DNA from: Raillietiella orientalis | Taxonomy: Eukaryota | NCBI GenBank assembly: GCA_036172245.1 | Contig: JAYWIR010000002.1 | Span: 5,146,001-5,210,000, forward strand | Direction: 5' to 3' | Length of the DNA stretch: 64,000 nt | Part shown: positions 1-64,000 of the stretch, piece by piece | How positions within the stretch are numbered: position 1 is the stretch's first letter | Layout: each line of letters starts with the position of its first letter | Position numbers and translations under genes: made by a program | The notes under the pieces: model-generated | Seen by the model: only the letters and a program-made list of their open reading frames with translations | Told to the model about the DNA's origin: nothing | Databases searched by the model: none

Positions 1-1819
1 TGGTTTATTGATGAATGACAAAAATTGCACGCTCCATACCTTTCGTGATTCCAAAAGATGGAATGGCTAAAACAAGAGAAAGCTTACGACAGTTCAAAGA
101 ATGTAGGAAAGTTCTTTTTATTTTTCATCTTTTTTCTCAATCAACATCCTTATCATGTGGTTTCATTCCTGTGTTTTCCTCTAATAAAGGCAGCTGTGGA
201 AAGAGAGTTCATAGTAACTCATTGCAGATTAATGAATTTTATCAATTAACTGGGATAGGAAGAAGTTGCAAAGAGTGTTCCACACTACATGCACTCTAGG
301 GATCAAATACCAAAACTGACAATCCAATAGTGAAAATATTTGCCATAGATAAATGCGGATCGAGGTATTCAAAATTAAACTTTGTTCTTTCTTTCCTGCA
401 AGACTTTTTATTTTGAACTAGTTTGTACAGAGTTTACTGTATACAAAGCGCGTTTCATTACATTGAAGGAAATGCAAATGCATTTATAATATTCTGAGTA
501 TAATTTAGGCAAATTATCAAATATTTTGAAATAATTCATTTTGGATAGAAATTTATTTAGTGTTTATCTGTTATAATAATTCTTTGAGAGTATCAAGTTA
601 GTTATGTTTACGTAATGATATGGAACATTACAGGATTCCGCGTCTAGTGTGGTTTTTTTTTTACACAAGTGTACACATTGGATGATTTACCTCACTTTAA
701 CTATTCGTTGAAGGATTTTGTAAAAACTAGTTGGATTTGCCAGAAACAAATCACATAGGTTGTGATTTGATTATAAGCTTATCAGCTAGATATAAGAGGC
801 AGTACATATGCGTTGACATGTGCATCAGAGTATCACGTTTGCAGCATGCAACTCTGCTTTACAATTATCAGTAACTTAATATCATATCGATTACCATATT
901 CATTGAATGATTAATTCTGAAGTTTGCTCCTTCATTCGAGGGACATAAATGGTTGCATGTTTTGAATCATTTTGAAACCATCGCCTCTTCCTCTGCCTGT
1001 TGTCTGTGAAAAGCTACGTTATGAAGCGTGATTTCCCTTGAAATGATAAACAGTGTTGAAGTGTCTGGTTTATCGTCGTAAGCAAAAGCAAATCGAACAT
1101 CGATGAAATTCGAATCGATTTGAAATTTAATTTACCTCTATCCCTTGGAACTAGAGATTCCGAGATGTTGAAGCGTTTTTCTTGTTCTTCTGACGAGATG
1201 ATATTCTTGGCAATTCATTTTGCTACTATCGGCGATCCTATCAATTGAATTTAAACAAATCGATAAGGTATGCAGCACTGATCGAAGAAGCCATTCTTTA
1301 TCATCATTTGGTTAATCATAACGCTTAAAATAAAAAGTGGCGACAGCTAGTGACTAACTTCCACGAAAACTGAAAAACCTGTTTTATACTGAAAGGAAAA
1401 AAAGGAAATAATTTCAGTTAAGAGCCCAGCAGCCCAACGAGGACTTTGGATCGTTTAAGGACCGGCGGTTAGACATCCATCGATGCATAGGAACAGAAAG
1501 AATAATGCAGCATATCTCGATGCAAAGTCCACTCAAACAAAGTCAGTCAGTGGAAGAAGCAAAATATTTTGGCTATTTCTGGATGGGACACCGGCTTTTT
1601 CTTGAGGAAACACTGCTCAATCAATAAGATTTATCAAGGTCTGTAAAGAAAGTAGGAGAATACGTATGGAAGACACCTAGGGAACGACTGGGGATAGTAC
1701 TATTGAAGAAATGTTAAGTTGAAAAGATATGATTCGATATCGGTATGACAAGTAAATCATGTGACAAGGTAAAAACAGCAAAGAGGTCAGATGAAAAAAA
1801 GTGAATGCTGTTTCATATC

Positions 1820-1857
1820 TACCGGATGCTCATGACCTTAGGGATGAGCATCCGGTA
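1820..1857. repeat. Perfect 14-bp inverted repeat with 10-nt loop
   Basis: TACCGGATGCTCAT (1820-1833) / ATGAGCATCCGGTA (1844-1857), read directly. Confidence 0.9.
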
Positions 1858-4496
1858 TTTTTGGAATATTTAGCAGAAAAATCTGCTCAAACTTCAACAA
1901 AGTCAACACGTGTGTAGAATAAAGATCAAAACAGATTATTTATCAAGGTGGAATTGTCGAGCTTTTTTCTAAGTGGTCACTGAACTCGAATGATGTAAAA
2001 CTTGCATCAGCTTACTTTGATATGTGATTTCACAGAGCTTTACCAAATCATGATGATTAGAAGGAAATTTATAAACTGTGACACAAGATAAAATATTCTG
2101 CCGAATTGAAATGCTTAAAGATCTTGTTACAAAGGAACTCAAAGGTGTTTTTTTCTGAATTAAATTTTCTTTGAGCATATTCATTACTTCGTCTTTAAAC
2201 TTTTTTTTAGCCGAACGGCACTTGAGCGAACTGAAAATAAGGAAATTTTCAACGATAAGTAAATCTGTACTGACTTCACCCTGATTTTTCTAGAAGAACA
2301 TGAAAACATGAGATTATTAGCTAATGATAAATCGACGTGTTCTCCGTGTAGAAGGCAAATACGAGTACTGCTTGGTTTCCATGCTTACATAGTCCATATG
2401 CCTTAATCAGATGTTTTGATTGACGGAATGCTTTTATAGTATTGTATTTCATAATTTGAAGTATGCATAAAGTAATCTGACAACTTTTAGCTAAGTACTC
2501 TGTACTTTTTGGTTGTCGTTTTCGAAGCGTGAAAACTTCTTCACGGAAGCCGCCCGATGCGCCAAGCAGTGCCCGAGGGCTTCCCGCGAAAAGGGTTGCG
2601 TTTCATGGGGGCAAAGGTATCAGATTCAAATTCTCTTTTGAGAACTCCATATGTTGGTGAGGAAAATGCCCAGCAGGGCTGTTACTCCACCCCATCTCAC
2701 TGAGAACAAAAAAACGGTGCCAGTTCCTACAGTAAAAATATATTTCCTCTTTTCCGTTTTGGAAATTTAGGTTGTGGCGAGTATGCCCAAAAAGAAGGTA
2801 CAGTTATTTAATTGGGAGATTTTTCCCCGCATGATAACGTAGGAGTTTTGCTATTGCGGTTTCAGGGAAGCCAACTGTACCTTTTCTTTGATGTTTAAAC
2901 GAACTGTTAAATTATGGAAATAAATTGAAGTGTACTCGTTTGTATTCATTTGCATTAAGATTCCTCAAAGTTAATGCTAAGAATGCATCAGAACAATGGA
3001 GATCACCATAAAATTATTCCTATAGTTTGCATGAATGTTTGTCAACTGAATGAAGTCAGTTTCAGTGTGGAAAAAATGTGTTAAAGGCTCATCAAGATCC
3101 AGTGGATTTACTCATCCCACTTTGTTTGTGCAGTGATGCAGTGGCAACATCAACTATTTGATCAGAAAATTACCCAAAGCATTTTTTAATCGAATACAAA
3201 TCAGATTCGATCACAGGATTGGATTTAAAATTCCAGTAATGCAATATGCATTAATGGAATCTTATTGTATGAATGCAATTGAAAAAATATTTGAAAAGAA
3301 AAGAGAACTCATTGAGTAAATGTAATCTTAAATAGCATAAACTGTAATAATCTAGCACAAACATGATGCAGTTAGAACAGAGCAAGATGCAAGATGATTC
3401 CATACTTTATTTTGCAAATAAATGTCAAAGATCTCATTGGTTTAAAGTAGGCTGTGCAAGCTTCTCTGAAGAGAATGAAAGAGACAATTTGTCTTGATGT
3501 AAGTTTTGGAAATAAAGACTTTTTTCTGCTGAACCTTGAATGTCTGCCTAATTTATATATGGCTAAGAAAATCCAAAACAAAGCAATTATCAGAAGAGAA
3601 AAAAATCTGAAATAGAATTAATTTAAGAAAAGTAAATAAAAGTTTATATGAAGATTCATTGTTAGTTATGGGATGCTTACTATACAGTCAGTTAAATGGA
3701 ATTGGAACTCAAACTGCTTTTAATTTAGCCAGTTTGAATGACTGAAAGTTTTGTTGATCTGCTTACATTTTCCAGGCCACACGATTTATCAATTTCTTAG
3801 AATTTATTTCTTGGTTTGTTTATAGATTTTGGAGGTTTGCCTGGAACAAAGTATGTCACCAAAGGTTAAAGAAAAATGCATACTTTTGTATGATATGTAG
3901 CAGAACATGCATCTTTTCACGAAATGTGAAGACAATAAGTTTACATACTTGTTTTGTATAATTCAAGACTTTATAGTCTCACCTGCAAGCTAAAATACAT
4001 GCAATATTTCCTCATTATTACTTTGATAAGTTTATTTTGCTTTTTTGGAATCTACCTTAGTTGCATGTGATTGTTTTTGCATATTTTTGTTTGCATATTT
4101 CATTTCGAATTCATTTTTTTCTCGCACGTAAATGAAAAAGCTTCCTTGGAATGATAGTTGTGATTATGAAAAATACATCTTTTTTAAATAGAAAGCTCAG
4201 ATAAAGGCCAAAGTGATTTGTGAGTGGCAAATGGTGGTTACATTGCACTCACAGTGAGCACAAGTTGATCAGTTCTCAGATTTCAAAAATCAGAGTACAG
4301 GTAATCTCTTCAGTTGATGTAGTGCAACATACATCCATAGTGTTGTTATTGCCATATTCTTGGTAATCTGACTTTACAAAATGCTTTTTGCAGCAACATT
4401 TGTAGGGCACACGCTAGTTAAAAAGAAATTCACATGGATCATAAAGAACTTTTCAAGCACACAATCTTGTTTTAGATTGCATCTGCAAACCAAAGC

Positions 4497-5877
4497 ATGC
4501 CATCCAAAGTTGAATCTAGGAAACACCAATCAAAGGAATATCCACGTGATCCATTATGCGCAAGTACATCCATGAGAGTGGACTTATTTAACCAGTCCTA
4601 TCTGGATATTCTGCAGAGATATGAACAAACAATGGAAAAAGTTGTCAATAAGGTAAGTTTGATTGAATTAGAATTAATCATCTGATCAGTACACAGTATG
4701 CGGAAGATGAAAATTGTACTGAGAAACTATCATTTTCATCTAATGCAATCAGAGTCCTGCATAAAGGTGGTAAGTAAAGTTCAGAAACATTTATTTAAGC
4801 AGCATATTTATAGAAAACCTTTCCTTTGATTCAAACTATGAAAAATACAGTGAAACACAGGAAGAATCAGTAGATAAGGATAATAAATTTCCAGGTAATC
4901 AGGGAGCTTCCCAACTTGGATAACTGATACAAACTATTTCTATTTCTTACTGTGTTTTTCAGTGCATGTCACATGTGTATATCTTTAATTTGTGTAGAAT
5001 TTCCAGATTTCCAGAAGTGCCCTTTAGCTGCATCTGGTACAGACCTTACACAAGCAAGTTTAGCTGATAGAAGTTTTCTTGGTATGTAGGGTAACTAAAA
5101 AAATTTTCTACAACACTTAAAAAAGGAATTGGAATATTGTAATAAGAGTTGATATAAATGAAAAGAGCATTTGGGCAAAGTGATACCAGTACTATCTGCA
5201 TAATGGCAAATGTTGATCAGAGGAATTGATCAAGTCATGTTTTTGAGTGTCTGTAATCAGCAATGCAGTCAGCTATCAAGTATTTCATTTGCACAATTAC
5301 ACAGTTCAAACTGCTTTACAGTACATTACCATTATTTGCATCTGCAACAGTTTGCAAGTATTCTATTTCGTAATCCGTGATTGTTTTTGTATTTCAAAAC
5401 GCATTTTGCACAAAACAATCGATTTTTGCATGCAGTGATTATTTCGTTTTTTGTTTACGAAAGTGGGGTTGTTGACTGGAGTACTTGCAAAGCAGTGTTG
5501 ATTAATTGAATAAAAATGTTAAGATACAATTGAATTAAAAAACCTATCAGTCAGTCCAATGACCTTGCATTTCCTTTGCAGAGTTGAACCCACCAGATGA
5601 AGACTTCACGTGGTTTCGAAGGAAGCGTAGTGCACCCTTTCCTGCGCAGAAACTGCATCTTCCCAGGGGAACTCGATACCCGTTCAAAAATCATAGGTTG
5701 TCTGTTTCTCTGCGCGGTCTTGAAAAGGTCGACCCTTCCATAAAAAATGCTCGCCTGGCCTACGAGCACGCCGTAGCGGAGATGGTCCGATCCATCCCAA
5801 AAAACGTCTTCAGCGACACTCTGATGAGGCTTCTAGGAGATGGCACCGTGGATGATGAGTTCGAATGCAATGATTGA
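4497..5877 (+). CDS. Uncharacterised 229-aa protein, 5 coding exons; candidate Scm3/HJURP-like CENP-A chaperone
   Basis: Exons 4497-4652, 4697-4769, 4814-4894, 4998-5081, 5582-5877. All introns are GT-AG (44, 44, 103, 500 nt), phases are consistent (0,1,1,1) and there is no internal stop. N-terminal QRYEQTMEKVVNK|YAEDENCTEKLSFSSNAIRVLHKG. The gene model is well supported; the function is speculative. Upstream exons (e.g. near 4255-4301) could extend the N-terminus. Confidence 0.75.
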
Positions 5878-7855
5878 ATCATTTTGCAGCAAATGCAGAT
5901 GATTCAAACGAAGTGAAAATGGTGCGGTACTTTTTAGTCAATTTTGAGGTGTTTCTGTTGACTTGAAATGATTTGACCTTGTTTTTTTCTTTTTCCCTCC
6001 TTCCCCCCCCCCCTCTCCCCCCACACAAATAATCAGCAAAAAAAATTCCATGTGCTAATTGCAAGTGATCTGTTTAAAATTGGACATCAATTGCAACTTA
6101 CATTTGGCGTATGTTACATTTTTCTTTATAACTCAGTACCTTCAGTTGGACATTAGCACTCCTAAATTCCTACACGTTATTAAGTTCTTAGATTTAATAT
6201 ACCATTTCCATTACGCACCTTTTTTTTTCCCCCGCTTTATTTCCACTGAATATCGTGGGAATGCACACGTGTGTAACGCTTTTGGTGCAAACCTACCATG
6301 TCACCACCCTACCATGTTCACCATGCACGGCCAACGACGTGCGTGGAAAAGAAGGACGGACCTTTCGCGAAGAGTAATGCGATTTTGTTTGCCCTGATTC
6401 TTGCAGATTGCCTCTCTCCTAAGTGATTAAGAGTTTTTGTTCATCCTAGGTTCCTTTTTGTAACGTTTGATCCTATTTTGAAACGAGCTCATTCAACATT
6501 GTTTCAACCTCGTTGCTTTTGCATTTTGTGTATTTGTTGTCTCTTTGTCATAGAGCAAAATTATTGCTTCATCGAATACACTGAAAGTATATTCTCAGTT
6601 CTCTCCATGCGCTTTTTTATTTGTGGGATGCGTGTCTTGAGTGTTGGGACTCAGATAAGCATAAAATGTATATCACCTTAGAAGTATGCTCAGATACCAT
6701 CTGCTAGTGTACAGTCAAAGTTTTCAGGATCGAGTACCTGATTTCCGAAATGAAAATGATTTCGGAAAAGCTAAAATCGAACTTGGTAAGTGTGTTTGTT
6801 GTGATTTTCACTTCTGTGGTTCAGATCCGCAGTTTTCCTTCTGAATTTTTGCTCCCACATTCCATTTTTTGTCTTCCAAGTCTCGCATTTTTAGAATAGT
6901 GAGCGTTTTTTCCTAAGGAATACAAGTTTTTTATGAGGAAGGTAAGAAAAATCAGCTTCAGCTTGCTCTGCTCCCCAAACACTGGTGCTTCCGCTGCGAG
7001 AAAGTATGCAATGTTTAAGTATTTCAGTTCCGTGTGTATTTATAATTAATAATCTAAAATAAGTAATCCCATGTGTTTAAGTATTTCAATTTAATCCGAT
7101 CTAATCCCAGGGAAACGAAATTTTGGTATTTAAATCAGGGGAAATGTTACGTGGGATTCATTAGTATAAGCAAAATGTGATGAAATAATAGCGTGCTTGA
7201 GTAAATTGGAAATGTGATGTTCAGTTTGTCCTAGGGAAAGAGGACGAGAAGGAGTAACACTTCTTGAAGGACACCGTCTTTTCCGCTGATGCTACAAACG
7301 ATGCTACAAATGCCTAATTGAGATACAATTCATTCTCATGTTCGAAACTCACAGAAAAGATTCATCCAATATTCCCAAACAGTGAAGTTGAAACTTCGGG
7401 CCCACGTTTTCATCATTCGCTTGTGAGAACAGGACTAGTTATGCAGCTTGGAACAGCTTCCCTCCTTACCTAAAATTCCCACCTGATTCCCGATGGAATC
7501 TTCATGTAGAGGAAGGGTTTTGATTCTTTTCTGCCTGAACTGCATGGCGCCTAAAGACTCCTCCATTCTCGTATTAAGCTGCCAAAGATTTACAGCAAAA
7601 CAGGAGTTTATAATGAGACGTGAGAAAAGGAGTCTTTGTACGTGTATTCCGTCTATTAACTTCCAATGTTCGAACATTCCATTTTCTATTTAACAAAACG
7701 GTTTGAATACGTGTTTGAAGTTTCCGTGCCTTTGTCCTAGTGTAAACTTTTGTAAGGTTTACATTTAAACTTTCGTCATTTAATTCCTCGTTGACAGCAA
7801 ACATACACAGTGGACTGTTTGATTTCCTTACTTCGAAATCAAATGAACTTTGAAA

Positions 7856-10800
7856 TTTTTTTTTTTTTTTTTTTTTTTACAAGGTCTTGATTCCCTGAAA
7901 CAAAACAGGACTTGCATCGAAACTTACAAGAAAAAACTGAACTAAAAATATCAGCTTGATGATCGTTTGCAATGGGCATGCTTACCTAATAACAAAACAT
8001 TTAGGCGTTGTTTGAGTATCCCCTCTGGTAACAAATCTCGTACGTGAACGTTAAACATTTCGCCAAAAGCAACATCCAGCGTGGAAACCACACGTTTTCA
8101 TAATCCTGTATTTTTCAGTTTCCCCGGTCCGACGAGCGGTAGGGTGAACTTATTGGCTACTTTCATGAATCCCGCTGCTTGTTTCTTTTGCTTTCCTGTT
8201 TCCGATTTCCTCTATTGGGGTCACTCGGGTCTGGTAAGCAGTCTTCCCGTTTGGGCAGCGTCTACTGTCTTTTTCAGGATGTAGCGGTGGGTCCAGGTGG
8301 GTACTCTTCCGCAATTCGTGATCCCAATTTCTCTTTGCGGCACTCCTTCTAAGATGTTGATGGCAAGCACTTGGACATTAGTACACTGCAACTTCGCCCC
8401 TTCTTATCGCGATGCTCGTGGCGTGGATGGCGATGGTGGTACGGAGCCATGGGGCTGTATCGGGGAGCGTTTCCGCTCCCTTCGAACATTCCCGCCAAAA
8501 TCTCCGTTTCCAGTTTCTTCTGCAGGCCAATCACCACCTTCAGTATTGTCCAGTCGTTGGGTGGCGCTGGGTACTGAATACGTGGAGCGGTGTCTCTCTG
8601 CCCCACAGGCTTTGCAGAGTCCATCTTGACCATTACCTGTCCAATGTTTCAGTCGGGAGCCACTAAGGATGCCTACATGGTAGTACATCAGGAGTTCATC
8701 CTAATAATCCGGTGTAAATCGCTCCTGTATATCGTTGAGCGAACCGCTGTCAGGTTCACGTTGCACCACCCGTAGCGGTTGGCTGCCTTGTCCAGTGCGT
8801 CACGGCCTTTCCCAGTGCGTCGCCTTGGTTGATGTGTTTCTCCCTTTCCTCACATATGTTGTCTCTGGTGATCAGGCACCACGCACTGGTCACTTGAAGC
8901 TTCCAGAGTTCGCGAGTCTTGTGCCTAAATCTTCCAATGATTCTCGTGATGTAGTGGTACTGTCGCATTGTGTGTCTACTGCCACTCGTAGCGAACTCTT
9001 TGCAGCGGTCACGAATCTTCATCCGTGGCCTTTGGATCATCCGTTTCCAGATCTCCTGAGAGATCCTAACGAAATTCGGAATCACCATGGCCAGTACTCC
9101 CTGACGAAGTTGTTTACTTCGAGGCACTATCTTAAATTGGTGATTCTTTCCCAGTGTCTGTTTCCTCTTCCATGTGGGGTCGATGTTCCCCCAGTCTTCG
9201 CGCTTACCTCTTAAGACTAACATCAGGCCTCTTAAGTGGTTGGCCATTACACTTATTGTTCGAAGGAATTTCGCGTAGGCTCAGCGTGCCGCATAAGGTC
9301 ATCCGTCCCATTTCCTGGTGGGATCCAGGAGTTGGCGCTCATCCATGTCCTCCAAGGCTTGGTTCAGCGGTTTCATCCCGGTCCCACTTTCCTCTCGCGA
9401 GCGGCATTAGACTTTCAGCCGAACCCGTGGCTTGTGCTCTCTCCAGAGGATCTTACTTTGATGTTGCTCTGCTTCCATCCTCGTTTCTTACTAGTCAACT
9501 GAAGGCCACTCCGAAGAGCACCTTAGGAAGAAGGACTCCATTCCACAAGTTGACCCTCTGTTCCATGCTGAAGCCCGCAGGGATGTACTTTGCTGCTTCT
9601 TCTCTGGCTCTCCCTAGGATTTCTGTCCACAACGTTTGCGAACCCGAGGCCTCTCCAATGCGGATTTCCAGGTACTTAACTTCATCTGTGACTCGGAAAC
9701 CTTCTTTTAGTGGCGAAAGATCCAGGATTCTGATGGGCAACAGTTGGTACTTCTGGGCGTTGATTTTCAGGACCAGTCCTTTTTCTACTGCTGTGACCAC
9801 TTCCAGGAATGCGTGCTGATCCTTTTCGTCTTTCAAAAAGAGAAGGTTAGCCCGCATATGCAAGACGGGTCAGGTGATCAACTCCGATTGTGAGTCCTTC
9901 GAGGCAGACTTTTTGGTCGACGATCGACGACACAGCTTCCATATAAATGACGAACAGCATCGGACTCACTGAGTCTCCCTAACGGACTCCCCTTCCTTCC
10001 TGATTGTCTTCGTCCTGATTGTCCGTTGATTCGGATTTTGAAGCGCGCTTTTCTGAGGGTCATCTGCACGTACTCCAGCAAGTGCTGTGGGAATCCCATC
10101 TTTCCAAGATTCTCATAAGCAGCCCGTGGTTCACAGTATCGAATGGCTTCCCCTTTTCCTTTCCGTAAAGGCCATCACCAGGTTACCAGCTGTAGCCGAG
10201 GGTGGCTTGGTCGCACTTCACATTATGAAACATGCGTCACCCAGTCACGGCGTACGTCTGCGTCACAGGAATCAATGAAGGTGGGATCTTCTTCAGGCGG
10301 TTGGTCCAGATCTTTGCCAACCATTTAGCATCCGTGTTCAAGATGGAGATGGAGCGCCACTGCGTGACTTTCTTGGGGTTGCCGCATTTGGACAGTAGTC
10401 TCATCCTGCTTCCGTGAAATGACCTCCGGGAACTTACCTCCCTCTCGGATTCTGATGATCACTTCGTTTAGCAGACACAGGTGGGCATGCAGGTACCTCT
10501 GGTGGTGCGAGATGGGAACACCATCGGCGCCTGCAGCCACGTCTTTGCGTAGTTCCGCGAACTCTTCCTTGACTTCCTCGAGAGAGATGTCCGCGTTCAG
10601 TTCTTTCTGCATGTGCACAAGTCTTCGGTGCAGGTGTCACACTTGCTGTTCTATCCGGCACACGATCTGGAACATTGGAAGAAGATGACGTAACGGTCCT
10701 GGAACGCCTCCGTAATCCCTTCTGGTGTGTGCCGAACTTTGTGTCCGAATTCTATTGCAAAGATATCGGTGACGACATTTTTCCTTTCCTGCATACTGAT

Positions 10801-12400
10801 CCCCCGTTTCACGCTGAGGAAGACGTACCGCCACTCGTGCTGTTCCCAGTGACTCGAGAGGTTCTTCGATGTTGAGCTTTTCCTGCCTTACCATCCTGCA
10901 TCCAGACTGTAGGCTATTGCAGAACACGTGGATCGTATGCTTCAGTCTGTCCCAATCGTCGACACAGCGGACGGTGTTGTCCTGCAGGATCGTTTCGACG
11001 AGTTGCTGGTGGCTGGGAAGGGTTTCGAACCCAGGCGGACATGGAGAGTGCATGCTGCCCTTGTGCCTGTTTGTTTCTGAGGACTTGCGGTTTTCCATGT
11101 GGTCTATACCAGAGGATGGTCCAACTGCAGGGTCTGCGTGTCGAGGAATCCCTGAATGCATGATTGCGAGTTCTTGGCTGTGCAGGACGTGATCGAACGG
11201 CTTATGGCCAGCCGTTAGCCACAACGGGCGGAACTTGTCAAACAGCTGCAGATACGGCGTCCTGCTTCGGACATCGTCTCACTGGGAGATAGTATCGAAG
11301 GCGTTAAAGTCACCCATGACGAGGACGATGTCCTTCGTTGTAGCTTTGTTGCACAGAAGGTTCTGCACTGTCACCACACACCGGTGTTTGCCTCGATGTG
11401 GTCCACACACGTTCACCAGGAAGAGGTCAACGTTTACTTACCAGGACGTCCCAAGTCCGGCACTGCGGCCAGGTCACGGGTAAAAGAACTCCAGGACGGT
11501 GTGCGCGATATCGTTCTTGACGAGGATCGCCACGCCCATCGTCTTCTTCTCACCTGGGCTTAGGAACAGCTTGTTCGAGTTCGAGTTCCAGGCAGATCTC
11601 CTGCTCCGTCTCGTGCGTTTCCTGAAGACACACGATGTCGTCACGATGCGTGATCTTTCTCCTCTTGTCCTGGCTCCACATGACGTTGATGTTCCAGGGA
11701 GCGATTTTAATGCTTCTGGCGGATGACAGGGAGGAGGACATCAGGGATTATTGGACAGATTTGGTCTTCTTTTTCTGCTTGGAAGAAGTCCACTGCTTGC
11801 TCCTAGCAGAGCCTTCATTGCCGACGTCGCTCTCAGTCTCGCTTTGATTTTTGCGATTCCTCCTTTGTTTCGGAGGGCGACATATATGTCGCGCACGTTC
11901 GCGAGGCGCAGTGGCCCTGTTTTGAGGGTCGCCATCTTTACCTCACCTCCTATATTATACTCCAAATGGGTATCTTTACCCGTTGTATTTCGAAGATGGC
12001 GGGTTTGGTTGAACATGCTGTTGTTGTCGTTACGCTCGCCTTATTCAGCGGTGTTGCTACCGCTGCGTAGGAGAGGGACGGTGATGGTGCCATCATGTCC
12101 GACGCTGGATCCTCTTTCGGGGTTGGCAGTTGGCATTCCATGCCATGCACTACTGCCTGGTGCTTGATGGTGTCTCTCCCCTGCTTTCAGATGGCGTAGG
12201 CCGCTGGAGTGTGGTTGGATTGTTCTTCGCTGCGATGGCCTCTACTTCGCCGTTTACGTATGCTCTACTTCGTATGCCACCCTTCCTTCTCGTCGTAGGT
12301 TCGCGAACCTCAAGCTACTTTCCCTGTTTCCTTAGGCTAAGATCGCCTCGAAGCCAGGCAATTTGTGTTCCAGGTTCTTCATAGATCTGAAGTGACACAA
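7856..12400 (-). mobile_element. Degenerate APE-RT non-LTR retrotransposon (L1/Tx1-like) with poly(A) tail
   Basis: 23-nt T run at 7856-7878 is the poly(A) tail on the minus strand. Minus-strand ORF2 pieces: APE motifs IAPWNIN, DIVCLQETH (~11620-11710) and IVLVMGDFNA (~11300-11330); RT motifs GVR*GDSVSPMLF (~9950-9990) and LAYA(D) (~9850-9865); C-terminal CKAC knuckle remnant (~8600). Many frameshifts and stops. GC content is higher than the flanks. The 5' boundary is approximate and no TSD was found. Confidence 0.88.
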
Positions 12401-12779
12401 CGGAGTACGAAATAGACTAACTGGACTTCGGGAACAGCTGGTTGTTGAACTTCCGGACCTTGATGGCAAGATGGAGGTAGAAATAACTGCTGACTCTGAT
12501 GTGACGCTCCCTGAGACAGAGATTTTTGCCTACCCTAAGTGTGGAACAACACATGTCCAACGTCACGCTGTGGGCCATGAATAGTCCCAATTTTAAGGAC
12601 ACGGCACTCTAAGTTTTTCTCTTTGGGAATCACTCTATAATCTCATTCGGAATTCGAGCTTACTGAAAGGTTGGCGGAGTTCCTATTCCAGCTGGCGACT
12701 GGAAATTCGTCAAAGAACCCACCAAATTAACAAAAACCCAATTTGAATTGCCAAAAAGCCCATCGACAAGAAAGAAAAT

Positions 12780-13060
12780 GATTGGTTATGCGTTGGTTGT
12801 GTCTGCAAAGGCATCATGGTGGGCTTGTCTGCTGGTAAGTAAGGAAGGGATGCACAGGTTGATCCCAGGAAGGAGGTGTGCAGGTTATCTTAGGAAGGTG
12901 ATATCAATGCACTATACAGCTCCACTCCTTTCAGGAAGATGGTGGACTGCAACTCGGTCACTATGCCCGTACGCTTCAGTTCAGAAAGGCCGGGCTTACG
13001 CAAGTACAAGAAGTCCAACCATTGGAAGTTCAACTCAACACATGGGACATGGGGAATGCT
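12780..13060 (+). mobile_element. Possible fragment of a second LINE ORF2 (end of APE domain), opposite orientation
   Basis: Translation ...VDCNSVTMPVRF...KYKKSNHWKFNST resembles the SDH...WKLN segment after L1-type endonucleases. Interrupted by stops. Confidence 0.3.
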
Positions 13061-16000
13061 GCTGACGCAATCATACACTTCCGTTCTCCTTTTGTGGTGC
13101 ACACCGTACTATAATGACTTTTCACAGACATTGAGCCGTTTGTTAGACCATAGTCTACTCCAACATCGTCCTCATTTGGAGGAGATTATAAACGTAGGTA
13201 GCTCACGCTTAACAGATCCTCATATATGTGATATTAATTTGTAAGGTCTCTTTATTCCTCTGTTATTAAAATTTTCCAACTGGACAATGTTCAATCAATG
13301 TATTTTAGTTTCGGATGAAACTGTGCAGAAACTGAATAAACGGGTAGAGCAGTTGTATTTTTCAAATGAATAGCAAGCTTTTGTAATACATAAAAGTTTT
13401 CATGCTTCAGATGTACATTTGTAGAGGGGATAAAATTGGACTTTCAAGATGTGCTTCAGATGGTGGTTCTTCACACACATCCATTTCCATGTGAATCCGA
13501 AGCAGCTAGCAAACATCAGATCATATGCTGAAAACCTTACAAGAAAATGGTAAGGAGAGCATTGGATTGTCTGCATACGAAAATTTAAAGGTGGCTGACA
13601 CTTCTAGCATTATTCTCTATCTAGCACTACTCTTTCTAAGATATACAGTGGATTTCTATGGTCGGGTTTGGATTCACCTTTCTAAAACGGTCCATAAACC
13701 ATTTCCATAGTTTATTGATCATTTATTGTGATTTCCATTATTTATCAGAATGACTGTTTCTACTTCAGCTCCTTTCCATTTATTTATTTCGTGAGATATA
13801 TCCCGATTGGGACTGTCTGTTGAGCTCAGAACGTGAAAGTTTCATCTCAACCTTTTACATGGAAAGCTTGTTGAGTGCCATCAGGTGCAACTAATTTGCA
13901 TCGTTTCACGGAAACCCTGTAAATTAAATTAATTTATCTGACTTCGAGACGACATGGACATGTATAGGCAGCGGTTAGACTGCCGAAATAATGTTTTAAT
14001 CCTTTCAGTTCTGCAGGAAGTAATTGATGGGCATATGTGAAGTAATTTGCAATTTGTTTGCAAAATAATTGATTAAGCGATGAAAAATTAGAAATCAATC
14101 CGCAAAACAAACAGCCTCGCATAATTGTGCGATTCCACTATTACGAAGGATTTGCATACGTGTGATCATGTATTTCTTTACATTACAATATGGCGGTATG
14201 AGTACCCTGATTTGATACCAGCACTATAGTAGGAATATGTGATATTTTTCATCATTTTACTTTGTTTCGTTCCATAGGCTGGGACGGAAGTTACTTTGCA
14301 GAATTTACTCCAAATTTCAAAGTTGGATAGAGGGAAATTCGTGCTTCGGTTAGTGTCAGATTTGTAGCAAATTTTTCTTACCGTGATGTTTCCAGAAAGC
14401 GAATGCAAAGGAGAGACAGTATCTTAATTTTCACAGTCAATTTGAAATAAAAGTAAAGTTGGGGTTGGCCTGCTATTCGTATAGTCGAAAAAGCATCTGA
14501 GGACTACAGGTTTACACCGAAATGCTGCTTTTCCATTCATTCGAATTGGTGTGGTAATAATGGGATTTGCGCCTTTTCTGCTGTCCTGCAAGACGCCATA
14601 GGAGTGGCCAAGAAAGAAAGCTGGCGGAGACTGATTCCCTATGGCCCGTGGACTCATCCTCGGTCTCTTGCTGATGATGAATTGGCACTAATCTCAGCAT
14701 CGTTAATATCTTCATATGCTGGAACACACCCATTACGATACATAGAGCGAAAATACACCAAAAGTTTGGAAGCATTTCTACGGGTGCATACATTCCCGAA
14801 TCAAATAGTCATTATTCTATTGTTTAAACTAATGTACATTTCTTCTCATTGTTTTACAAGTTTGTGTAGCAGTAAGCAATATTAGTTTGATCCAGCCTGT
14901 TCCAAATTTGGTTTTGCATATGTGGTCATTTATTTATTTATTTATTTGGGGGGGGGGGATATCTTCAGAAAGCATTAGATTAGCGAAGGGCGCCCCAAGT
15001 GAACAGTGGAGGATCTGAGTAAAATTGTACAGAGCCTGTAACCAGTTATGTAAGTGCACACGTAAGCAATAAAAATTAGATTATCGATAATACAATATAT
15101 CTCAAGACCAGTGATAGATAAAAATGTTCCAAGTCTGAGACTCGGATGTTTTCGTTGCATGGGTCGATAGCGACCAGCAGGGCAGTAAAAAACATTATAT
15201 TCCTTCTTTAAAGACACATTCGACATTCATTCGTGGGAGGTACAAACATCGCAGAGAACAAAATTTGCCCATCAATAGCCCCTTCGGTCGTCAAGCTCCT
15301 CTAGCCAGTTTTCCCGCTTTTCAGTATACCTACACAAGCATTTAAATTCTTATCAAACTGGATAATGAATTTTTTTTTTTCCATTTTTAAGACGGCCTTT
15401 TGCTTCTTTGCTTATTCTTCGATTCACCCGTATTCCACTCCAAAAACAAATCGGTCTATCTTTGAAAAATTCGAGTTCCTGATATACTAATAGTTTTTCA
15501 ATTAAAATTCGACCTGGAACAGCTCGTCAAAAGAAAAAGGACCGTGTTTTTTTTAAAAACGAACAAAACGCAAACCAAACTTCTTATGCAGTTCGGTGAC
15601 AGTTGGCGTTGAAACTTTGGTCGCGAGAGAATCGTCGAAACCTTTTGCGAGTATCATCTGAAGAAGACCGAGAACATCATAAAAGAATGTATGGAGTAAG
15701 ACAGCTTCATTCTTAACCGACATGCCGAAAAAACTTTGGTATCCATTTCGTAACCGGTGAGGCAATCAGCAATCAGAGAGGTCAAAATATCCTTAAGGTT
15801 GCTACGGGAGCACTCCTATTTGAAATGTGCGCAAGCATAAATGTTGACGTAAGCTTCTAGACAATACGTTTGAAAGAACTAGAATTTTATCACAAGACTC
15901 GAGTTGAGATGAAACTGAAGAAAATACGGCGTGAGCATAAACATTAAATGAAGTTCCTTAGATACTGAAGAATAGTCGTCCAGGCATACTACACTACTAC

Positions 16001-19000
16001 TGTCAGATACATTCATTTGTTTGAATGGAATGCCATCTTCCTCCAGCGGCGTCAAGACAGTGACTCCAAAAATCTCACATGATTCGGCTTCAGATTCCAC
16101 ATTTTCCATCATTTAAACTGGAATCTCTGACTTTCCATTTGCATCTCCGTCTAAAAGCTATTCACAGTATCTAGAAAGAAACTCATCACAGAGATACTGA
16201 GTAGAGATTCTAAAGATTCGAAAATATTCCAAAAATAGCAGATTGTGGAGATGAAGAGAAAGGGATTTCCATATTTGGAAACAACAAGAAAGTCTGTCTC
16301 GAAAGTTATGCAAGTTAGATGCCATTAATGATTATTACAGTTACTTCCTATGCGGCTGAATGGGAAAGCAAGAAGATTCTTTGATAACACAGCAATCTGA
16401 AGTCTGTTCAGTTATCCAGATTGGATATTCACGAAACATTAAACACAGAAACGACAAGAAAAAAAGTTCAAGGTTCACCGTTTACGAATTTGAGTCACAG
16501 TGGTAAAGAACGAATTCGAGAAGTTTTATTCCACGGCAATAGTTTGAATTAATCAAGGTGGACAGAGTGGAACTGAATCTTGATTTGCTGCCATTATAAA
16601 AAAACTTTCCCAAGATTTCGTTCGATGGTGATAGTTTACAGGGAAGCAACTCATCTTTACAAGAGTTGGTAATTCAGATTGTAATAAGAGCACACCAGGA
16701 GCAATGATCCTAAACGTACAAGAGTATAGACGTTGAAAAAAAAAATAAAATAAAATGGGACTCTGCAGCAGTGTCGAGACGACTCCAATGCTAAGAAGAA
16801 TAAGCGAAGCTCGAAACACAGGAGAAATAACAGGCATAAGAATGTGGGCTCTGAGAACTAATGAAAAATCCTTAGAAAGGCATTCAGAATTAGTCATGGC
16901 TATTTCTAGGAAGCTACAGAAACGCGACTATCACAAACTTCGAAACACATACTGAAGAGGAGCACCAATAAAGCATGAATACCAGCACAGATAACCACCA
17001 TAGGTAGTGGTTGTTGATACTGTTGTATCCATAGATATATACTATCAATATCAAGAATTTGCATTTTCTAGAGTTGATTGCTGCACCGATTGACACAAGT
17101 GCACAAACAAAATGTTGGAAACGCTGGGAAAACAGTTCTCGAGACGATAAGGCATGAGTAATCCGCAAGTTCATTTTACCGTACTGGGGAAAAAAAAAGG
17201 CATGCGAACATGCTGGAGAAAGCAGTTTAGAATATTCTGTAAATTAATTCTGCATGCAATTTTTTCCCAGAGGATTTCTTCAGCGAATTAACAAAAGCAA
17301 TGATGACTTAGAAAGAAGCCGTTCAAAAACAAATGTGTTAAAGTGCTGAGAGTCAGAGTTCAGGCACATCGGTTGCCTCATTCGGCTTCTTAAACATTTG
17401 TTCTTCGCTAATTCATTTAAAAATAATTGCTCTTTTTTCCCCTAAAATGTCCTAAAGTTCTTCAGGCTCCATTTTGTATCGTACGTTTTATGTCGTAAAA
17501 TTCATCGAAGCCAATGAAAACCAACATCCATAGCAAACACAGCACGCATGCATGGCAAATACTTACTCATAGTTCAGCGATAAATCGAAACCAAATATGA
17601 TCAATGATTTTGAGATAGGCAAGGTGTTAGTCAAGGACAGAGGATACATGCATCATTACAAATCAAGTCTCTAAAGCCATTTGCAAGTATAATTCATTTG
17701 TTAAGGCAGAAGCATCCATGATTTTCGTAAAGACCTTAATGAAAAGGAAGATCAGTCATTATCATTGTAGAACAGTAATATTGGCTAGGCAAAAATGGGT
17801 ACTCTGTGCATTACTGTCACTGTATGCTGTTAACAAAGGAATTGTATGATAAAGTAAAAGCTCGTGTTTTGGTTTCAATATAAGATTTCATTCATGAATT
17901 CAATAAACCACATATAGATGCCTCATTAAGTATTTATGTATATATTTGTATATGAAGAGTTTGGTATTTGATGCGATAGTGGTATAACAATAAAAGAGTA
18001 TCGAAGAATATTTGTTTAGAAATGTCCACTTGAAATAAATCGAATAGGGTTAGATGTTGCAATGACATTTTTTTTGGTTACAAGTTGAACGGAATATCAG
18101 CGACTGCAGAAAAAGGCAGAAAAAACGCAATAGTTGAACATGAACTGAAGCCGAATTATACTGATGTGGATATTTTGGATTCACTCACGTATAAGAATTA
18201 TATTAGTGAAGCGACCAATTATCTCATGCTTTTATAATAAGCTTTCCCAAGCTTACGTGTTTCTAGTTAGTTTTGTCTTTAGGTCTCTAACTATCTCATT
18301 TAAGTTATCTACATTTTCATATTCATCCCAGGAAAAAAAACTTCAGAATTATTGAGCCTCTAAAGATTGAAATTAGCAGTCTTCTTTTAATAACCTGACA
18401 TCAAATGGAATAAAAGTTTGGAATGAAGCTTCCTATGTAAAGGAATCGTTCAGTGGATCCATACCGCACCTCAGTTATCAGCATCCATATCTTCCAGCTA
18501 TGTCGTTTAGAAGTGGTTGCTATCTATGTTCGAGAGCAAATTTCTCATTAGCTATGTTGCTAGTTTTCATTCTGATGTGATCTTTTTGGTCAAAATCCTC
18601 GCCGCCATTTTCTGAAGGTAAAAAGATCTTGATATCTTAAAGGTATCCTCTACGGGAATGTTAAGCTTTTCCTGTTGAATTATGATGACTTTTCCCAGTT
18701 ACTATTTTGTGGCAAGTTTTTTTCTTCTTCTCCAAGTTGCTATGTGTTCCTTGTAGAGTTTTCAATATAATTTTGTTGTCTTCCGTGACTGTAAAGTCAG
18801 CAAAGTTTTCAGTTATCTCCAGCAAGGAAAGTAGGCTCCGCATAAAGTGTCTTGCTTTACAAGACACTTTATGCTCTTTACTAAGACACTTTGCTCTTTA
18901 CTAATACATCACGTTGGAAAGTTCTGATCTTATGTTCCTTTATTTTAAGAATTTAAATGACCCCTCGGACAAGATCGTTACTGCTTGAGTTTCAGTATTG

Positions 19001-20529
19001 TCACATCTTCATCTATTCCCCAATTTTGTATATGTCTTTTGAAAAACACTTCGTGGTTATAGTGGATTATTTTTTTTCTGGGTACGTACAACTTCCATCT
19101 TATAATATCGAACACAATTTTGTTCACGTATGTGATGCTAATTAGATGAAAATCCCAATTAAGTATTTTCATTCCGGCGTGCACTCAACACAGGATTGTC
19201 ATTCGATAGAGCTTTGAACTGCGATTTCCATTTGCCGAATTTCGAGACAAATGGAGTTTTTCAGTTTGAGGAAAATTCGAGTTTGGAACTTGTAGACGCA
19301 GACTTCTTCTAGCCACCGCGAGTAAGAAAGGTGAGCTTTTCACAGAGTAAGCGGAGGATTTTCGTTTCTCCATCTCCCCTTTTCCGATCCCGTCTGGGTG
19401 ATCCATCGTTTCCATTACGTTCCTTTGACCACAGCAGTTTAATTAGCCGTTCATTAATTTGACGAGCAAGTGTAGTAATCATGATGCAGGTTGCTTTTGT
19501 CCCACACGGACCGAAATGCATCTTGGGAAGTGTGTGGCTGTGGTTCGTTCACAGAGCAATTTGTTTTCGATGTGATAATCGGACATTTACGAACGTGGCC
19601 ATCTTCCACACTTGCAGGTTAAAAGGCGAAGGATTGCGGCTAATCATGATTTAATCAGCTGGAATGTAACGCATGCGTAGATTTCGCCATTTTGTAGTTT
19701 ATGCTTCTTTTTCCCATTGCAATGTTTCAAGTTCAAAGTTCAGTAGCAATCTTCATAAATTAAAGTCTGCCGTATTGTACTTGGATCCATGTGATATTGC
19801 CACCATAAGGGAGTTTGTTTCGGTCTACTACAGAATACATATAGGTAAAATTTGTTTACTTATGTGTGTTCTGCATGTATATCAGCTGTTGTATTTAGAC
19901 CTAAGCAGAAGTTCGTCTGATGTTCCATGTTGTCACACTGCAGGTTATGCACAAAAAAATGTTGCTAATGGCCCAATTATTTGCATAAATTAATGGTCCG
20001 TGCTCATTTAATCAAACTGCACGTAGGTTGTGCTCGACTTTAGCAATAAAGTATGATCGTAGATTACGTACCAGTTTAAATATTTGCTTAGTTACATACG
20101 CAATACCCATGCAGTAGTTTGTATTGCAATTCGTGTTCATGTGGTTTAATTAACCATTTTCTGGCAGGTCGTTTCGATTAGTTCGGCGCTGCTTAAAGCT
20201 TGAAGCGTCCGTGTTGATAAGGTACTGTTGTAATTTGTGTTGTCATGTTAAATTTGTAAGAATTTCATATTCATGAGTTATATTTTCAGTAAAAGATGAA
20301 ATAGACACAATTTGGTGATAACCGTTGTCCTGTGATAAGTGCATTGTTGTAAAAGTTATTCATTAATCATTCTCTCACATGATGGAATCTCCCAGATCAG
20401 GAAATGAGTTTTTTTAGAAAAATGTAAATAACTTGAACTCGAAAAATGAACTCATCAGAAGATGTTTAAAGTTAAACCTTCTAGTCAATTAATGAATGTA
20501 AACATCATGGGAATTTAAGTCTGTTGAGC

Positions 20530-25856
<5,327 letters not shown>

Positions 25857-26014
25857 TGCATATAGCAGACTTAATGCTTTCAGAGCCATTTTCTGGCACC
25901 AGAATGGAGGACAGAGTGCTCCAGTCAGTCAGACAATGCACCAGAGTAATTTATTTTATGTGTACAGTCACAAATATGTGGCTGATTGCAATCCTCTTCA
26001 GCTCAAAAAAACAA

Positions 26015-26032
26015 AATAAAGTACCTTTTATT
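26015..26032. promoter_or_regulatory. Back-to-back polyadenylation signals for Tao (+) and NDST (-)
   Basis: AATAAA on + at 26015-26020 and AATAAA on - at 26032-26027, within the 265 bp between the two stop codons. Confidence 0.55.
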
Positions 26033-26121
26033 ATTTTTTTCTATTTTCTTGGTATCAGGGGATGCTTAGCAAGAAAACGCACCAATATGTTTGTCTGTCT
26101 GTCTTATGCAAGTTTTTCTTC

Positions 26122-29100
26122 TCAATCCTTGAGATCTTCATGAAGCCATTTAGGGATTCGATATCCTAACCTTTTGAGAAGTCTTTCCAGTGCAACATTC
26201 TGTGCTCTATAATAACTCTGTACAAGGAAATAAACATAAAAAATACGATTGCAAACAGCAGTATAAAATTTGCCTTTAAAAATTTAAGTGATGTTGAATT
26301 CATGGCAGGATAATTGCGTCCTTTACCTTTTCCTAAGCACTTTGTTGCTCCAGATTCTAAAACTGGGCAATAAAAACCTTTTCTCGGATCATATCTGGGG
26401 AATCATGGAATCACATCTTTACTCCAAAATATCTTGCATCTATACCTTAAGTAAGTACTGTAATTAAACAGTGGCACTTCAAGAAATTTTTGCAGTTCAT
26501 TCAAAGAGTGACTAGGGTCGCGGTGCAACTGTTCTCCATCCATTATGAAAATCTGCTCTGGTGGAAAATGTGCTAGCCATTTTTCCAAATGGCGTGCATA
26601 CATTCCTGGGTTCAAGCATCTGAAAATTCATACATGTTAGGGAGATGAATCACCTATGAAGCATACATTACACCTGTGATGTAAACTGCGAAGTCTAGGG
26701 TCATTATTTGACAGTTTTATCACATCCAAAAAAGAGTACTGTAGAGCAGTGGGATCTGCATGGGCTCTCTGATGCTGGTACCAGCTATAAGCTCGTTTGG
26801 CAGGTGGAATAAGGACCACTACCAGTTTAGCCTAAAAGATATGAAATGGTCGCTTTCATGCAATACTATTTATGATTACCTGGGGTAATAAGCTATGAAC
26901 ACGTGCAGGGGCACGCTCTGTATCAAAGTAGTTGGCACTTTTTTCAAAGAGCAATTTGTCAGTATCATTTTCCAATGCAGGAAAATACTGACGGTACCTA
27001 AACATCAATCAGTCTTTTGAAATTGATTTTTCTACCACCATTGTAATCCCTGATTATAATTCCTGAGATTACTGAAGAACTGTATTTCTTCAAAACTGTG
27101 TTGACTAGGTATGTTACTTTGGATGGAAGGATGCATGTTTAGAAAAGTATACAAGGCAGTGGTGCCTGTCTTCTGTGGACCTAACACAAGCACGGAAGGT
27201 AATTGCTTGCAGTTGTCATCTGCTGGCCAAATTTTGCGATGACGTGGATCTGTACAGGGATTCTAAGAAAATTTGAAGCTTTCACATCCAAATGTCACAC
27301 TCACTCCCCAAATAGGGTATTTTTCTTGTTCATACAACTGGAAATATCTATCTGCTAGTGATACTGGATGCAGGGTCCTGAGACGTAGATTTGTCCAGCA
27401 CTGGACAAAGCGGAAAACTGCATCAAATGCATAAAGAGCCAATCGATCATTGCCATAGTTAGATAAGTGTGTCATAAAGACCATAATCTGGCAAACCTTG
27501 ACTTAATTTTCCCAAGAATGCTTACTCACTTGATTGTTTACAATTGTTTGGAACAGATCTCCGCCCAGCAGACTAGCCTCCAGTTTTTCAGGACCACCAG
27601 GATACTTTTCCAGGAAGATAGTGTGAGTGTAAAGATCACAGGTTTGGCGAGGCAGCACCTGAGATAAGGAAGAGATGCAGAAAGTACCAACTGACAAACA
27701 ATGTCAACTTTGATGTTATGATGAATAAATCCTTGGCGAAGCCATGAAGGTTTTAGATGTGGATACTCCTCAGTAGATGTAGCCTTCACATTCAAAACAT
27801 TCACCCAAGCCTCATACAATGGTTCATGCACGGGATATACACCAGAATGATGAGGAGACACTGCATAGCCATTTTCGATATGTAAGCCATGCTCCTGAAA
27901 TAATGATACGACCTGAAGCAAACAAAATTCCAAAAAACCTTGGCAAACTTGAGATTCATTCTGAGATTATCTTCCAAAACAGACACATTTTTGATGAGGT
28001 GTGGTTGAGTGTGATTCCAAGTGTGGCAAAACCACCAAAATCTATGCTTATTCTCTGCAAAGCTAAGAATAAAATAAACACTTTCATTTGATTTCTCAAC
28101 CGAGAAGCATATCATCTCCTTGGTTTTCATCTGGAGTGCCATGATGAAAAAATTTCCCTGAGAATCCCAGATTAAATCGGAAACCACTGATGAAAGAAGC
28201 AAAGTGATCTTGTGCTTTCAAGAGAGCCTATGGATCACATAGCACACCATGTCTCAGTGGTACAATCACCTGGACATCCTCTGATCTCATACGTGATCCA
28301 GATGGGGCAACAAAAACATCATCAATGTCAATTAAAATAAATCGGTCCAAAGGTATACTAAGTTTCCCATGACTCAAGAATGACATTGAATCCAGCAGGA
28401 GCAACTTATGTAGCCACAGCTGAAGTCCAGAACCAAATAAAACTTTTTGTATTCCATCAATCAAACCTCTATCCTAGGAGGGCTTATATTCACAGGGAAG
28501 CAACCGTTTTCACTTTACCTGCACCACAGTTACCAAATGAGATGGTATACTGATTTGGTCAGCACTCCATTCTAATGGTTGAGCCCACTCAATAGGCTTA
28601 AAAGTAATATCGTCGAAGGAAAATGCTGTCCAGTTCTGTCCTGGAAGAGCACCATGAATCACACCTCCAGGCTTTGTTAAGCGTAATACAGCAGAGGACG
28701 GATCTAGAGTAGCATCCTGAAGACACATATGCTGACTACTACTATCAATGTTGTATTTACTTTAACTTGCAGCCTGGTGTGCACATATAAAGGCAAACCA
28801 AGTAGTTTGCTTCCTTTGAAAATGTTTTTCTGTGGAGCCAAAAAGCCAATGATGCCAACTTTGAATGATGTACAATATTTATCCAGAATATTCTTAGTCC
28901 ATTTGTTTAAAGTCAGATACCGTTCAAAGTTTGTAAAAATTATAACAGCATACTTCCCTCGATTAAACTGGGCAAGATGATGCAATGCCTTCACAGAAGT
29001 TTCCTTTTTGTATCTATAAAAGTTGCACTTAAACTTGTGAACAAACGTATAATATAATAACCCCACTTGAAGAGCACATTCAATGACAAACAAAATAATT

Positions 29101-29566
29101 GAATAATGTTAATCTGCGCATTAAATGCAAGGCTTTCAATATCAAAAAATGAATAACCAAAACACTTAAGACAACATTTGTAGAGTACTAACTTGATATG
29201 ATTAGCAGTTAGCAGTGCAGACAGGTCTTTTCCTAAGTCAGACCGAGAGCCTTCAGTTATCAGTAATACTTTAGCATCCAAATGCAATTGTGCTTCTGAA
29301 CTATGATTATTAACCTTTGTTGCATTATGGACTGCTGAGCAATGAAAAGTAGACTTAGGACGTACATATATGAAAAACCTAAAACAGATGGTGTATTCTG
29401 AAAAATTTTATTCCTACCTGTAGGTTGATTGGTCCGACAGATTCTTAAGAATATAAAGCAGATTAAGGAATAGAATAACCGAAAGGATAATCTTAAAATA
29501 TTTGATTTGACTTTTCAGATATGTGATGCACCAGTAGTGAAATGGCAGAATTGTTGTATACATCAT
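26122..29566 (-). CDS. sfl: Bifunctional heparan sulfate N-deacetylase/N-sulfotransferase (sulfateless/NDST), multi-exon
   Basis: N-terminal type II TM segment. Motifs [86 protein letters not shown] (PAPS-binding), [13 protein letters not shown]-terminus [25 protein letters not shown]. Stop TGA at 26124-26122. Confidence 0.96.
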
Positions 29567-31502
29567 TTATACTTAGAAATTCTCCCATTATATCTTCATG
29601 GTTCACATTTCTTCATTACATTTTATCACAATATAAGATATCACAGTGACAGGAGGGGAGCAATGTTCATGATTTAGAAAGTTCTTTGGATACAACCCAG
29701 AATGGCAAGTAACTGTTAACTTCAAAAACCACTGTAAAATATCACTGCTTCACAGTTGGCTGGCATAAAGCCACTAAAAATTGTTAATACGAATATAAGT
29801 ATCACATTACAAATACTGTTTAAAAAAACATTAAAGCAATCCTGATGTATAGCACAAGAGCAATACTTCAACTTAGCAACTCAGGAGCACATGACAAACG
29901 CATTCACTGACTTATTATTGCAGAATAGTACATGGTCTTGAAAAGTTCTAATCCGAAACACAATCTTTTATGGTTAGGGTATTGGCAATCCTTTATAAAA
30001 TTTTATCTATCAAAACATGGATGTTAACATCTATGGTGATCATGCTAGAACGATCGAGTGTGTTGAAATTAACGTGTTTCCCGATTTTATTAAACATATA
30101 ACTTAAATAAATCAAAAGTGCCAACAAACGAAAAACTCTTCAACTAAAAAAGACTAAACTGGCATATACTTCAGGGAATTTCCATCACGTAAGAAACACC
30201 TAGAAGAATGGCTACGAACTCATGTAGCAGATTCACTTCGTGAAAATGCTGGAACTGGTATGCGTGATCGATATGAACATTTGAAGAGGTACAAAAGTTT
30301 GGATCCATATGCACAATGGACTATGATTTTTTAAAAAAAATAGCAGTTTATTACATTTCAGGATTAGTCCAATCAAACCTATAGGCTATCTGTTTCTTTA
30401 ATGTGAATCTATTTTGATTTTATGAATTAATCCTTTGGTGCTAAAATACTTTTCGTTTCCACTTTTGGTTTCCATACTACTCGACAAGGAGTCATACAAT
30501 CACTAACACTACCAAACACAGAGTAATAAGGATGCATTCACGAACAAATCCGAAATTTCAAGAGATCAGCTGGCATACCAGAGTCAAGTCAGACGCTCTC
30601 CAAAAATTTTGAAACAAAAATGGAACAGCCACAAACTAAATCCCCAAATGATTTCTTAATGTTTTAATGGCATAGGACGGAGTCAAGCCTATCCTTTGAT
30701 CCGGAGAGTTCCATTGTAATCAATTAATATTTATTCAATTAAAGTTGTGGACGAAATAAATAAATAAAATACTTTCAATGTTGAAAGCCAACCGAACTAC
30801 AAAGAAGTTTTTTCTCTATGGAGATGAAAGTGCATTATTTGATCTCTGTTTTGTTTAACCTCAATAACTTGTGCTGAATATTTTAGGAGTAATGACATTT
30901 GGATTACAAAAGTATCAATACAAGAAAAACCCAGCTACAAATGAAATTTTCCAAATGCAAATCCGCAGATAGGTCTTCAAGGAAGGATTAATGAAGGAAT
31001 ATAACTATTCTTTAAAACACTGGAAAACTGAGGAAGGACTTTTTTTTGTTCATCAAGTTTTCTTGAATCTTTGATCAAAAATACAAATTTGACTTTCCAG
31101 AACCTCATTCGCTCTTAAGAAAACGTAATTTTCCCAAAGTTTCTCACAATGAGGTCCTTAATGTCTGCACGACATATAATTTGCCAGAAAGTTTGACGAC
31201 TCGAAATTTCAAGTTTAGCTGCAGGGGTTTAAGGAATTCTACGCCATGTCACTGAAACAAAAATTCCTTTTACAGAATAGGAGCAAAGTTATTGGCACTT
31301 TCCGGATATTAGAAAATAAAATGCATATTTTCAATGTTCTGATATTATTTGTGTGTTTTTTGGCATGTTAGCTGAAGCATTACTTAAGTGATCGAGTGAT
31401 CAATACAAAGTCCACTTTTAGAAACTAAACTGAATAAATATGCAGTCTTATGGATCCTTCGTCTCTATGAAAACAACCATAAATCAATAAATGTTTGATA
31501 TA

Positions 31503-31567
31503 TTTCTAAACTAAATCTCATTGCATCAAAGTGGATCTTTCAAAAGCAATGAGATTTAGTTTAGAAA
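31503..31567. repeat. Perfect 22-bp inverted repeat with 21-nt spacer
   Basis: TTTCTAAACTAAATCTCATTGC (31503-31524) / GCAATGAGATTTAGTTTAGAAA (31546-31567). Confidence 0.92.
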
Positions 31568-33129
31568 AAGTCAAAGTGGCACTAATTTTCTATTTTTGTA
31601 ATTTCCGTTCACATATACTTCTCTTTTCGTGTCATATCAAGTCTTTTTTGTTAACCTGAGTAAATCCTAACAGAGATCAAAATCCTCTTTAGCTACGGAA
31701 AGTTTCAAATTTGGCCTCCATGACAAAATTCTTGGGATTCCACCAGAACTCCACAGATGTGAAGTAGACTAAATGAACTACGACGGAACCTGTATCTCAC
31801 TGTCATCAAACTGTTCATTAATTTTAAATTTACAGTTATTCTAAAAGGTTTTCACGTTCTAAACAACTGCTACTAAATGAAATAATGTTCAATAGCATGA
31901 GACAAAGCTCGAAACATAAGAAGCTCTGAAAACTGTAGAAATATAATTCCGAGACTGAGATTTTACGAGATGGAAAATCGCGTCAAATATTCATATTTGA
32001 CTGCTGTTTCAGTGAGAGCTTGCTGGGAATACAAAATCACAAAAACATTAATTGTAGAACATTTGGTTTGTTCCACGAAACCCTGAGATCCCAAAACAGT
32101 TTTCACTATTTCTTTCCTCAGCACCTCCTGATTTTCTAAAGTTCTTTGCCTTTCAGTTTTCAAATACGAAAATTGCAAAAACACTTCTGTCTGAATGACT
32201 TCCCATCAGACAAATCAACAGCAAAGTCATTTCGTTTGCTCTTAGAAACGTGGGATCATGATGAATGTTTTGGAAAAAGCACTACCACCCGGACTTTTCA
32301 GACTAATCGATAAAATTTAGAACCCGATCTCTCAGAAATGAAAGAGATAATTTTTCGATTTGAAACCGTCAGTTCATACTCACAGTTTTCAAGAAAGTGA
32401 AACAGGTCATCGATACTCACGGAATGAACGTAGAAAGGTTGCAACTGCTTGCGGAAATAGAATTATGACTCAGAATTGTTTGAAATAGAAGAAATCAGAA
32501 TCGACTCCATCGATTTGATCATCGAACGTTTTCGTGAGGTAACTATAAGCAAATGATTTCTTCACTGCAGTACCATGGAGTATTCACGAGGCAATCTTCG
32601 AACACTGCAGACTCTGTTTATCATTTCTTCCAAAGGACACCTGTGTAGCTCTCGTTAAAGGAATCATCTATGCCTTAGGTATAAAGACGTCACCGATCTT
32701 TTCGACAGGTCACATCTCGCGTACCTTTGGTGAACAAGTTAATTGGAAAAGCATGCTGGGAATCTTCGAGACTTCTGCCGCTTCACAGGAAGATCCCAGA
32801 AACAAGAAAGTTTGAAGCAGCACAAAATAATTTCAGAGCATCTTGGTTTCCGCTGGGCGTGTCAAACCGTGTCAAGGACTATCGTGAATAGCTTTCGGAA
32901 AAGGAAAAAGCTACGAAAAAAAGCTTTTTAATGCAAGAAAAGGCAACAGATTCAAGAGAATCTCTGTCCACTCAAATGATGAAACTACATGTCAGTAGCA
33001 AGACCTGCGTTGGGGAAAAAAAAAAAAAAAAAAATAGTCGTATTGATTTAAATAAATGTATAAATGAAAAAAATTGATAAAAACACATCATAACGAATTA
33101 TCCCCTCCCCCCCCCCCAAGTTGCTCAAC

Positions 33130-33880
33130 ACGATGCTTGCTATAATGTGTGTTCACCGTTTGGGAAGCTGCTAATCTTTGATCACAGATGTCTGGTCAAC
33201 AAAGATTTCCATAAGTTCTCACGTTTATTTTGCGTTGAAATCTATCGTGTCCAAACATTTCTGCATCTGTTTTTCGTATCTCTTGACTTTAGTTGGCTTA
33301 TATTCATGATGACCGATGTATAAATTCAGGTTGGAATTAATGTTTGTGGTTAATACCTTGTTCACTTATGAATACTGTTACATGACAAGCAGTTGGGTCG
33401 AGTGATCATAAGTGAACATCACCGTGGTGCGAGCGGTGAGCTGATAATAAGTACCGTTTCAAGAAAGTTATTTTGAGCCTAGGAAATGTCCAATTGTGTG
33501 GGAATGAAATTATCATACGATCATGAATGTGGTGATTCAGCCAACGTCGAAATTTAATACATCCTGTTTTTCGAGGGTGGCCAAAATCACTCGTGAACTT
33601 TGCGTCGAACTCTTCAATGGTAAGAACTGATTTCTGAACGGAGTTTTCTGTTTAAAAATGGCAGTCATTGCATCATGAGGTAACGATCCATCATTTGGAA
33701 TGCAGGCTTTTCAATCTCAGTAGGCACACAATTCTAACAGGATTCTTGATCATGATGTTGGTTCTACAATCTCCAGCAAAGCTGTCGTCTGACTTTAAGT
33801 ATTTCTTGGAGCTGCGGACTGATAAGGAAGTCAGCATAATGTTTAAACATGATCCTCTCCAGGTGAGTCCCAATGATTTA
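33130..33880 (-). mobile_element. Possible highly decayed LINE endonuclease fragment
   Basis: Frame-broken minus-strand peptides VLTIEEFDAKVH (GDFNA-like), IPTQLDIS and YDHSTQL (SDH-like) occur in APE order. Weak. Confidence 0.25.
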
Positions 33881-35457
33881 ATTTACTTGCTAATCGGAAA
33901 AGCAAATTTCACTTTGTAATGAAGATCGATTTAATTTAATTATGGCAGGTGAATTACGCAGTGAATTAAAACGCAGATGGCATGTCTAAACCAGGTTTTC
34001 AAGTTTTATTGCTGCCACTCACGAACACTGTGCTTACTTTTTTGCCTCCAACTTATGTGAAGAGCTGAAATAAATTTGTATTTACGCACTTTTGCTGCGT
34101 ATTTTAATCAAAAATTCATGTAGAAGTTGTATGTAAAAGCAGATTTATAATATCCCCCTATAAATCATTATATAGCTTTCAAGTTTGTTATTTTACTTCC
34201 AAGAAAAAACTCTGTTTAATGCACATCTAGCGGATGAAATTAAAATCAACCAAAGTAAACAAACGACTGAAGGTTGAAGGATGGGATACTGAAATCAGTA
34301 GCAGTTGAACTTGGACATGCTCGAAACTTTCACTGCCGACGAGGTCACTTATGACTGCAAATGGACTGGAGAGCACATGTCAGTCCATTAGCTCCCTGAT
34401 TATGGTTTCATTATCCATAGGAATTTCAAGAACTTTCTTGCGAATCAGAAGATGCATCAAGCGTTTAGTCATTAAAAAAAATGGAAGAAAGAAAGAAAAG
34501 ACGGCTGCCAGGGTCCCGTAGCTGAGGGGACGATGGGGGGTCCTGCAAATGTTTCGTTTTTAAAAACAGATCGGTCTTCGTTGACCTCATGGCTGCGAAG
34601 ACAACGAAGGGGAAACACAGGTCGCCATAGGGCGAAGACGGAGGAACAGCTGCGTCGGTGTCGACATTACCCTCGATTTTCAAGACAGAATGTGAAAAGC
34701 ATTGAACATGTCGAGAAGGTGCTGATTTGTTTTAGTTATACCGACGTTGGACCACGCAAAAATGACAGTCTGGTTTTGACTGTAGCAGAAGGTGCTATTT
34801 TGCGAAGTAAATATGTGGTAATGTGTGGTTTACTCTTCGTATTGCAAACTGTTGAAACAGCACAGTTGCTTTCGAAGAATCTTTCGAAGAAAATACCGAA
34901 ACGCAGAACCACTGAGACTGTTTTTCAAACGGGATGTTTTTCTCCGTTCTCCAAAAGGACACAATTTCCACACGTGTTGATTCAATAAAATGGACGCTGC
35001 GAGGCACAGTCTTCTTCAAACAGGCGTACTTGAAGGGTTTAACACGAAGAGAAACCAAAACGTCTTGGCTGTACATAATTTGTCAATGCTCATCGCTGCT
35101 CATAGTGCAGGCATGATGAATGATTTCTCCAGCCCTGAACATTCTGTGCAACGAAATGGTGTTCCCTTCTTTCACAAATTTTCGTCGTGCTGATAGTTCT
35201 CGACAACCAACAACGATGGTGGAACATCGAAATATAGTATGCGAAGCAAATGTCTTGTTATGCTGAAGCAGTCAATGGTCGAAGTTCTGATGAATTCAAG
35301 TGAAACGGATTTTCATTATCCCTGAGATTCCATAGCCAATCCGTAGAGACGAAAAATCAGAATGTAAAATAATGGAGCGGACGTACGTTCCTGTTGATTT
35401 CCGGCATCAAATCCAAATTGTGTGCCCTCGCCGGCACGTGGGCACACGGAAATGCAC

Positions 35458-35469
35458 TGCGCATGCGCA
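35458..35469. promoter_or_regulatory. Perfect NRF-1/Erect-wing-type palindrome TGCGCATGCGCA, with an E-box CACGTG nearby
   Basis: Exact consensus match; CACGTG at 35435-35440. No target gene identified. Confidence 0.4.
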
Positions 35470-35546
35470 ACAGAATGTATCAATTCTCATTTTGTGAAAA
35501 TTGCAGCCATTGCTCGTATGTTTGAACAGGCTCGAGTTTACTGATG

Positions 35547-38500
35547 TTTTTTTTTTTTTTTTTTTTTTTTTTTCGTTTTTCTTTCCTTCCTCTCTGATTA
35601 GATACTATGAAGTTCCCTGGGAGGTTAATTGAGATCGTGGCCTGAATTCCTTTTTTGTTGCACGCTGCCCCAACTTCCTGTTATGCCAACCTAGACTGCT
35701 TTTACTAGGTCAAGCTAGATCCCAGCCACTGAACGCTTCCATAAAACCTATGCACGCAGGTGCAAAGGTTCTCGATAAAGCATTTTGAGGAACGTAACTC
35801 AAGTTGCATCCCTGGCAGATTATCTGATCTGAGTTAGTTTTCGGAATTGTCAGTGAAACGGGAGATGGCCTGCAGATATGATAAAGTCAATAAATTGTGA
35901 AATTCATATGGGAATGTAATCCGCTGATGCTTGTGTAAGCATGCAAGTGCTTTTGATGGGTAACCGGGCGACGGGAATACTCGAGTGAATCTCGAATGAC
36001 TCTCTCTCGAATGATTTGGCAAACAGTTGCTGAGTAATCGTCGACTTTCGTCAGGATGCTCTCTAGAAGTGGGGATCTGGTTCGACAAGAATTTCCTTTT
36101 CCCTGATGGGGCACACTTCGGGGCGGCTCGAGTGCTTTCTAATTTTTCTGCCTATCTTCTACAAGCAGCTCTGTTTCCTTTCCCCTCGACATGATCACAA
36201 ATTCATTGGAGACTCGGAGCAGCCATTTTCGTTTTTCGTGTGGGTTAAAAAAGTGTTTGGAATTGCCAGTGACTTGTTGACCGTAGGAGCAAGTGTCTTT
36301 ACGGTCCTTTTCTTGCGTTCGTCTTCGCGACGGTCGTGCCATACCGTGATGGTGTTCGTTCTCTTGTGCTCTTCTGGATGATATACTAGATCTGTTAGGT
36401 TCCAGATTTTCGTCGATATTCTCAGTCAGGTTCGTGTGAAAATTCAGAGGAAAAGCTTGGAAAAAGTTTCCTCACTGAACCGAAGATGGAATTTTAAAAT
36501 TCAGTGCAATGCGTGTGTGTGTGTTTTTTCCAAACCAAAAGTACCCAAAGCGCTCGGGAAAGCATGAAGCATACGATGAAACTACTCGTTGTTCCAGCAG
36601 AGTATAATTTTGTGATCTGGATGTTAACTAAGAAAAAGACAACGCGAAAAAAGGAGCAAACAGGAAGACTTCCACAGTCTGAAACAGCAGCGCACAACAG
36701 AGGTACATTGCCAAATAACGCTTCAGCTTCAGATACTCGGAAATCCACCGAAATGTGTAAACATTAAGGGGATCCTTGAAACCATCAAGGCAGATCGAGC
36801 TGATGGAAAGTGGAAGCAAAGCTTGAAAATCTTCCAGGTTCAGTTTAGCTGCTGCACGGTACCGGGAAAGACAATACAACAGCAGTGGCAGCGTCAAAGA
36901 AATCCTCCAAGAAAGAAAGTCTGGAGCACAAATTCCAGCTGAGTCCCAGCTGATAAATCCAAGTGTGCCTAGAAGCTGTGGTGGAGTTCTTCCAAAGTAA
37001 CACGAGTCGGCATATGCAGCAGCATGAAACGGACTCTATAATTGGAAACGGAGTCCGAGCGGAGTCTAAAATTTTTGAAGGAACCCCGCGATGGTTTTAC
37101 AAATGAGGGTGTCAACCTTAAGAATAGGTGGGCTGGGAAAAACGCACTTGTTCGTTATTCCTGATCTGTAATGGAACAGGGAAAGTAGGCGAAGAAAATT
37201 GCTTGGAACGTGTGGAGGGACCGCCTACGGGCAGAGGTGAATGCTTGCACGGGCTCGATGTTGTCCAGCAGTTGAGTACCGTCCGGATCATCGACAAGCC
37301 TCAACAGAGTCCCTTGAAATTCCCTTCGGTTCCAGCACGTCTGACATAGTGAAAAATTACAAAGCGGCAGCGATTGGCAATAGGAGAACTGGCCAGACGG
37401 ACGTTGGTTCGCAAAGCGTGATCTTTGGAGACGGAGAGGGTGGCGCGAGAGGGAAGATGGATGACAAGGAGAAGGAAGATGAAGAGGAAACCTCAAGGAA
37501 CCTCTTACTGTAGCTTTCCTTTAGGCATCGAGATTGAAACCACAACGAGGGTGAATAACAGAAGAATTTTACTGATCGTCATATCAGGAAACACCTAAGA
37601 CTTCTTCTAAGGAGTGTCCATGAAAAACAACAACTCATACGCGGAGTCACATTGCATCATCCCAGGAAGGAGGACAATTTTTTTGTAGCTAAACCCATAT
37701 GACCCGCACCACGAGCTCACAGACACAAATACTAAAAAGACACAGAGACTAAGGGATCAGAGGATCAGAGGATAACCGGAAAGAATGCTCGACACCCGTG
37801 GTCCGCGTGATCCTAACTCTTGCACGAGAGAACTCCTTAGTACAAGAGACACTAGGCTGATCGTAGCAAACGGATAGGCTTTCGCTATGCGGGGCAAATG
37901 TTTCGCGGGTGTTCTTTTGCGCCCTGAGGACAAAGATGAAGAGATGCGAGGTTTCTGGTGACCGGTGTCTTTTTGGATATACGTCAAGTTCTCGCTTGCA
38001 AACCTTAGGTTGATGTCCTTCCTTCCACTAACTCCACTAGCTCAGGGAAGGGAGATCTCCGTTGTTCCGCTTCTTAGCATTGAGTCCTCTCGAGATCGGG
38101 TGCTCTTTCCGTGAACGAATGTCTTTCTGTGGCTCAAGGAGCAAATTCGAAGCTTCCTTACACCGAAGGCACCGACTTCATGTGACCTTTTTTTTTTTTC
38201 CTTCCAGAGTATCGTTTCAACTCCCAGATCCCCTCAAATGTTTCATCGGAAAAAAACTTGTTTCTGAAAGATTGTTGCTGCAATCTGCGCAGCATCTTTG
38301 ATTTCGTTTCGTCTGCGCTGGATCTTTTGTGAACAGAGGGATAGCACTTGGTTTCTTCTAAACGAAAGAGACTGTTACCGTTACTGGTGAGACTGAGTAT
38401 CGCAGAATCCACCTCATCTCTTTCCTTCCACGATTGTTCAGTCTCGAATTTTTCAATCTTGCAGGAAGAAAAAATACAATACAATAAAATAAATTCGAGT

Positions 38501-39300
38501 CACTCTAGGTGTACCTGGACAGCGTCGAATGTTTTCCTGTCTTTTCGTTGCCATTCTTTTGACCTCGATGATGCTCTTTAATCTTATATGAAAGATGTGG
38601 TATTTAGAATCCAAAATCTGTTAGCAGATAGCATGTTTTACTGTTCATCATTTTTTATCATTATTCTATCTCAGGGCTTGATTTTCTTTTCTTTCTATTT
38701 TTGGTTCTTCAAGAGGTGTTGATAACCCCGTCTTCAAGTTGCCCTGATGGCGACATAAATACGTTCAACGTACTGTTCGTCAGTTGTTGTCGATGGATGC
38801 TTTATAGTACCGGATTCCTCAAAGATTTCATTTCAAGATCCATGTTTCTGGTCATGTGTCGACGAGTGTAGCCACTTGAGATCGACATTCTCCAGGCTCT
38901 CATGCTTGAGTACCTGTCCGCGAGCCCATAGTGAATGGTGATTCAGTGAGTGGATGCCAATGCCAATTATAGGCTTTTATACGACGTGGAGCTCCTCCAT
39001 AGTAAATATGGTATCGCGAATCGTGCTAGATCCAAAGGTCTCCTCTACTCCAATTTGAACTATGAAAGAGCCACAGTCGAATCGACCTTGATTTTTTATC
39101 TTGATCTTTTCCACTTGTCAGACGAGAGAGTTTGTTTTAAAAGTCTCCTCCTCTTCACACCTCCCGTCTTCCTCGAAGTAAGCCAAGTTCAATCCTATCT
39201 TCATGTAGGCACAGTACGGGAGTAGGGACATAAAGCGCCTTCAGTAGAGATGAACCTTCCCAAAAGGGAATTCCGATGAGGCTACTTTCCCCTGGATAAA
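35547..39300 (-). mobile_element. Old, degenerate non-LTR retrotransposon (APE + RT) with poly(A) tail
   Basis: 27-nt T run at 35547-35573. Minus-strand remnants in ORF2 order: VLCLHED (~39200-39220), IIGIGIHSLNHHSLW (GDFNAHH-W-like, ~38925-38970), RT G..KCVFPSPPIL (~37120-37160), AAAYADS (YADD-like, ~37003-37023). ORF1-like sequence may extend to ~40600. Confidence 0.6.
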
Positions 39301-41949
39301 TCTCACTCCCATATAATTGGTTGCCTGGAACTGAGGAAATCTTTCAGCACCGAGAAACTGCACAAAAACGTGGTCGGGTCAAACGTGGTAGTACCTGAGA
39401 ATGGGATCCTTGTTTCTCGCTTTCTTCCTGTACAATACACGGAAATGCTCTTATTCTTGGAGCTCCCGTTCTCATTTCAATCCATTCCTCGGCTTTCCTT
39501 TGGCTTTCGGAGTGCGCAGAGTGCTTCCGAGTTCTTCGTGCGGCCGTGAGCGATGAAGCCCTGTTGTTTTTTCCTCGTGCTGCACTCGTCTGTCTCATCC
39601 GATTTAAGAATCGTGGTCACTTCTTTCGCCACAATTCTTGAATGCAGGATTTCTACCGAATTCCAGTGATACAACGGCTATCGGTAAGCTGAAAGTTGCG
39701 CCTTGATCTGTGCGACATGTTTGTTCGCTAAATGAGCGGAGATGTGAACTGGTTTTTCCAAAAGTCATATTTCACGATTCATGTGTTGGATTTTATGAAC
39801 AAATGAGAATACTCGATTTATCCATTGCTCCTTTGTTTAGGCGTCTCCTTAGTGAGCAGCATCGTCCAATCCTCACCTTTGGATCTTCAGTACGAACGTC
39901 TTCAGCGTGTACGGGGGGTATATTTTTAGTAGGATCGTGGTGCATGTGTTTTTTTCGTAAGCTTGCTCTTTGCTTTAGACTGCACCTTGAAGGTCAGTAA
40001 AAAAAATCTGGAATCCATCTCGCTTACCGATAAGTCCTCAATAAAATAAATGGGAATACCAGCATTTCATATAGACGCTCCAAACGAGTCACCTTTTGAA
40101 GGTGTAACTTATTTTAAGCACGCTGCAACTGCTGCTGTCTTCTGTCTTCGTCATTAGCAACCTGAAAAACTCCCATTACCTTTCAACCAAGTAACACATA
40201 CGCCCAAAATTCTCCTCACACGTTGCAGCGTTGTGAGGGAGGGAGAAGGATCTTTGCGTTTCCAGAAGGTTTTGCTTGACGGCAGTGCACCTCTCACGTT
40301 CCACACTATAAAGTGTCACAGGGATTCGGTTACTTACCAGGGTTGCTCTCCCGTCTGCTCCAGATTTCCATGTGAAGCTTGGCTTTCCATTGGCTTCACA
40401 TTTACGTATGAACATTGTATTCACAATCGACAGATATTTTTCTCGAAGACTGGTGTTACCTGGCGCTTTCAGGTAAGTGTCGTGTCGTATCACACGTCGG
40501 ATGGCACTCTGGGGAACGAACACGTGCACTGCTTCGTCCATTTCGTAGTTGTTAGCTAGAAGTTCAACTGAGGAACCGTGACGGTAATCAATGTCTTTGT
40601 CTTCAGCTTTGACCTTTGTAGGGAAGAACCGTGTTGATTCACTTGCCGAAGAAGAGGTGTTCCAGAGGTTTTGGACTCGGGAAAGATGGAAGATGCCGTC
40701 GAAAACTCAACCTAGAAGAAAAATAGATATTCAGCTGGATTGGAATGTTTCTTAAGACTTTCAAGGTATATGTAAGTGTTAGGTGTAAGTAGGAAAAACG
40801 TACTCACCCCTAGTCGTTCCATTGAACTTGCACAGAAGGATACGACTGGAAACCAAACGTCACTTCAGAGGTCTACTTGCTGAGTCATGAGTTGTGCCTT
40901 TGAGTTCGTCAGTTTGCTGAAGGGTAGAATGATTTATTATCCAGCTGGATCTCGAATACATCTTCGGTAGTCGATCCGTTTTCGCATTCACATATTCTGT
41001 TACTTGTCCATGAAACCTCCTCCACCCATGCAACGCTCGCAGCTAGCTTTATCGGTCCAAACACATTCCGATGTCTGGGGAAGCTGACTTGACACATAAA
41101 CTGAAGTAAATGAGCTTCACTGCTTAGTTTTCAGGAGCCTTCTGCCTAATTTCTGCTCCTTCATCAAAATCCACGTTTAGCGATGTCCGTGAGTGCAGTT
41201 AAACTTCTGCTCTTCATTGGAACTCACGGAATTCTTACGACAAGTCAACTCTTAACATTGGGAAAGCCCATATCGAAATTCGGTTTCATCTCTAGACATG
41301 CAATGACGCTCCATTGAAAGGAAGTCAGGTTTTTTTTTTTTTTACTGCTAGTAGTTCTGCTTTCCTCGTATTTTTAAAGTTGCAGAATTTTTACTTAAAT
41401 GGTGTGTCATTTCGTTGAGCACGACATTCCAAGCAAAACAAATTTGGGAAAGAAATATGGCCCGTAAGATAGAAGCGCTTTCTTGTTTGTAGAGATCGAA
41501 AATCGCTGCTTTCCATTTTGTCAGAATCGGTTGCTTCTTTCTGTCTGTTTGTCTTTGCTTTTTGATCCAAGTCGCTGAATGTTTGCGCGCCGTCCTCAGA
41601 GTTCGAGTTTTGTGCCATCATTTCAGGTTGTCATCATTTGAATTCTACCTGAACAATCATTTGAAATCGACCCGAACGATTTCAAATAATCGTTTACGTC
41701 GATTAATCTAGAGTCCATTCAAATAGCTCCATTGCTTTCCTCGACAATTTTTTGCAAAAGGTCCATCACCTTGACTGGGGAGGGAGAGAGGGGAGAGCGG
41801 AGGACTCCAAAACAAAATCTTAGATTGATTTGCAATTCACAAGAACAGACAGGGAAACAGGAGAATGATCAGCACGACAAACTCAGAGTAGTAACCCGAA
41901 TAAACGTCTGAAAGTACATTAGCATTTTTGGAGTACATATTAGCATCAC

Positions 41950-43100
41950 CAGGGAATTGCTTTCACTTTTAGTTTTGTAAAGACTCTGTGGTAGGTAACT
42001 TTTCTCCCAGAACAGTAGACGGAAGCAGGAGAAGGAGCACCCATCTCTCGTGTTCCCGAGGATATCTCTGTAGAAATGCAGTGCTTAATCTGATTCATCG
42101 GGCATTTCTCTACTTGAAATTCGCTCCAGAGCCTGCCTGCTACAGACGGGGTCTGGTGCGCTAGAGTTCCCCGTTTCGTGCTCCTGAAGTACACAGTTTC
42201 CTTTGTGTGTATAAAGAAACGAGTTGCACATTACCTATTTCAATTATGGGGATCCAAGCAGAGGATGTTCCTGCGGTCGTAATGGTCATGCACACACCAC
42301 TAAGTAATGCTTGGTTTATAGTATGGCTGAATTTTCGTCCCTGTACCCTTCTCCTGGTATGCGACTGCAGCCATACCATTCTTTTCTCTTCCAAGCTGGC
42401 AAGGCATCGTGCGACTCACAAACGTGATGCTCACTCTGGAAAAGCTTTTAAAAAAAGCTCTGTAAGCTTTCCCGTGTTTTCAGCAACGTCCATCCCCCCC
42501 CCATTCGGGGGGGGGGTGGACGTTGCTGACCAAATTGCATTGCAGCCCTGCCGCACGAGTCCTTTCTTTCGTGAGATTACATTGCCCATGAGGGTTGGGA
42601 CACGCATGAACTCATTGACCAAGTTTGCAACGAGCTCATTGCAGCAACGAGATTCAATCGGTTCAAAACCTGCAGTGTTACCAAGTGATTTTCGAAATCT
42701 CCGATTGTTGATTCATAATAAATCGCCAGTCGGAAAATACACTGGAGATTTGACTCCAAGGCCGCTTCATCTTCGACAGGAGATCATATGTGTTCCTATG
42801 GCAGGGTTCACGGGTGTTGGGTATATACAGATCGATTACAGTGCACACTGATATGCATACACTGCTTAAAACAGTTGAGCGTGTACTGACAGCTTTTACC
42901 TAGCTGCTTATGTCGTGAGGGCTCAGTTGCGGCTCATGAGCAGGGCTTTCCATGGAATCCGCCATTTCCTTGCCGTTCCCTTTTTCATTTTTGACTTCTC
43001 TTTTCTTGGAAAGTAGCGATTCTTCTGCATGCAAAGACTTCCGGGTGTAGCGGAGTTGTGGATGCAGCTTTAGCAGCTGCTTAGGCTAGGCAGCTCACGG
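41950..43100 (-). mobile_element. Ty3/Gypsy-like LTR retrotransposon pol relic (RT-RNase H)
   Basis: Minus-strand LAIYYESTIGDFENHLVTLQVLNRL (matches the YLDD...F.EH...L..VL.RL region), then LMGNVISRKKG and RKFSHTI-like RNase H remnants. Frameshifted; no LTRs found. Confidence 0.5.
42480..42529. repeat. 23-bp stem hairpin with C9/G10 core and 4-nt loop
   Basis: TCAGCAACGTCCA-T-C9-ATTC-G10-TGGACGTTGCTGA. Confidence 0.92.
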
Positions 43101-43899
43101 CGTGAAGGGAGTTGAGTGGAGAGGAACCTGGAATGACCGAAAGGTCCGCAAGTCCACAGTGGATGCAGCTCCTGACTCGGTAGCGCTCGTTATGAATTCG
43201 ATACAGCGGAAGAAGGTTTTTTGGGAGAAGTGGACGGCTAGATCAGCAGAGCGATGTCCATCTTTCCGTGAGCAGCCTTCTGATGCTGCGAGGCAACGAG
43301 GTTTTGCGCTACCCTTCTTTCCTTTTGCCCCCCCTCGCAGATTGGCTCTTTCATCTGTCGGGCTCATTTCATCACTAACCAGCGATCCGGAGTGTGGCTG
43401 GTCCGACCCGTGGCGCGGCACGCAAGGGAATCTGGAGACTGTGCAGAAGGCTTCTCAGAGGCTATCGAGAAAATGGAGGGTGAAACTATGCTGACAAAAA
43501 ATCGGGACCTATCCCTCTTCCTGCTCTCTCCCACAGACTATCCGGGATCGCAAACAGACACGGTGGGAAGGGAGCTTTGGTCGGTAGGTCTGTCCGCCGT
43601 CCGTCAGTTTGGCGGGATCGAAAGAAGAGGGAGAGATTGGGGGGTGGAAAGGCGTCCTTGGGAATGGTCATACCCACGTAGGCTCCCCGCTTGTCTCAGC
43701 AGAGGGAGCCATTCCTAGCAGCATTCTACCTACGAACTTGCAAACCCTTGATAAAGTTGGCAAACACTAATGGCTGTCATTCAGGACTTCTTAAGTATAT
43801 CCTGCGAACACGGCTATGAGGGCTCCAGACACCTGATAATTACTGGGAACTCTCTCCATCCGAAAGAACGTTACCGAAGTCACTGATTTCCAGGGTGTT

Positions 43900-45040
43900 C
43901 TCATCCTTCATGGTCTAGGAGTCCACGAGAAACCCCTCCTCAGAAGTTGAGGCAGCAGCTCCAAGATATGCTTCACCATCCGGTGAGTTACGAAGGCTGC
44001 AGTAACCACGGAGACAGAGACAGAATCTATAAAAACAATTCTAAGAGAGTGAGGAACCCGTGGGATTGCTATTATCAACACCACAGCTCTTGCCGCTCTT
44101 ACAGCAGATAAAAATAATGATACAAGCTTCTAATTTTATTTCAAAGCTAATGACTTTCCTGCTCTACTAATCATAAGTATAGTATTACTCGGAATAAATA
44201 AATGTTGTTATACTACTATCATCCAGCTAAAAATCGTAAAAACATGAAAGCTAATGCTAGCACAACAGCTAGACCTGCTCTTGTTCTTATTAATGATAGT
44301 GAAAAGTACGGTGATCGGAGAAGAGTGGAAGGTGCAACAGCAATTATAATGAGGATGCCCATAACCAAAGGAACACCATTGGGAAGGAGAGTTTCTTTGC
44401 TCAGGATGGTGAAATTCACACCTGCTTATCTCCAAGCAAGTTACATACACAGCGAATTCATACATAACTCGATTTCAGAAGAAGGTGGTAGGAACCGTGC
44501 TGCTCTTCTGTGCCCAACAGAAATCTATCCCCCCTGAATTCCAGGGTGCTTCTCGTGGTTACTGTTACAGCTGCGATTAGCGAGTGACTTATCTTCTGGG
44601 CGGCAGAATTTACAAGAAGAGCTCTAAGGAAATCCGAAACATTTATCAGTAAAGGCGTTGGTGGAAGAAGCGAGATGGCCACAGAAAATAGAGGCGACGT
44701 GGATGGACTGATATTGCTTTTCTTCTGTAAAGTTTGGAGGAGAGAGCTGGATAAAATAGGTTCTATTGATTTCAATAGAGTTCCAATTTGTTCAAATGAT
44801 TGAATTCGTGGAATCAGGAGTCAGTTTGGATAAATGGTGCGGAAGAGTTATTCAAGATGAGTCGCTGCTTGGTGGTGGATCCCAGTGCAGGTGATGTGGA
44901 TTTGAGTATTGTGAGGGAGGAAAGTAGACGGATGGATAGAGATGAATGGAAGAAATTATAGCTGAATCCTACTACTGGGATCAATGCAAATTCTGATAGA
45001 GTCCTCCAAATTCTTTCGATTATCAGGAAGAAGTACATTT
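43900..45040 (-). pseudogene. Decayed leucine-rich-repeat, multi-pass membrane receptor-like pseudogene
   Basis: Minus strand QRLILNNSSAPFIQTDS*FHEFNHLNKLELY*NQ / LKSIEP fits LxxLxLxxNxIxxI repeats. It is followed by several hydrophobic stretches (LVMGILIIIAVAP, AGLAVVLALAFMFL). Many stops. Confidence 0.45.
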
Positions 45041-46913
45041 TTTTAGGAATGTAAGATGGAATGCTGTATGCCCAGGCACAACTTTACATCTGTTGGATAA
45101 GTTACACCTTTGGAACAAAAGAAACTTTCAGTTGGAATCTTTTCAAAGCATGTAATAATAAAAAAAATCAAGCCTCATTTTTCCTTGATTCAAATTCCGG
45201 AGGTAAAACTGGTTTATCGCTTAGGGATTCTTTGTGTTCATAGAGTTTTAACACTGCTCTCGTTTTTATCTCCATGACTCACAGCTTATATTCTTATCTC
45301 ACTGTTTTAGGGTTTTTTCTTTCTAATGCTGAAACGGTTTTGATGTTCCCATTTGCTGTGTATTAACCGGTTCTCACTTTTCATTTTACACTAAGGATTA
45401 AAATGCAGTTACACAACTGAAGAAAGCTTTCTCATTGGAGAAGGAGGTGGGAAACTTACACCTCGTTCTCACTGTCCCCGAGATTTTATTGTGATCTTAT
45501 GAAAAGGAAACTGCCTAATTCATTTGGATGCAAATCGGTGGTGAAAAACCAAAACATCAGTCCTAAAACAGATCGATATGGAAACACACAAATTCAGAAT
45601 GTAAATAAACGAAAGCAGCACTAAAACATCATTCGATCGAATGCTTCAGATGGGTTTATCCTACCTATTCTCAAGGATGTAAAAATTTCCATTCGAGCAA
45701 ATAAACAAGTTGAAAGGTCCCAAGATTCGAAATTTTCATTTTCAAGCTGTAGTTGAAGAAGGTACCATTTCGAGGGTACCGCTCATCGGAAGATTCTCGT
45801 TCCGTTGAAGTATTGTATTCTTACTTGGCATTGCAGAAGCATTCCCAGCAACTCTCTTTGTACATCCGGGCGTTGCTGGAAGTCTAAAGCGTGGGGGCAA
45901 CTGAGCAACCTGGAAGAATGCCCTATAAGAGATTCGGTAATTTCCAACTGAATCTATGACCATCCTATCTGCATTCGTGAAAAAGTGTTCTATAAATCGA
46001 AAACAGGAAGCTTGCTCTTCTAATGTATTTCGCAGCAAGAACCTTTCCACGTCCAGTTGCTCCAGCAACAGTTCAAAGGTTCCACTGCTGCTCGCTCGTG
46101 GATTTCTGGTGGCATCGCCCGTGCCCTCTTCGCATCCGCGTTGCCATGGCTTCTTGCAAACGTCTTCATCCAGGCAGCTTTCCAAACAGCTCCTCGCTGG
46201 AACTGCTTCATTTGCTTTCTCCGTTATTTCTGATTTTCAGAGAAGTGCAGTAGAAGAAACCAAACCGCGCGAGCAGTTTTTTTTTTGTTTTGCTTTTTTG
46301 GCAAAATCTGTGGTTATTCATTCAGTTCTGCGAAGTTGCGAGGGACGTACGGAACGCAGGCAGTACTACGTCGTAGCAATTGGGCTGCTGTGTTTATTTC
46401 CAGTAGTTTTTTTTTTTTTTTTCTTTCCATAACGTGTTGAAGTGTAGTCGTGTCCTTAAGTAAGCATCGTTGTACATCGTACCGGGTCCGTGACAGCCAA
46501 GACGGCAGGATATCCGTACGCTTTTTGCACGTGAGTCGTTGCAGAAAGTGGCAAATCTGTTACACGGATTGTGAATTCTTCTGCACGAGATGTGTGTGTG
46601 TGTTGAAACTGAGGGTTGTTGAAGATTGACGAGATGTCCTTACCGTTTTGGGAACCTAGGAAACGTTGTATTGACGACACGTATCATTTTAGAAAGCAAT
46701 AGTAGCGTTTTAGTTGTGAAATTCTTGATTATTTCCGAAATGAAGCGGAAAATGCAGGCATACTAATGGAAACCATACATTTATCTAAATCATGTAGTGC
46801 GAAAAACTCTGAGTATAGTGAAACAGCCACTCTTTATCCATATTGTTTGGTGGCAAATTTTAATATATGTGTGACAGAACAGTAATCGCAAGGCCCCTGA
46901 TTTCAGTGGAACA

Positions 46914-49900
46914 ATGTCAATGAGAGGTAATTTATCAAGAAAGTGTTTCTGTATTACTTGCTGTAGCGAAAAAAATTGTATTGTAATATGCGTGATTTGT
47001 GTAATTGTGCAGAACAAAGTCACGTTGCAGATCCCGCCGACGAAGTTCCTGATAGCTATGGGAGACGGAGTAGTAATGGTGCTACACAGGAGTTGTTGAT
47101 CGTAACAGAACATGAAGTAACCAGGTGAAGTGATCTTAACAAACCTTTTGAGACATGTTTCCTACATAAAATTGGCAGTTACTGGAGTTTGGCACAGAAA
47201 TTGAATGATATCAGTGATGTGAATCATTATCATGGATTCATGGTCACCTTTGTATGGTGTTTATCTTAGTGTGAATGGGGTAGTGTGAGCTCAGGATTGC
47301 ATTAATGAATGTAATGGTAAATGTGAATTACATCTCAGTAATATATTGATAGCTAGTGCTGAGATTATAACATTATGATTCTTTGCTGTTTGGTTAGCGA
47401 ATTTTCAACGATTTTAGTTGACAAGATTTAAATTTTCTTGATTTTCTATATCTGAAGTAACTGCAAAAATTTTTCCACGATAAATGCTTTTATTGTGAAA
47501 GCAATTATTATGTATTTATTAAATAAGTGCTTTCACAAACTTCATGCAGTCACACCATTGTGAGTACTTCTGTTAGTTCATTTGAATCTATGGAAAACGT
47601 TGGATTAAGTTCAAAATATTTCATAATGCATTAAGATATTGCTGTTTATATTCTTGAAAAGTTTAGGAGAAAATATATGAAAAAAAATTTGATATGAACT
47701 TCAAGCTTTACTCCTCTACTCACTCACTTGTTTGTAAACCCTCATTTTTCAAATAAAGTTGCTGTAAATATATGCATGCTTCATTGAAATCTGTCATATC
47801 ATGGTTATATAATATAGTGTTAATGTAATGGTTGTGGGTATTTGTTTTATTTTATTTATTCATTTATCATGCCAGTGTTGATGTGGATGTTTTGGTGCCC
47901 CTACATTAAAAAAAGGGATGAAACAAGCTTTTGTTGACCTACGCATTAAAAATGCCCTTCCATGTGGATTTCGATATACTTAATGATGAAATGTCAGTGA
48001 TTTTAACATTAAGATAGCATTAATTTCAATTCATAATTCCAATGCAATCAGAATCATATCATAAAAGTAAGATTCTGTGATTCTACAGTAGATGAGCAAA
48101 TGAATCTTGCAAGCATTTAAAATGTGAACTACAAGCATGGATTCACTGGGAAGTACTAGAGCTATGATGGATTCTGAGCTGATTATTTGGCCAATGGTGA
48201 TAAGCAGCATATTCATTTAATACATGCAAGTTGTTGCTTGTCAACAACATCAGATTTTGTAACTGTTGAGAGCAATTACATGCACATGAATCAATCAGAA
48301 TTATCATATTGGAGGTTTAACGATTGGGATTAAATGTGTTCACATGTTATATGGACAGCAACAAACTACTTTTGTAACTTCATGTATCCACATGGAAACA
48401 AAACACAGTTCGAGTTTATTTTTCATATTTTCCTACATTTATTAAGCTACATTTCTTAGTCTCTTTATTAAGTTTATGTTCATTTAACTTATGTTCATTT
48501 ACGTAATAAAATAGAAAATGGTCATTATTTATTTGATCATTCAAGATAGTAAAAACCAATTCTTTAGTAATGTTTCATTCTTTCTGTATTGATGAGGCAT
48601 CCTGTGAAGTTAGGAAATGTTCTGTATTATTATATTGGTCTTATCATTCTCAAAACCTAAACCAGTTTATTGTGAATTTAAGTAAACATTTGTTTTTCGT
48701 GAAAATGAAAGGCATGGTTGTTGAGTATGATTATGTGGAGAGAACTAGGCACATCACTAGGTATTCTCATGTAAATAAGGTAACTTCCATTAAAATGAAT
48801 TTATGAATAACATGCTCTATTTGAAGCTGTTTTGTGTGTCCCACAAAATGGGTTATTAATGTGTTACTATGTGCAGTAATAGAGCAAAATAACATTTTCC
48901 ATGCAGCTATGTGATATTGTGTTTAAATTATCTTTGTGTATAAAATACAATAATATTTCATAGAAATAAATGATTGAGTCAATTATGTTCAGCAAGTGTA
49001 TACATAGATTCAGAATGATATTGTACAAGAAAATAGACCTCATACCACCATTTTCCCATTTTTTATTTAAAAATCCCATGTTCACTTTAACGAATGCTGT
49101 AAATTTTAATTACAGTGAAATTAAGTTGTATATAGGTGCATAAGCGCATAATGAAGGCAATAATTTATCAGACTTGTTATTTGGTGATTTGTGCCAAACG
49201 GTAACAAAGTGTTGCACAAATGGATTAAAATTGGGTTTAAAGTTACATATATCCTTTAATAGTTTATTGTGTTGAAAAGGGAGGTAAACCATACGTAATA
49301 TTTAGTCAGGTGCTCATTTCAATTCATTTTCATACAAGTCAACCAAATTAGGAATAGTTTAAATCATTATTCGTAGATGTTTCATCAGAAAACAGTAGTT
49401 TTTTAATTTAAAACAGATGAAAATCGTGTGAGGCGTGAAGTTTTTAGTAGCCATGTTATTGGTTTTGTGATAATATTTCTTAAGCATTCTTTACATAGAT
49501 CAAATTGAAGATTAAGCCTTTAACTGTCTTGCATTTTCATTTAGAACATTTTTTTTCGTCAGGTTGGCGCTGCATACGATCAGTGCCTGTTTCTCTAAGT
49601 TCTTGCATAGTTTTCCGATTTTCAGTGATATTTGAAGAAGGTTTGGCCCCAAGGTTCAGGTTTTTTCAAGGGTTTTGAACTGTTGAAGCAATTTTCTCAT
49701 GAGACTTTTATAATGAAAGAGGTATTCTTACATATCCAGATCAAGTGCTGAATTCGAAATTGTGTAAGATTCTTGTTATAATTTACAGAATTTGTTCCTA
49801 GTTTTATGTATAGTGATTTTCATAACTACAAAGCAAAGTTTTCATAGTTAAAGTATTTATACCACAAATGTCATCAATAAAAAATTGTTTTAGAAGACAA

Positions 49901-50891
49901 TGTTGGGTTTGTTTGGCCACAGATGAAGATGATCAGAATGCTGCATGGAGAAGTCCCTGCATGTGTCAGGGTTCTGCAAAATGGGTATGTATTGCGCTAC
50001 TGTACATTCATGGAGAAGAACATGTAATTGTAGGTACATCTACGTTGTTTAGAGAGATGGGTAGATGAAAAACAAAAAGGAAATCCTATGAGTCGTGTGT
50101 CTTGTCCTCAGTGCAATATCCCTTATGTTATCCTCTATCCCCGGATGGGTAAGAACATAATAAGCAATCTGGTGTCATGATCCAGTTTTAGGCTACTTAG
50201 AATCAGTGTTGGAAACAATAGAACAGATGATATGCCAAGTTAGTCCTTTTCTAGCTGCAGGTGCTCTTGCTAGTTCGTTCTACTGGTCAGCAATGACCTA
50301 TGGTGCAGTCACAGTGATGCAACTTGTAGGTCATATAGAAGGCCTGATGTTAATGGAACAGTCCGATCCTTTATTTCTATTGTTGGGATTACCCAGCATA
50401 CCTGTTGCTTTGGTCCTTTTAGAAATGGTTAGATGGGAAGAGCAACTGTTGTTTTTTCTTCGCAGAAATGTGCCACGAGTGTTAGTTCTACGAATTCTTT
50501 TGCCATTCTTCAGGTAAAACATTGAGAAGTACATAAGAGAAGTCTACCAATAATCTAGCATTCCAAATCAGCAAAATAGCGTAGAGTGCATTCCTGATTC
50601 AGATGTGACTGGCTTCACCACAGTAGCCCACTCAACCACTCGTGTCCTTTGTGAGGCTTTATTGCTGCCCACCATTGCCAACCTGTGTGGACATGTTTTC
50701 TTTGATAATGTCAACAGTAATCTTCGTCGAACGTTACTGGTTTGTATTTATATGCTGATACAAGTATGTCATTGTGTGATCAGGGGGGACTTGCATTTTT
50801 GGCTGTCAGAGGAGCATTAAAAATTTATCATCAGCAAAGAAAGTTCATCAGACAAACTCAGAGGAAAATAATGGATTTTAATGATCATTGA
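46914..50891 (+). CDS. MARCHF5: Mitochondrial RING-CH E3 ubiquitin ligase MARCH5/MITOL, multi-exon
   Basis: RING-CH: RQCWVCLATDEDD..W.SPCMCQGSAKW|VHLRCLERWVDEKQKGN....CPQC. TM region YWSAMTYGAVTVMQ and DPLFLLLGLPSIPV; TRVLCEALLLPTIA. Stop TGA at 50889-50891. Upstream exons 46914-46926 and 47013-47124 are phase-compatible with exon 49894 across a 2.8-kb intron; the start codon is less certain. Confidence 0.93.
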
Positions 50892-50933
50892 ATTTATGAT
50901 GTTTTATCAGCATAGGAATATATCTTTAAGCAG

Positions 50934-52145
50934 TTACTCATTTTTTCTGTGAGGGGTGATACCTGTGGGCCAAGTAAGCCCATCTCCCAAACATTTAGAT
51001 TGATAGGGTAGAAGTAAATGAAGGGCACTGATGCCATCTGCCAAGTCAAGAAATAGCTGCCAGTTTTTCTTCCAGCCCAAATCATAAGGATTCACAAAAG
51101 ACTGCAGAGGATTTTTAGGTGGCTTAGGGTGTCTTACCTGACCCTTAAGCTTCAAAAGTTGCTTTTCTGCTTTGTTTATATGTCTTTCTATGCTGGTTTC
51201 AGCACAACTTATTAGCCAACTGTGCCATAAAAGCAGTGGGCCAAGGATTAATAATACACCTGTAGGTCATTCTTATCAGAGGCAAGCCACTTAATCTAAT
51301 CTTACCTGAACATAAAGCACATGCAGATAAAAGGCAGAAGTGATGTAAGTTCAGAAATTCTGAATCTTTATGTTGCTTCTCAGTGATCTGATTTGTTTTC
51401 CGCTCGTTCCAAATCAACTGCCCTCCAAATACCACTATCAGTAATGCACCCATGCATGTATACACCATATGTAACCAGAAATGTTTATGTGTTCTGTACC
51501 CAACACAGTTGTTCAGCCAAGCTATCAGGATTGTCAAGCAAATCTATTAATGAAAAGAAAGCATACGGCAATGGTGATCCATTTTCAATATGCAACAGTT
51601 GCATACTGAGCAGTGATGTGTTCGTGGTGGTTTGGGTGCTACACATTTTTTACAGATAGATGTAATCTCGGGGAAGAAACCATTCTATGTGTTGCGTTTG
51701 ATATTTTCATGATATATTTTATGAGCTACCTTGGGAGGAGAACCAGGGTTGCATGTTACAGCCTTGTAGAAGTGGTATATAACATTGGCTTTGATCCAGT
51801 TTCCTATTACCAAGAGGACAAAGAGGAGCATAGGATTGGAATGCCAGTAATATGGTATGCCCATTACATAAGCAACCACAATGACAAACAGCTTTAGAAG
51901 CACCACACTAGCCACTAGTGTCTACAAGAAAGCATGAGATACGAATTTCTGATAACTCCTACCGGTCCTAAGATACGTGTGTACTGATCCACAAAACGTA
52001 TCATAGGTGTTAGAATAGTGTCTCCTATGTAGTCCCAGCTTAAAAAGGCATTCCAGAATAGAGAAAAAAAAACAAGTTTAACCAGGTGCCAGTGGAAACT
52101 GCAATACTGTTTCCATCTTTCCCACAATTTGGAACTTGGGAACAT
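50934..52145 (-). CDS. ZDHHC16: Palmitoyltransferase ZDHHC16 (DHHC family), multi-exon
   Basis: [58 protein letters not shown]...GDGLTW. N-terminus SLFWNAF...[12 protein letters not shown] is typical of ZDHHC16. Confidence 0.92.
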
Positions 52146-52224
52146 CCACTAATAAAAAACAACACAAATGCTGTAACAGATTTGGAATTTTTCGTCCACA
52201 TGTTCCCCTAAATTCTCGAAAGAT

Positions 52225-54225
52225 TTATTTATTGTTAGGAGATATCCTTTGAAAAAGAATATCGTTCCCAATACCAAGAGAATGGTCTGGCTCATTAGAC
52301 TGTTTCTCTGCATCACACCACATTCGACAGTGATCTGCAATGCCCAGTTTGTCTGTTGGAGAAAATAAAAACAAAGAAAGCTGCATCTGCTACTTACCCA
52401 AAATAATGTTAGCAATACTTGGAATCACAGGCTGAAGCAAAATGGCACACACCCGCAAGTTTTCCAAACCAATGTACAGTACAGCACATAAGCGCTCACT
52501 TTGAGATGCTGCATTTAGCTCCCAAGGGCGCTGCTGCTGAAAATATCGGTGCATGTTACGTAAGGTCGCCATCACCAATTGTAAGCCTTGGTAGAAACAC
52601 CAATTGTTGAAATGTTCCTGAACCATAACTGCGACCATACCCTACAAGCAGTTTGCAGATCCCATTTGAATACCTGGAAGGTCCTTCAACTGCTGCAGAA
52701 TTTTCATCTCTTCTTCAGAAAACTCCTGTGGGCGAGGTCCAGGGAACATTTGCTGATGGTTTACTGTGGGTGCAGTACATCTTCTCACAAGATTCCCCAA
52801 TGTATTAGCAAGTTCGGCATTTAATAAATGCATCATTTTCGTTTCGCTATAATCTAAGAAACATCTAACCAACAAACATTTACGAAAGTAAACATTTACT
52901 TGCATCAGATGGGAGCGTGGCTTCACGAAGTAGAAAGTACCGAATAGCATCAACAGAGTACCTTGGTAACAAAGCCATTGGACTGATAACGTTACCCAAT
53001 GATTTAGACATTTTGCGACCTTCCACATTCCAATGGGAATGACAAATTATGGATTTCGGAGGTTCCATGCCAGCAGCCATCAAAAAAGCTGGCCAATATA
53101 TTGCATGGAACCTAGGGTGTTACTTGGCAATAATCTGTACTTGGGAGAATGTTATGCTTACTTCAGGATGTCTTTCCCAATCACATGATGGGTGGGTGGC
53201 CAATGGGCAAACGTGTTGGGATATCCTGCTGCTGTCAGGTAGCTAACTAAAGCATCCAGCCATACGTAGATCGTATGTTTTGGATTGTTCGGGACAGAAA
53301 TTCCCCAATTAAGTCGAACTGCAGGTCGGGATACAGAAAGATCACTTAATGGGAACTCTTGTAGCCAGGATTCCAGCTGCTTTTGAAAAACAGCTGGATA
53401 TACTGGTTGCTCTGAGGATATACAATGAACACATGGAAGCAAGAATATTCTTACTTTTTCTTGCCCATTCAGACAATTCTTTTTGAAATGCCCTCAAAGA
53501 AAACAAATAGTTTTCTTCTTCCAGCCACTCAACAGATTGCTGAAGATCTTTAGTCAGCCATTTCTTAGATTCTACATTGTATTCTATATCTGTTGGGGAT
53601 ACAAATTGCTCCTGTTGCATACAGTACCATCCTTCATATTGACCATGATAAATATATCCTTTATCAAACAGCTGTGACTAACAGGGAAAGTTTTTTTTTG
53701 AAATCATCCTAATCATTCTTAAACTACCCAAAATGCCTGAACTGCAAAAATGTGTCGTTCATCTGTAGTGCGAATAAAATCAGCATAAGAAATCCTGAAC
53801 TGGGAAAACATATTGCGAAAAAGCTCCGAGAGGTAGTTGCAATGGTTTGATACACAGATTCCTGCTTTTTCTGCTGCTTTCTGAACTTTGATCCCATGTT
53901 CATCTGTACCACAGGTGAGAAAAACAGGCTGCTTTCTGACAAGGGACTGGAATCGGATCCAGGCATCAGCTAATACAGTGGAATATAAGTGGCCTAGATG
54001 AGGAGCTGACACAAACATTACCAGTAGGCAGAACACTGATTAATTTTTACCAGCATTAACATAGAATATTGGAGTTGTAACAAAGCACATGGATGCATGC
54101 TCATTACTCTGAGTAGACTGGTGATTCACATTTTTATAATTATACAATCTGCATCGTTGAAGATGCTTTGTAGTAACCACAAACGTTCTCATGAGAGGCC
54201 TGTAAGAAGAAAACCATTGCAACAT
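52225..54225 (-). CDS. MARS2: Mitochondrial methionyl-tRNA synthetase, multi-exon
   Basis: Basic N-terminal presequence from ATG 54225. Motifs [20 protein letters not shown] (HIGH-like), [59 protein letters not shown]. Stop TAA at 52227-52225. No appended C-terminal domain. Confidence 0.95.
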
Positions 54226-54301
54226 AATGTGACTGTGAACCACCCTTTCCCACTTGATTTTTTTTTTCTAGAAAAAAAAAATTTATATACTATATATTAT
54301 T

Positions 54302-56188
54302 CTAGGTTCTGGGACCAAAGATTAGACTGCCTACTCTGACATTGGAGCTTCCCAAAAGAATCTACAGATACAGACAACAAAACACTTTTCAAGCATAAAT
54401 CACTAACTTACAGCTTCCTCAAAATCATGAGACATCCCCATGGAAATCTCTACATGCTTTTGATCCAAATCCAACTTTTGGCAGACTTCTTCTTTACACT
54501 GCATCAATTGCTGAAAGAATGATTGACACTTTGCACAACTTTATGCTTCATACCAAAAAATCTTCATTAGGGACATCAGGATTAGAAGATGCTTCGTAGC
54601 TTCCAATAGTCATCAAACCTGAGAAAATTAAGTGAGGGCAAGAATCTAAGACATGCTGTACAAGCGCAGGAGTGTCCTTAATTTCACAACCATGCTTTGC
54701 TGAAACAAGAGTGAAGTAAAGGGACAAACATGGATGATGACTTACAGCTTTCCTTGCTAGTATTAACCTGTACATAAACTCTCAAAGGGTCACTTGAAGT
54801 ACAAGCTGAATTCAAAGAACTGGCTAGTTCAGTAGTATCAACAGTTTCAACAAGGTAAAGATTGAATACTTTTAAAACTTTCTTTACTTTATTGTTTTGA
54901 AGATGGCCAATAAAGTGCCATCTGATTTCTGGACATAGCTCCTGAATCTAAAATAATTTGGTATAGATTCCAATTTGCATTTTACAATCAGATAATATCA
55001 GAACACGCACATACAGAATACATTACACTGATACATGTTGGATTTCAAGCAACAGCCTTATCACATATCTATAACACAGAAATCAGTAGTTTAAAATCAG
55101 TTGTACAACATTTGGTAAAGGAGAAATGTCTAAGGAATGTATAAAAAGACCTAACTTAATATATATATAAATATAGAAGAACCACCATGAAGCATTGCAA
55201 AAAGGCTAATCAGATACTCTTTCCAAACACCACTGCAGTTAAGCAGCTGAGAAATGAAAATAGAGCTCAGGATCTTTCAATATGTAATATATTCCATACT
55301 ATTTTCAATTCGGGAAAACTGAACACCAAGGTGGATGGAAGTTTGAAAGGAAAATCTCTGATAACATGTGGCAGAAGTATCCAACAATGTGATCCACAAT
55401 GGTGATAAAATGAATAACTTAACTGTGAAAATCTTGTATAATTTAGGATAGTATTTAACACTGATCTCAATTTACATCTTATCAAGCTCCTATCTTATAT
55501 CCAATGTTTTCCTTTCAAGGATTCAACAGAAAAATACATGCATACAGTTTTCTGGATTGACTTCGAAAATGTATGAAATGATAGATTTGAAAGTACAAGC
55601 AAAAAGTAAAACTGTAACTGGCTCTAAATGTGCACATTAGATTGGGTATATGAGGAATGACATTGGACACTGCACAGATTGCAAGTGTATAAAATTACTG
55701 TTTCCATTATATAGACAGCATAGCCCAAACTGAAATTTAAGGAAACTACCTGATAAGTGTGATCAATCCTTTTACAGGAAAATAAGTCCTATTATTACCT
55801 CGCTATCTGAGGCTTTTTCAAGAAGTTCCTGCACATAGTTTTCTCCAAAATGTCTTTGTCCGGCTTGATAGGCTTCAATTATCAAATGCTTTGGCTTCGT
55901 TTTTGTTACAGCGACGAGCCTTGTGTCCATGTAGTTGAATTTCTATAAAAGAAAACGAAGTTCTACAGATTATTTCTGCATATTCAAACTGTTACATAAC
56001 CAATAATTCCCGATGTGGGCATATGCAGAGGGCTAATCAGAACGCACATCAATAACAGAAAATTATTTTCCCGTCCCCCTTGCACGATTGGTTTCAAGTA
56101 TCTTGTAACATACCGCTGGCCTTCGTAATACTGCATTCTCGATTCGTTGAAGAACGTCTGACAATTTCTTGCTTATGTTTTGGGTCAT
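54302..56188 (-). CDS. PLPBP: Pyridoxal phosphate homeostasis protein (PLPBP/PROSC/YggS family), multi-exon
   Basis: [78 protein letters not shown]. Stop TAG at 54304-54302. Confidence 0.95.
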
Positions 56189-58462
56189 TTCTTCTGCTTC
56201 ACACGATTACAGCACCACCGGTTCCATAACGAAACTTCGGAAGTCAACATCAAAAATTGGCGACTAGCAGGCATACAAACTGACACATAGAGAATAAAGC
56301 TTAGAAAATGAGCATTCCTAAGAGCAAAATTTCTACGAACTATATCAAAATAGCTGAACATCTGCCAGCATCACATTCAAATTCATGTACTACGATGAGT
56401 TATATTCATACCGTCCAGTAGTAATTCAAATAAAAACTAGGAAAATATCTATGCAAAATGCCACAGAATGGAGCAAAGCCGTTTTCGAAAAAAACAAATG
56501 GATAAATGTTTGCAAACAGATTCATTCCATGTTCTCCGTGTGCTGAGACTGTCATCTCTCACGTTCGTTTCCATTTTCCAAAATTGGGTTCGAAATACTA
56601 TGGAGATACATCAAAGGGAGCTTTGTAAACTTTCATGTAGAAACGGGGAAAATCGCGAGAGCCCTATTCTTGCTATGAGAAAGTCATAGATTAAAAAAAA
56701 ACATAATAATGATGGAAACGAGGATAAATCACCTATTGCTGCCGCGTTTTAGAAAACGGAGACTGAAAACATCTCACTAAATCAAATGTATCCCTCTCCT
56801 GAAAGCAATCTTTACAGAGGATGGCATCAATACTCAGGATTGCATCTCATTTGGTGACGTATGTACTTAAGGAGTGAAATCCTCGAGATTAAATTACAAA
56901 TTGCTTCTCAGACCTGGTATTGTATTTATGACACGGTTCACAACTGTGAGGATGGATAAAATTGCAAAGAGTAGTTGGGACTTCTTGATAGTTTTCAAAA
57001 GCTTGGAGGAAGATAGTAGATTTGGAAGACTTTTCTTCGTTTGCCTTGTTTCATTTCACGTTCTATCATTGCCTATCATTACCTATCGTTACCTATCAAT
57101 CGATTGCTTCCACATCAAGGAACAACTTCAGTGAAGGAAAGAGAATGTAACCGCAGCTTAAAAGCATGAAATCAGCAACGGTCCACAAACATGAAAAAGA
57201 AAAGCAACATAGTAATTCAAAGAGCATCCTATTCTTCTTTATTTCCAGTTGTGATTAAGGAACATTCTAGAATTTTGATGTTTTTCCCTCCGGAGAGAGA
57301 GACAGACAGAGAAACGTTGTGAATACTCTTTCAGAAACTCTGCAACTCTCAACAAGCAAAAAAAAAGAATCCTGCACTCAAGCGATATTCTATATCTAAT
57401 AAATCTTAAAAAAAATAAATAAACAAAACAAAACAAAACAGCATCTAGGAGCGAGGCTTGAAATTATCGGAAAGACATCCGGCTGTGTTGAAGTTCATGG
57501 ACCGAAGCAAACGCAATGTAGGCGGTACCAGTTCGGAGATGCTATCTAGAATGATGAGTAAAATCCCTATTACTTCAGTGAATAGAAAGAGATTAATCAA
57601 AAACAGAACTGAAAAGAAAGAAAACTCTTAATTTGTCTTATGATTCTAGGTAGGAAAAATTCGAAAAAACACCTTTAAAGGCTAAAAGTAACAAGTGCAT
57701 TATTTCGAAGAAAAAATAGTTTCCGATTCTTCTCTGGATGATGTTGTCCCCATGCTGATGTCATGATGATTTGAGTGCGTCAGAGTCATTTGAGTGCATG
57801 ATGATTTGTCTGCAAGATCGGATGGAGGCATATTTTTCTATATTTTTGCAGAGCCGGATGAATCTGTCGATGCTGATCTGAGAGTTCGTGACGGAGCAAG
57901 CTCGTGTTCAAGCTGTCTGCTCTACCCTACGATGACGGGTGTTGTTTTCCGTTTTTCATGCGATTCGACTTAAACACAGCCTCTTCCCCTCACTCATCGC
58001 CCCCTGAGTCTACTTGGCTTCTTTCACATCTCTTCAAGATGATCGAAACCTGCTGCGAAAGGCGTACATGGATGGCATGTCCTGGATCATGGCTTTAGAC
58101 GAAGACTTTCCCTCTAACCAATTTATGCTAAAGCTTCAGAGATCATTTCGATCTCTCCTTTGCTTTTTCCATTTTCACTTCGCCTGCAAACAAAAGTTCA
58201 TCTACCACTTTCAGCCGTCCTTACGACAGCTGCATGCGTCGCTTCCCGTTTCCCCAAGTCCGGGAAGGCCGGAGGCAGGAACACATATCCTCCCGATCCC
58301 TGCATTCCTTTCTTTCCCTACCTCTCCCCTTTTCACTGTTGCAGCCGTGTCCTGTAGATCTGCTTCGCGAGCTTTTGGATTAGCCGGCCAGCCGACGCCT
58401 GCTATCAGTGCGTCTTCTTTTTCGCCTTCGTTCAGCTTCCCTTTACGCTGCGCAGCGTCTCA

Positions 58463-59045
58463 CCGGTCTCCTTCCAGCGTTGGCTCCGTACGCAGAGTCT
58501 TCTCAGAGACGACGTGCTCCTCGGTGCGGGGAAGTGTGGTAACTTTCCTCCCTCCCTCCTCGTCATCTACCCCTTCCTGCCTTAGCAGCCTCTTCCTGAT
58601 GTTCCCAATGAAGATTTTTTGGTATGAAGCATAAAGTTATGCAAAGTGTCCCCAATGGGGAGTAAGGAAGAGGGGAAAGGAAGGGAAGACAGGGTTCCTG
58701 CCCCACTGTCTGTTCTACCTCACGCCTTCCAATCCTTACCTCCTCGCTTTGAGCAAGAGAACCAACGGAAAGCAGCCTCCCGTAGCTGCTCCTGCCGGTG
58801 GATGCACCCGCAATCGGTGAAGAGGCACGCGCGCGTCTCGGCGAGGGTCCTCCGGCTTGGAGGAAGTCCTTTCCGCCACTGCAGAGCGCAAGAGAGAGAA
58901 GACTCCGGCTTAAGAGGATCCTCTTGAGGATTTTTTCCAGTGCTTTGCAGCGGAGCTGGCGCCGGTCGCCTTCCCGCGTTGGCTCCGTACGCAGATTCTT
59001 CCCGGAGACGACATGCTCCTCGGTGCGGGGAAGTGTGGTAACTTT
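58463..59045. repeat. Two 84-bp direct repeats (58463-58546 and 58962-59045) with 6 mismatches
   Basis: Manual ungapped alignment: CCGGTC.CCTTCC.GCGTTGGCTCCGTACGCAGA...CTCCTCGGTGCGGGGAAGTGTGGTAACTTT. Confidence 0.9.
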
Positions 59046-61849
59046 TAATTTTAAGAAAAGTTTACTTTTATTTTTCAGAATAAACATTCCGGGTTTGAAC
59101 CTTCATTGGCACGGAGAGGCTGAGCTGATGAGGGAGACGGGGCGATGTGTTTTCTGCTCTTTCCGCTCAGCTAAGGTGTGTCTCCTGTCCAGAGGCGGAG
59201 ACCTGAGCCGCCGCCTAAACAACGGCAGGACTTCAGAAACTGCGTGCCGGCGGATTCTCCCTGCCGCGGACCTCTTTTTGTTGTCGTTGCTTCGGGAACG
59301 GCAGTCCTGTCCGGGTGAAAATCGGATCTTTGCCTCTTCCTGAAGCAAGGAGAGTGGCGCGTGAGTCGGAGGCGGGAGCGGATGGAGGCTCCAGAAGGGG
59401 AGGGTGGATGGGGAGCGTTCTGCCTGTTCCCGTGAAGAGAGGCACATGGACCCGAGGCGAGGGGGCTGCTCCCGAGCGACCACACCGGCTGCGGCGTCGC
59501 CGATGCTAGCGGCGGCGGTTCCGGGAACGAGCGCCGGTGTCGCTTCCTCGCGAGATGTGCGGCCCCTTTCTTCCGATTTCCTCTCGACGGGGGGTGGAGT
59601 GCTCTCCGGGTCCCCCGTTGTCAGCGCTCCGGATCGGCGTTGCGTGCGTTTCGCCTCCCCGGGACATGAATCGTTCCGGAAAGGCACCCCTAGGAGGGGG
59701 GAAGCGACTGAGGAGGAGACGGGTAGGGAGAAGAAGAAGCTTTCTCTCTCAATCCCTCACCCCATTTCCCCTTTGCTTCCGGATCCCGGGCTTAGCACTC
59801 CCTTTCTTCGGTCGCTCCCTCCAGGCAACATCCGGTCCGGCGGCACGCTTGCGCGGAGGCTGAGCAATCCTGGGGAAGCAGAGGGGAGAAGGGGATAGGG
59901 GTGAGGGAATGACGGATCGCAGAGGTTCTGAGGGCTGCTATCCCAGCCGCCTCCCTCGGGAAACGTCAGCGCCGCTCCGCCCTGTGAGCATCCAAGGCAA
60001 CGGAACGCCTGGTGGTCGGCAGTCCGGGTGGCAAGGAGAGGAGGAGGTGGAGACGGGTAGGGGTGAGCTCGAGCTCCTCCCCGACGATCGGTCGGACATA
60101 CTCAGGGACGTCCGTCTCCGACCGACGTCAGGACAGATGTCCCAGGACGCTACCAGGGAGGTCAGCGACTGCGGCGGCGGGTGGATCACCCGTTGCGACA
60201 GGGCCGATCTCTCCCTGCAGAGGCTCCGGGACGGCCCCGTCCGCGGATTTCCCCGTGAGAGATCCACGTTCGCCCTCGGGAGGAACGCCTGAGGTCACGC
60301 AACTGCGTTCATCCCCCGCGTCCTTCGGGTGCGCCGCGGGCGATGTCGCCTTTCGACGCAGGTGAGCTCGCGCGCGTTCTCCCCGAAGATCCAGACAAGA
60401 AGGGAGATCCGGAGTCCACCCCTCGCGGGAAAAGTGGCGCGCGGACGACCTCGGCGGTAGCGGCGGCCTCCTGTCGCGAAAGGCGCCTGTGTGCCGGAAC
60501 TCAAAAGAGTCTTGGAGGCTGGAGCCACCTGAACCAGACCGGATCGCGCGGCGTTGCCACGGAGAGGATGAGAGGGAGAAATCCATTGCCAGGAGCGGGA
60601 TGCTACAAAGGGTGGACCAGCTTCCGCGGTAGCATGTGCATCCTCTTCCGCCGATTGTCTTATCGGGTTCCGGCCGCCCTCCCAGAATTCGAGATAGTTC
60701 ATTTCTCTCTTCCATCCCATCGCCTTCCTGCTCATCCCAGTGCTATTTTTAGCCTCCTGAGTTTCTTGCTGCAGCAAGAAATTCGCTCTGGACGCTGCCG
60801 CCTCCTGACTGTGACTCGGAGATGAACGGTGGAGGGTTCCGTCCTCATGGAGATTCGGGAGATCATCCAGGCTCCCGAAGGGGCACCGCCACCTCCATCC
60901 CCACCCCCCAACAAGGGACGGTGGGCCCAAGCGTCCGCTGTAGGCTCAGCCGGGAGGGGCGCGCGCTCCCTCCTTGCTGCCCAACCAGCGTCCTGCGGCA
61001 GCAGCCTTGCGGCCAAGCGCAAAAGGAGGACCCAGGGCAGCCCTGCTGCGGTAGCTCACCTTGTCCATGGAGTGGCCCCGGGGACTCCTGTCACGTGACC
61101 CCCTCCTGCGAAGGGGGACCGTGGCGGACGGTGCCACCCAGCAAGGGGAACGAAGGAGAACGCCGCCGACCTGAGGAGGACGCGGGGGCACGTGACCGGC
61201 GTCCCTTGAGATGCTCCTTCCCGGAAGGTGTGCTGAGCGCCTCGTTGGAAAAAGACAGTGAGAGGGTGAGGGTACGAGAGGAGGGGGAAAAGAGGGAAAG
61301 TGTGAGACCTCTGCCCTACGTCCGTCTTCCCGGAGCTCCAAGCAGTTCATCTTTCAAGAGGAGAAAGAAGTCGAGCGAGGACGCGAAGTTGAGAAGAAGA
61401 GCTCCTCTCCTTCTCGCCCTCACTCCTGCCCAGTGCGCTGCGGGAAGGGGGGACATAGGTCTGTGACGAGGCTTCCGTTACCGCTCGATCTTTGCCTAAG
61501 GGACCTCTAGCCACACTCGTGCGCGCGGGGGTCTGGCAGGAGGAAATGGTCCCCGAGGTGGGAGAAGGGAACGCTCCCCTCATCCTCGAAGGACGGACTT
61601 GCGGAATTCGGCGTGGAAGGAAGGCTGCAGGCCGGAACAGCAGACTCTCTCCCGTCTGGTGGTCACGCCCTGTCGGTGACCTTTGCACCACCGCCCATCG
61701 TTCTCTCCTGTGGTCAAGGAGCTTCGGCAGTTCCGCTCCAGGAGCCCTTCTCTGCCTCCTCTTCCCTTCCCCTTCTTTTTCGCCCTCAGCGCAGCCATCT
61801 CCATCCATTCCTCCATCCCGTAGGACCTCCTGCTCCTCCTCCTCATCAT

Positions 61850-61982
61850 CAACAACAACAACGACGACGACAACAACGACATCGACCACGACAACAATAA
61901 CGACGACGACGACGACAACAACGATGACGAGAACTATGACAACGACAACGACGATGACAATGGTAACGACGACAACGACAAC
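61850..61982. repeat. Imperfect (ACA/ACG)n trinucleotide microsatellite
   Basis: About 44 units of ACR with ATG/ATA interruptions. This run produces the poly-Thr and poly-Val ORFs in the track. Confidence 0.92.
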
Positions 61983-62956
61983 CCCGCCTCGGATGCTGCT
62001 CGCCGCCATCCTCAGAGAGCAGCGTTTCCAGTGGATGGGCGCTCAACTATGGTGTGAAGCTCTAGCGACCGTCGCCATCCTTCTTCCTTCCTCGTTTCCA
62101 TTCTCCACGTTTCCACGGAAATCTTTGCCTGCCCGTCACAAGCTTCCCTGCCTTGCGTCTGTGGGCGCTGAGCGCGCTCCCCCGGCCTGAAGGCCAAACG
62201 ACTCCACGGCTCACGGTCCACCGGGTCCGCATGGACCTCCCGAAAGCGCCTCCCAGAGTAAGGTCAGCTCGAGGAGAGTATCTTTCCGAAAGAAGCTGTC
62301 CCCGGGGGGGGGAGCTCTGTCCACGGGAGCGGGTGCGCTTCCCCCCTCCAGCCTTCGGATCCCAGGGGAGGTCCCCGCCGTGTTCTCTGTCCCTGAATGC
62401 GCACGGACAGCATTCCGCGCGAAGGGAGGGCTGCCAAGGCGATCGCTCTCCCGCGTGGAAATGGAGTCTGCTCCTCGAATCCCGCCGACGCGATTGGGTG
62501 CCCCAGGGCGTGAGAGGAGTCCGGGAGCACCCAAGAGGCTGCGCGCAGGTTCGTGTGCCGCCGCGCTCCGCTGCAGAACGCCTCTTCGTCGCCTCCAGCG
62601 GGGCCGGAAGATCCCCCTGCGCATCCGCGCATCTCGTGGCACGGAGGGTTGGGGAGCAAGGAAGGATTTGCTAGGCCGGGAGGAGCCGCCGCCGCGCACG
62701 CTGGGAACGAGGCAGGTCATCATCAGCTTCTGCAACTGCTGAAGTCTCCTCCACCCTCCCTCCACGGCTCCGAACCCCGGAACCCTTCCCACTCCCCACC
62801 CCCATCCCCTCCATTTGCGGGGATAGGGAAGAAGGGACAGACGGAAATTTTCCCTGCTGTTTTCGAAGCTGCCACGGAGATAGCGCTGCAAAGATTCGGA
62901 ACGGAAGCCTCCAGAGTGTAGACAGCATCGCTCGCTGCTGCGCCTTCCTCCATCCA

Positions 62957-63010
62957 TCTCCCTTCGGAGAGGTGACCCTCCGAAGAAAGGGTCACCTCTC
63001 CGAAGGGAGA
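62957..63010. repeat. Perfect 23-bp inverted repeat with 8-nt loop
   Basis: TCTCCCTTCGGAGAGGTGACCCT (62957-62979) / AGGGTCACCTCTCCGAAGGGAGA (62988-63010). Confidence 0.92.
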
Positions 63011-64000
63011 AGCGTGCTTCTTAATACCTTGAAGAGACAAACCCTCCGAAGGGGGCATCAACTAGCTCCACGGCACGGCTCCCTTTTCGCAACCGGGGGC
63101 AAGGGGAACCCCAAAGGGCTCCTTAATTCCCGGAAGGAACTCTTGGAAGAAACTCCTCGATTTCCAATCCTGGAGGCCAGTCAAAGGGGGGTTTTTACAC
63201 CCGGGTGCGCCGGGGCGTTTATTTTTTAGTAAAAACAAACAAACAGTCAAAGGGGGGTGGGACATCCATGGGTTCCCAGTTTTCACCAGAGCCACCACAT
63301 CTGGAGCCAATCCATTATCCGCGGGGAGTGGAGGAGAACCCAATATCCCCCCATTTCTTGGAGTCGATCCTTCCCTCTCGGGGAGGGATTCGAACCCGCG
63401 ACTCCTGGTGCCGCGGCCCCCTCCCGCTGCAGCCGCACGGCCAGAGGAGAGGAGGACGCAGACGCACCCGGGGACCTGGGAGGGAAGTTCGTGCTCCTCC
63501 GCTTGTAAGTGCAGCTGCTGCAAAGGTCAGGTGGGCAGCGGCGAACGCTCCAGGCGCGCTGGTGCAAGCAGCAAAGCGGAAAGCGGATGTCCCCCGGGTC
63601 TCCCACTCTCGATCTCCTGGAAGGACGTGGCAACCCACTGCGGACTCCCCACGACCGCCGGAAAGGAGCAGCTCTCTCCGAGACTCGGGGGAACTCACGG
63701 AAACAAACATCCTGGGAGGTCTGCACGTGCTCGTGCGGGCATAACAAAAGGGGGAGGAACGCTTTCTTTGACCGCACCCCGTGGCAAGGGTGGGACGCTG
63801 CCGGCTTGCAGAGGTGCCGGGAGACAACCTAGAGGATGTGGGTGTCCACACCTCGACTGAAAAACGGTCAAAGAGTCTCCTGAGCCGGCCATGCCGAGGG
63901 GTTCCCCTCGTACAGCTCGCCAGGCGTCGCGTGGACCTCGGACGAGAGACGGAGCATTCCAGTGCGCGGCGGAGAGACGGCGCCCATTCACTGGAAACGC

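Follow-up and report, generated by a model that had tools for sequence, protein, structure and literature searches.

Does the short gene near the start of this stretch encode the CENP-A chaperone of the animal it comes from? The window (the whole stretch of DNA that was analysed, 64,000 nucleotides, G000:C2:5146001-5210000) belongs to an assembly of 210 Mb which, judged by homology of its genes for heparan sulfate N-deacetylase, methionyl-tRNA synthetase, MARCH5 and histones, is an animal genome, and a MARCH5 exon finds its closest named matches among insect proteins (only 50-52% identity); the 18S sequence may be that of a moulting animal other than a nematode. The recognizable neighbours in the window are ordinary genes, to which can be added one on the minus strand at window 50900-51600 that we take to be a probable DHHC palmitoyltransferase.

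27500-29400, minus strand: heparan sulfate N-deacetylase, ordinary gene
49890-50890, plus strand: MARCH5, ordinary gene with short introns of 43-49 nt
52640-53680, minus strand: methionyl-tRNA synthetase, ordinary gene

The candidate lies on the plus strand and its splicing was modelled from the DNA sequence alone, giving five exons that total 690 nt and encode 229 residues plus a stop codon. All four introns (44, 44, 103 and 500 nt) run from GT to AG in phases 0, 1, 1 and 1, which bears out the phase-consistent five-exon reading of the first-pass annotation. We regard the five-exon, 229-residue model as probably that of a real gene; given its short length, it may lack some exons.

4497..4652, plus strand: exon 1, residues 1-52; ATG with A at -3; last residue K52, phase 0
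4551..4649, plus strand: long helix predicted by AlphaFold2, residues 19-51; suggested to be the scm3-domain helix that binds CENP-A/H4 (role after PMC13322267 and PMC10070699, in the parts consulted)
4653..4696, plus strand: intron 1, 44 nt, GT..AG, phase 0, separating K52 from Y53 in the KY motif
4697..4769, plus strand: exon 2, residues 53-76, with the Y of KY, an acidic linker and alternating hydrophobics up to Lys-Gly; would form the beta part of the scm3 domain
4770..4813, plus strand: intron 2, 44 nt, phase 1
4814..4894, plus strand: exon 3, acidic and polar
4998..5081, plus strand: exon 4, polar
5582..5877, plus strand: exon 5, about residues 132-229 plus the stop; a basic stretch, then low-confidence helices
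4455..4475, plus strand: AG at 4475 that resembles an acceptor; same frame as the ATG, stop-free between; probable end of a 5' UTR intron, or a longer N-terminus
2400..2950, no strand: CpG-retaining block (observed/expected 0.91) upstream of the CpG-depleted stretch; possible promoter

The locus is single-copy at the DNA level in this genome. Introns that could be anchored by homology (in MARCH5, H3.3 and a CENP-A candidate) measure 43-49 nt in six unambiguous cases and either 43 or 37 nt in a seventh, so that introns of 44 nt are typical for the genome and one of 37 nt is still conceivable. The CpG observed/expected ratio is 0.17 in exons 1-4 and 0.22 in the 1.5 kb upstream (3000-4496), compared with 0.30-0.39 in three housekeeping genes of the window, 0.85 in a LINE and 0.76 for the window average. 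Across the whole window the ratio is bimodal, at about 0.2-0.4 over the housekeeping genes (22-30 kb and 48-56 kb) and 0.7-1.0 elsewhere, which suggests gene-body DNA methylation; the depletion of exons 1-4 and of the sequence upstream would reflect such methylation of an expressed gene. On the minus strand of window 1-2450, several open frames (e.g. 1972-2289) may belong to a divergent gene with which the candidate shares the block at 2400-2950; they match no Pfam family and gave no convincing match in the PDB.

The scm3 domain has been described as consisting of a helix some 25 residues long whose hydrophobics are spaced, a KY pair and an acidic/hydrophobic strand (PMC13322267), and the helix pattern that the first-pass annotation gave for Scm3/HJURP agrees with the alignments published there. 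In the candidate, AlphaFold2 run on the single sequence predicts residues 19-51 to form one helix that ends at the K52/Y53 junction (mean pLDDT 83.6), and the N-terminal helix of about 25 residues ending in KY that is a feature of Scm3/HJURP is thereby present in the splice model. Residues 42-53 read across intron 1 as had been claimed, with K52 and Y53 flanking it. Counted from K52 as position 0, the helix carries F at -21, Y at -17, R at -11, Y at -10, M at -6, E at -5 and V at -3 and -2, leading to K at 0 and Y at +1; the regular hydrophobic spacing of the family helix is thus found, with Ile at -14 deviating from it. Beyond the pair come E at +9, L at +11 and F at +13 and then I-R-V-L-x-K-G, and in this strand patch of exon 2 those three residues together with I+18 and V+20 fit the strand pattern, while Ser at +12 leaves the strict acidic motif unmatched. 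Aligned by eye, about ten positions agree in register with published rows with an insertion of at most two residues, the rows in question being animal and choanoflagellate ones, relative to which the turn is two residues longer, and the end of the strand is close to spider rows ending R-V-I-x-K-K-G (PMC13322267). The departures are Ser at +12, where D/E stands in 13 of 13 rows of one published alignment and 10 of 14 of another and the human protein has Gln, Lys at +10, and Ile at -14, where the rows mostly have S/N (PMC13322267). According to the same paper, in the parts consulted, the acidic patch after KY is relaxed in animals. All 20 fungal Scm3 domains collected from metagenomes carry E at -5 and the KY pair. 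The alternating hydrophobics, acidic middle and basic C-terminus noted at first pass are all present (16 D/E against 5 K/R in residues 77-140; 11 K/R against 1 D/E in residues 141-180), its C-terminal helices being predicted at low confidence. In human HJURP the first intron presumably separates K39 from Y40, in phase 0, and the second lies close to the Gly at the end of the domain; the candidate is built likewise. A literature search found no source for the codon position of HJURP introns, and the likeness carries no weight in our judgement of the candidate.

Set against the Scm3/HJURP family as a comparison system (PF10384; human HJURP 14-74, 3R45; yeast Scm3 2YFV and 2L5A), the candidate shares the long N-terminal helix with hydrophobics at -10, -6, -3 and -2 before KY, the acidic linker and alternating hydrophobics up to near a Gly, the polar low-complexity remainder, the single copy and the N-terminal position of the domain. 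It differs from the family in falling below every profile threshold that was tried, in having Ser where +12 is usually acidic, in a turn longer by two residues and in the lack of a PF motif after KY. Membership of the family is probable on two features of the sequence, the KY-ending helix and its hydrophobic spacing.

A chaperone of this kind is to be expected in the genome, because HJURP is lost together with CENP-A, their presence being tied (PMC13322267), and a probable CENP-A is present. The gene concerned (G000:C23, approximately 387,885-388,504, minus strand) has three exons and introns of 48 and 43 nt and encodes an H3 variant of 177 residues whose tail is unrelated and rich in Arg, whose loop 1 is extended by two residues and which ends in a short C-terminal extension. 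It agrees with two of four criteria given in PMC4359364, in the part consulted: loop 1 has the two extra residues, Gln68 is absent, and Phe84 and Thr118 are kept. The best PDB match of its last exon is Cse4, at E 3.5e-15 compared with 8.3e-14 for H3. Thr107, which we take to be a further CENP-A criterion, is replaced. By sequence, this is probably the one CENP-A of the genome. Our histone survey returned 72 histone-fold matches, 42 of which were covered by the loci or regions fetched, and within that coverage 12 further weak matches (broken copies of canonical H3/H2B plus an H2A variant) yielded no second CENP-A. Two copies of an intact 136-residue H3 variant with several histone-fold substitutions were seen on another contig (L004 and L005, G000:C45); the genome also contains many broken copies of H3 and H2B. 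A Yippee-Mis18 profile run over the genome gave two matches, which we take to be cereblon and YPEL, a result that is no proof of the absence of Mis18.

If the candidate is a chaperone of this family, it would carry new CENP-A/H4 dimers to centromeres. By analogy with the family, helix 19-51 would lie antiparallel along CENP-A helix 2 and touch H4, and R41, K52 and Y53 would contact the Glu that is conserved in helix 2 of CENP-A, as human Lys39 and Tyr40 contact Glu96 of CENP-A (PMC10070699, in the part consulted). The three residues correspond to human R32, K39 and Y40, K and Y by their position relative to KY and R approximately. The strands of exon 2 may cap CENP-A loop 1 and so give selectivity over H3, and the acidic middle may shield histone charge, both as predicted from the family; the basic and helical C-terminus might, at a guess, bind either DNA or a receptor at the centromere, CENP-C for example.

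Against this stands the possibility of a lineage-specific gene unrelated to Scm3/HJURP, its amphipathic helix having another partner or forming a coiled coil, its K-Y arising by chance and the true chaperone lying elsewhere, undetected. How often the pattern arises by chance bears directly on it. The full motif was written by eye after the candidate had been seen, from published alignments and with the acid at +12 dropped, and in this relaxed form it occurred in 2 of 200,000 shuffles of the candidate protein. In random sequence, 0.3-0.5 matches are expected by chance within the first 100 residues of the members of a proteome of 12,000-20,000 proteins, more for helical proteins. With the acid at +12 required, the strict motif does not match the candidate. 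Taken by itself, the helix motif is no commoner in the genome than chance allows: the helix-plus-donor pattern gave two matches compared with seven in the reversed control, the second match lying upstream of a helicase exon in a hydrophobic stretch bounded by stops, and the contiguous KY pattern, scanned on the forward strand only, gave five compared with seven in its control. None of those five is a better scm3 gene, three having stops inside the motif, one being a hydrophobic stretch and one an exon of what we take to be an adaptin. Thus one other split-motif match and five contiguous ones contain no better scm3 candidate, in scans that are blind to other intron positions, and the lack of a rival in either scan argues against an unrelated gene, as do the approximately ten positions in register and the helix that ends at KY.

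No profile search gave a significant match. A fungal profile built from the 20 metagenomic Scm3 domains (four of four tested pass Pfam Scm3) scored residues 1-80 at 6.9 bits with an alignment confined to 40-57, the strand part lying outside it and the profile being insensitive for animals; this score was reached by 9 of 20,000 shuffles, and the modelled splice was the best of seven splice forms. With the whole protein the score was 4.9 bits, rank 5 of 4,806 sequences (4,805 local open frames and the candidate; E 5.4), and the candidate is outscored by unrelated proteins, both from the PDB and from this genome. A low score is however expected, because the same profile also misses human HJURP and CAL1: searched against the PDB, the fungal alignment found yeast Scm3, with human HJURP and CAL1 unlisted at E up to 10. 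True orthologues have been accepted at HMMER E up to about 1 (PMC13322267, in the part consulted).

Searches with single exons were silent, yet each of these queries lacked half of the domain. Pfam Scm3 matched none of the five exons, each of which holds half the domain at most, and Pfam Scm3 and SANTA gave no match over the genome, where the positive controls were silent too. The Pfam matches of exon 1 to KNOX2 and Hydrolase_4 (E 0.06-0.14) are far below the cut-off and were set aside. In phmmer, exon 1 by itself, which lacks the Y and the strands, recovered no scm3 protein at E <=0.001 and no PDB chain at E <=10, and its one match among 1.84 billion representatives (P0020) is a TPR-repeat protein that we reject as a relative, the match being a repeat artefact. 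The description of the gene as an orphan accordingly holds for exon 5, which has no relative among 76 candidates, and for exon 1 apart from that match. With hhalign, exon 1 reached a probability of 1% in a different register; exon 2, likewise half the domain, had no PDB match and a negligible hhalign result. The ESM Atlas returned no usable match for exon 1, nor any for a known NDST exon. A complex prediction scored 0.04 against a mark of 0.34, with CENP-A entered as two exon pieces, the partner lacking Y53 and the strands, and the controls not folded, and so counts neither for nor against the complex. The intron between K and Y hides the best signature of the family from six-frame and exon-wise searches.

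Weighing these points, we consider the candidate to be probably a divergent Scm3/HJURP orthologue of this animal, since one expected orthologue is likely to match the motif, compared with a few tenths of a chance match among orphan N-termini; the estimate is tempered because the motif was relaxed after the candidate had been seen and neither profile nor structure confirms it. The HJURP-like reading of the first-pass annotation is in this sense the best explanation, with the pattern, the helix and the probable CENP-A in its favour and the missing acid at +12 and lack of a significant profile match against it. An unrelated, lineage-specific gene is possible and rather unlikely.

It is very unlikely that the model itself is wrong, with intron 1 spliced otherwise or the locus not a working gene and KY plus strands an artefact of splice choice: the splicing was deduced from DNA and three other acceptors lie within 37-71 nt of the donor, two of them in open frame, and exon 5 resembles the nearby LINE in composition and weakly matches a stop-containing stretch on contig C47, set against which are four consecutive GT-AG introns whose phases fit, two short introns of 44 nt, inside the 43-49 nt of the six anchored ones, the pyrimidine-rich acceptor and open frame of exon 5, and the single copy of the C47 stretch. 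From the donor at 4653, the acceptor at 4696 yields the 229-residue model, and those at 4706 and 4723 leave the frames open with Y missing. The AG at 4689 had been expected to destroy KY; it retains K-Y and shifts the frame, with a stop six codons on.

Of all parts of the model, exon 5 is the least secure. Its GC content of 0.51 and CpG observed/expected ratio of 1.0 are unlike those of exons 1-4 and like those of the nearby LINE (0.52 and 0.85). Its acceptor is the most pyrimidine-rich of the region, the GC-rich block begins at that acceptor, stops at the stop codon and coincides with the open frame, and the frame stays open in 185 of 20,000 shuffles. Helices are predicted at low confidence in its second half. 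The exon has no Pfam family, no relatives among 218 metagenome pattern matches and no fold match, with a single PDB sequence match at E 0.52. Its start matches C47:796431-796517, plus strand (L033:1501-1587), at 52% over 29 residues (E 0.015 in the genome), a single-copy stretch, with stops in it, that lies just downstream of a repeat. The match does not reach into exon 4 and therefore gives no support for a processed copy of the candidate gene; being single-copy, the stretch is not a member of a repeat family. The repeat next to it (L033:991-1428, approximately 435 nt) has at least 40 copies at 74-81% identity among 2,179 first-look candidates.

How far would such an orthologue extend what is known of the family? 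The premise that these chaperones go unrecognised in invertebrates is out of date: HJURP-type chaperones are now reported across most animal phyla, and the family changes about 10 times faster than other histone chaperones (PMC13322267, 2026, in the parts consulted). At 229 residues the candidate falls below the 288-1823 residues of the 20 animal entries in Table S1 of that paper, the closest in length being Ramazzottius GAU99461 (288 residues). With the chelicerate and tardigrade HJURP candidates (Hollis et al. 2026, PMC13322267) it shares the short N-terminal lead and KY, and with several spider rows (e.g. XP_055940117), by eye, a strand pattern ending h-R-V-h-x-K-G; its exons searched (1 and 5) have no detectable match to any protein in the databases. 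Neither its motif string nor the names of four basal nematode genera occur in the accessible parts of Data S1-S3 of PMC13322267, and a literature search found no other papers on HJURP in unsampled invertebrate groups. Drosophila CAL1, hymenopteran CAL1-like and C. elegans NEFR-1 are divergent invertebrate orthologues missed by standard searches, and the candidate would be another. By eye, it shows neither the insect helix pattern with its Trp nor the F-N-I pattern of the nematode rows, and has no match to the insect motif after the domain.

The candidate is likely to be one more member of a known family and not a new system, and opens no new question, because PMC13322267, in the parts consulted, already showed the chaperone to be kept in invertebrates. 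If the assignment holds, the animal's CENP-A loader is in hand and the evolution of the family gains a further data point, very divergent and very short; the candidate stands out by its short length and the intron inside KY. Should an intron at that site be common to vertebrate HJURP, as we presume, intron position would be a new handle for hidden orthologues. A bolder reading, which we find quite unlikely, makes the candidate the shortest animal HJURP so far, from an unsampled lineage, with a reshaped beta hairpin, a foreign C-terminal exon replacing the centromere-targeting region, and Mis18 and KNL2/M18BP1 lost; if true, it would describe a minimal, rewired CENP-A loading pathway.

Broken copies of a non-LTR retrotransposon, with a GC content of about 0.52, lie on the minus strand of window 8000-13000 and at L046:700-4900; in the latter, L046:2329-3144 contains a reverse transcriptase domain (Pfam).

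What the first reader, a model, noticed from the sequence alone, without database searches (positions are those of the whole stretch)
50934..56188. Operon-like PLPBP -> MARS2 -> ZDHHC16 trio with orphan splice acceptors in front of each downstream ATG
Seen: three unrelated housekeeping genes on the same strand. Stop-to-ATG gaps are only 76 bp (54301-54226) and 79 bp (52224-52146). Each gap has a poly(A)-signal-like hexamer right at or after the stop (AATATA after PLPBP; AATAAATAAA overlapping the MARS2 stop). Each then has a U-rich 3' splice acceptor (T10-CTAG ending at 54268; TGTTTTTTATTAG ending at 52149, 3 nt before the ZDHHC16 ATG) with no consensus GT donor in the spacer at a usable distance. 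Established: cleavage signal + short U-rich spacer + unpaired acceptor is the architecture of spliced-leader (SL)-resolved operons in nematodes and tunicates, and SL trans-splicing is known in some crustaceans. Inference: this is a polycistronic unit from one promoter upstream of 56188, resolved by trans-splicing or by cis-splicing from a shared first exon. There is almost no room for separate promoters.
Basis: partly seen in the sequence, partly recalled or inferred. Interest (0 to 1): 0.82.

Follow-up and report, generated by a model that had tools for sequence, protein, structure and literature searches.

The report
Three tightly packed genes, possible operon
Three unrelated housekeeping genes of an arthropod-like animal lie head-to-tail less than 80 bases apart, each downstream gene preceded by a splice-acceptor-like site with no partner, which fits shared transcription but could not be proven because no RNA data were available.

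Summary
On the minus strand, PLPBP (56188-54302), a mitochondrial-type MetRS (54225-52225) and a DHHC palmitoyltransferase (52145-50934) have stop-to-ATG gaps of 76 and 79 nt.

Each gap has poly(A)-signal-like hexamers at the stop. Composition-preserving shuffles reach these scores in 219 and 575 of 5000 trials, so the signal is modest.

The interpretation stays unproven. No RNA run was listed, no genome is held, and the organism is only placed as arthropod-like.

Three new points bear on it:
- Gap 1 also holds a full TATA consensus, 32 nt upstream of a TCA.
- PLPBP seems to have a non-coding first exon whose donor (56411) could serve all three genes.
- MARCH5 converges on the DHHC gene with only 42 nt between stops, so packing here is tight regardless of strand.

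My reading is co-transcription with leader splicing, at 0.45. Independent compact promoters get 0.33.

This scan noted a similar untested rotifer candidate earlier (e1-2593265).

The parts
54302..56188 (-). PLPBP (YggS-family) gene. It has 6 coding exons, encodes 241 aa and has introns of 171, 851, 46, 43 and 50 nt.
   Evidence: Exon model. PDB phmmer hits to YggS/PLPBP chains for exons 2 and 3.
56318..56411 (-). Putative 5'UTR intron of PLPBP. The donor is at 56411 (8.0 bits). Alternative acceptors end at 56333 and 56318 (7.7 bits each), giving introns of 79 or 94 nt. This implies a non-coding exon 1 upstream of 56411.
   Evidence: Matrix scores. Motif-level only, no RNA.
54226..54301 (-). 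Gap 1 (PLPBP stop to MetRS ATG), 76 nt, 76% A+T, no ATG inside.
54282..54298 (-). AATATA (54298-54293) and TATATAAA (54289-54282). These are poly(A)-signal-like hexamers. The second is also a full TATAWAAR TATA-box match, 32 nt upstream of the TCA at 54257-54255.
   Evidence: There are 15 TATAWAAR matches on both strands of the 64 kb window and this is one of them.
54258..54281 (.). Perfect palindrome T10-CTAG-A10. Its AG (54269-54268) is the candidate acceptor, scoring 9.0 bits.
   Evidence: The RNA hairpin is not more stable than shuffles (z -0.26).
52225..54225 (-). Class I methionyl-tRNA synthetase gene with a basic N-terminal extension (mitochondrial type, MARS2-like). It has 8 exons, encodes 558 aa and has introns of 43-50 nt.
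   Evidence: Exon model. Pfam PF09334 on exons 2-5 and PF19303 weakly on exon 7.
52146..52224 (-). Gap 2 (MetRS stop to DHHC ATG), 79 nt, 66% A+T.
52224..52233 (-). AATAAATAAA. It holds two overlapping canonical AATAAA hexamers and spans the MetRS stop codon.
52200..52202 (-). Out-of-frame upstream ATG in gap 2. It opens a 55-codon frame that runs past the DHHC start. It lies upstream of both candidate acceptors.
   Evidence: Frame listing and sequence.
52149..52172 (-). Two candidate acceptors: TCTGTTACAG ending at 52171 (8.2 bits) and TGTTTTTTATTAG ending at 52149 (5.9 bits).
   Evidence: No donor of 4 bits or more lies closer than 227 nt.
50934..52145 (-). DHHC palmitoyltransferase gene (ZDHHC16-like by recall). 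It has 6 exons, encodes 332 aa and has introns of 36-46 nt.
   Evidence: Exon model. Pfam PF01529 on exons 3 and 4.
49868..50891 (+). MARCH5 (RING-CH E3 ligase) gene, convergent with the DHHC gene. Only 42 nt (50892-50933) separate the two stop codons. It has a putative 67-nt 5'UTR intron, 49722-49788.
   Evidence: Pfam RINGv. Best named relatives are MARCHF5 of insects, a mite and a horseshoe crab.

Best explanation
The three genes form one transcription unit, driven from a promoter upstream of PLPBP and probably upstream of a non-coding first exon that ends at the 56411 donor.

Proposed steps:
- Each upstream mRNA is cut and polyadenylated at the hexamers that sit on or just after its stop codon.
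- Each downstream mRNA gets its 5' end by splicing a short leader exon onto the unpaired acceptor in the gap (54268 for MetRS; 52171 or 52149 for the DHHC gene).
- The leader is either a spliced-leader RNA added in trans (my estimate 0.27 of total probability) or the shared PLPBP first exon joined in cis (0.18).

What is shown: the gene models, the gap sizes, the hexamers, acceptor-like sites above chance, and the absence of donors in the gaps.

What is inferred: co-transcription, use of these AGs, and the nature of the leader.
For: - Two consecutive same-strand gaps of 76 and 79 nt lie between full-length, intron-bearing genes. The rest of the 64 kb window is gene-poor: I recognised 6 genes. 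General genome compaction therefore does not force this spacing.
- Each gap holds an acceptor of 8 bits or more, against about 0.1 expected per gap from window-wide density. Shuffles reach the observed score in 219 of 5000 and 575 of 5000 trials.
- Inside the gaps the best GT scores 2.8 and 1.4 bits, against a true-donor median of about 7.2.
- The two genes at the edges of the cluster have comparable acceptors upstream of their ATGs, but paired with good local donors: MARCH5 49722 to 49788, and PLPBP 56411 to 56333/56318. Only 3 of 92 strong non-genic AGs have a donor of 5.8 bits or more at 36-70 nt. The PLPBP pairing, at 79/94 nt, lies outside that control's range. An acceptor just upstream of the ATG thus looks like normal gene structure here, and the inner genes lack only the donor.
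- The out-of-frame ATG at 52202 lies upstream of both gap-2 acceptors. Splicing would remove it, and no ATG follows either acceptor.
- PAS-like hexamers lie 4-22 nt after the PLPBP stop and on the MetRS stop.
- Precedent: chaetognath operons are defined by gaps under 250 bp plus SL (PMC12460157, passages read). [quoted passage not shown]
Against: - There is no RNA evidence of any kind, and no SL RNA gene or leader is known for this organism.
- Best named matches of three other genes in the window are arthropods. In arthropods SL trans-splicing is reported only for copepods and amphipods, and operons had not been reported there (PMC7986045, passage read). My four literature searches found no arthropod operon paper.
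- The statistical support for the acceptors is modest.
- T10-CTAG-A10 is a palindrome, so the T-run may exist for another reason, such as a nucleosome-free spacer.
- Gap 1 has a full TATA consensus at a canonical distance from a TCA.
- The convergent MARCH5/DHHC pair is even tighter (42 nt), which shows that extreme packing here does not require an operon.
- The one related locus I could fetch (L001, 53% identical MetRS) shows neither neighbour. It is too distant to count for much.
Confidence: 0.45

Rival explanations
1. These are three independent genes with very compact, overlapping control regions. Each downstream gene has its own core promoter in the gap or in the last exon of the upstream gene. 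UTRs are only a few tens of bases long. The acceptor-like AGs are by-products of T-rich terminator or promoter spacers.
For: - TATATAAA at 54289-54282 is a complete TATAWAAR match. Only 15 such matches occur on both strands of the 64 kb window. It lies 32 nt upstream of the TCA at 54257-54255 and 64 nt upstream of the MetRS ATG.
- The T10/A10 tract is the kind of sequence that excludes nucleosomes (established knowledge, recalled).
- The convergent MARCH5/DHHC stops are 42 nt apart, and PAS-like hexamers lie within about 55 nt of all four stops. UTRs in this cluster are therefore very short anyway.
Against: - Gap 2 has no TATA or TCAGT-type initiator.
- TATAAA also serves as a poly(A)-signal variant, so it is ambiguous.
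- Both gaps carry acceptors stronger than most real ones.
- Two successive gaps under 80 nt would need promoters that overlap the upstream 3' ends, in a region with no general pressure for compaction.
Confidence: 0.33
2. This is a Drosophila-type polycistronic mRNA. One mature transcript carries two or three of the ORFs, and the downstream ORFs are translated by internal entry or reinitiation, without leader splicing.
For: In D. melanogaster, 2.5% of protein-coding genes have a polycistronic transcript: 159 dicistronic pairs, 7 tricistronic and 2 tetracistronic sets. Stop-to-start distances are -34 to 319 nt at loci that make only polycistronic transcripts (PMC4528330, passages read). The 76 and 79 nt gaps fall in that range. 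Gap 1 contains no ATG.
Against: - The upstream ORFs are long (241 and 558 codons), which disfavours reinitiation (established knowledge, recalled).
- Gap 2 has an out-of-frame ATG at 52202 that overruns the DHHC start.
- Canonical AATAAA sits on the MetRS stop, so cleavage there is expected.
- This model does not explain the strong acceptors.
Confidence: 0.12
3. The gap acceptors serve occasional read-through ('conjoined gene') splicing from donors of the upstream gene. They are not the normal route of expression.
For: - A 5.8-bit GT at 54334 in the last PLPBP exon lies 67 nt from the 54268 acceptor. Splicing there would keep the PLPBP frame open into the MetRS ATG, because the 42 nt after the AG are in frame and open.
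- Real donors of the last introns (54411, 52397) lie 144 and 227 nt upstream of the acceptors.
Against: - The fusion would delete the conserved C-terminal end of PLPBP.
- Joining 52397 to 52171 or 52149 is out of frame with the DHHC ORF (my frame count).
- An in-frame outcome has a 1 in 3 chance anyway.
Confidence: 0.05

Closest known systems
SL-resolved operons of nematodes (C. elegans SL2 type), tunicates (Ciona, Oikopleura) and chaetognaths (Paraspadella gotoi)
   Same: Co-oriented, functionally unrelated housekeeping genes. Intercistronic gaps are well under the 250 bp used to call chaetognath operons (PMC12460157). A poly(A) signal of the upstream gene is followed within tens of bases by a 3' splice acceptor with no cis donor.
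   Different: No spliced leader, SL RNA gene or joined read is known for this organism. The animal looks arthropod-like, and operons were stated as not reported for the arthropod groups that trans-splice (PMC7986045). Gap 1 also looks like a TATA promoter.
Drosophila genes that share a promoter and 5' non-coding exon (FlyBase class, e.g. Ip259/RpS27A; PMC4528330)
   Same: An arthropod precedent that needs no SL. A common non-coding first exon is spliced alternatively to acceptors in front of different coding regions. Here a good donor at 56411 and acceptors before all three ATGs would fit.
   Different: It would need introns of about 2.1 and 4.2 kb that skip 6 and 14 exons, in a genome where 38 of the 40 introns I compiled are 36-58 nt. 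I know of no report of three genes served this way (recall). No transcripts were seen.
Drosophila dicistronic and tricistronic mRNAs (PMC4528330)
   Same: Same phylum-level background and stop-to-start distances in the same range. Seven tricistronic sets are known.
   Different: Those loci are enriched for small peptides. Here the ORFs are long, canonical poly(A) signals sit between them, and an out-of-frame ATG precedes the third ORF.
Candidate three-gene operon in a bdelloid rotifer noted earlier in this scan (e1-2593265)
   Same: Three co-oriented genes with gaps of a few tens of bases and acceptor-like sites. It was likewise left without RNA proof.
   Different: A different phylum, in which SL trans-splicing is established. 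The gaps there are shorter (39 and 42 nt).

Membership tests
SL-resolved metazoan operon | Two or more co-oriented protein-coding genes with short intercistronic gaps (under about 250 bp) | tested here: met
   Gaps of 76 and 79 nt between complete gene models.
SL-resolved metazoan operon | A 3' end-formation signal for the upstream cistron inside or at the start of the gap | tested here: met
   AATATA and TATAAA lie after the PLPBP stop, and two AATAAA lie on the MetRS stop. This is at motif level only.
SL-resolved metazoan operon | A 3' splice acceptor upstream of the downstream ATG with no cis donor | tested here: inconclusive
   Acceptors score 9.0 and 8.2 bits. No donor above 2.8 bits lies in the gaps. 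However, a 5.8-bit GT lies in the last PLPBP exon 67 nt upstream of 54268, and the donor of a shared first exon (56411) could pair in cis.
SL-resolved metazoan operon | An SL RNA gene in the genome and SL sequence on mature mRNAs joined at these AGs | not testable with these tools
   No genome is held and no RNA run was listed. There was no Rfam hit in the window. My donor-plus-Sm-site scan gave 8 places, none convincing.
SL-resolved metazoan operon | A polycistronic precursor made from a single promoter | not testable with these tools
   No transcript or TSS data are available.
Shared-promoter / shared 5' non-coding exon genes (FlyBase class) | A non-coding first exon whose donor can join acceptors in front of each coding region | tested here: inconclusive
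   Donor 56411 scores 8.0 bits. Acceptors lie at 56333/56318, 54268 and 52171/52149. These are motifs only.
Drosophila-type polycistronic mRNA | A downstream ORF reachable without an intervening upstream ATG, or an IRES | tested here: inconclusive
   Gap 1 has no ATG. Gap 2 has an out-of-frame ATG at 52202. An IRES cannot be tested.
PLPBP / YggS family | Sequence similarity to solved YggS/PLPBP proteins across the fold | tested here: met
   Exons 2 and 3 hit 12 and 15 PDB sequences, all YggS/PLPBP-type (E down to 2.1e-11). Single exons were too short for Pfam.
Class I methionyl-tRNA synthetase, mitochondrial type | MetRS catalytic domain plus an N-terminal targeting extension | tested here: inconclusive
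   PF09334 matches four exons. The named hits in the list include mitochondrial MetRS entries. The presequence was judged by eye only.
DHHC palmitoyltransferase (ZDHHC16 paralogue) | DHHC domain, plus orthology to ZDHHC16 rather than to other DHHC proteins | tested here: inconclusive
   PF01529 matches exons 3 and 4. The paralogue assignment rests on recall and was not tested.

The most novel reading that the evidence does not exclude
This is a true spliced-leader-resolved three-gene operon in an arthropod-like animal. Pol II reads through PLPBP, MetRS and the DHHC gene from one promoter. A trans-spliced leader is then added at 54268 and at 52171/52149. That would extend operons to a phylum where, according to the passage read in PMC7986045 and my four literature searches, none has been reported.
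Probability: 0.27. Interest if true: 0.8.

Novelty: new member of a known kind. Interest (0 to 1): 0.5.

Why it matters
Operons resolved by spliced leaders have arisen several times in animals. Each new lineage helps test ideas about why they arise, such as germline or housekeeping expression and recovery from growth arrest.

Arthropods are the best-studied phylum with no reported operon of this kind, although copepods and amphipods do trans-splice. A confirmed case would link the two.

If the locus instead uses a shared first exon or separate micro-promoters, it is an ordinary, if extreme, example of tight gene packing already catalogued in Drosophila.

Tried and rejected
- Whole genome: none is held. 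The genome-wide distribution of intergenic distances and a search for SL RNA genes were impossible.
- Rfam at gathering thresholds: 0 matches in the window.
- Earlier scan notes: nothing for this genome, for look-alike stretches, or for the MetRS exon. A word search returned one rotifer case.
- Comparative test of gene order: the metagenome scan with the best MetRS relative returned 6 loci. I inspected only L001, which carries a two-exon MetRS with no PLPBP or DHHC gene within its 3056 nt. The other five, at 33-66% identity, I did not examine. This was uninformative.
- Taxon: exon searches gave arthropod-dominated hits for TAO kinase (best 85%), two hits for NDST, one of them a sea spider, and MARCHF5 of insects, a mite and a horseshoe crab (-60%). 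MetRS gave no arthropod among the names in the 120 listed rows. I could not place the animal below phylum level. The ESM Atlas call returned only bacterial MetRS fragments.
- RNA hairpins in the gaps: not more stable than shuffles (z -0.26 and +1.52).
- Branch-point motif: no clear consensus in the 40 introns.
- SL-RNA-like units (strong donor followed by an Sm-site-like motif): 8 places, 2 of them known introns, none repeated or convincing.
- Automatic exon chaining gave wrong models. I replaced them by hand-checked junctions.
- Literature searches for intron lengths in copepods gave nothing usable.


Full report
**What is there.** I read 56700-50700 on the minus strand, listed the frames, and fixed each exon junction by hand. 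This gives three complete genes.
- PLPBP: 6 coding exons, ATG 56188, stop 54304-54302, 241 aa.
- A class I methionyl-tRNA synthetase with a basic N-terminal extension: 8 exons, ATG 54225, stop 52227-52225, 558 aa.
- A DHHC palmitoyltransferase: 6 exons, ATG 52145, stop 50936-50934, 332 aa.

Pfam confirms MetRS on four exons and DHHC on two. PDB sequence searches confirm the YggS/PLPBP family for two PLPBP exons. The labels 'mitochondrial' and 'ZDHHC16' are therefore not tested.

**The setting.** The window is not a compact genome. I recognised only six genes in 64 kb:
- a TAO kinase (about 22.5-25.9 kb, + strand);
- NDST (about 26.1-29.4 kb, - strand; Pfam);
- MARCH5 (49868-50891, + strand);
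- the trio.

The rest has no recognisable coding sequence. It includes G+C-rich blocks at 8-12 kb and 58-64 kb.

I compiled 40 introns: 17 from the trio and 23 picked by eye from the candidate list. Of these, 38 are 36-58 nt long and the other two are 171 and 851 nt.

MARCH5 converges on the DHHC gene with only 42 nt between the two stop codons. The four genes from 49.9 to 56.2 kb thus form a very tight island whatever their orientation. By contrast, the TAO and NDST stops are 265 nt apart.

**Are the acceptors more than chance?** A position matrix from the 40 acceptors gives these scores:
- T10-CTAG at 54268: 9.0 bits, higher than 38 of the 40 true sites in leave-one-out.
- TCTGTTACAG at 52171: 8.2 bits.

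Across both strands of the window, 145 of 7779 AGs reach 8 bits, about 0.09 per 79 nt. In the A+T-rich parts the figure is 0.11. Dinucleotide-preserving shuffles of each gap reach the observed best score in 219 of 5000 trials for gap 1 and 575 of 5000 for gap 2. The signal is real but modest.

A donor matrix shows no usable GT inside either gap. The best scores are 2.8 bits, only 23 nt from the AG, and 1.4 bits, against a median of about 7.2 for true donors.

Outside the gaps there are three relevant donors:
- A 5.8-bit GT at 54334 in the last PLPBP exon lies 67 nt upstream of 54268. It would give an in-frame PLPBP-MetRS fusion.
- The donors of the last real introns lie 144 and 227 nt upstream of the acceptors.

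**Comparison with the edge genes.** Both genes at the edges of the cluster also have a strong acceptor shortly upstream of the ATG, but each has a good local donor:
- MARCH5: donor 49722 (6.3 bits) to acceptor 49788 (8.8 bits), 67 nt.
- PLPBP: donor 56411 (8.0 bits) to acceptors 56333 or 56318 (7.7 bits), 79 or 94 nt.

Among 92 equally strong AGs in non-genic parts of the window, only 3 have a donor of 5.8 bits or more at 36-70 nt. The PLPBP pairing, at 79/94 nt, falls outside that control's range. A short 5'UTR intron therefore seems to be normal gene structure here, and the two inner genes have the acceptor half of it without the donor. This is the best internal argument that their 5' exon comes from elsewhere. 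The source would be a spliced leader in trans, or the PLPBP non-coding first exon in cis.

In gap 2 an out-of-frame ATG (52202) lies upstream of both acceptors and would be removed by splicing. No ATG follows either acceptor.

**Arguments for the rival.** This is a full TATAWAAR match, and only 15 such matches occur on both strands of the window. It lies 32 nt upstream of a TCA (54257-54255) and 64 nt upstream of the MetRS ATG, which is the geometry of a compact TATA promoter.

T10-CTAG-A10 (54281-54258) is a perfect palindrome, so the acceptor motif reads the same on both strands and may exist for another reason. As RNA it folds no better than shuffles.

PAS-like hexamers lie within about 55 nt of all four stop codons in the cluster. 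UTRs here are very short, and a gap under 80 nt could hold a short 3'UTR overlapping a core promoter. Gap 2, however, has no TATA or initiator-like motif.

**What organism, and is trans-splicing expected?**
- No genome is held and no RNA run was listed.
- The TAO kinase exon finds mostly arthropods among the 120 best rows, at 76-85% identity. Two caecilians are the only named non-arthropods I saw.
- The NDST exon finds two proteins, one from a sea spider.
- The MARCH5 exon finds, among 20 clusters looked up, MARCHF5 of insects, a mite and a horseshoe crab at 54-60%, and of vertebrates at 51%.
- The MetRS exon finds nothing closer than 53% and no arthropod among the names in the listed rows.

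I conclude that the animal is arthropod-like with no close sequenced relative in these collections, and no more than that.

From the literature:
- PMC7986045 (passage read) states that SL trans-splicing occurs in copepods and amphipods, among others, but that operons have not been reported there.
- The copepod SL paper PMC4664967 (passages read) does not contain the words operon or polycistron.
- My four searches found no arthropod operon paper.
- PMC4528330 (passages read) reports for D. melanogaster 159 dicistronic pairs, 7 tricistronic and 2 tetracistronic sets, stop-to-start distances of -34 to 319 nt, and 130 genes that share a promoter and 5' non-coding exons.

Co-transcription of neighbours is therefore well precedented in arthropods without any spliced leader.

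**Comparative test.** The only related locus I could reach was L001, a metagenome contig with a 53% identical MetRS. It has neither neighbour within 3 kb, but it is too distant to weigh much. In passing, five Logan proteins read through a short in-frame intron at the same position as MetRS intron 1.

**Verdict.**
- the stronger gap-2 acceptor is at 52171;
- gap 1 contains a palindrome and a TATA consensus;
- a candidate shared-exon donor lies at 56411.

| Explanation | Estimated probability |
|---|---|
| Co-transcription with leader splicing onto the orphan acceptors | 0.45 (trans 0.27, cis 0.18) |
| Independent compact promoters | 0.33 |
| Unprocessed polycistronic mRNA | 0.12 |
| Occasional conjoined-gene splicing | 0.05 |

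The remaining 0.05 is left unassigned. Nothing decisive can be computed from the window alone, and one 5'-complete cDNA experiment would settle it.

Noticed in passing
window 49868-50936: MARCH5 (+ strand, stop TGA 50889-50891) and the DHHC gene (- strand, stop 50936-50934) converge with only 42 nt between their stop codons. Their 3'UTRs must overlap each other's coding ends. The nearest PAS-like hexamers are AATATA at 50917 (+) and ATTAAA at 50882 (-).
   Followed up: partly
window 58584-58650 versus 54525-54593: A 57-69 nt copy (90-95% identical, inverted) of the PLPBP exon 4 / intron 4 junction sits inside the G+C-rich block 4 kb upstream of the gene. It may be a captured gene fragment. Its origin is unexplained.
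   Followed up: partly
window 58000-64000: A 6 kb block of 58-62% G+C lies next to genes of 35-40% G+C. It has open frames in all six phases but no ORF there was put to Pfam. It contains an imperfect (CAA/CGA)n-type array at 61850-61982 and an 84-nt direct repeat at 58463 and 58962. Its nature is unknown.
   Followed up: no
window 8000-12400: A second G+C-rich block (51-53%) has long overlapping ORFs on both strands. Its minus-strand ORFs look retroelement-like to my eye, but none of the 6 ORFs tested matched Pfam.
   Followed up: partly
window 54334-54268: A GT in the last PLPBP exon (5.8 bits) lies 67 nt from the gap-1 acceptor. Splicing there would fuse PLPBP (minus its last 10 codons) in frame to the MetRS through 14 open codons. 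This is a possible conjoined isoform, or chance (1 in 3 for the frame).
   Followed up: partly
window 56653-56660: TCTCGCGA occurs about 240 nt upstream of the 56411 donor. There are 4 matches in the window against 0.9 expected from shuffles. I recall this as a housekeeping-promoter motif in animals. If so, it marks the likely promoter of the cluster.
   Followed up: no
window 22500-29450: The TAO kinase (+) and NDST (-) genes converge with 265 nt between their stops. Their introns are of the same 39-58 nt class as those of the trio.
   Followed up: partly
P0003, P0005, P0011, P0013, P0019 (Logan proteins): Five related MetRS fragments (46-50% identical to exon 2) read through a short in-frame insert exactly where MetRS intron 1 lies here. 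This suggests a shared intron position in unnamed eukaryotes.
   Followed up: no
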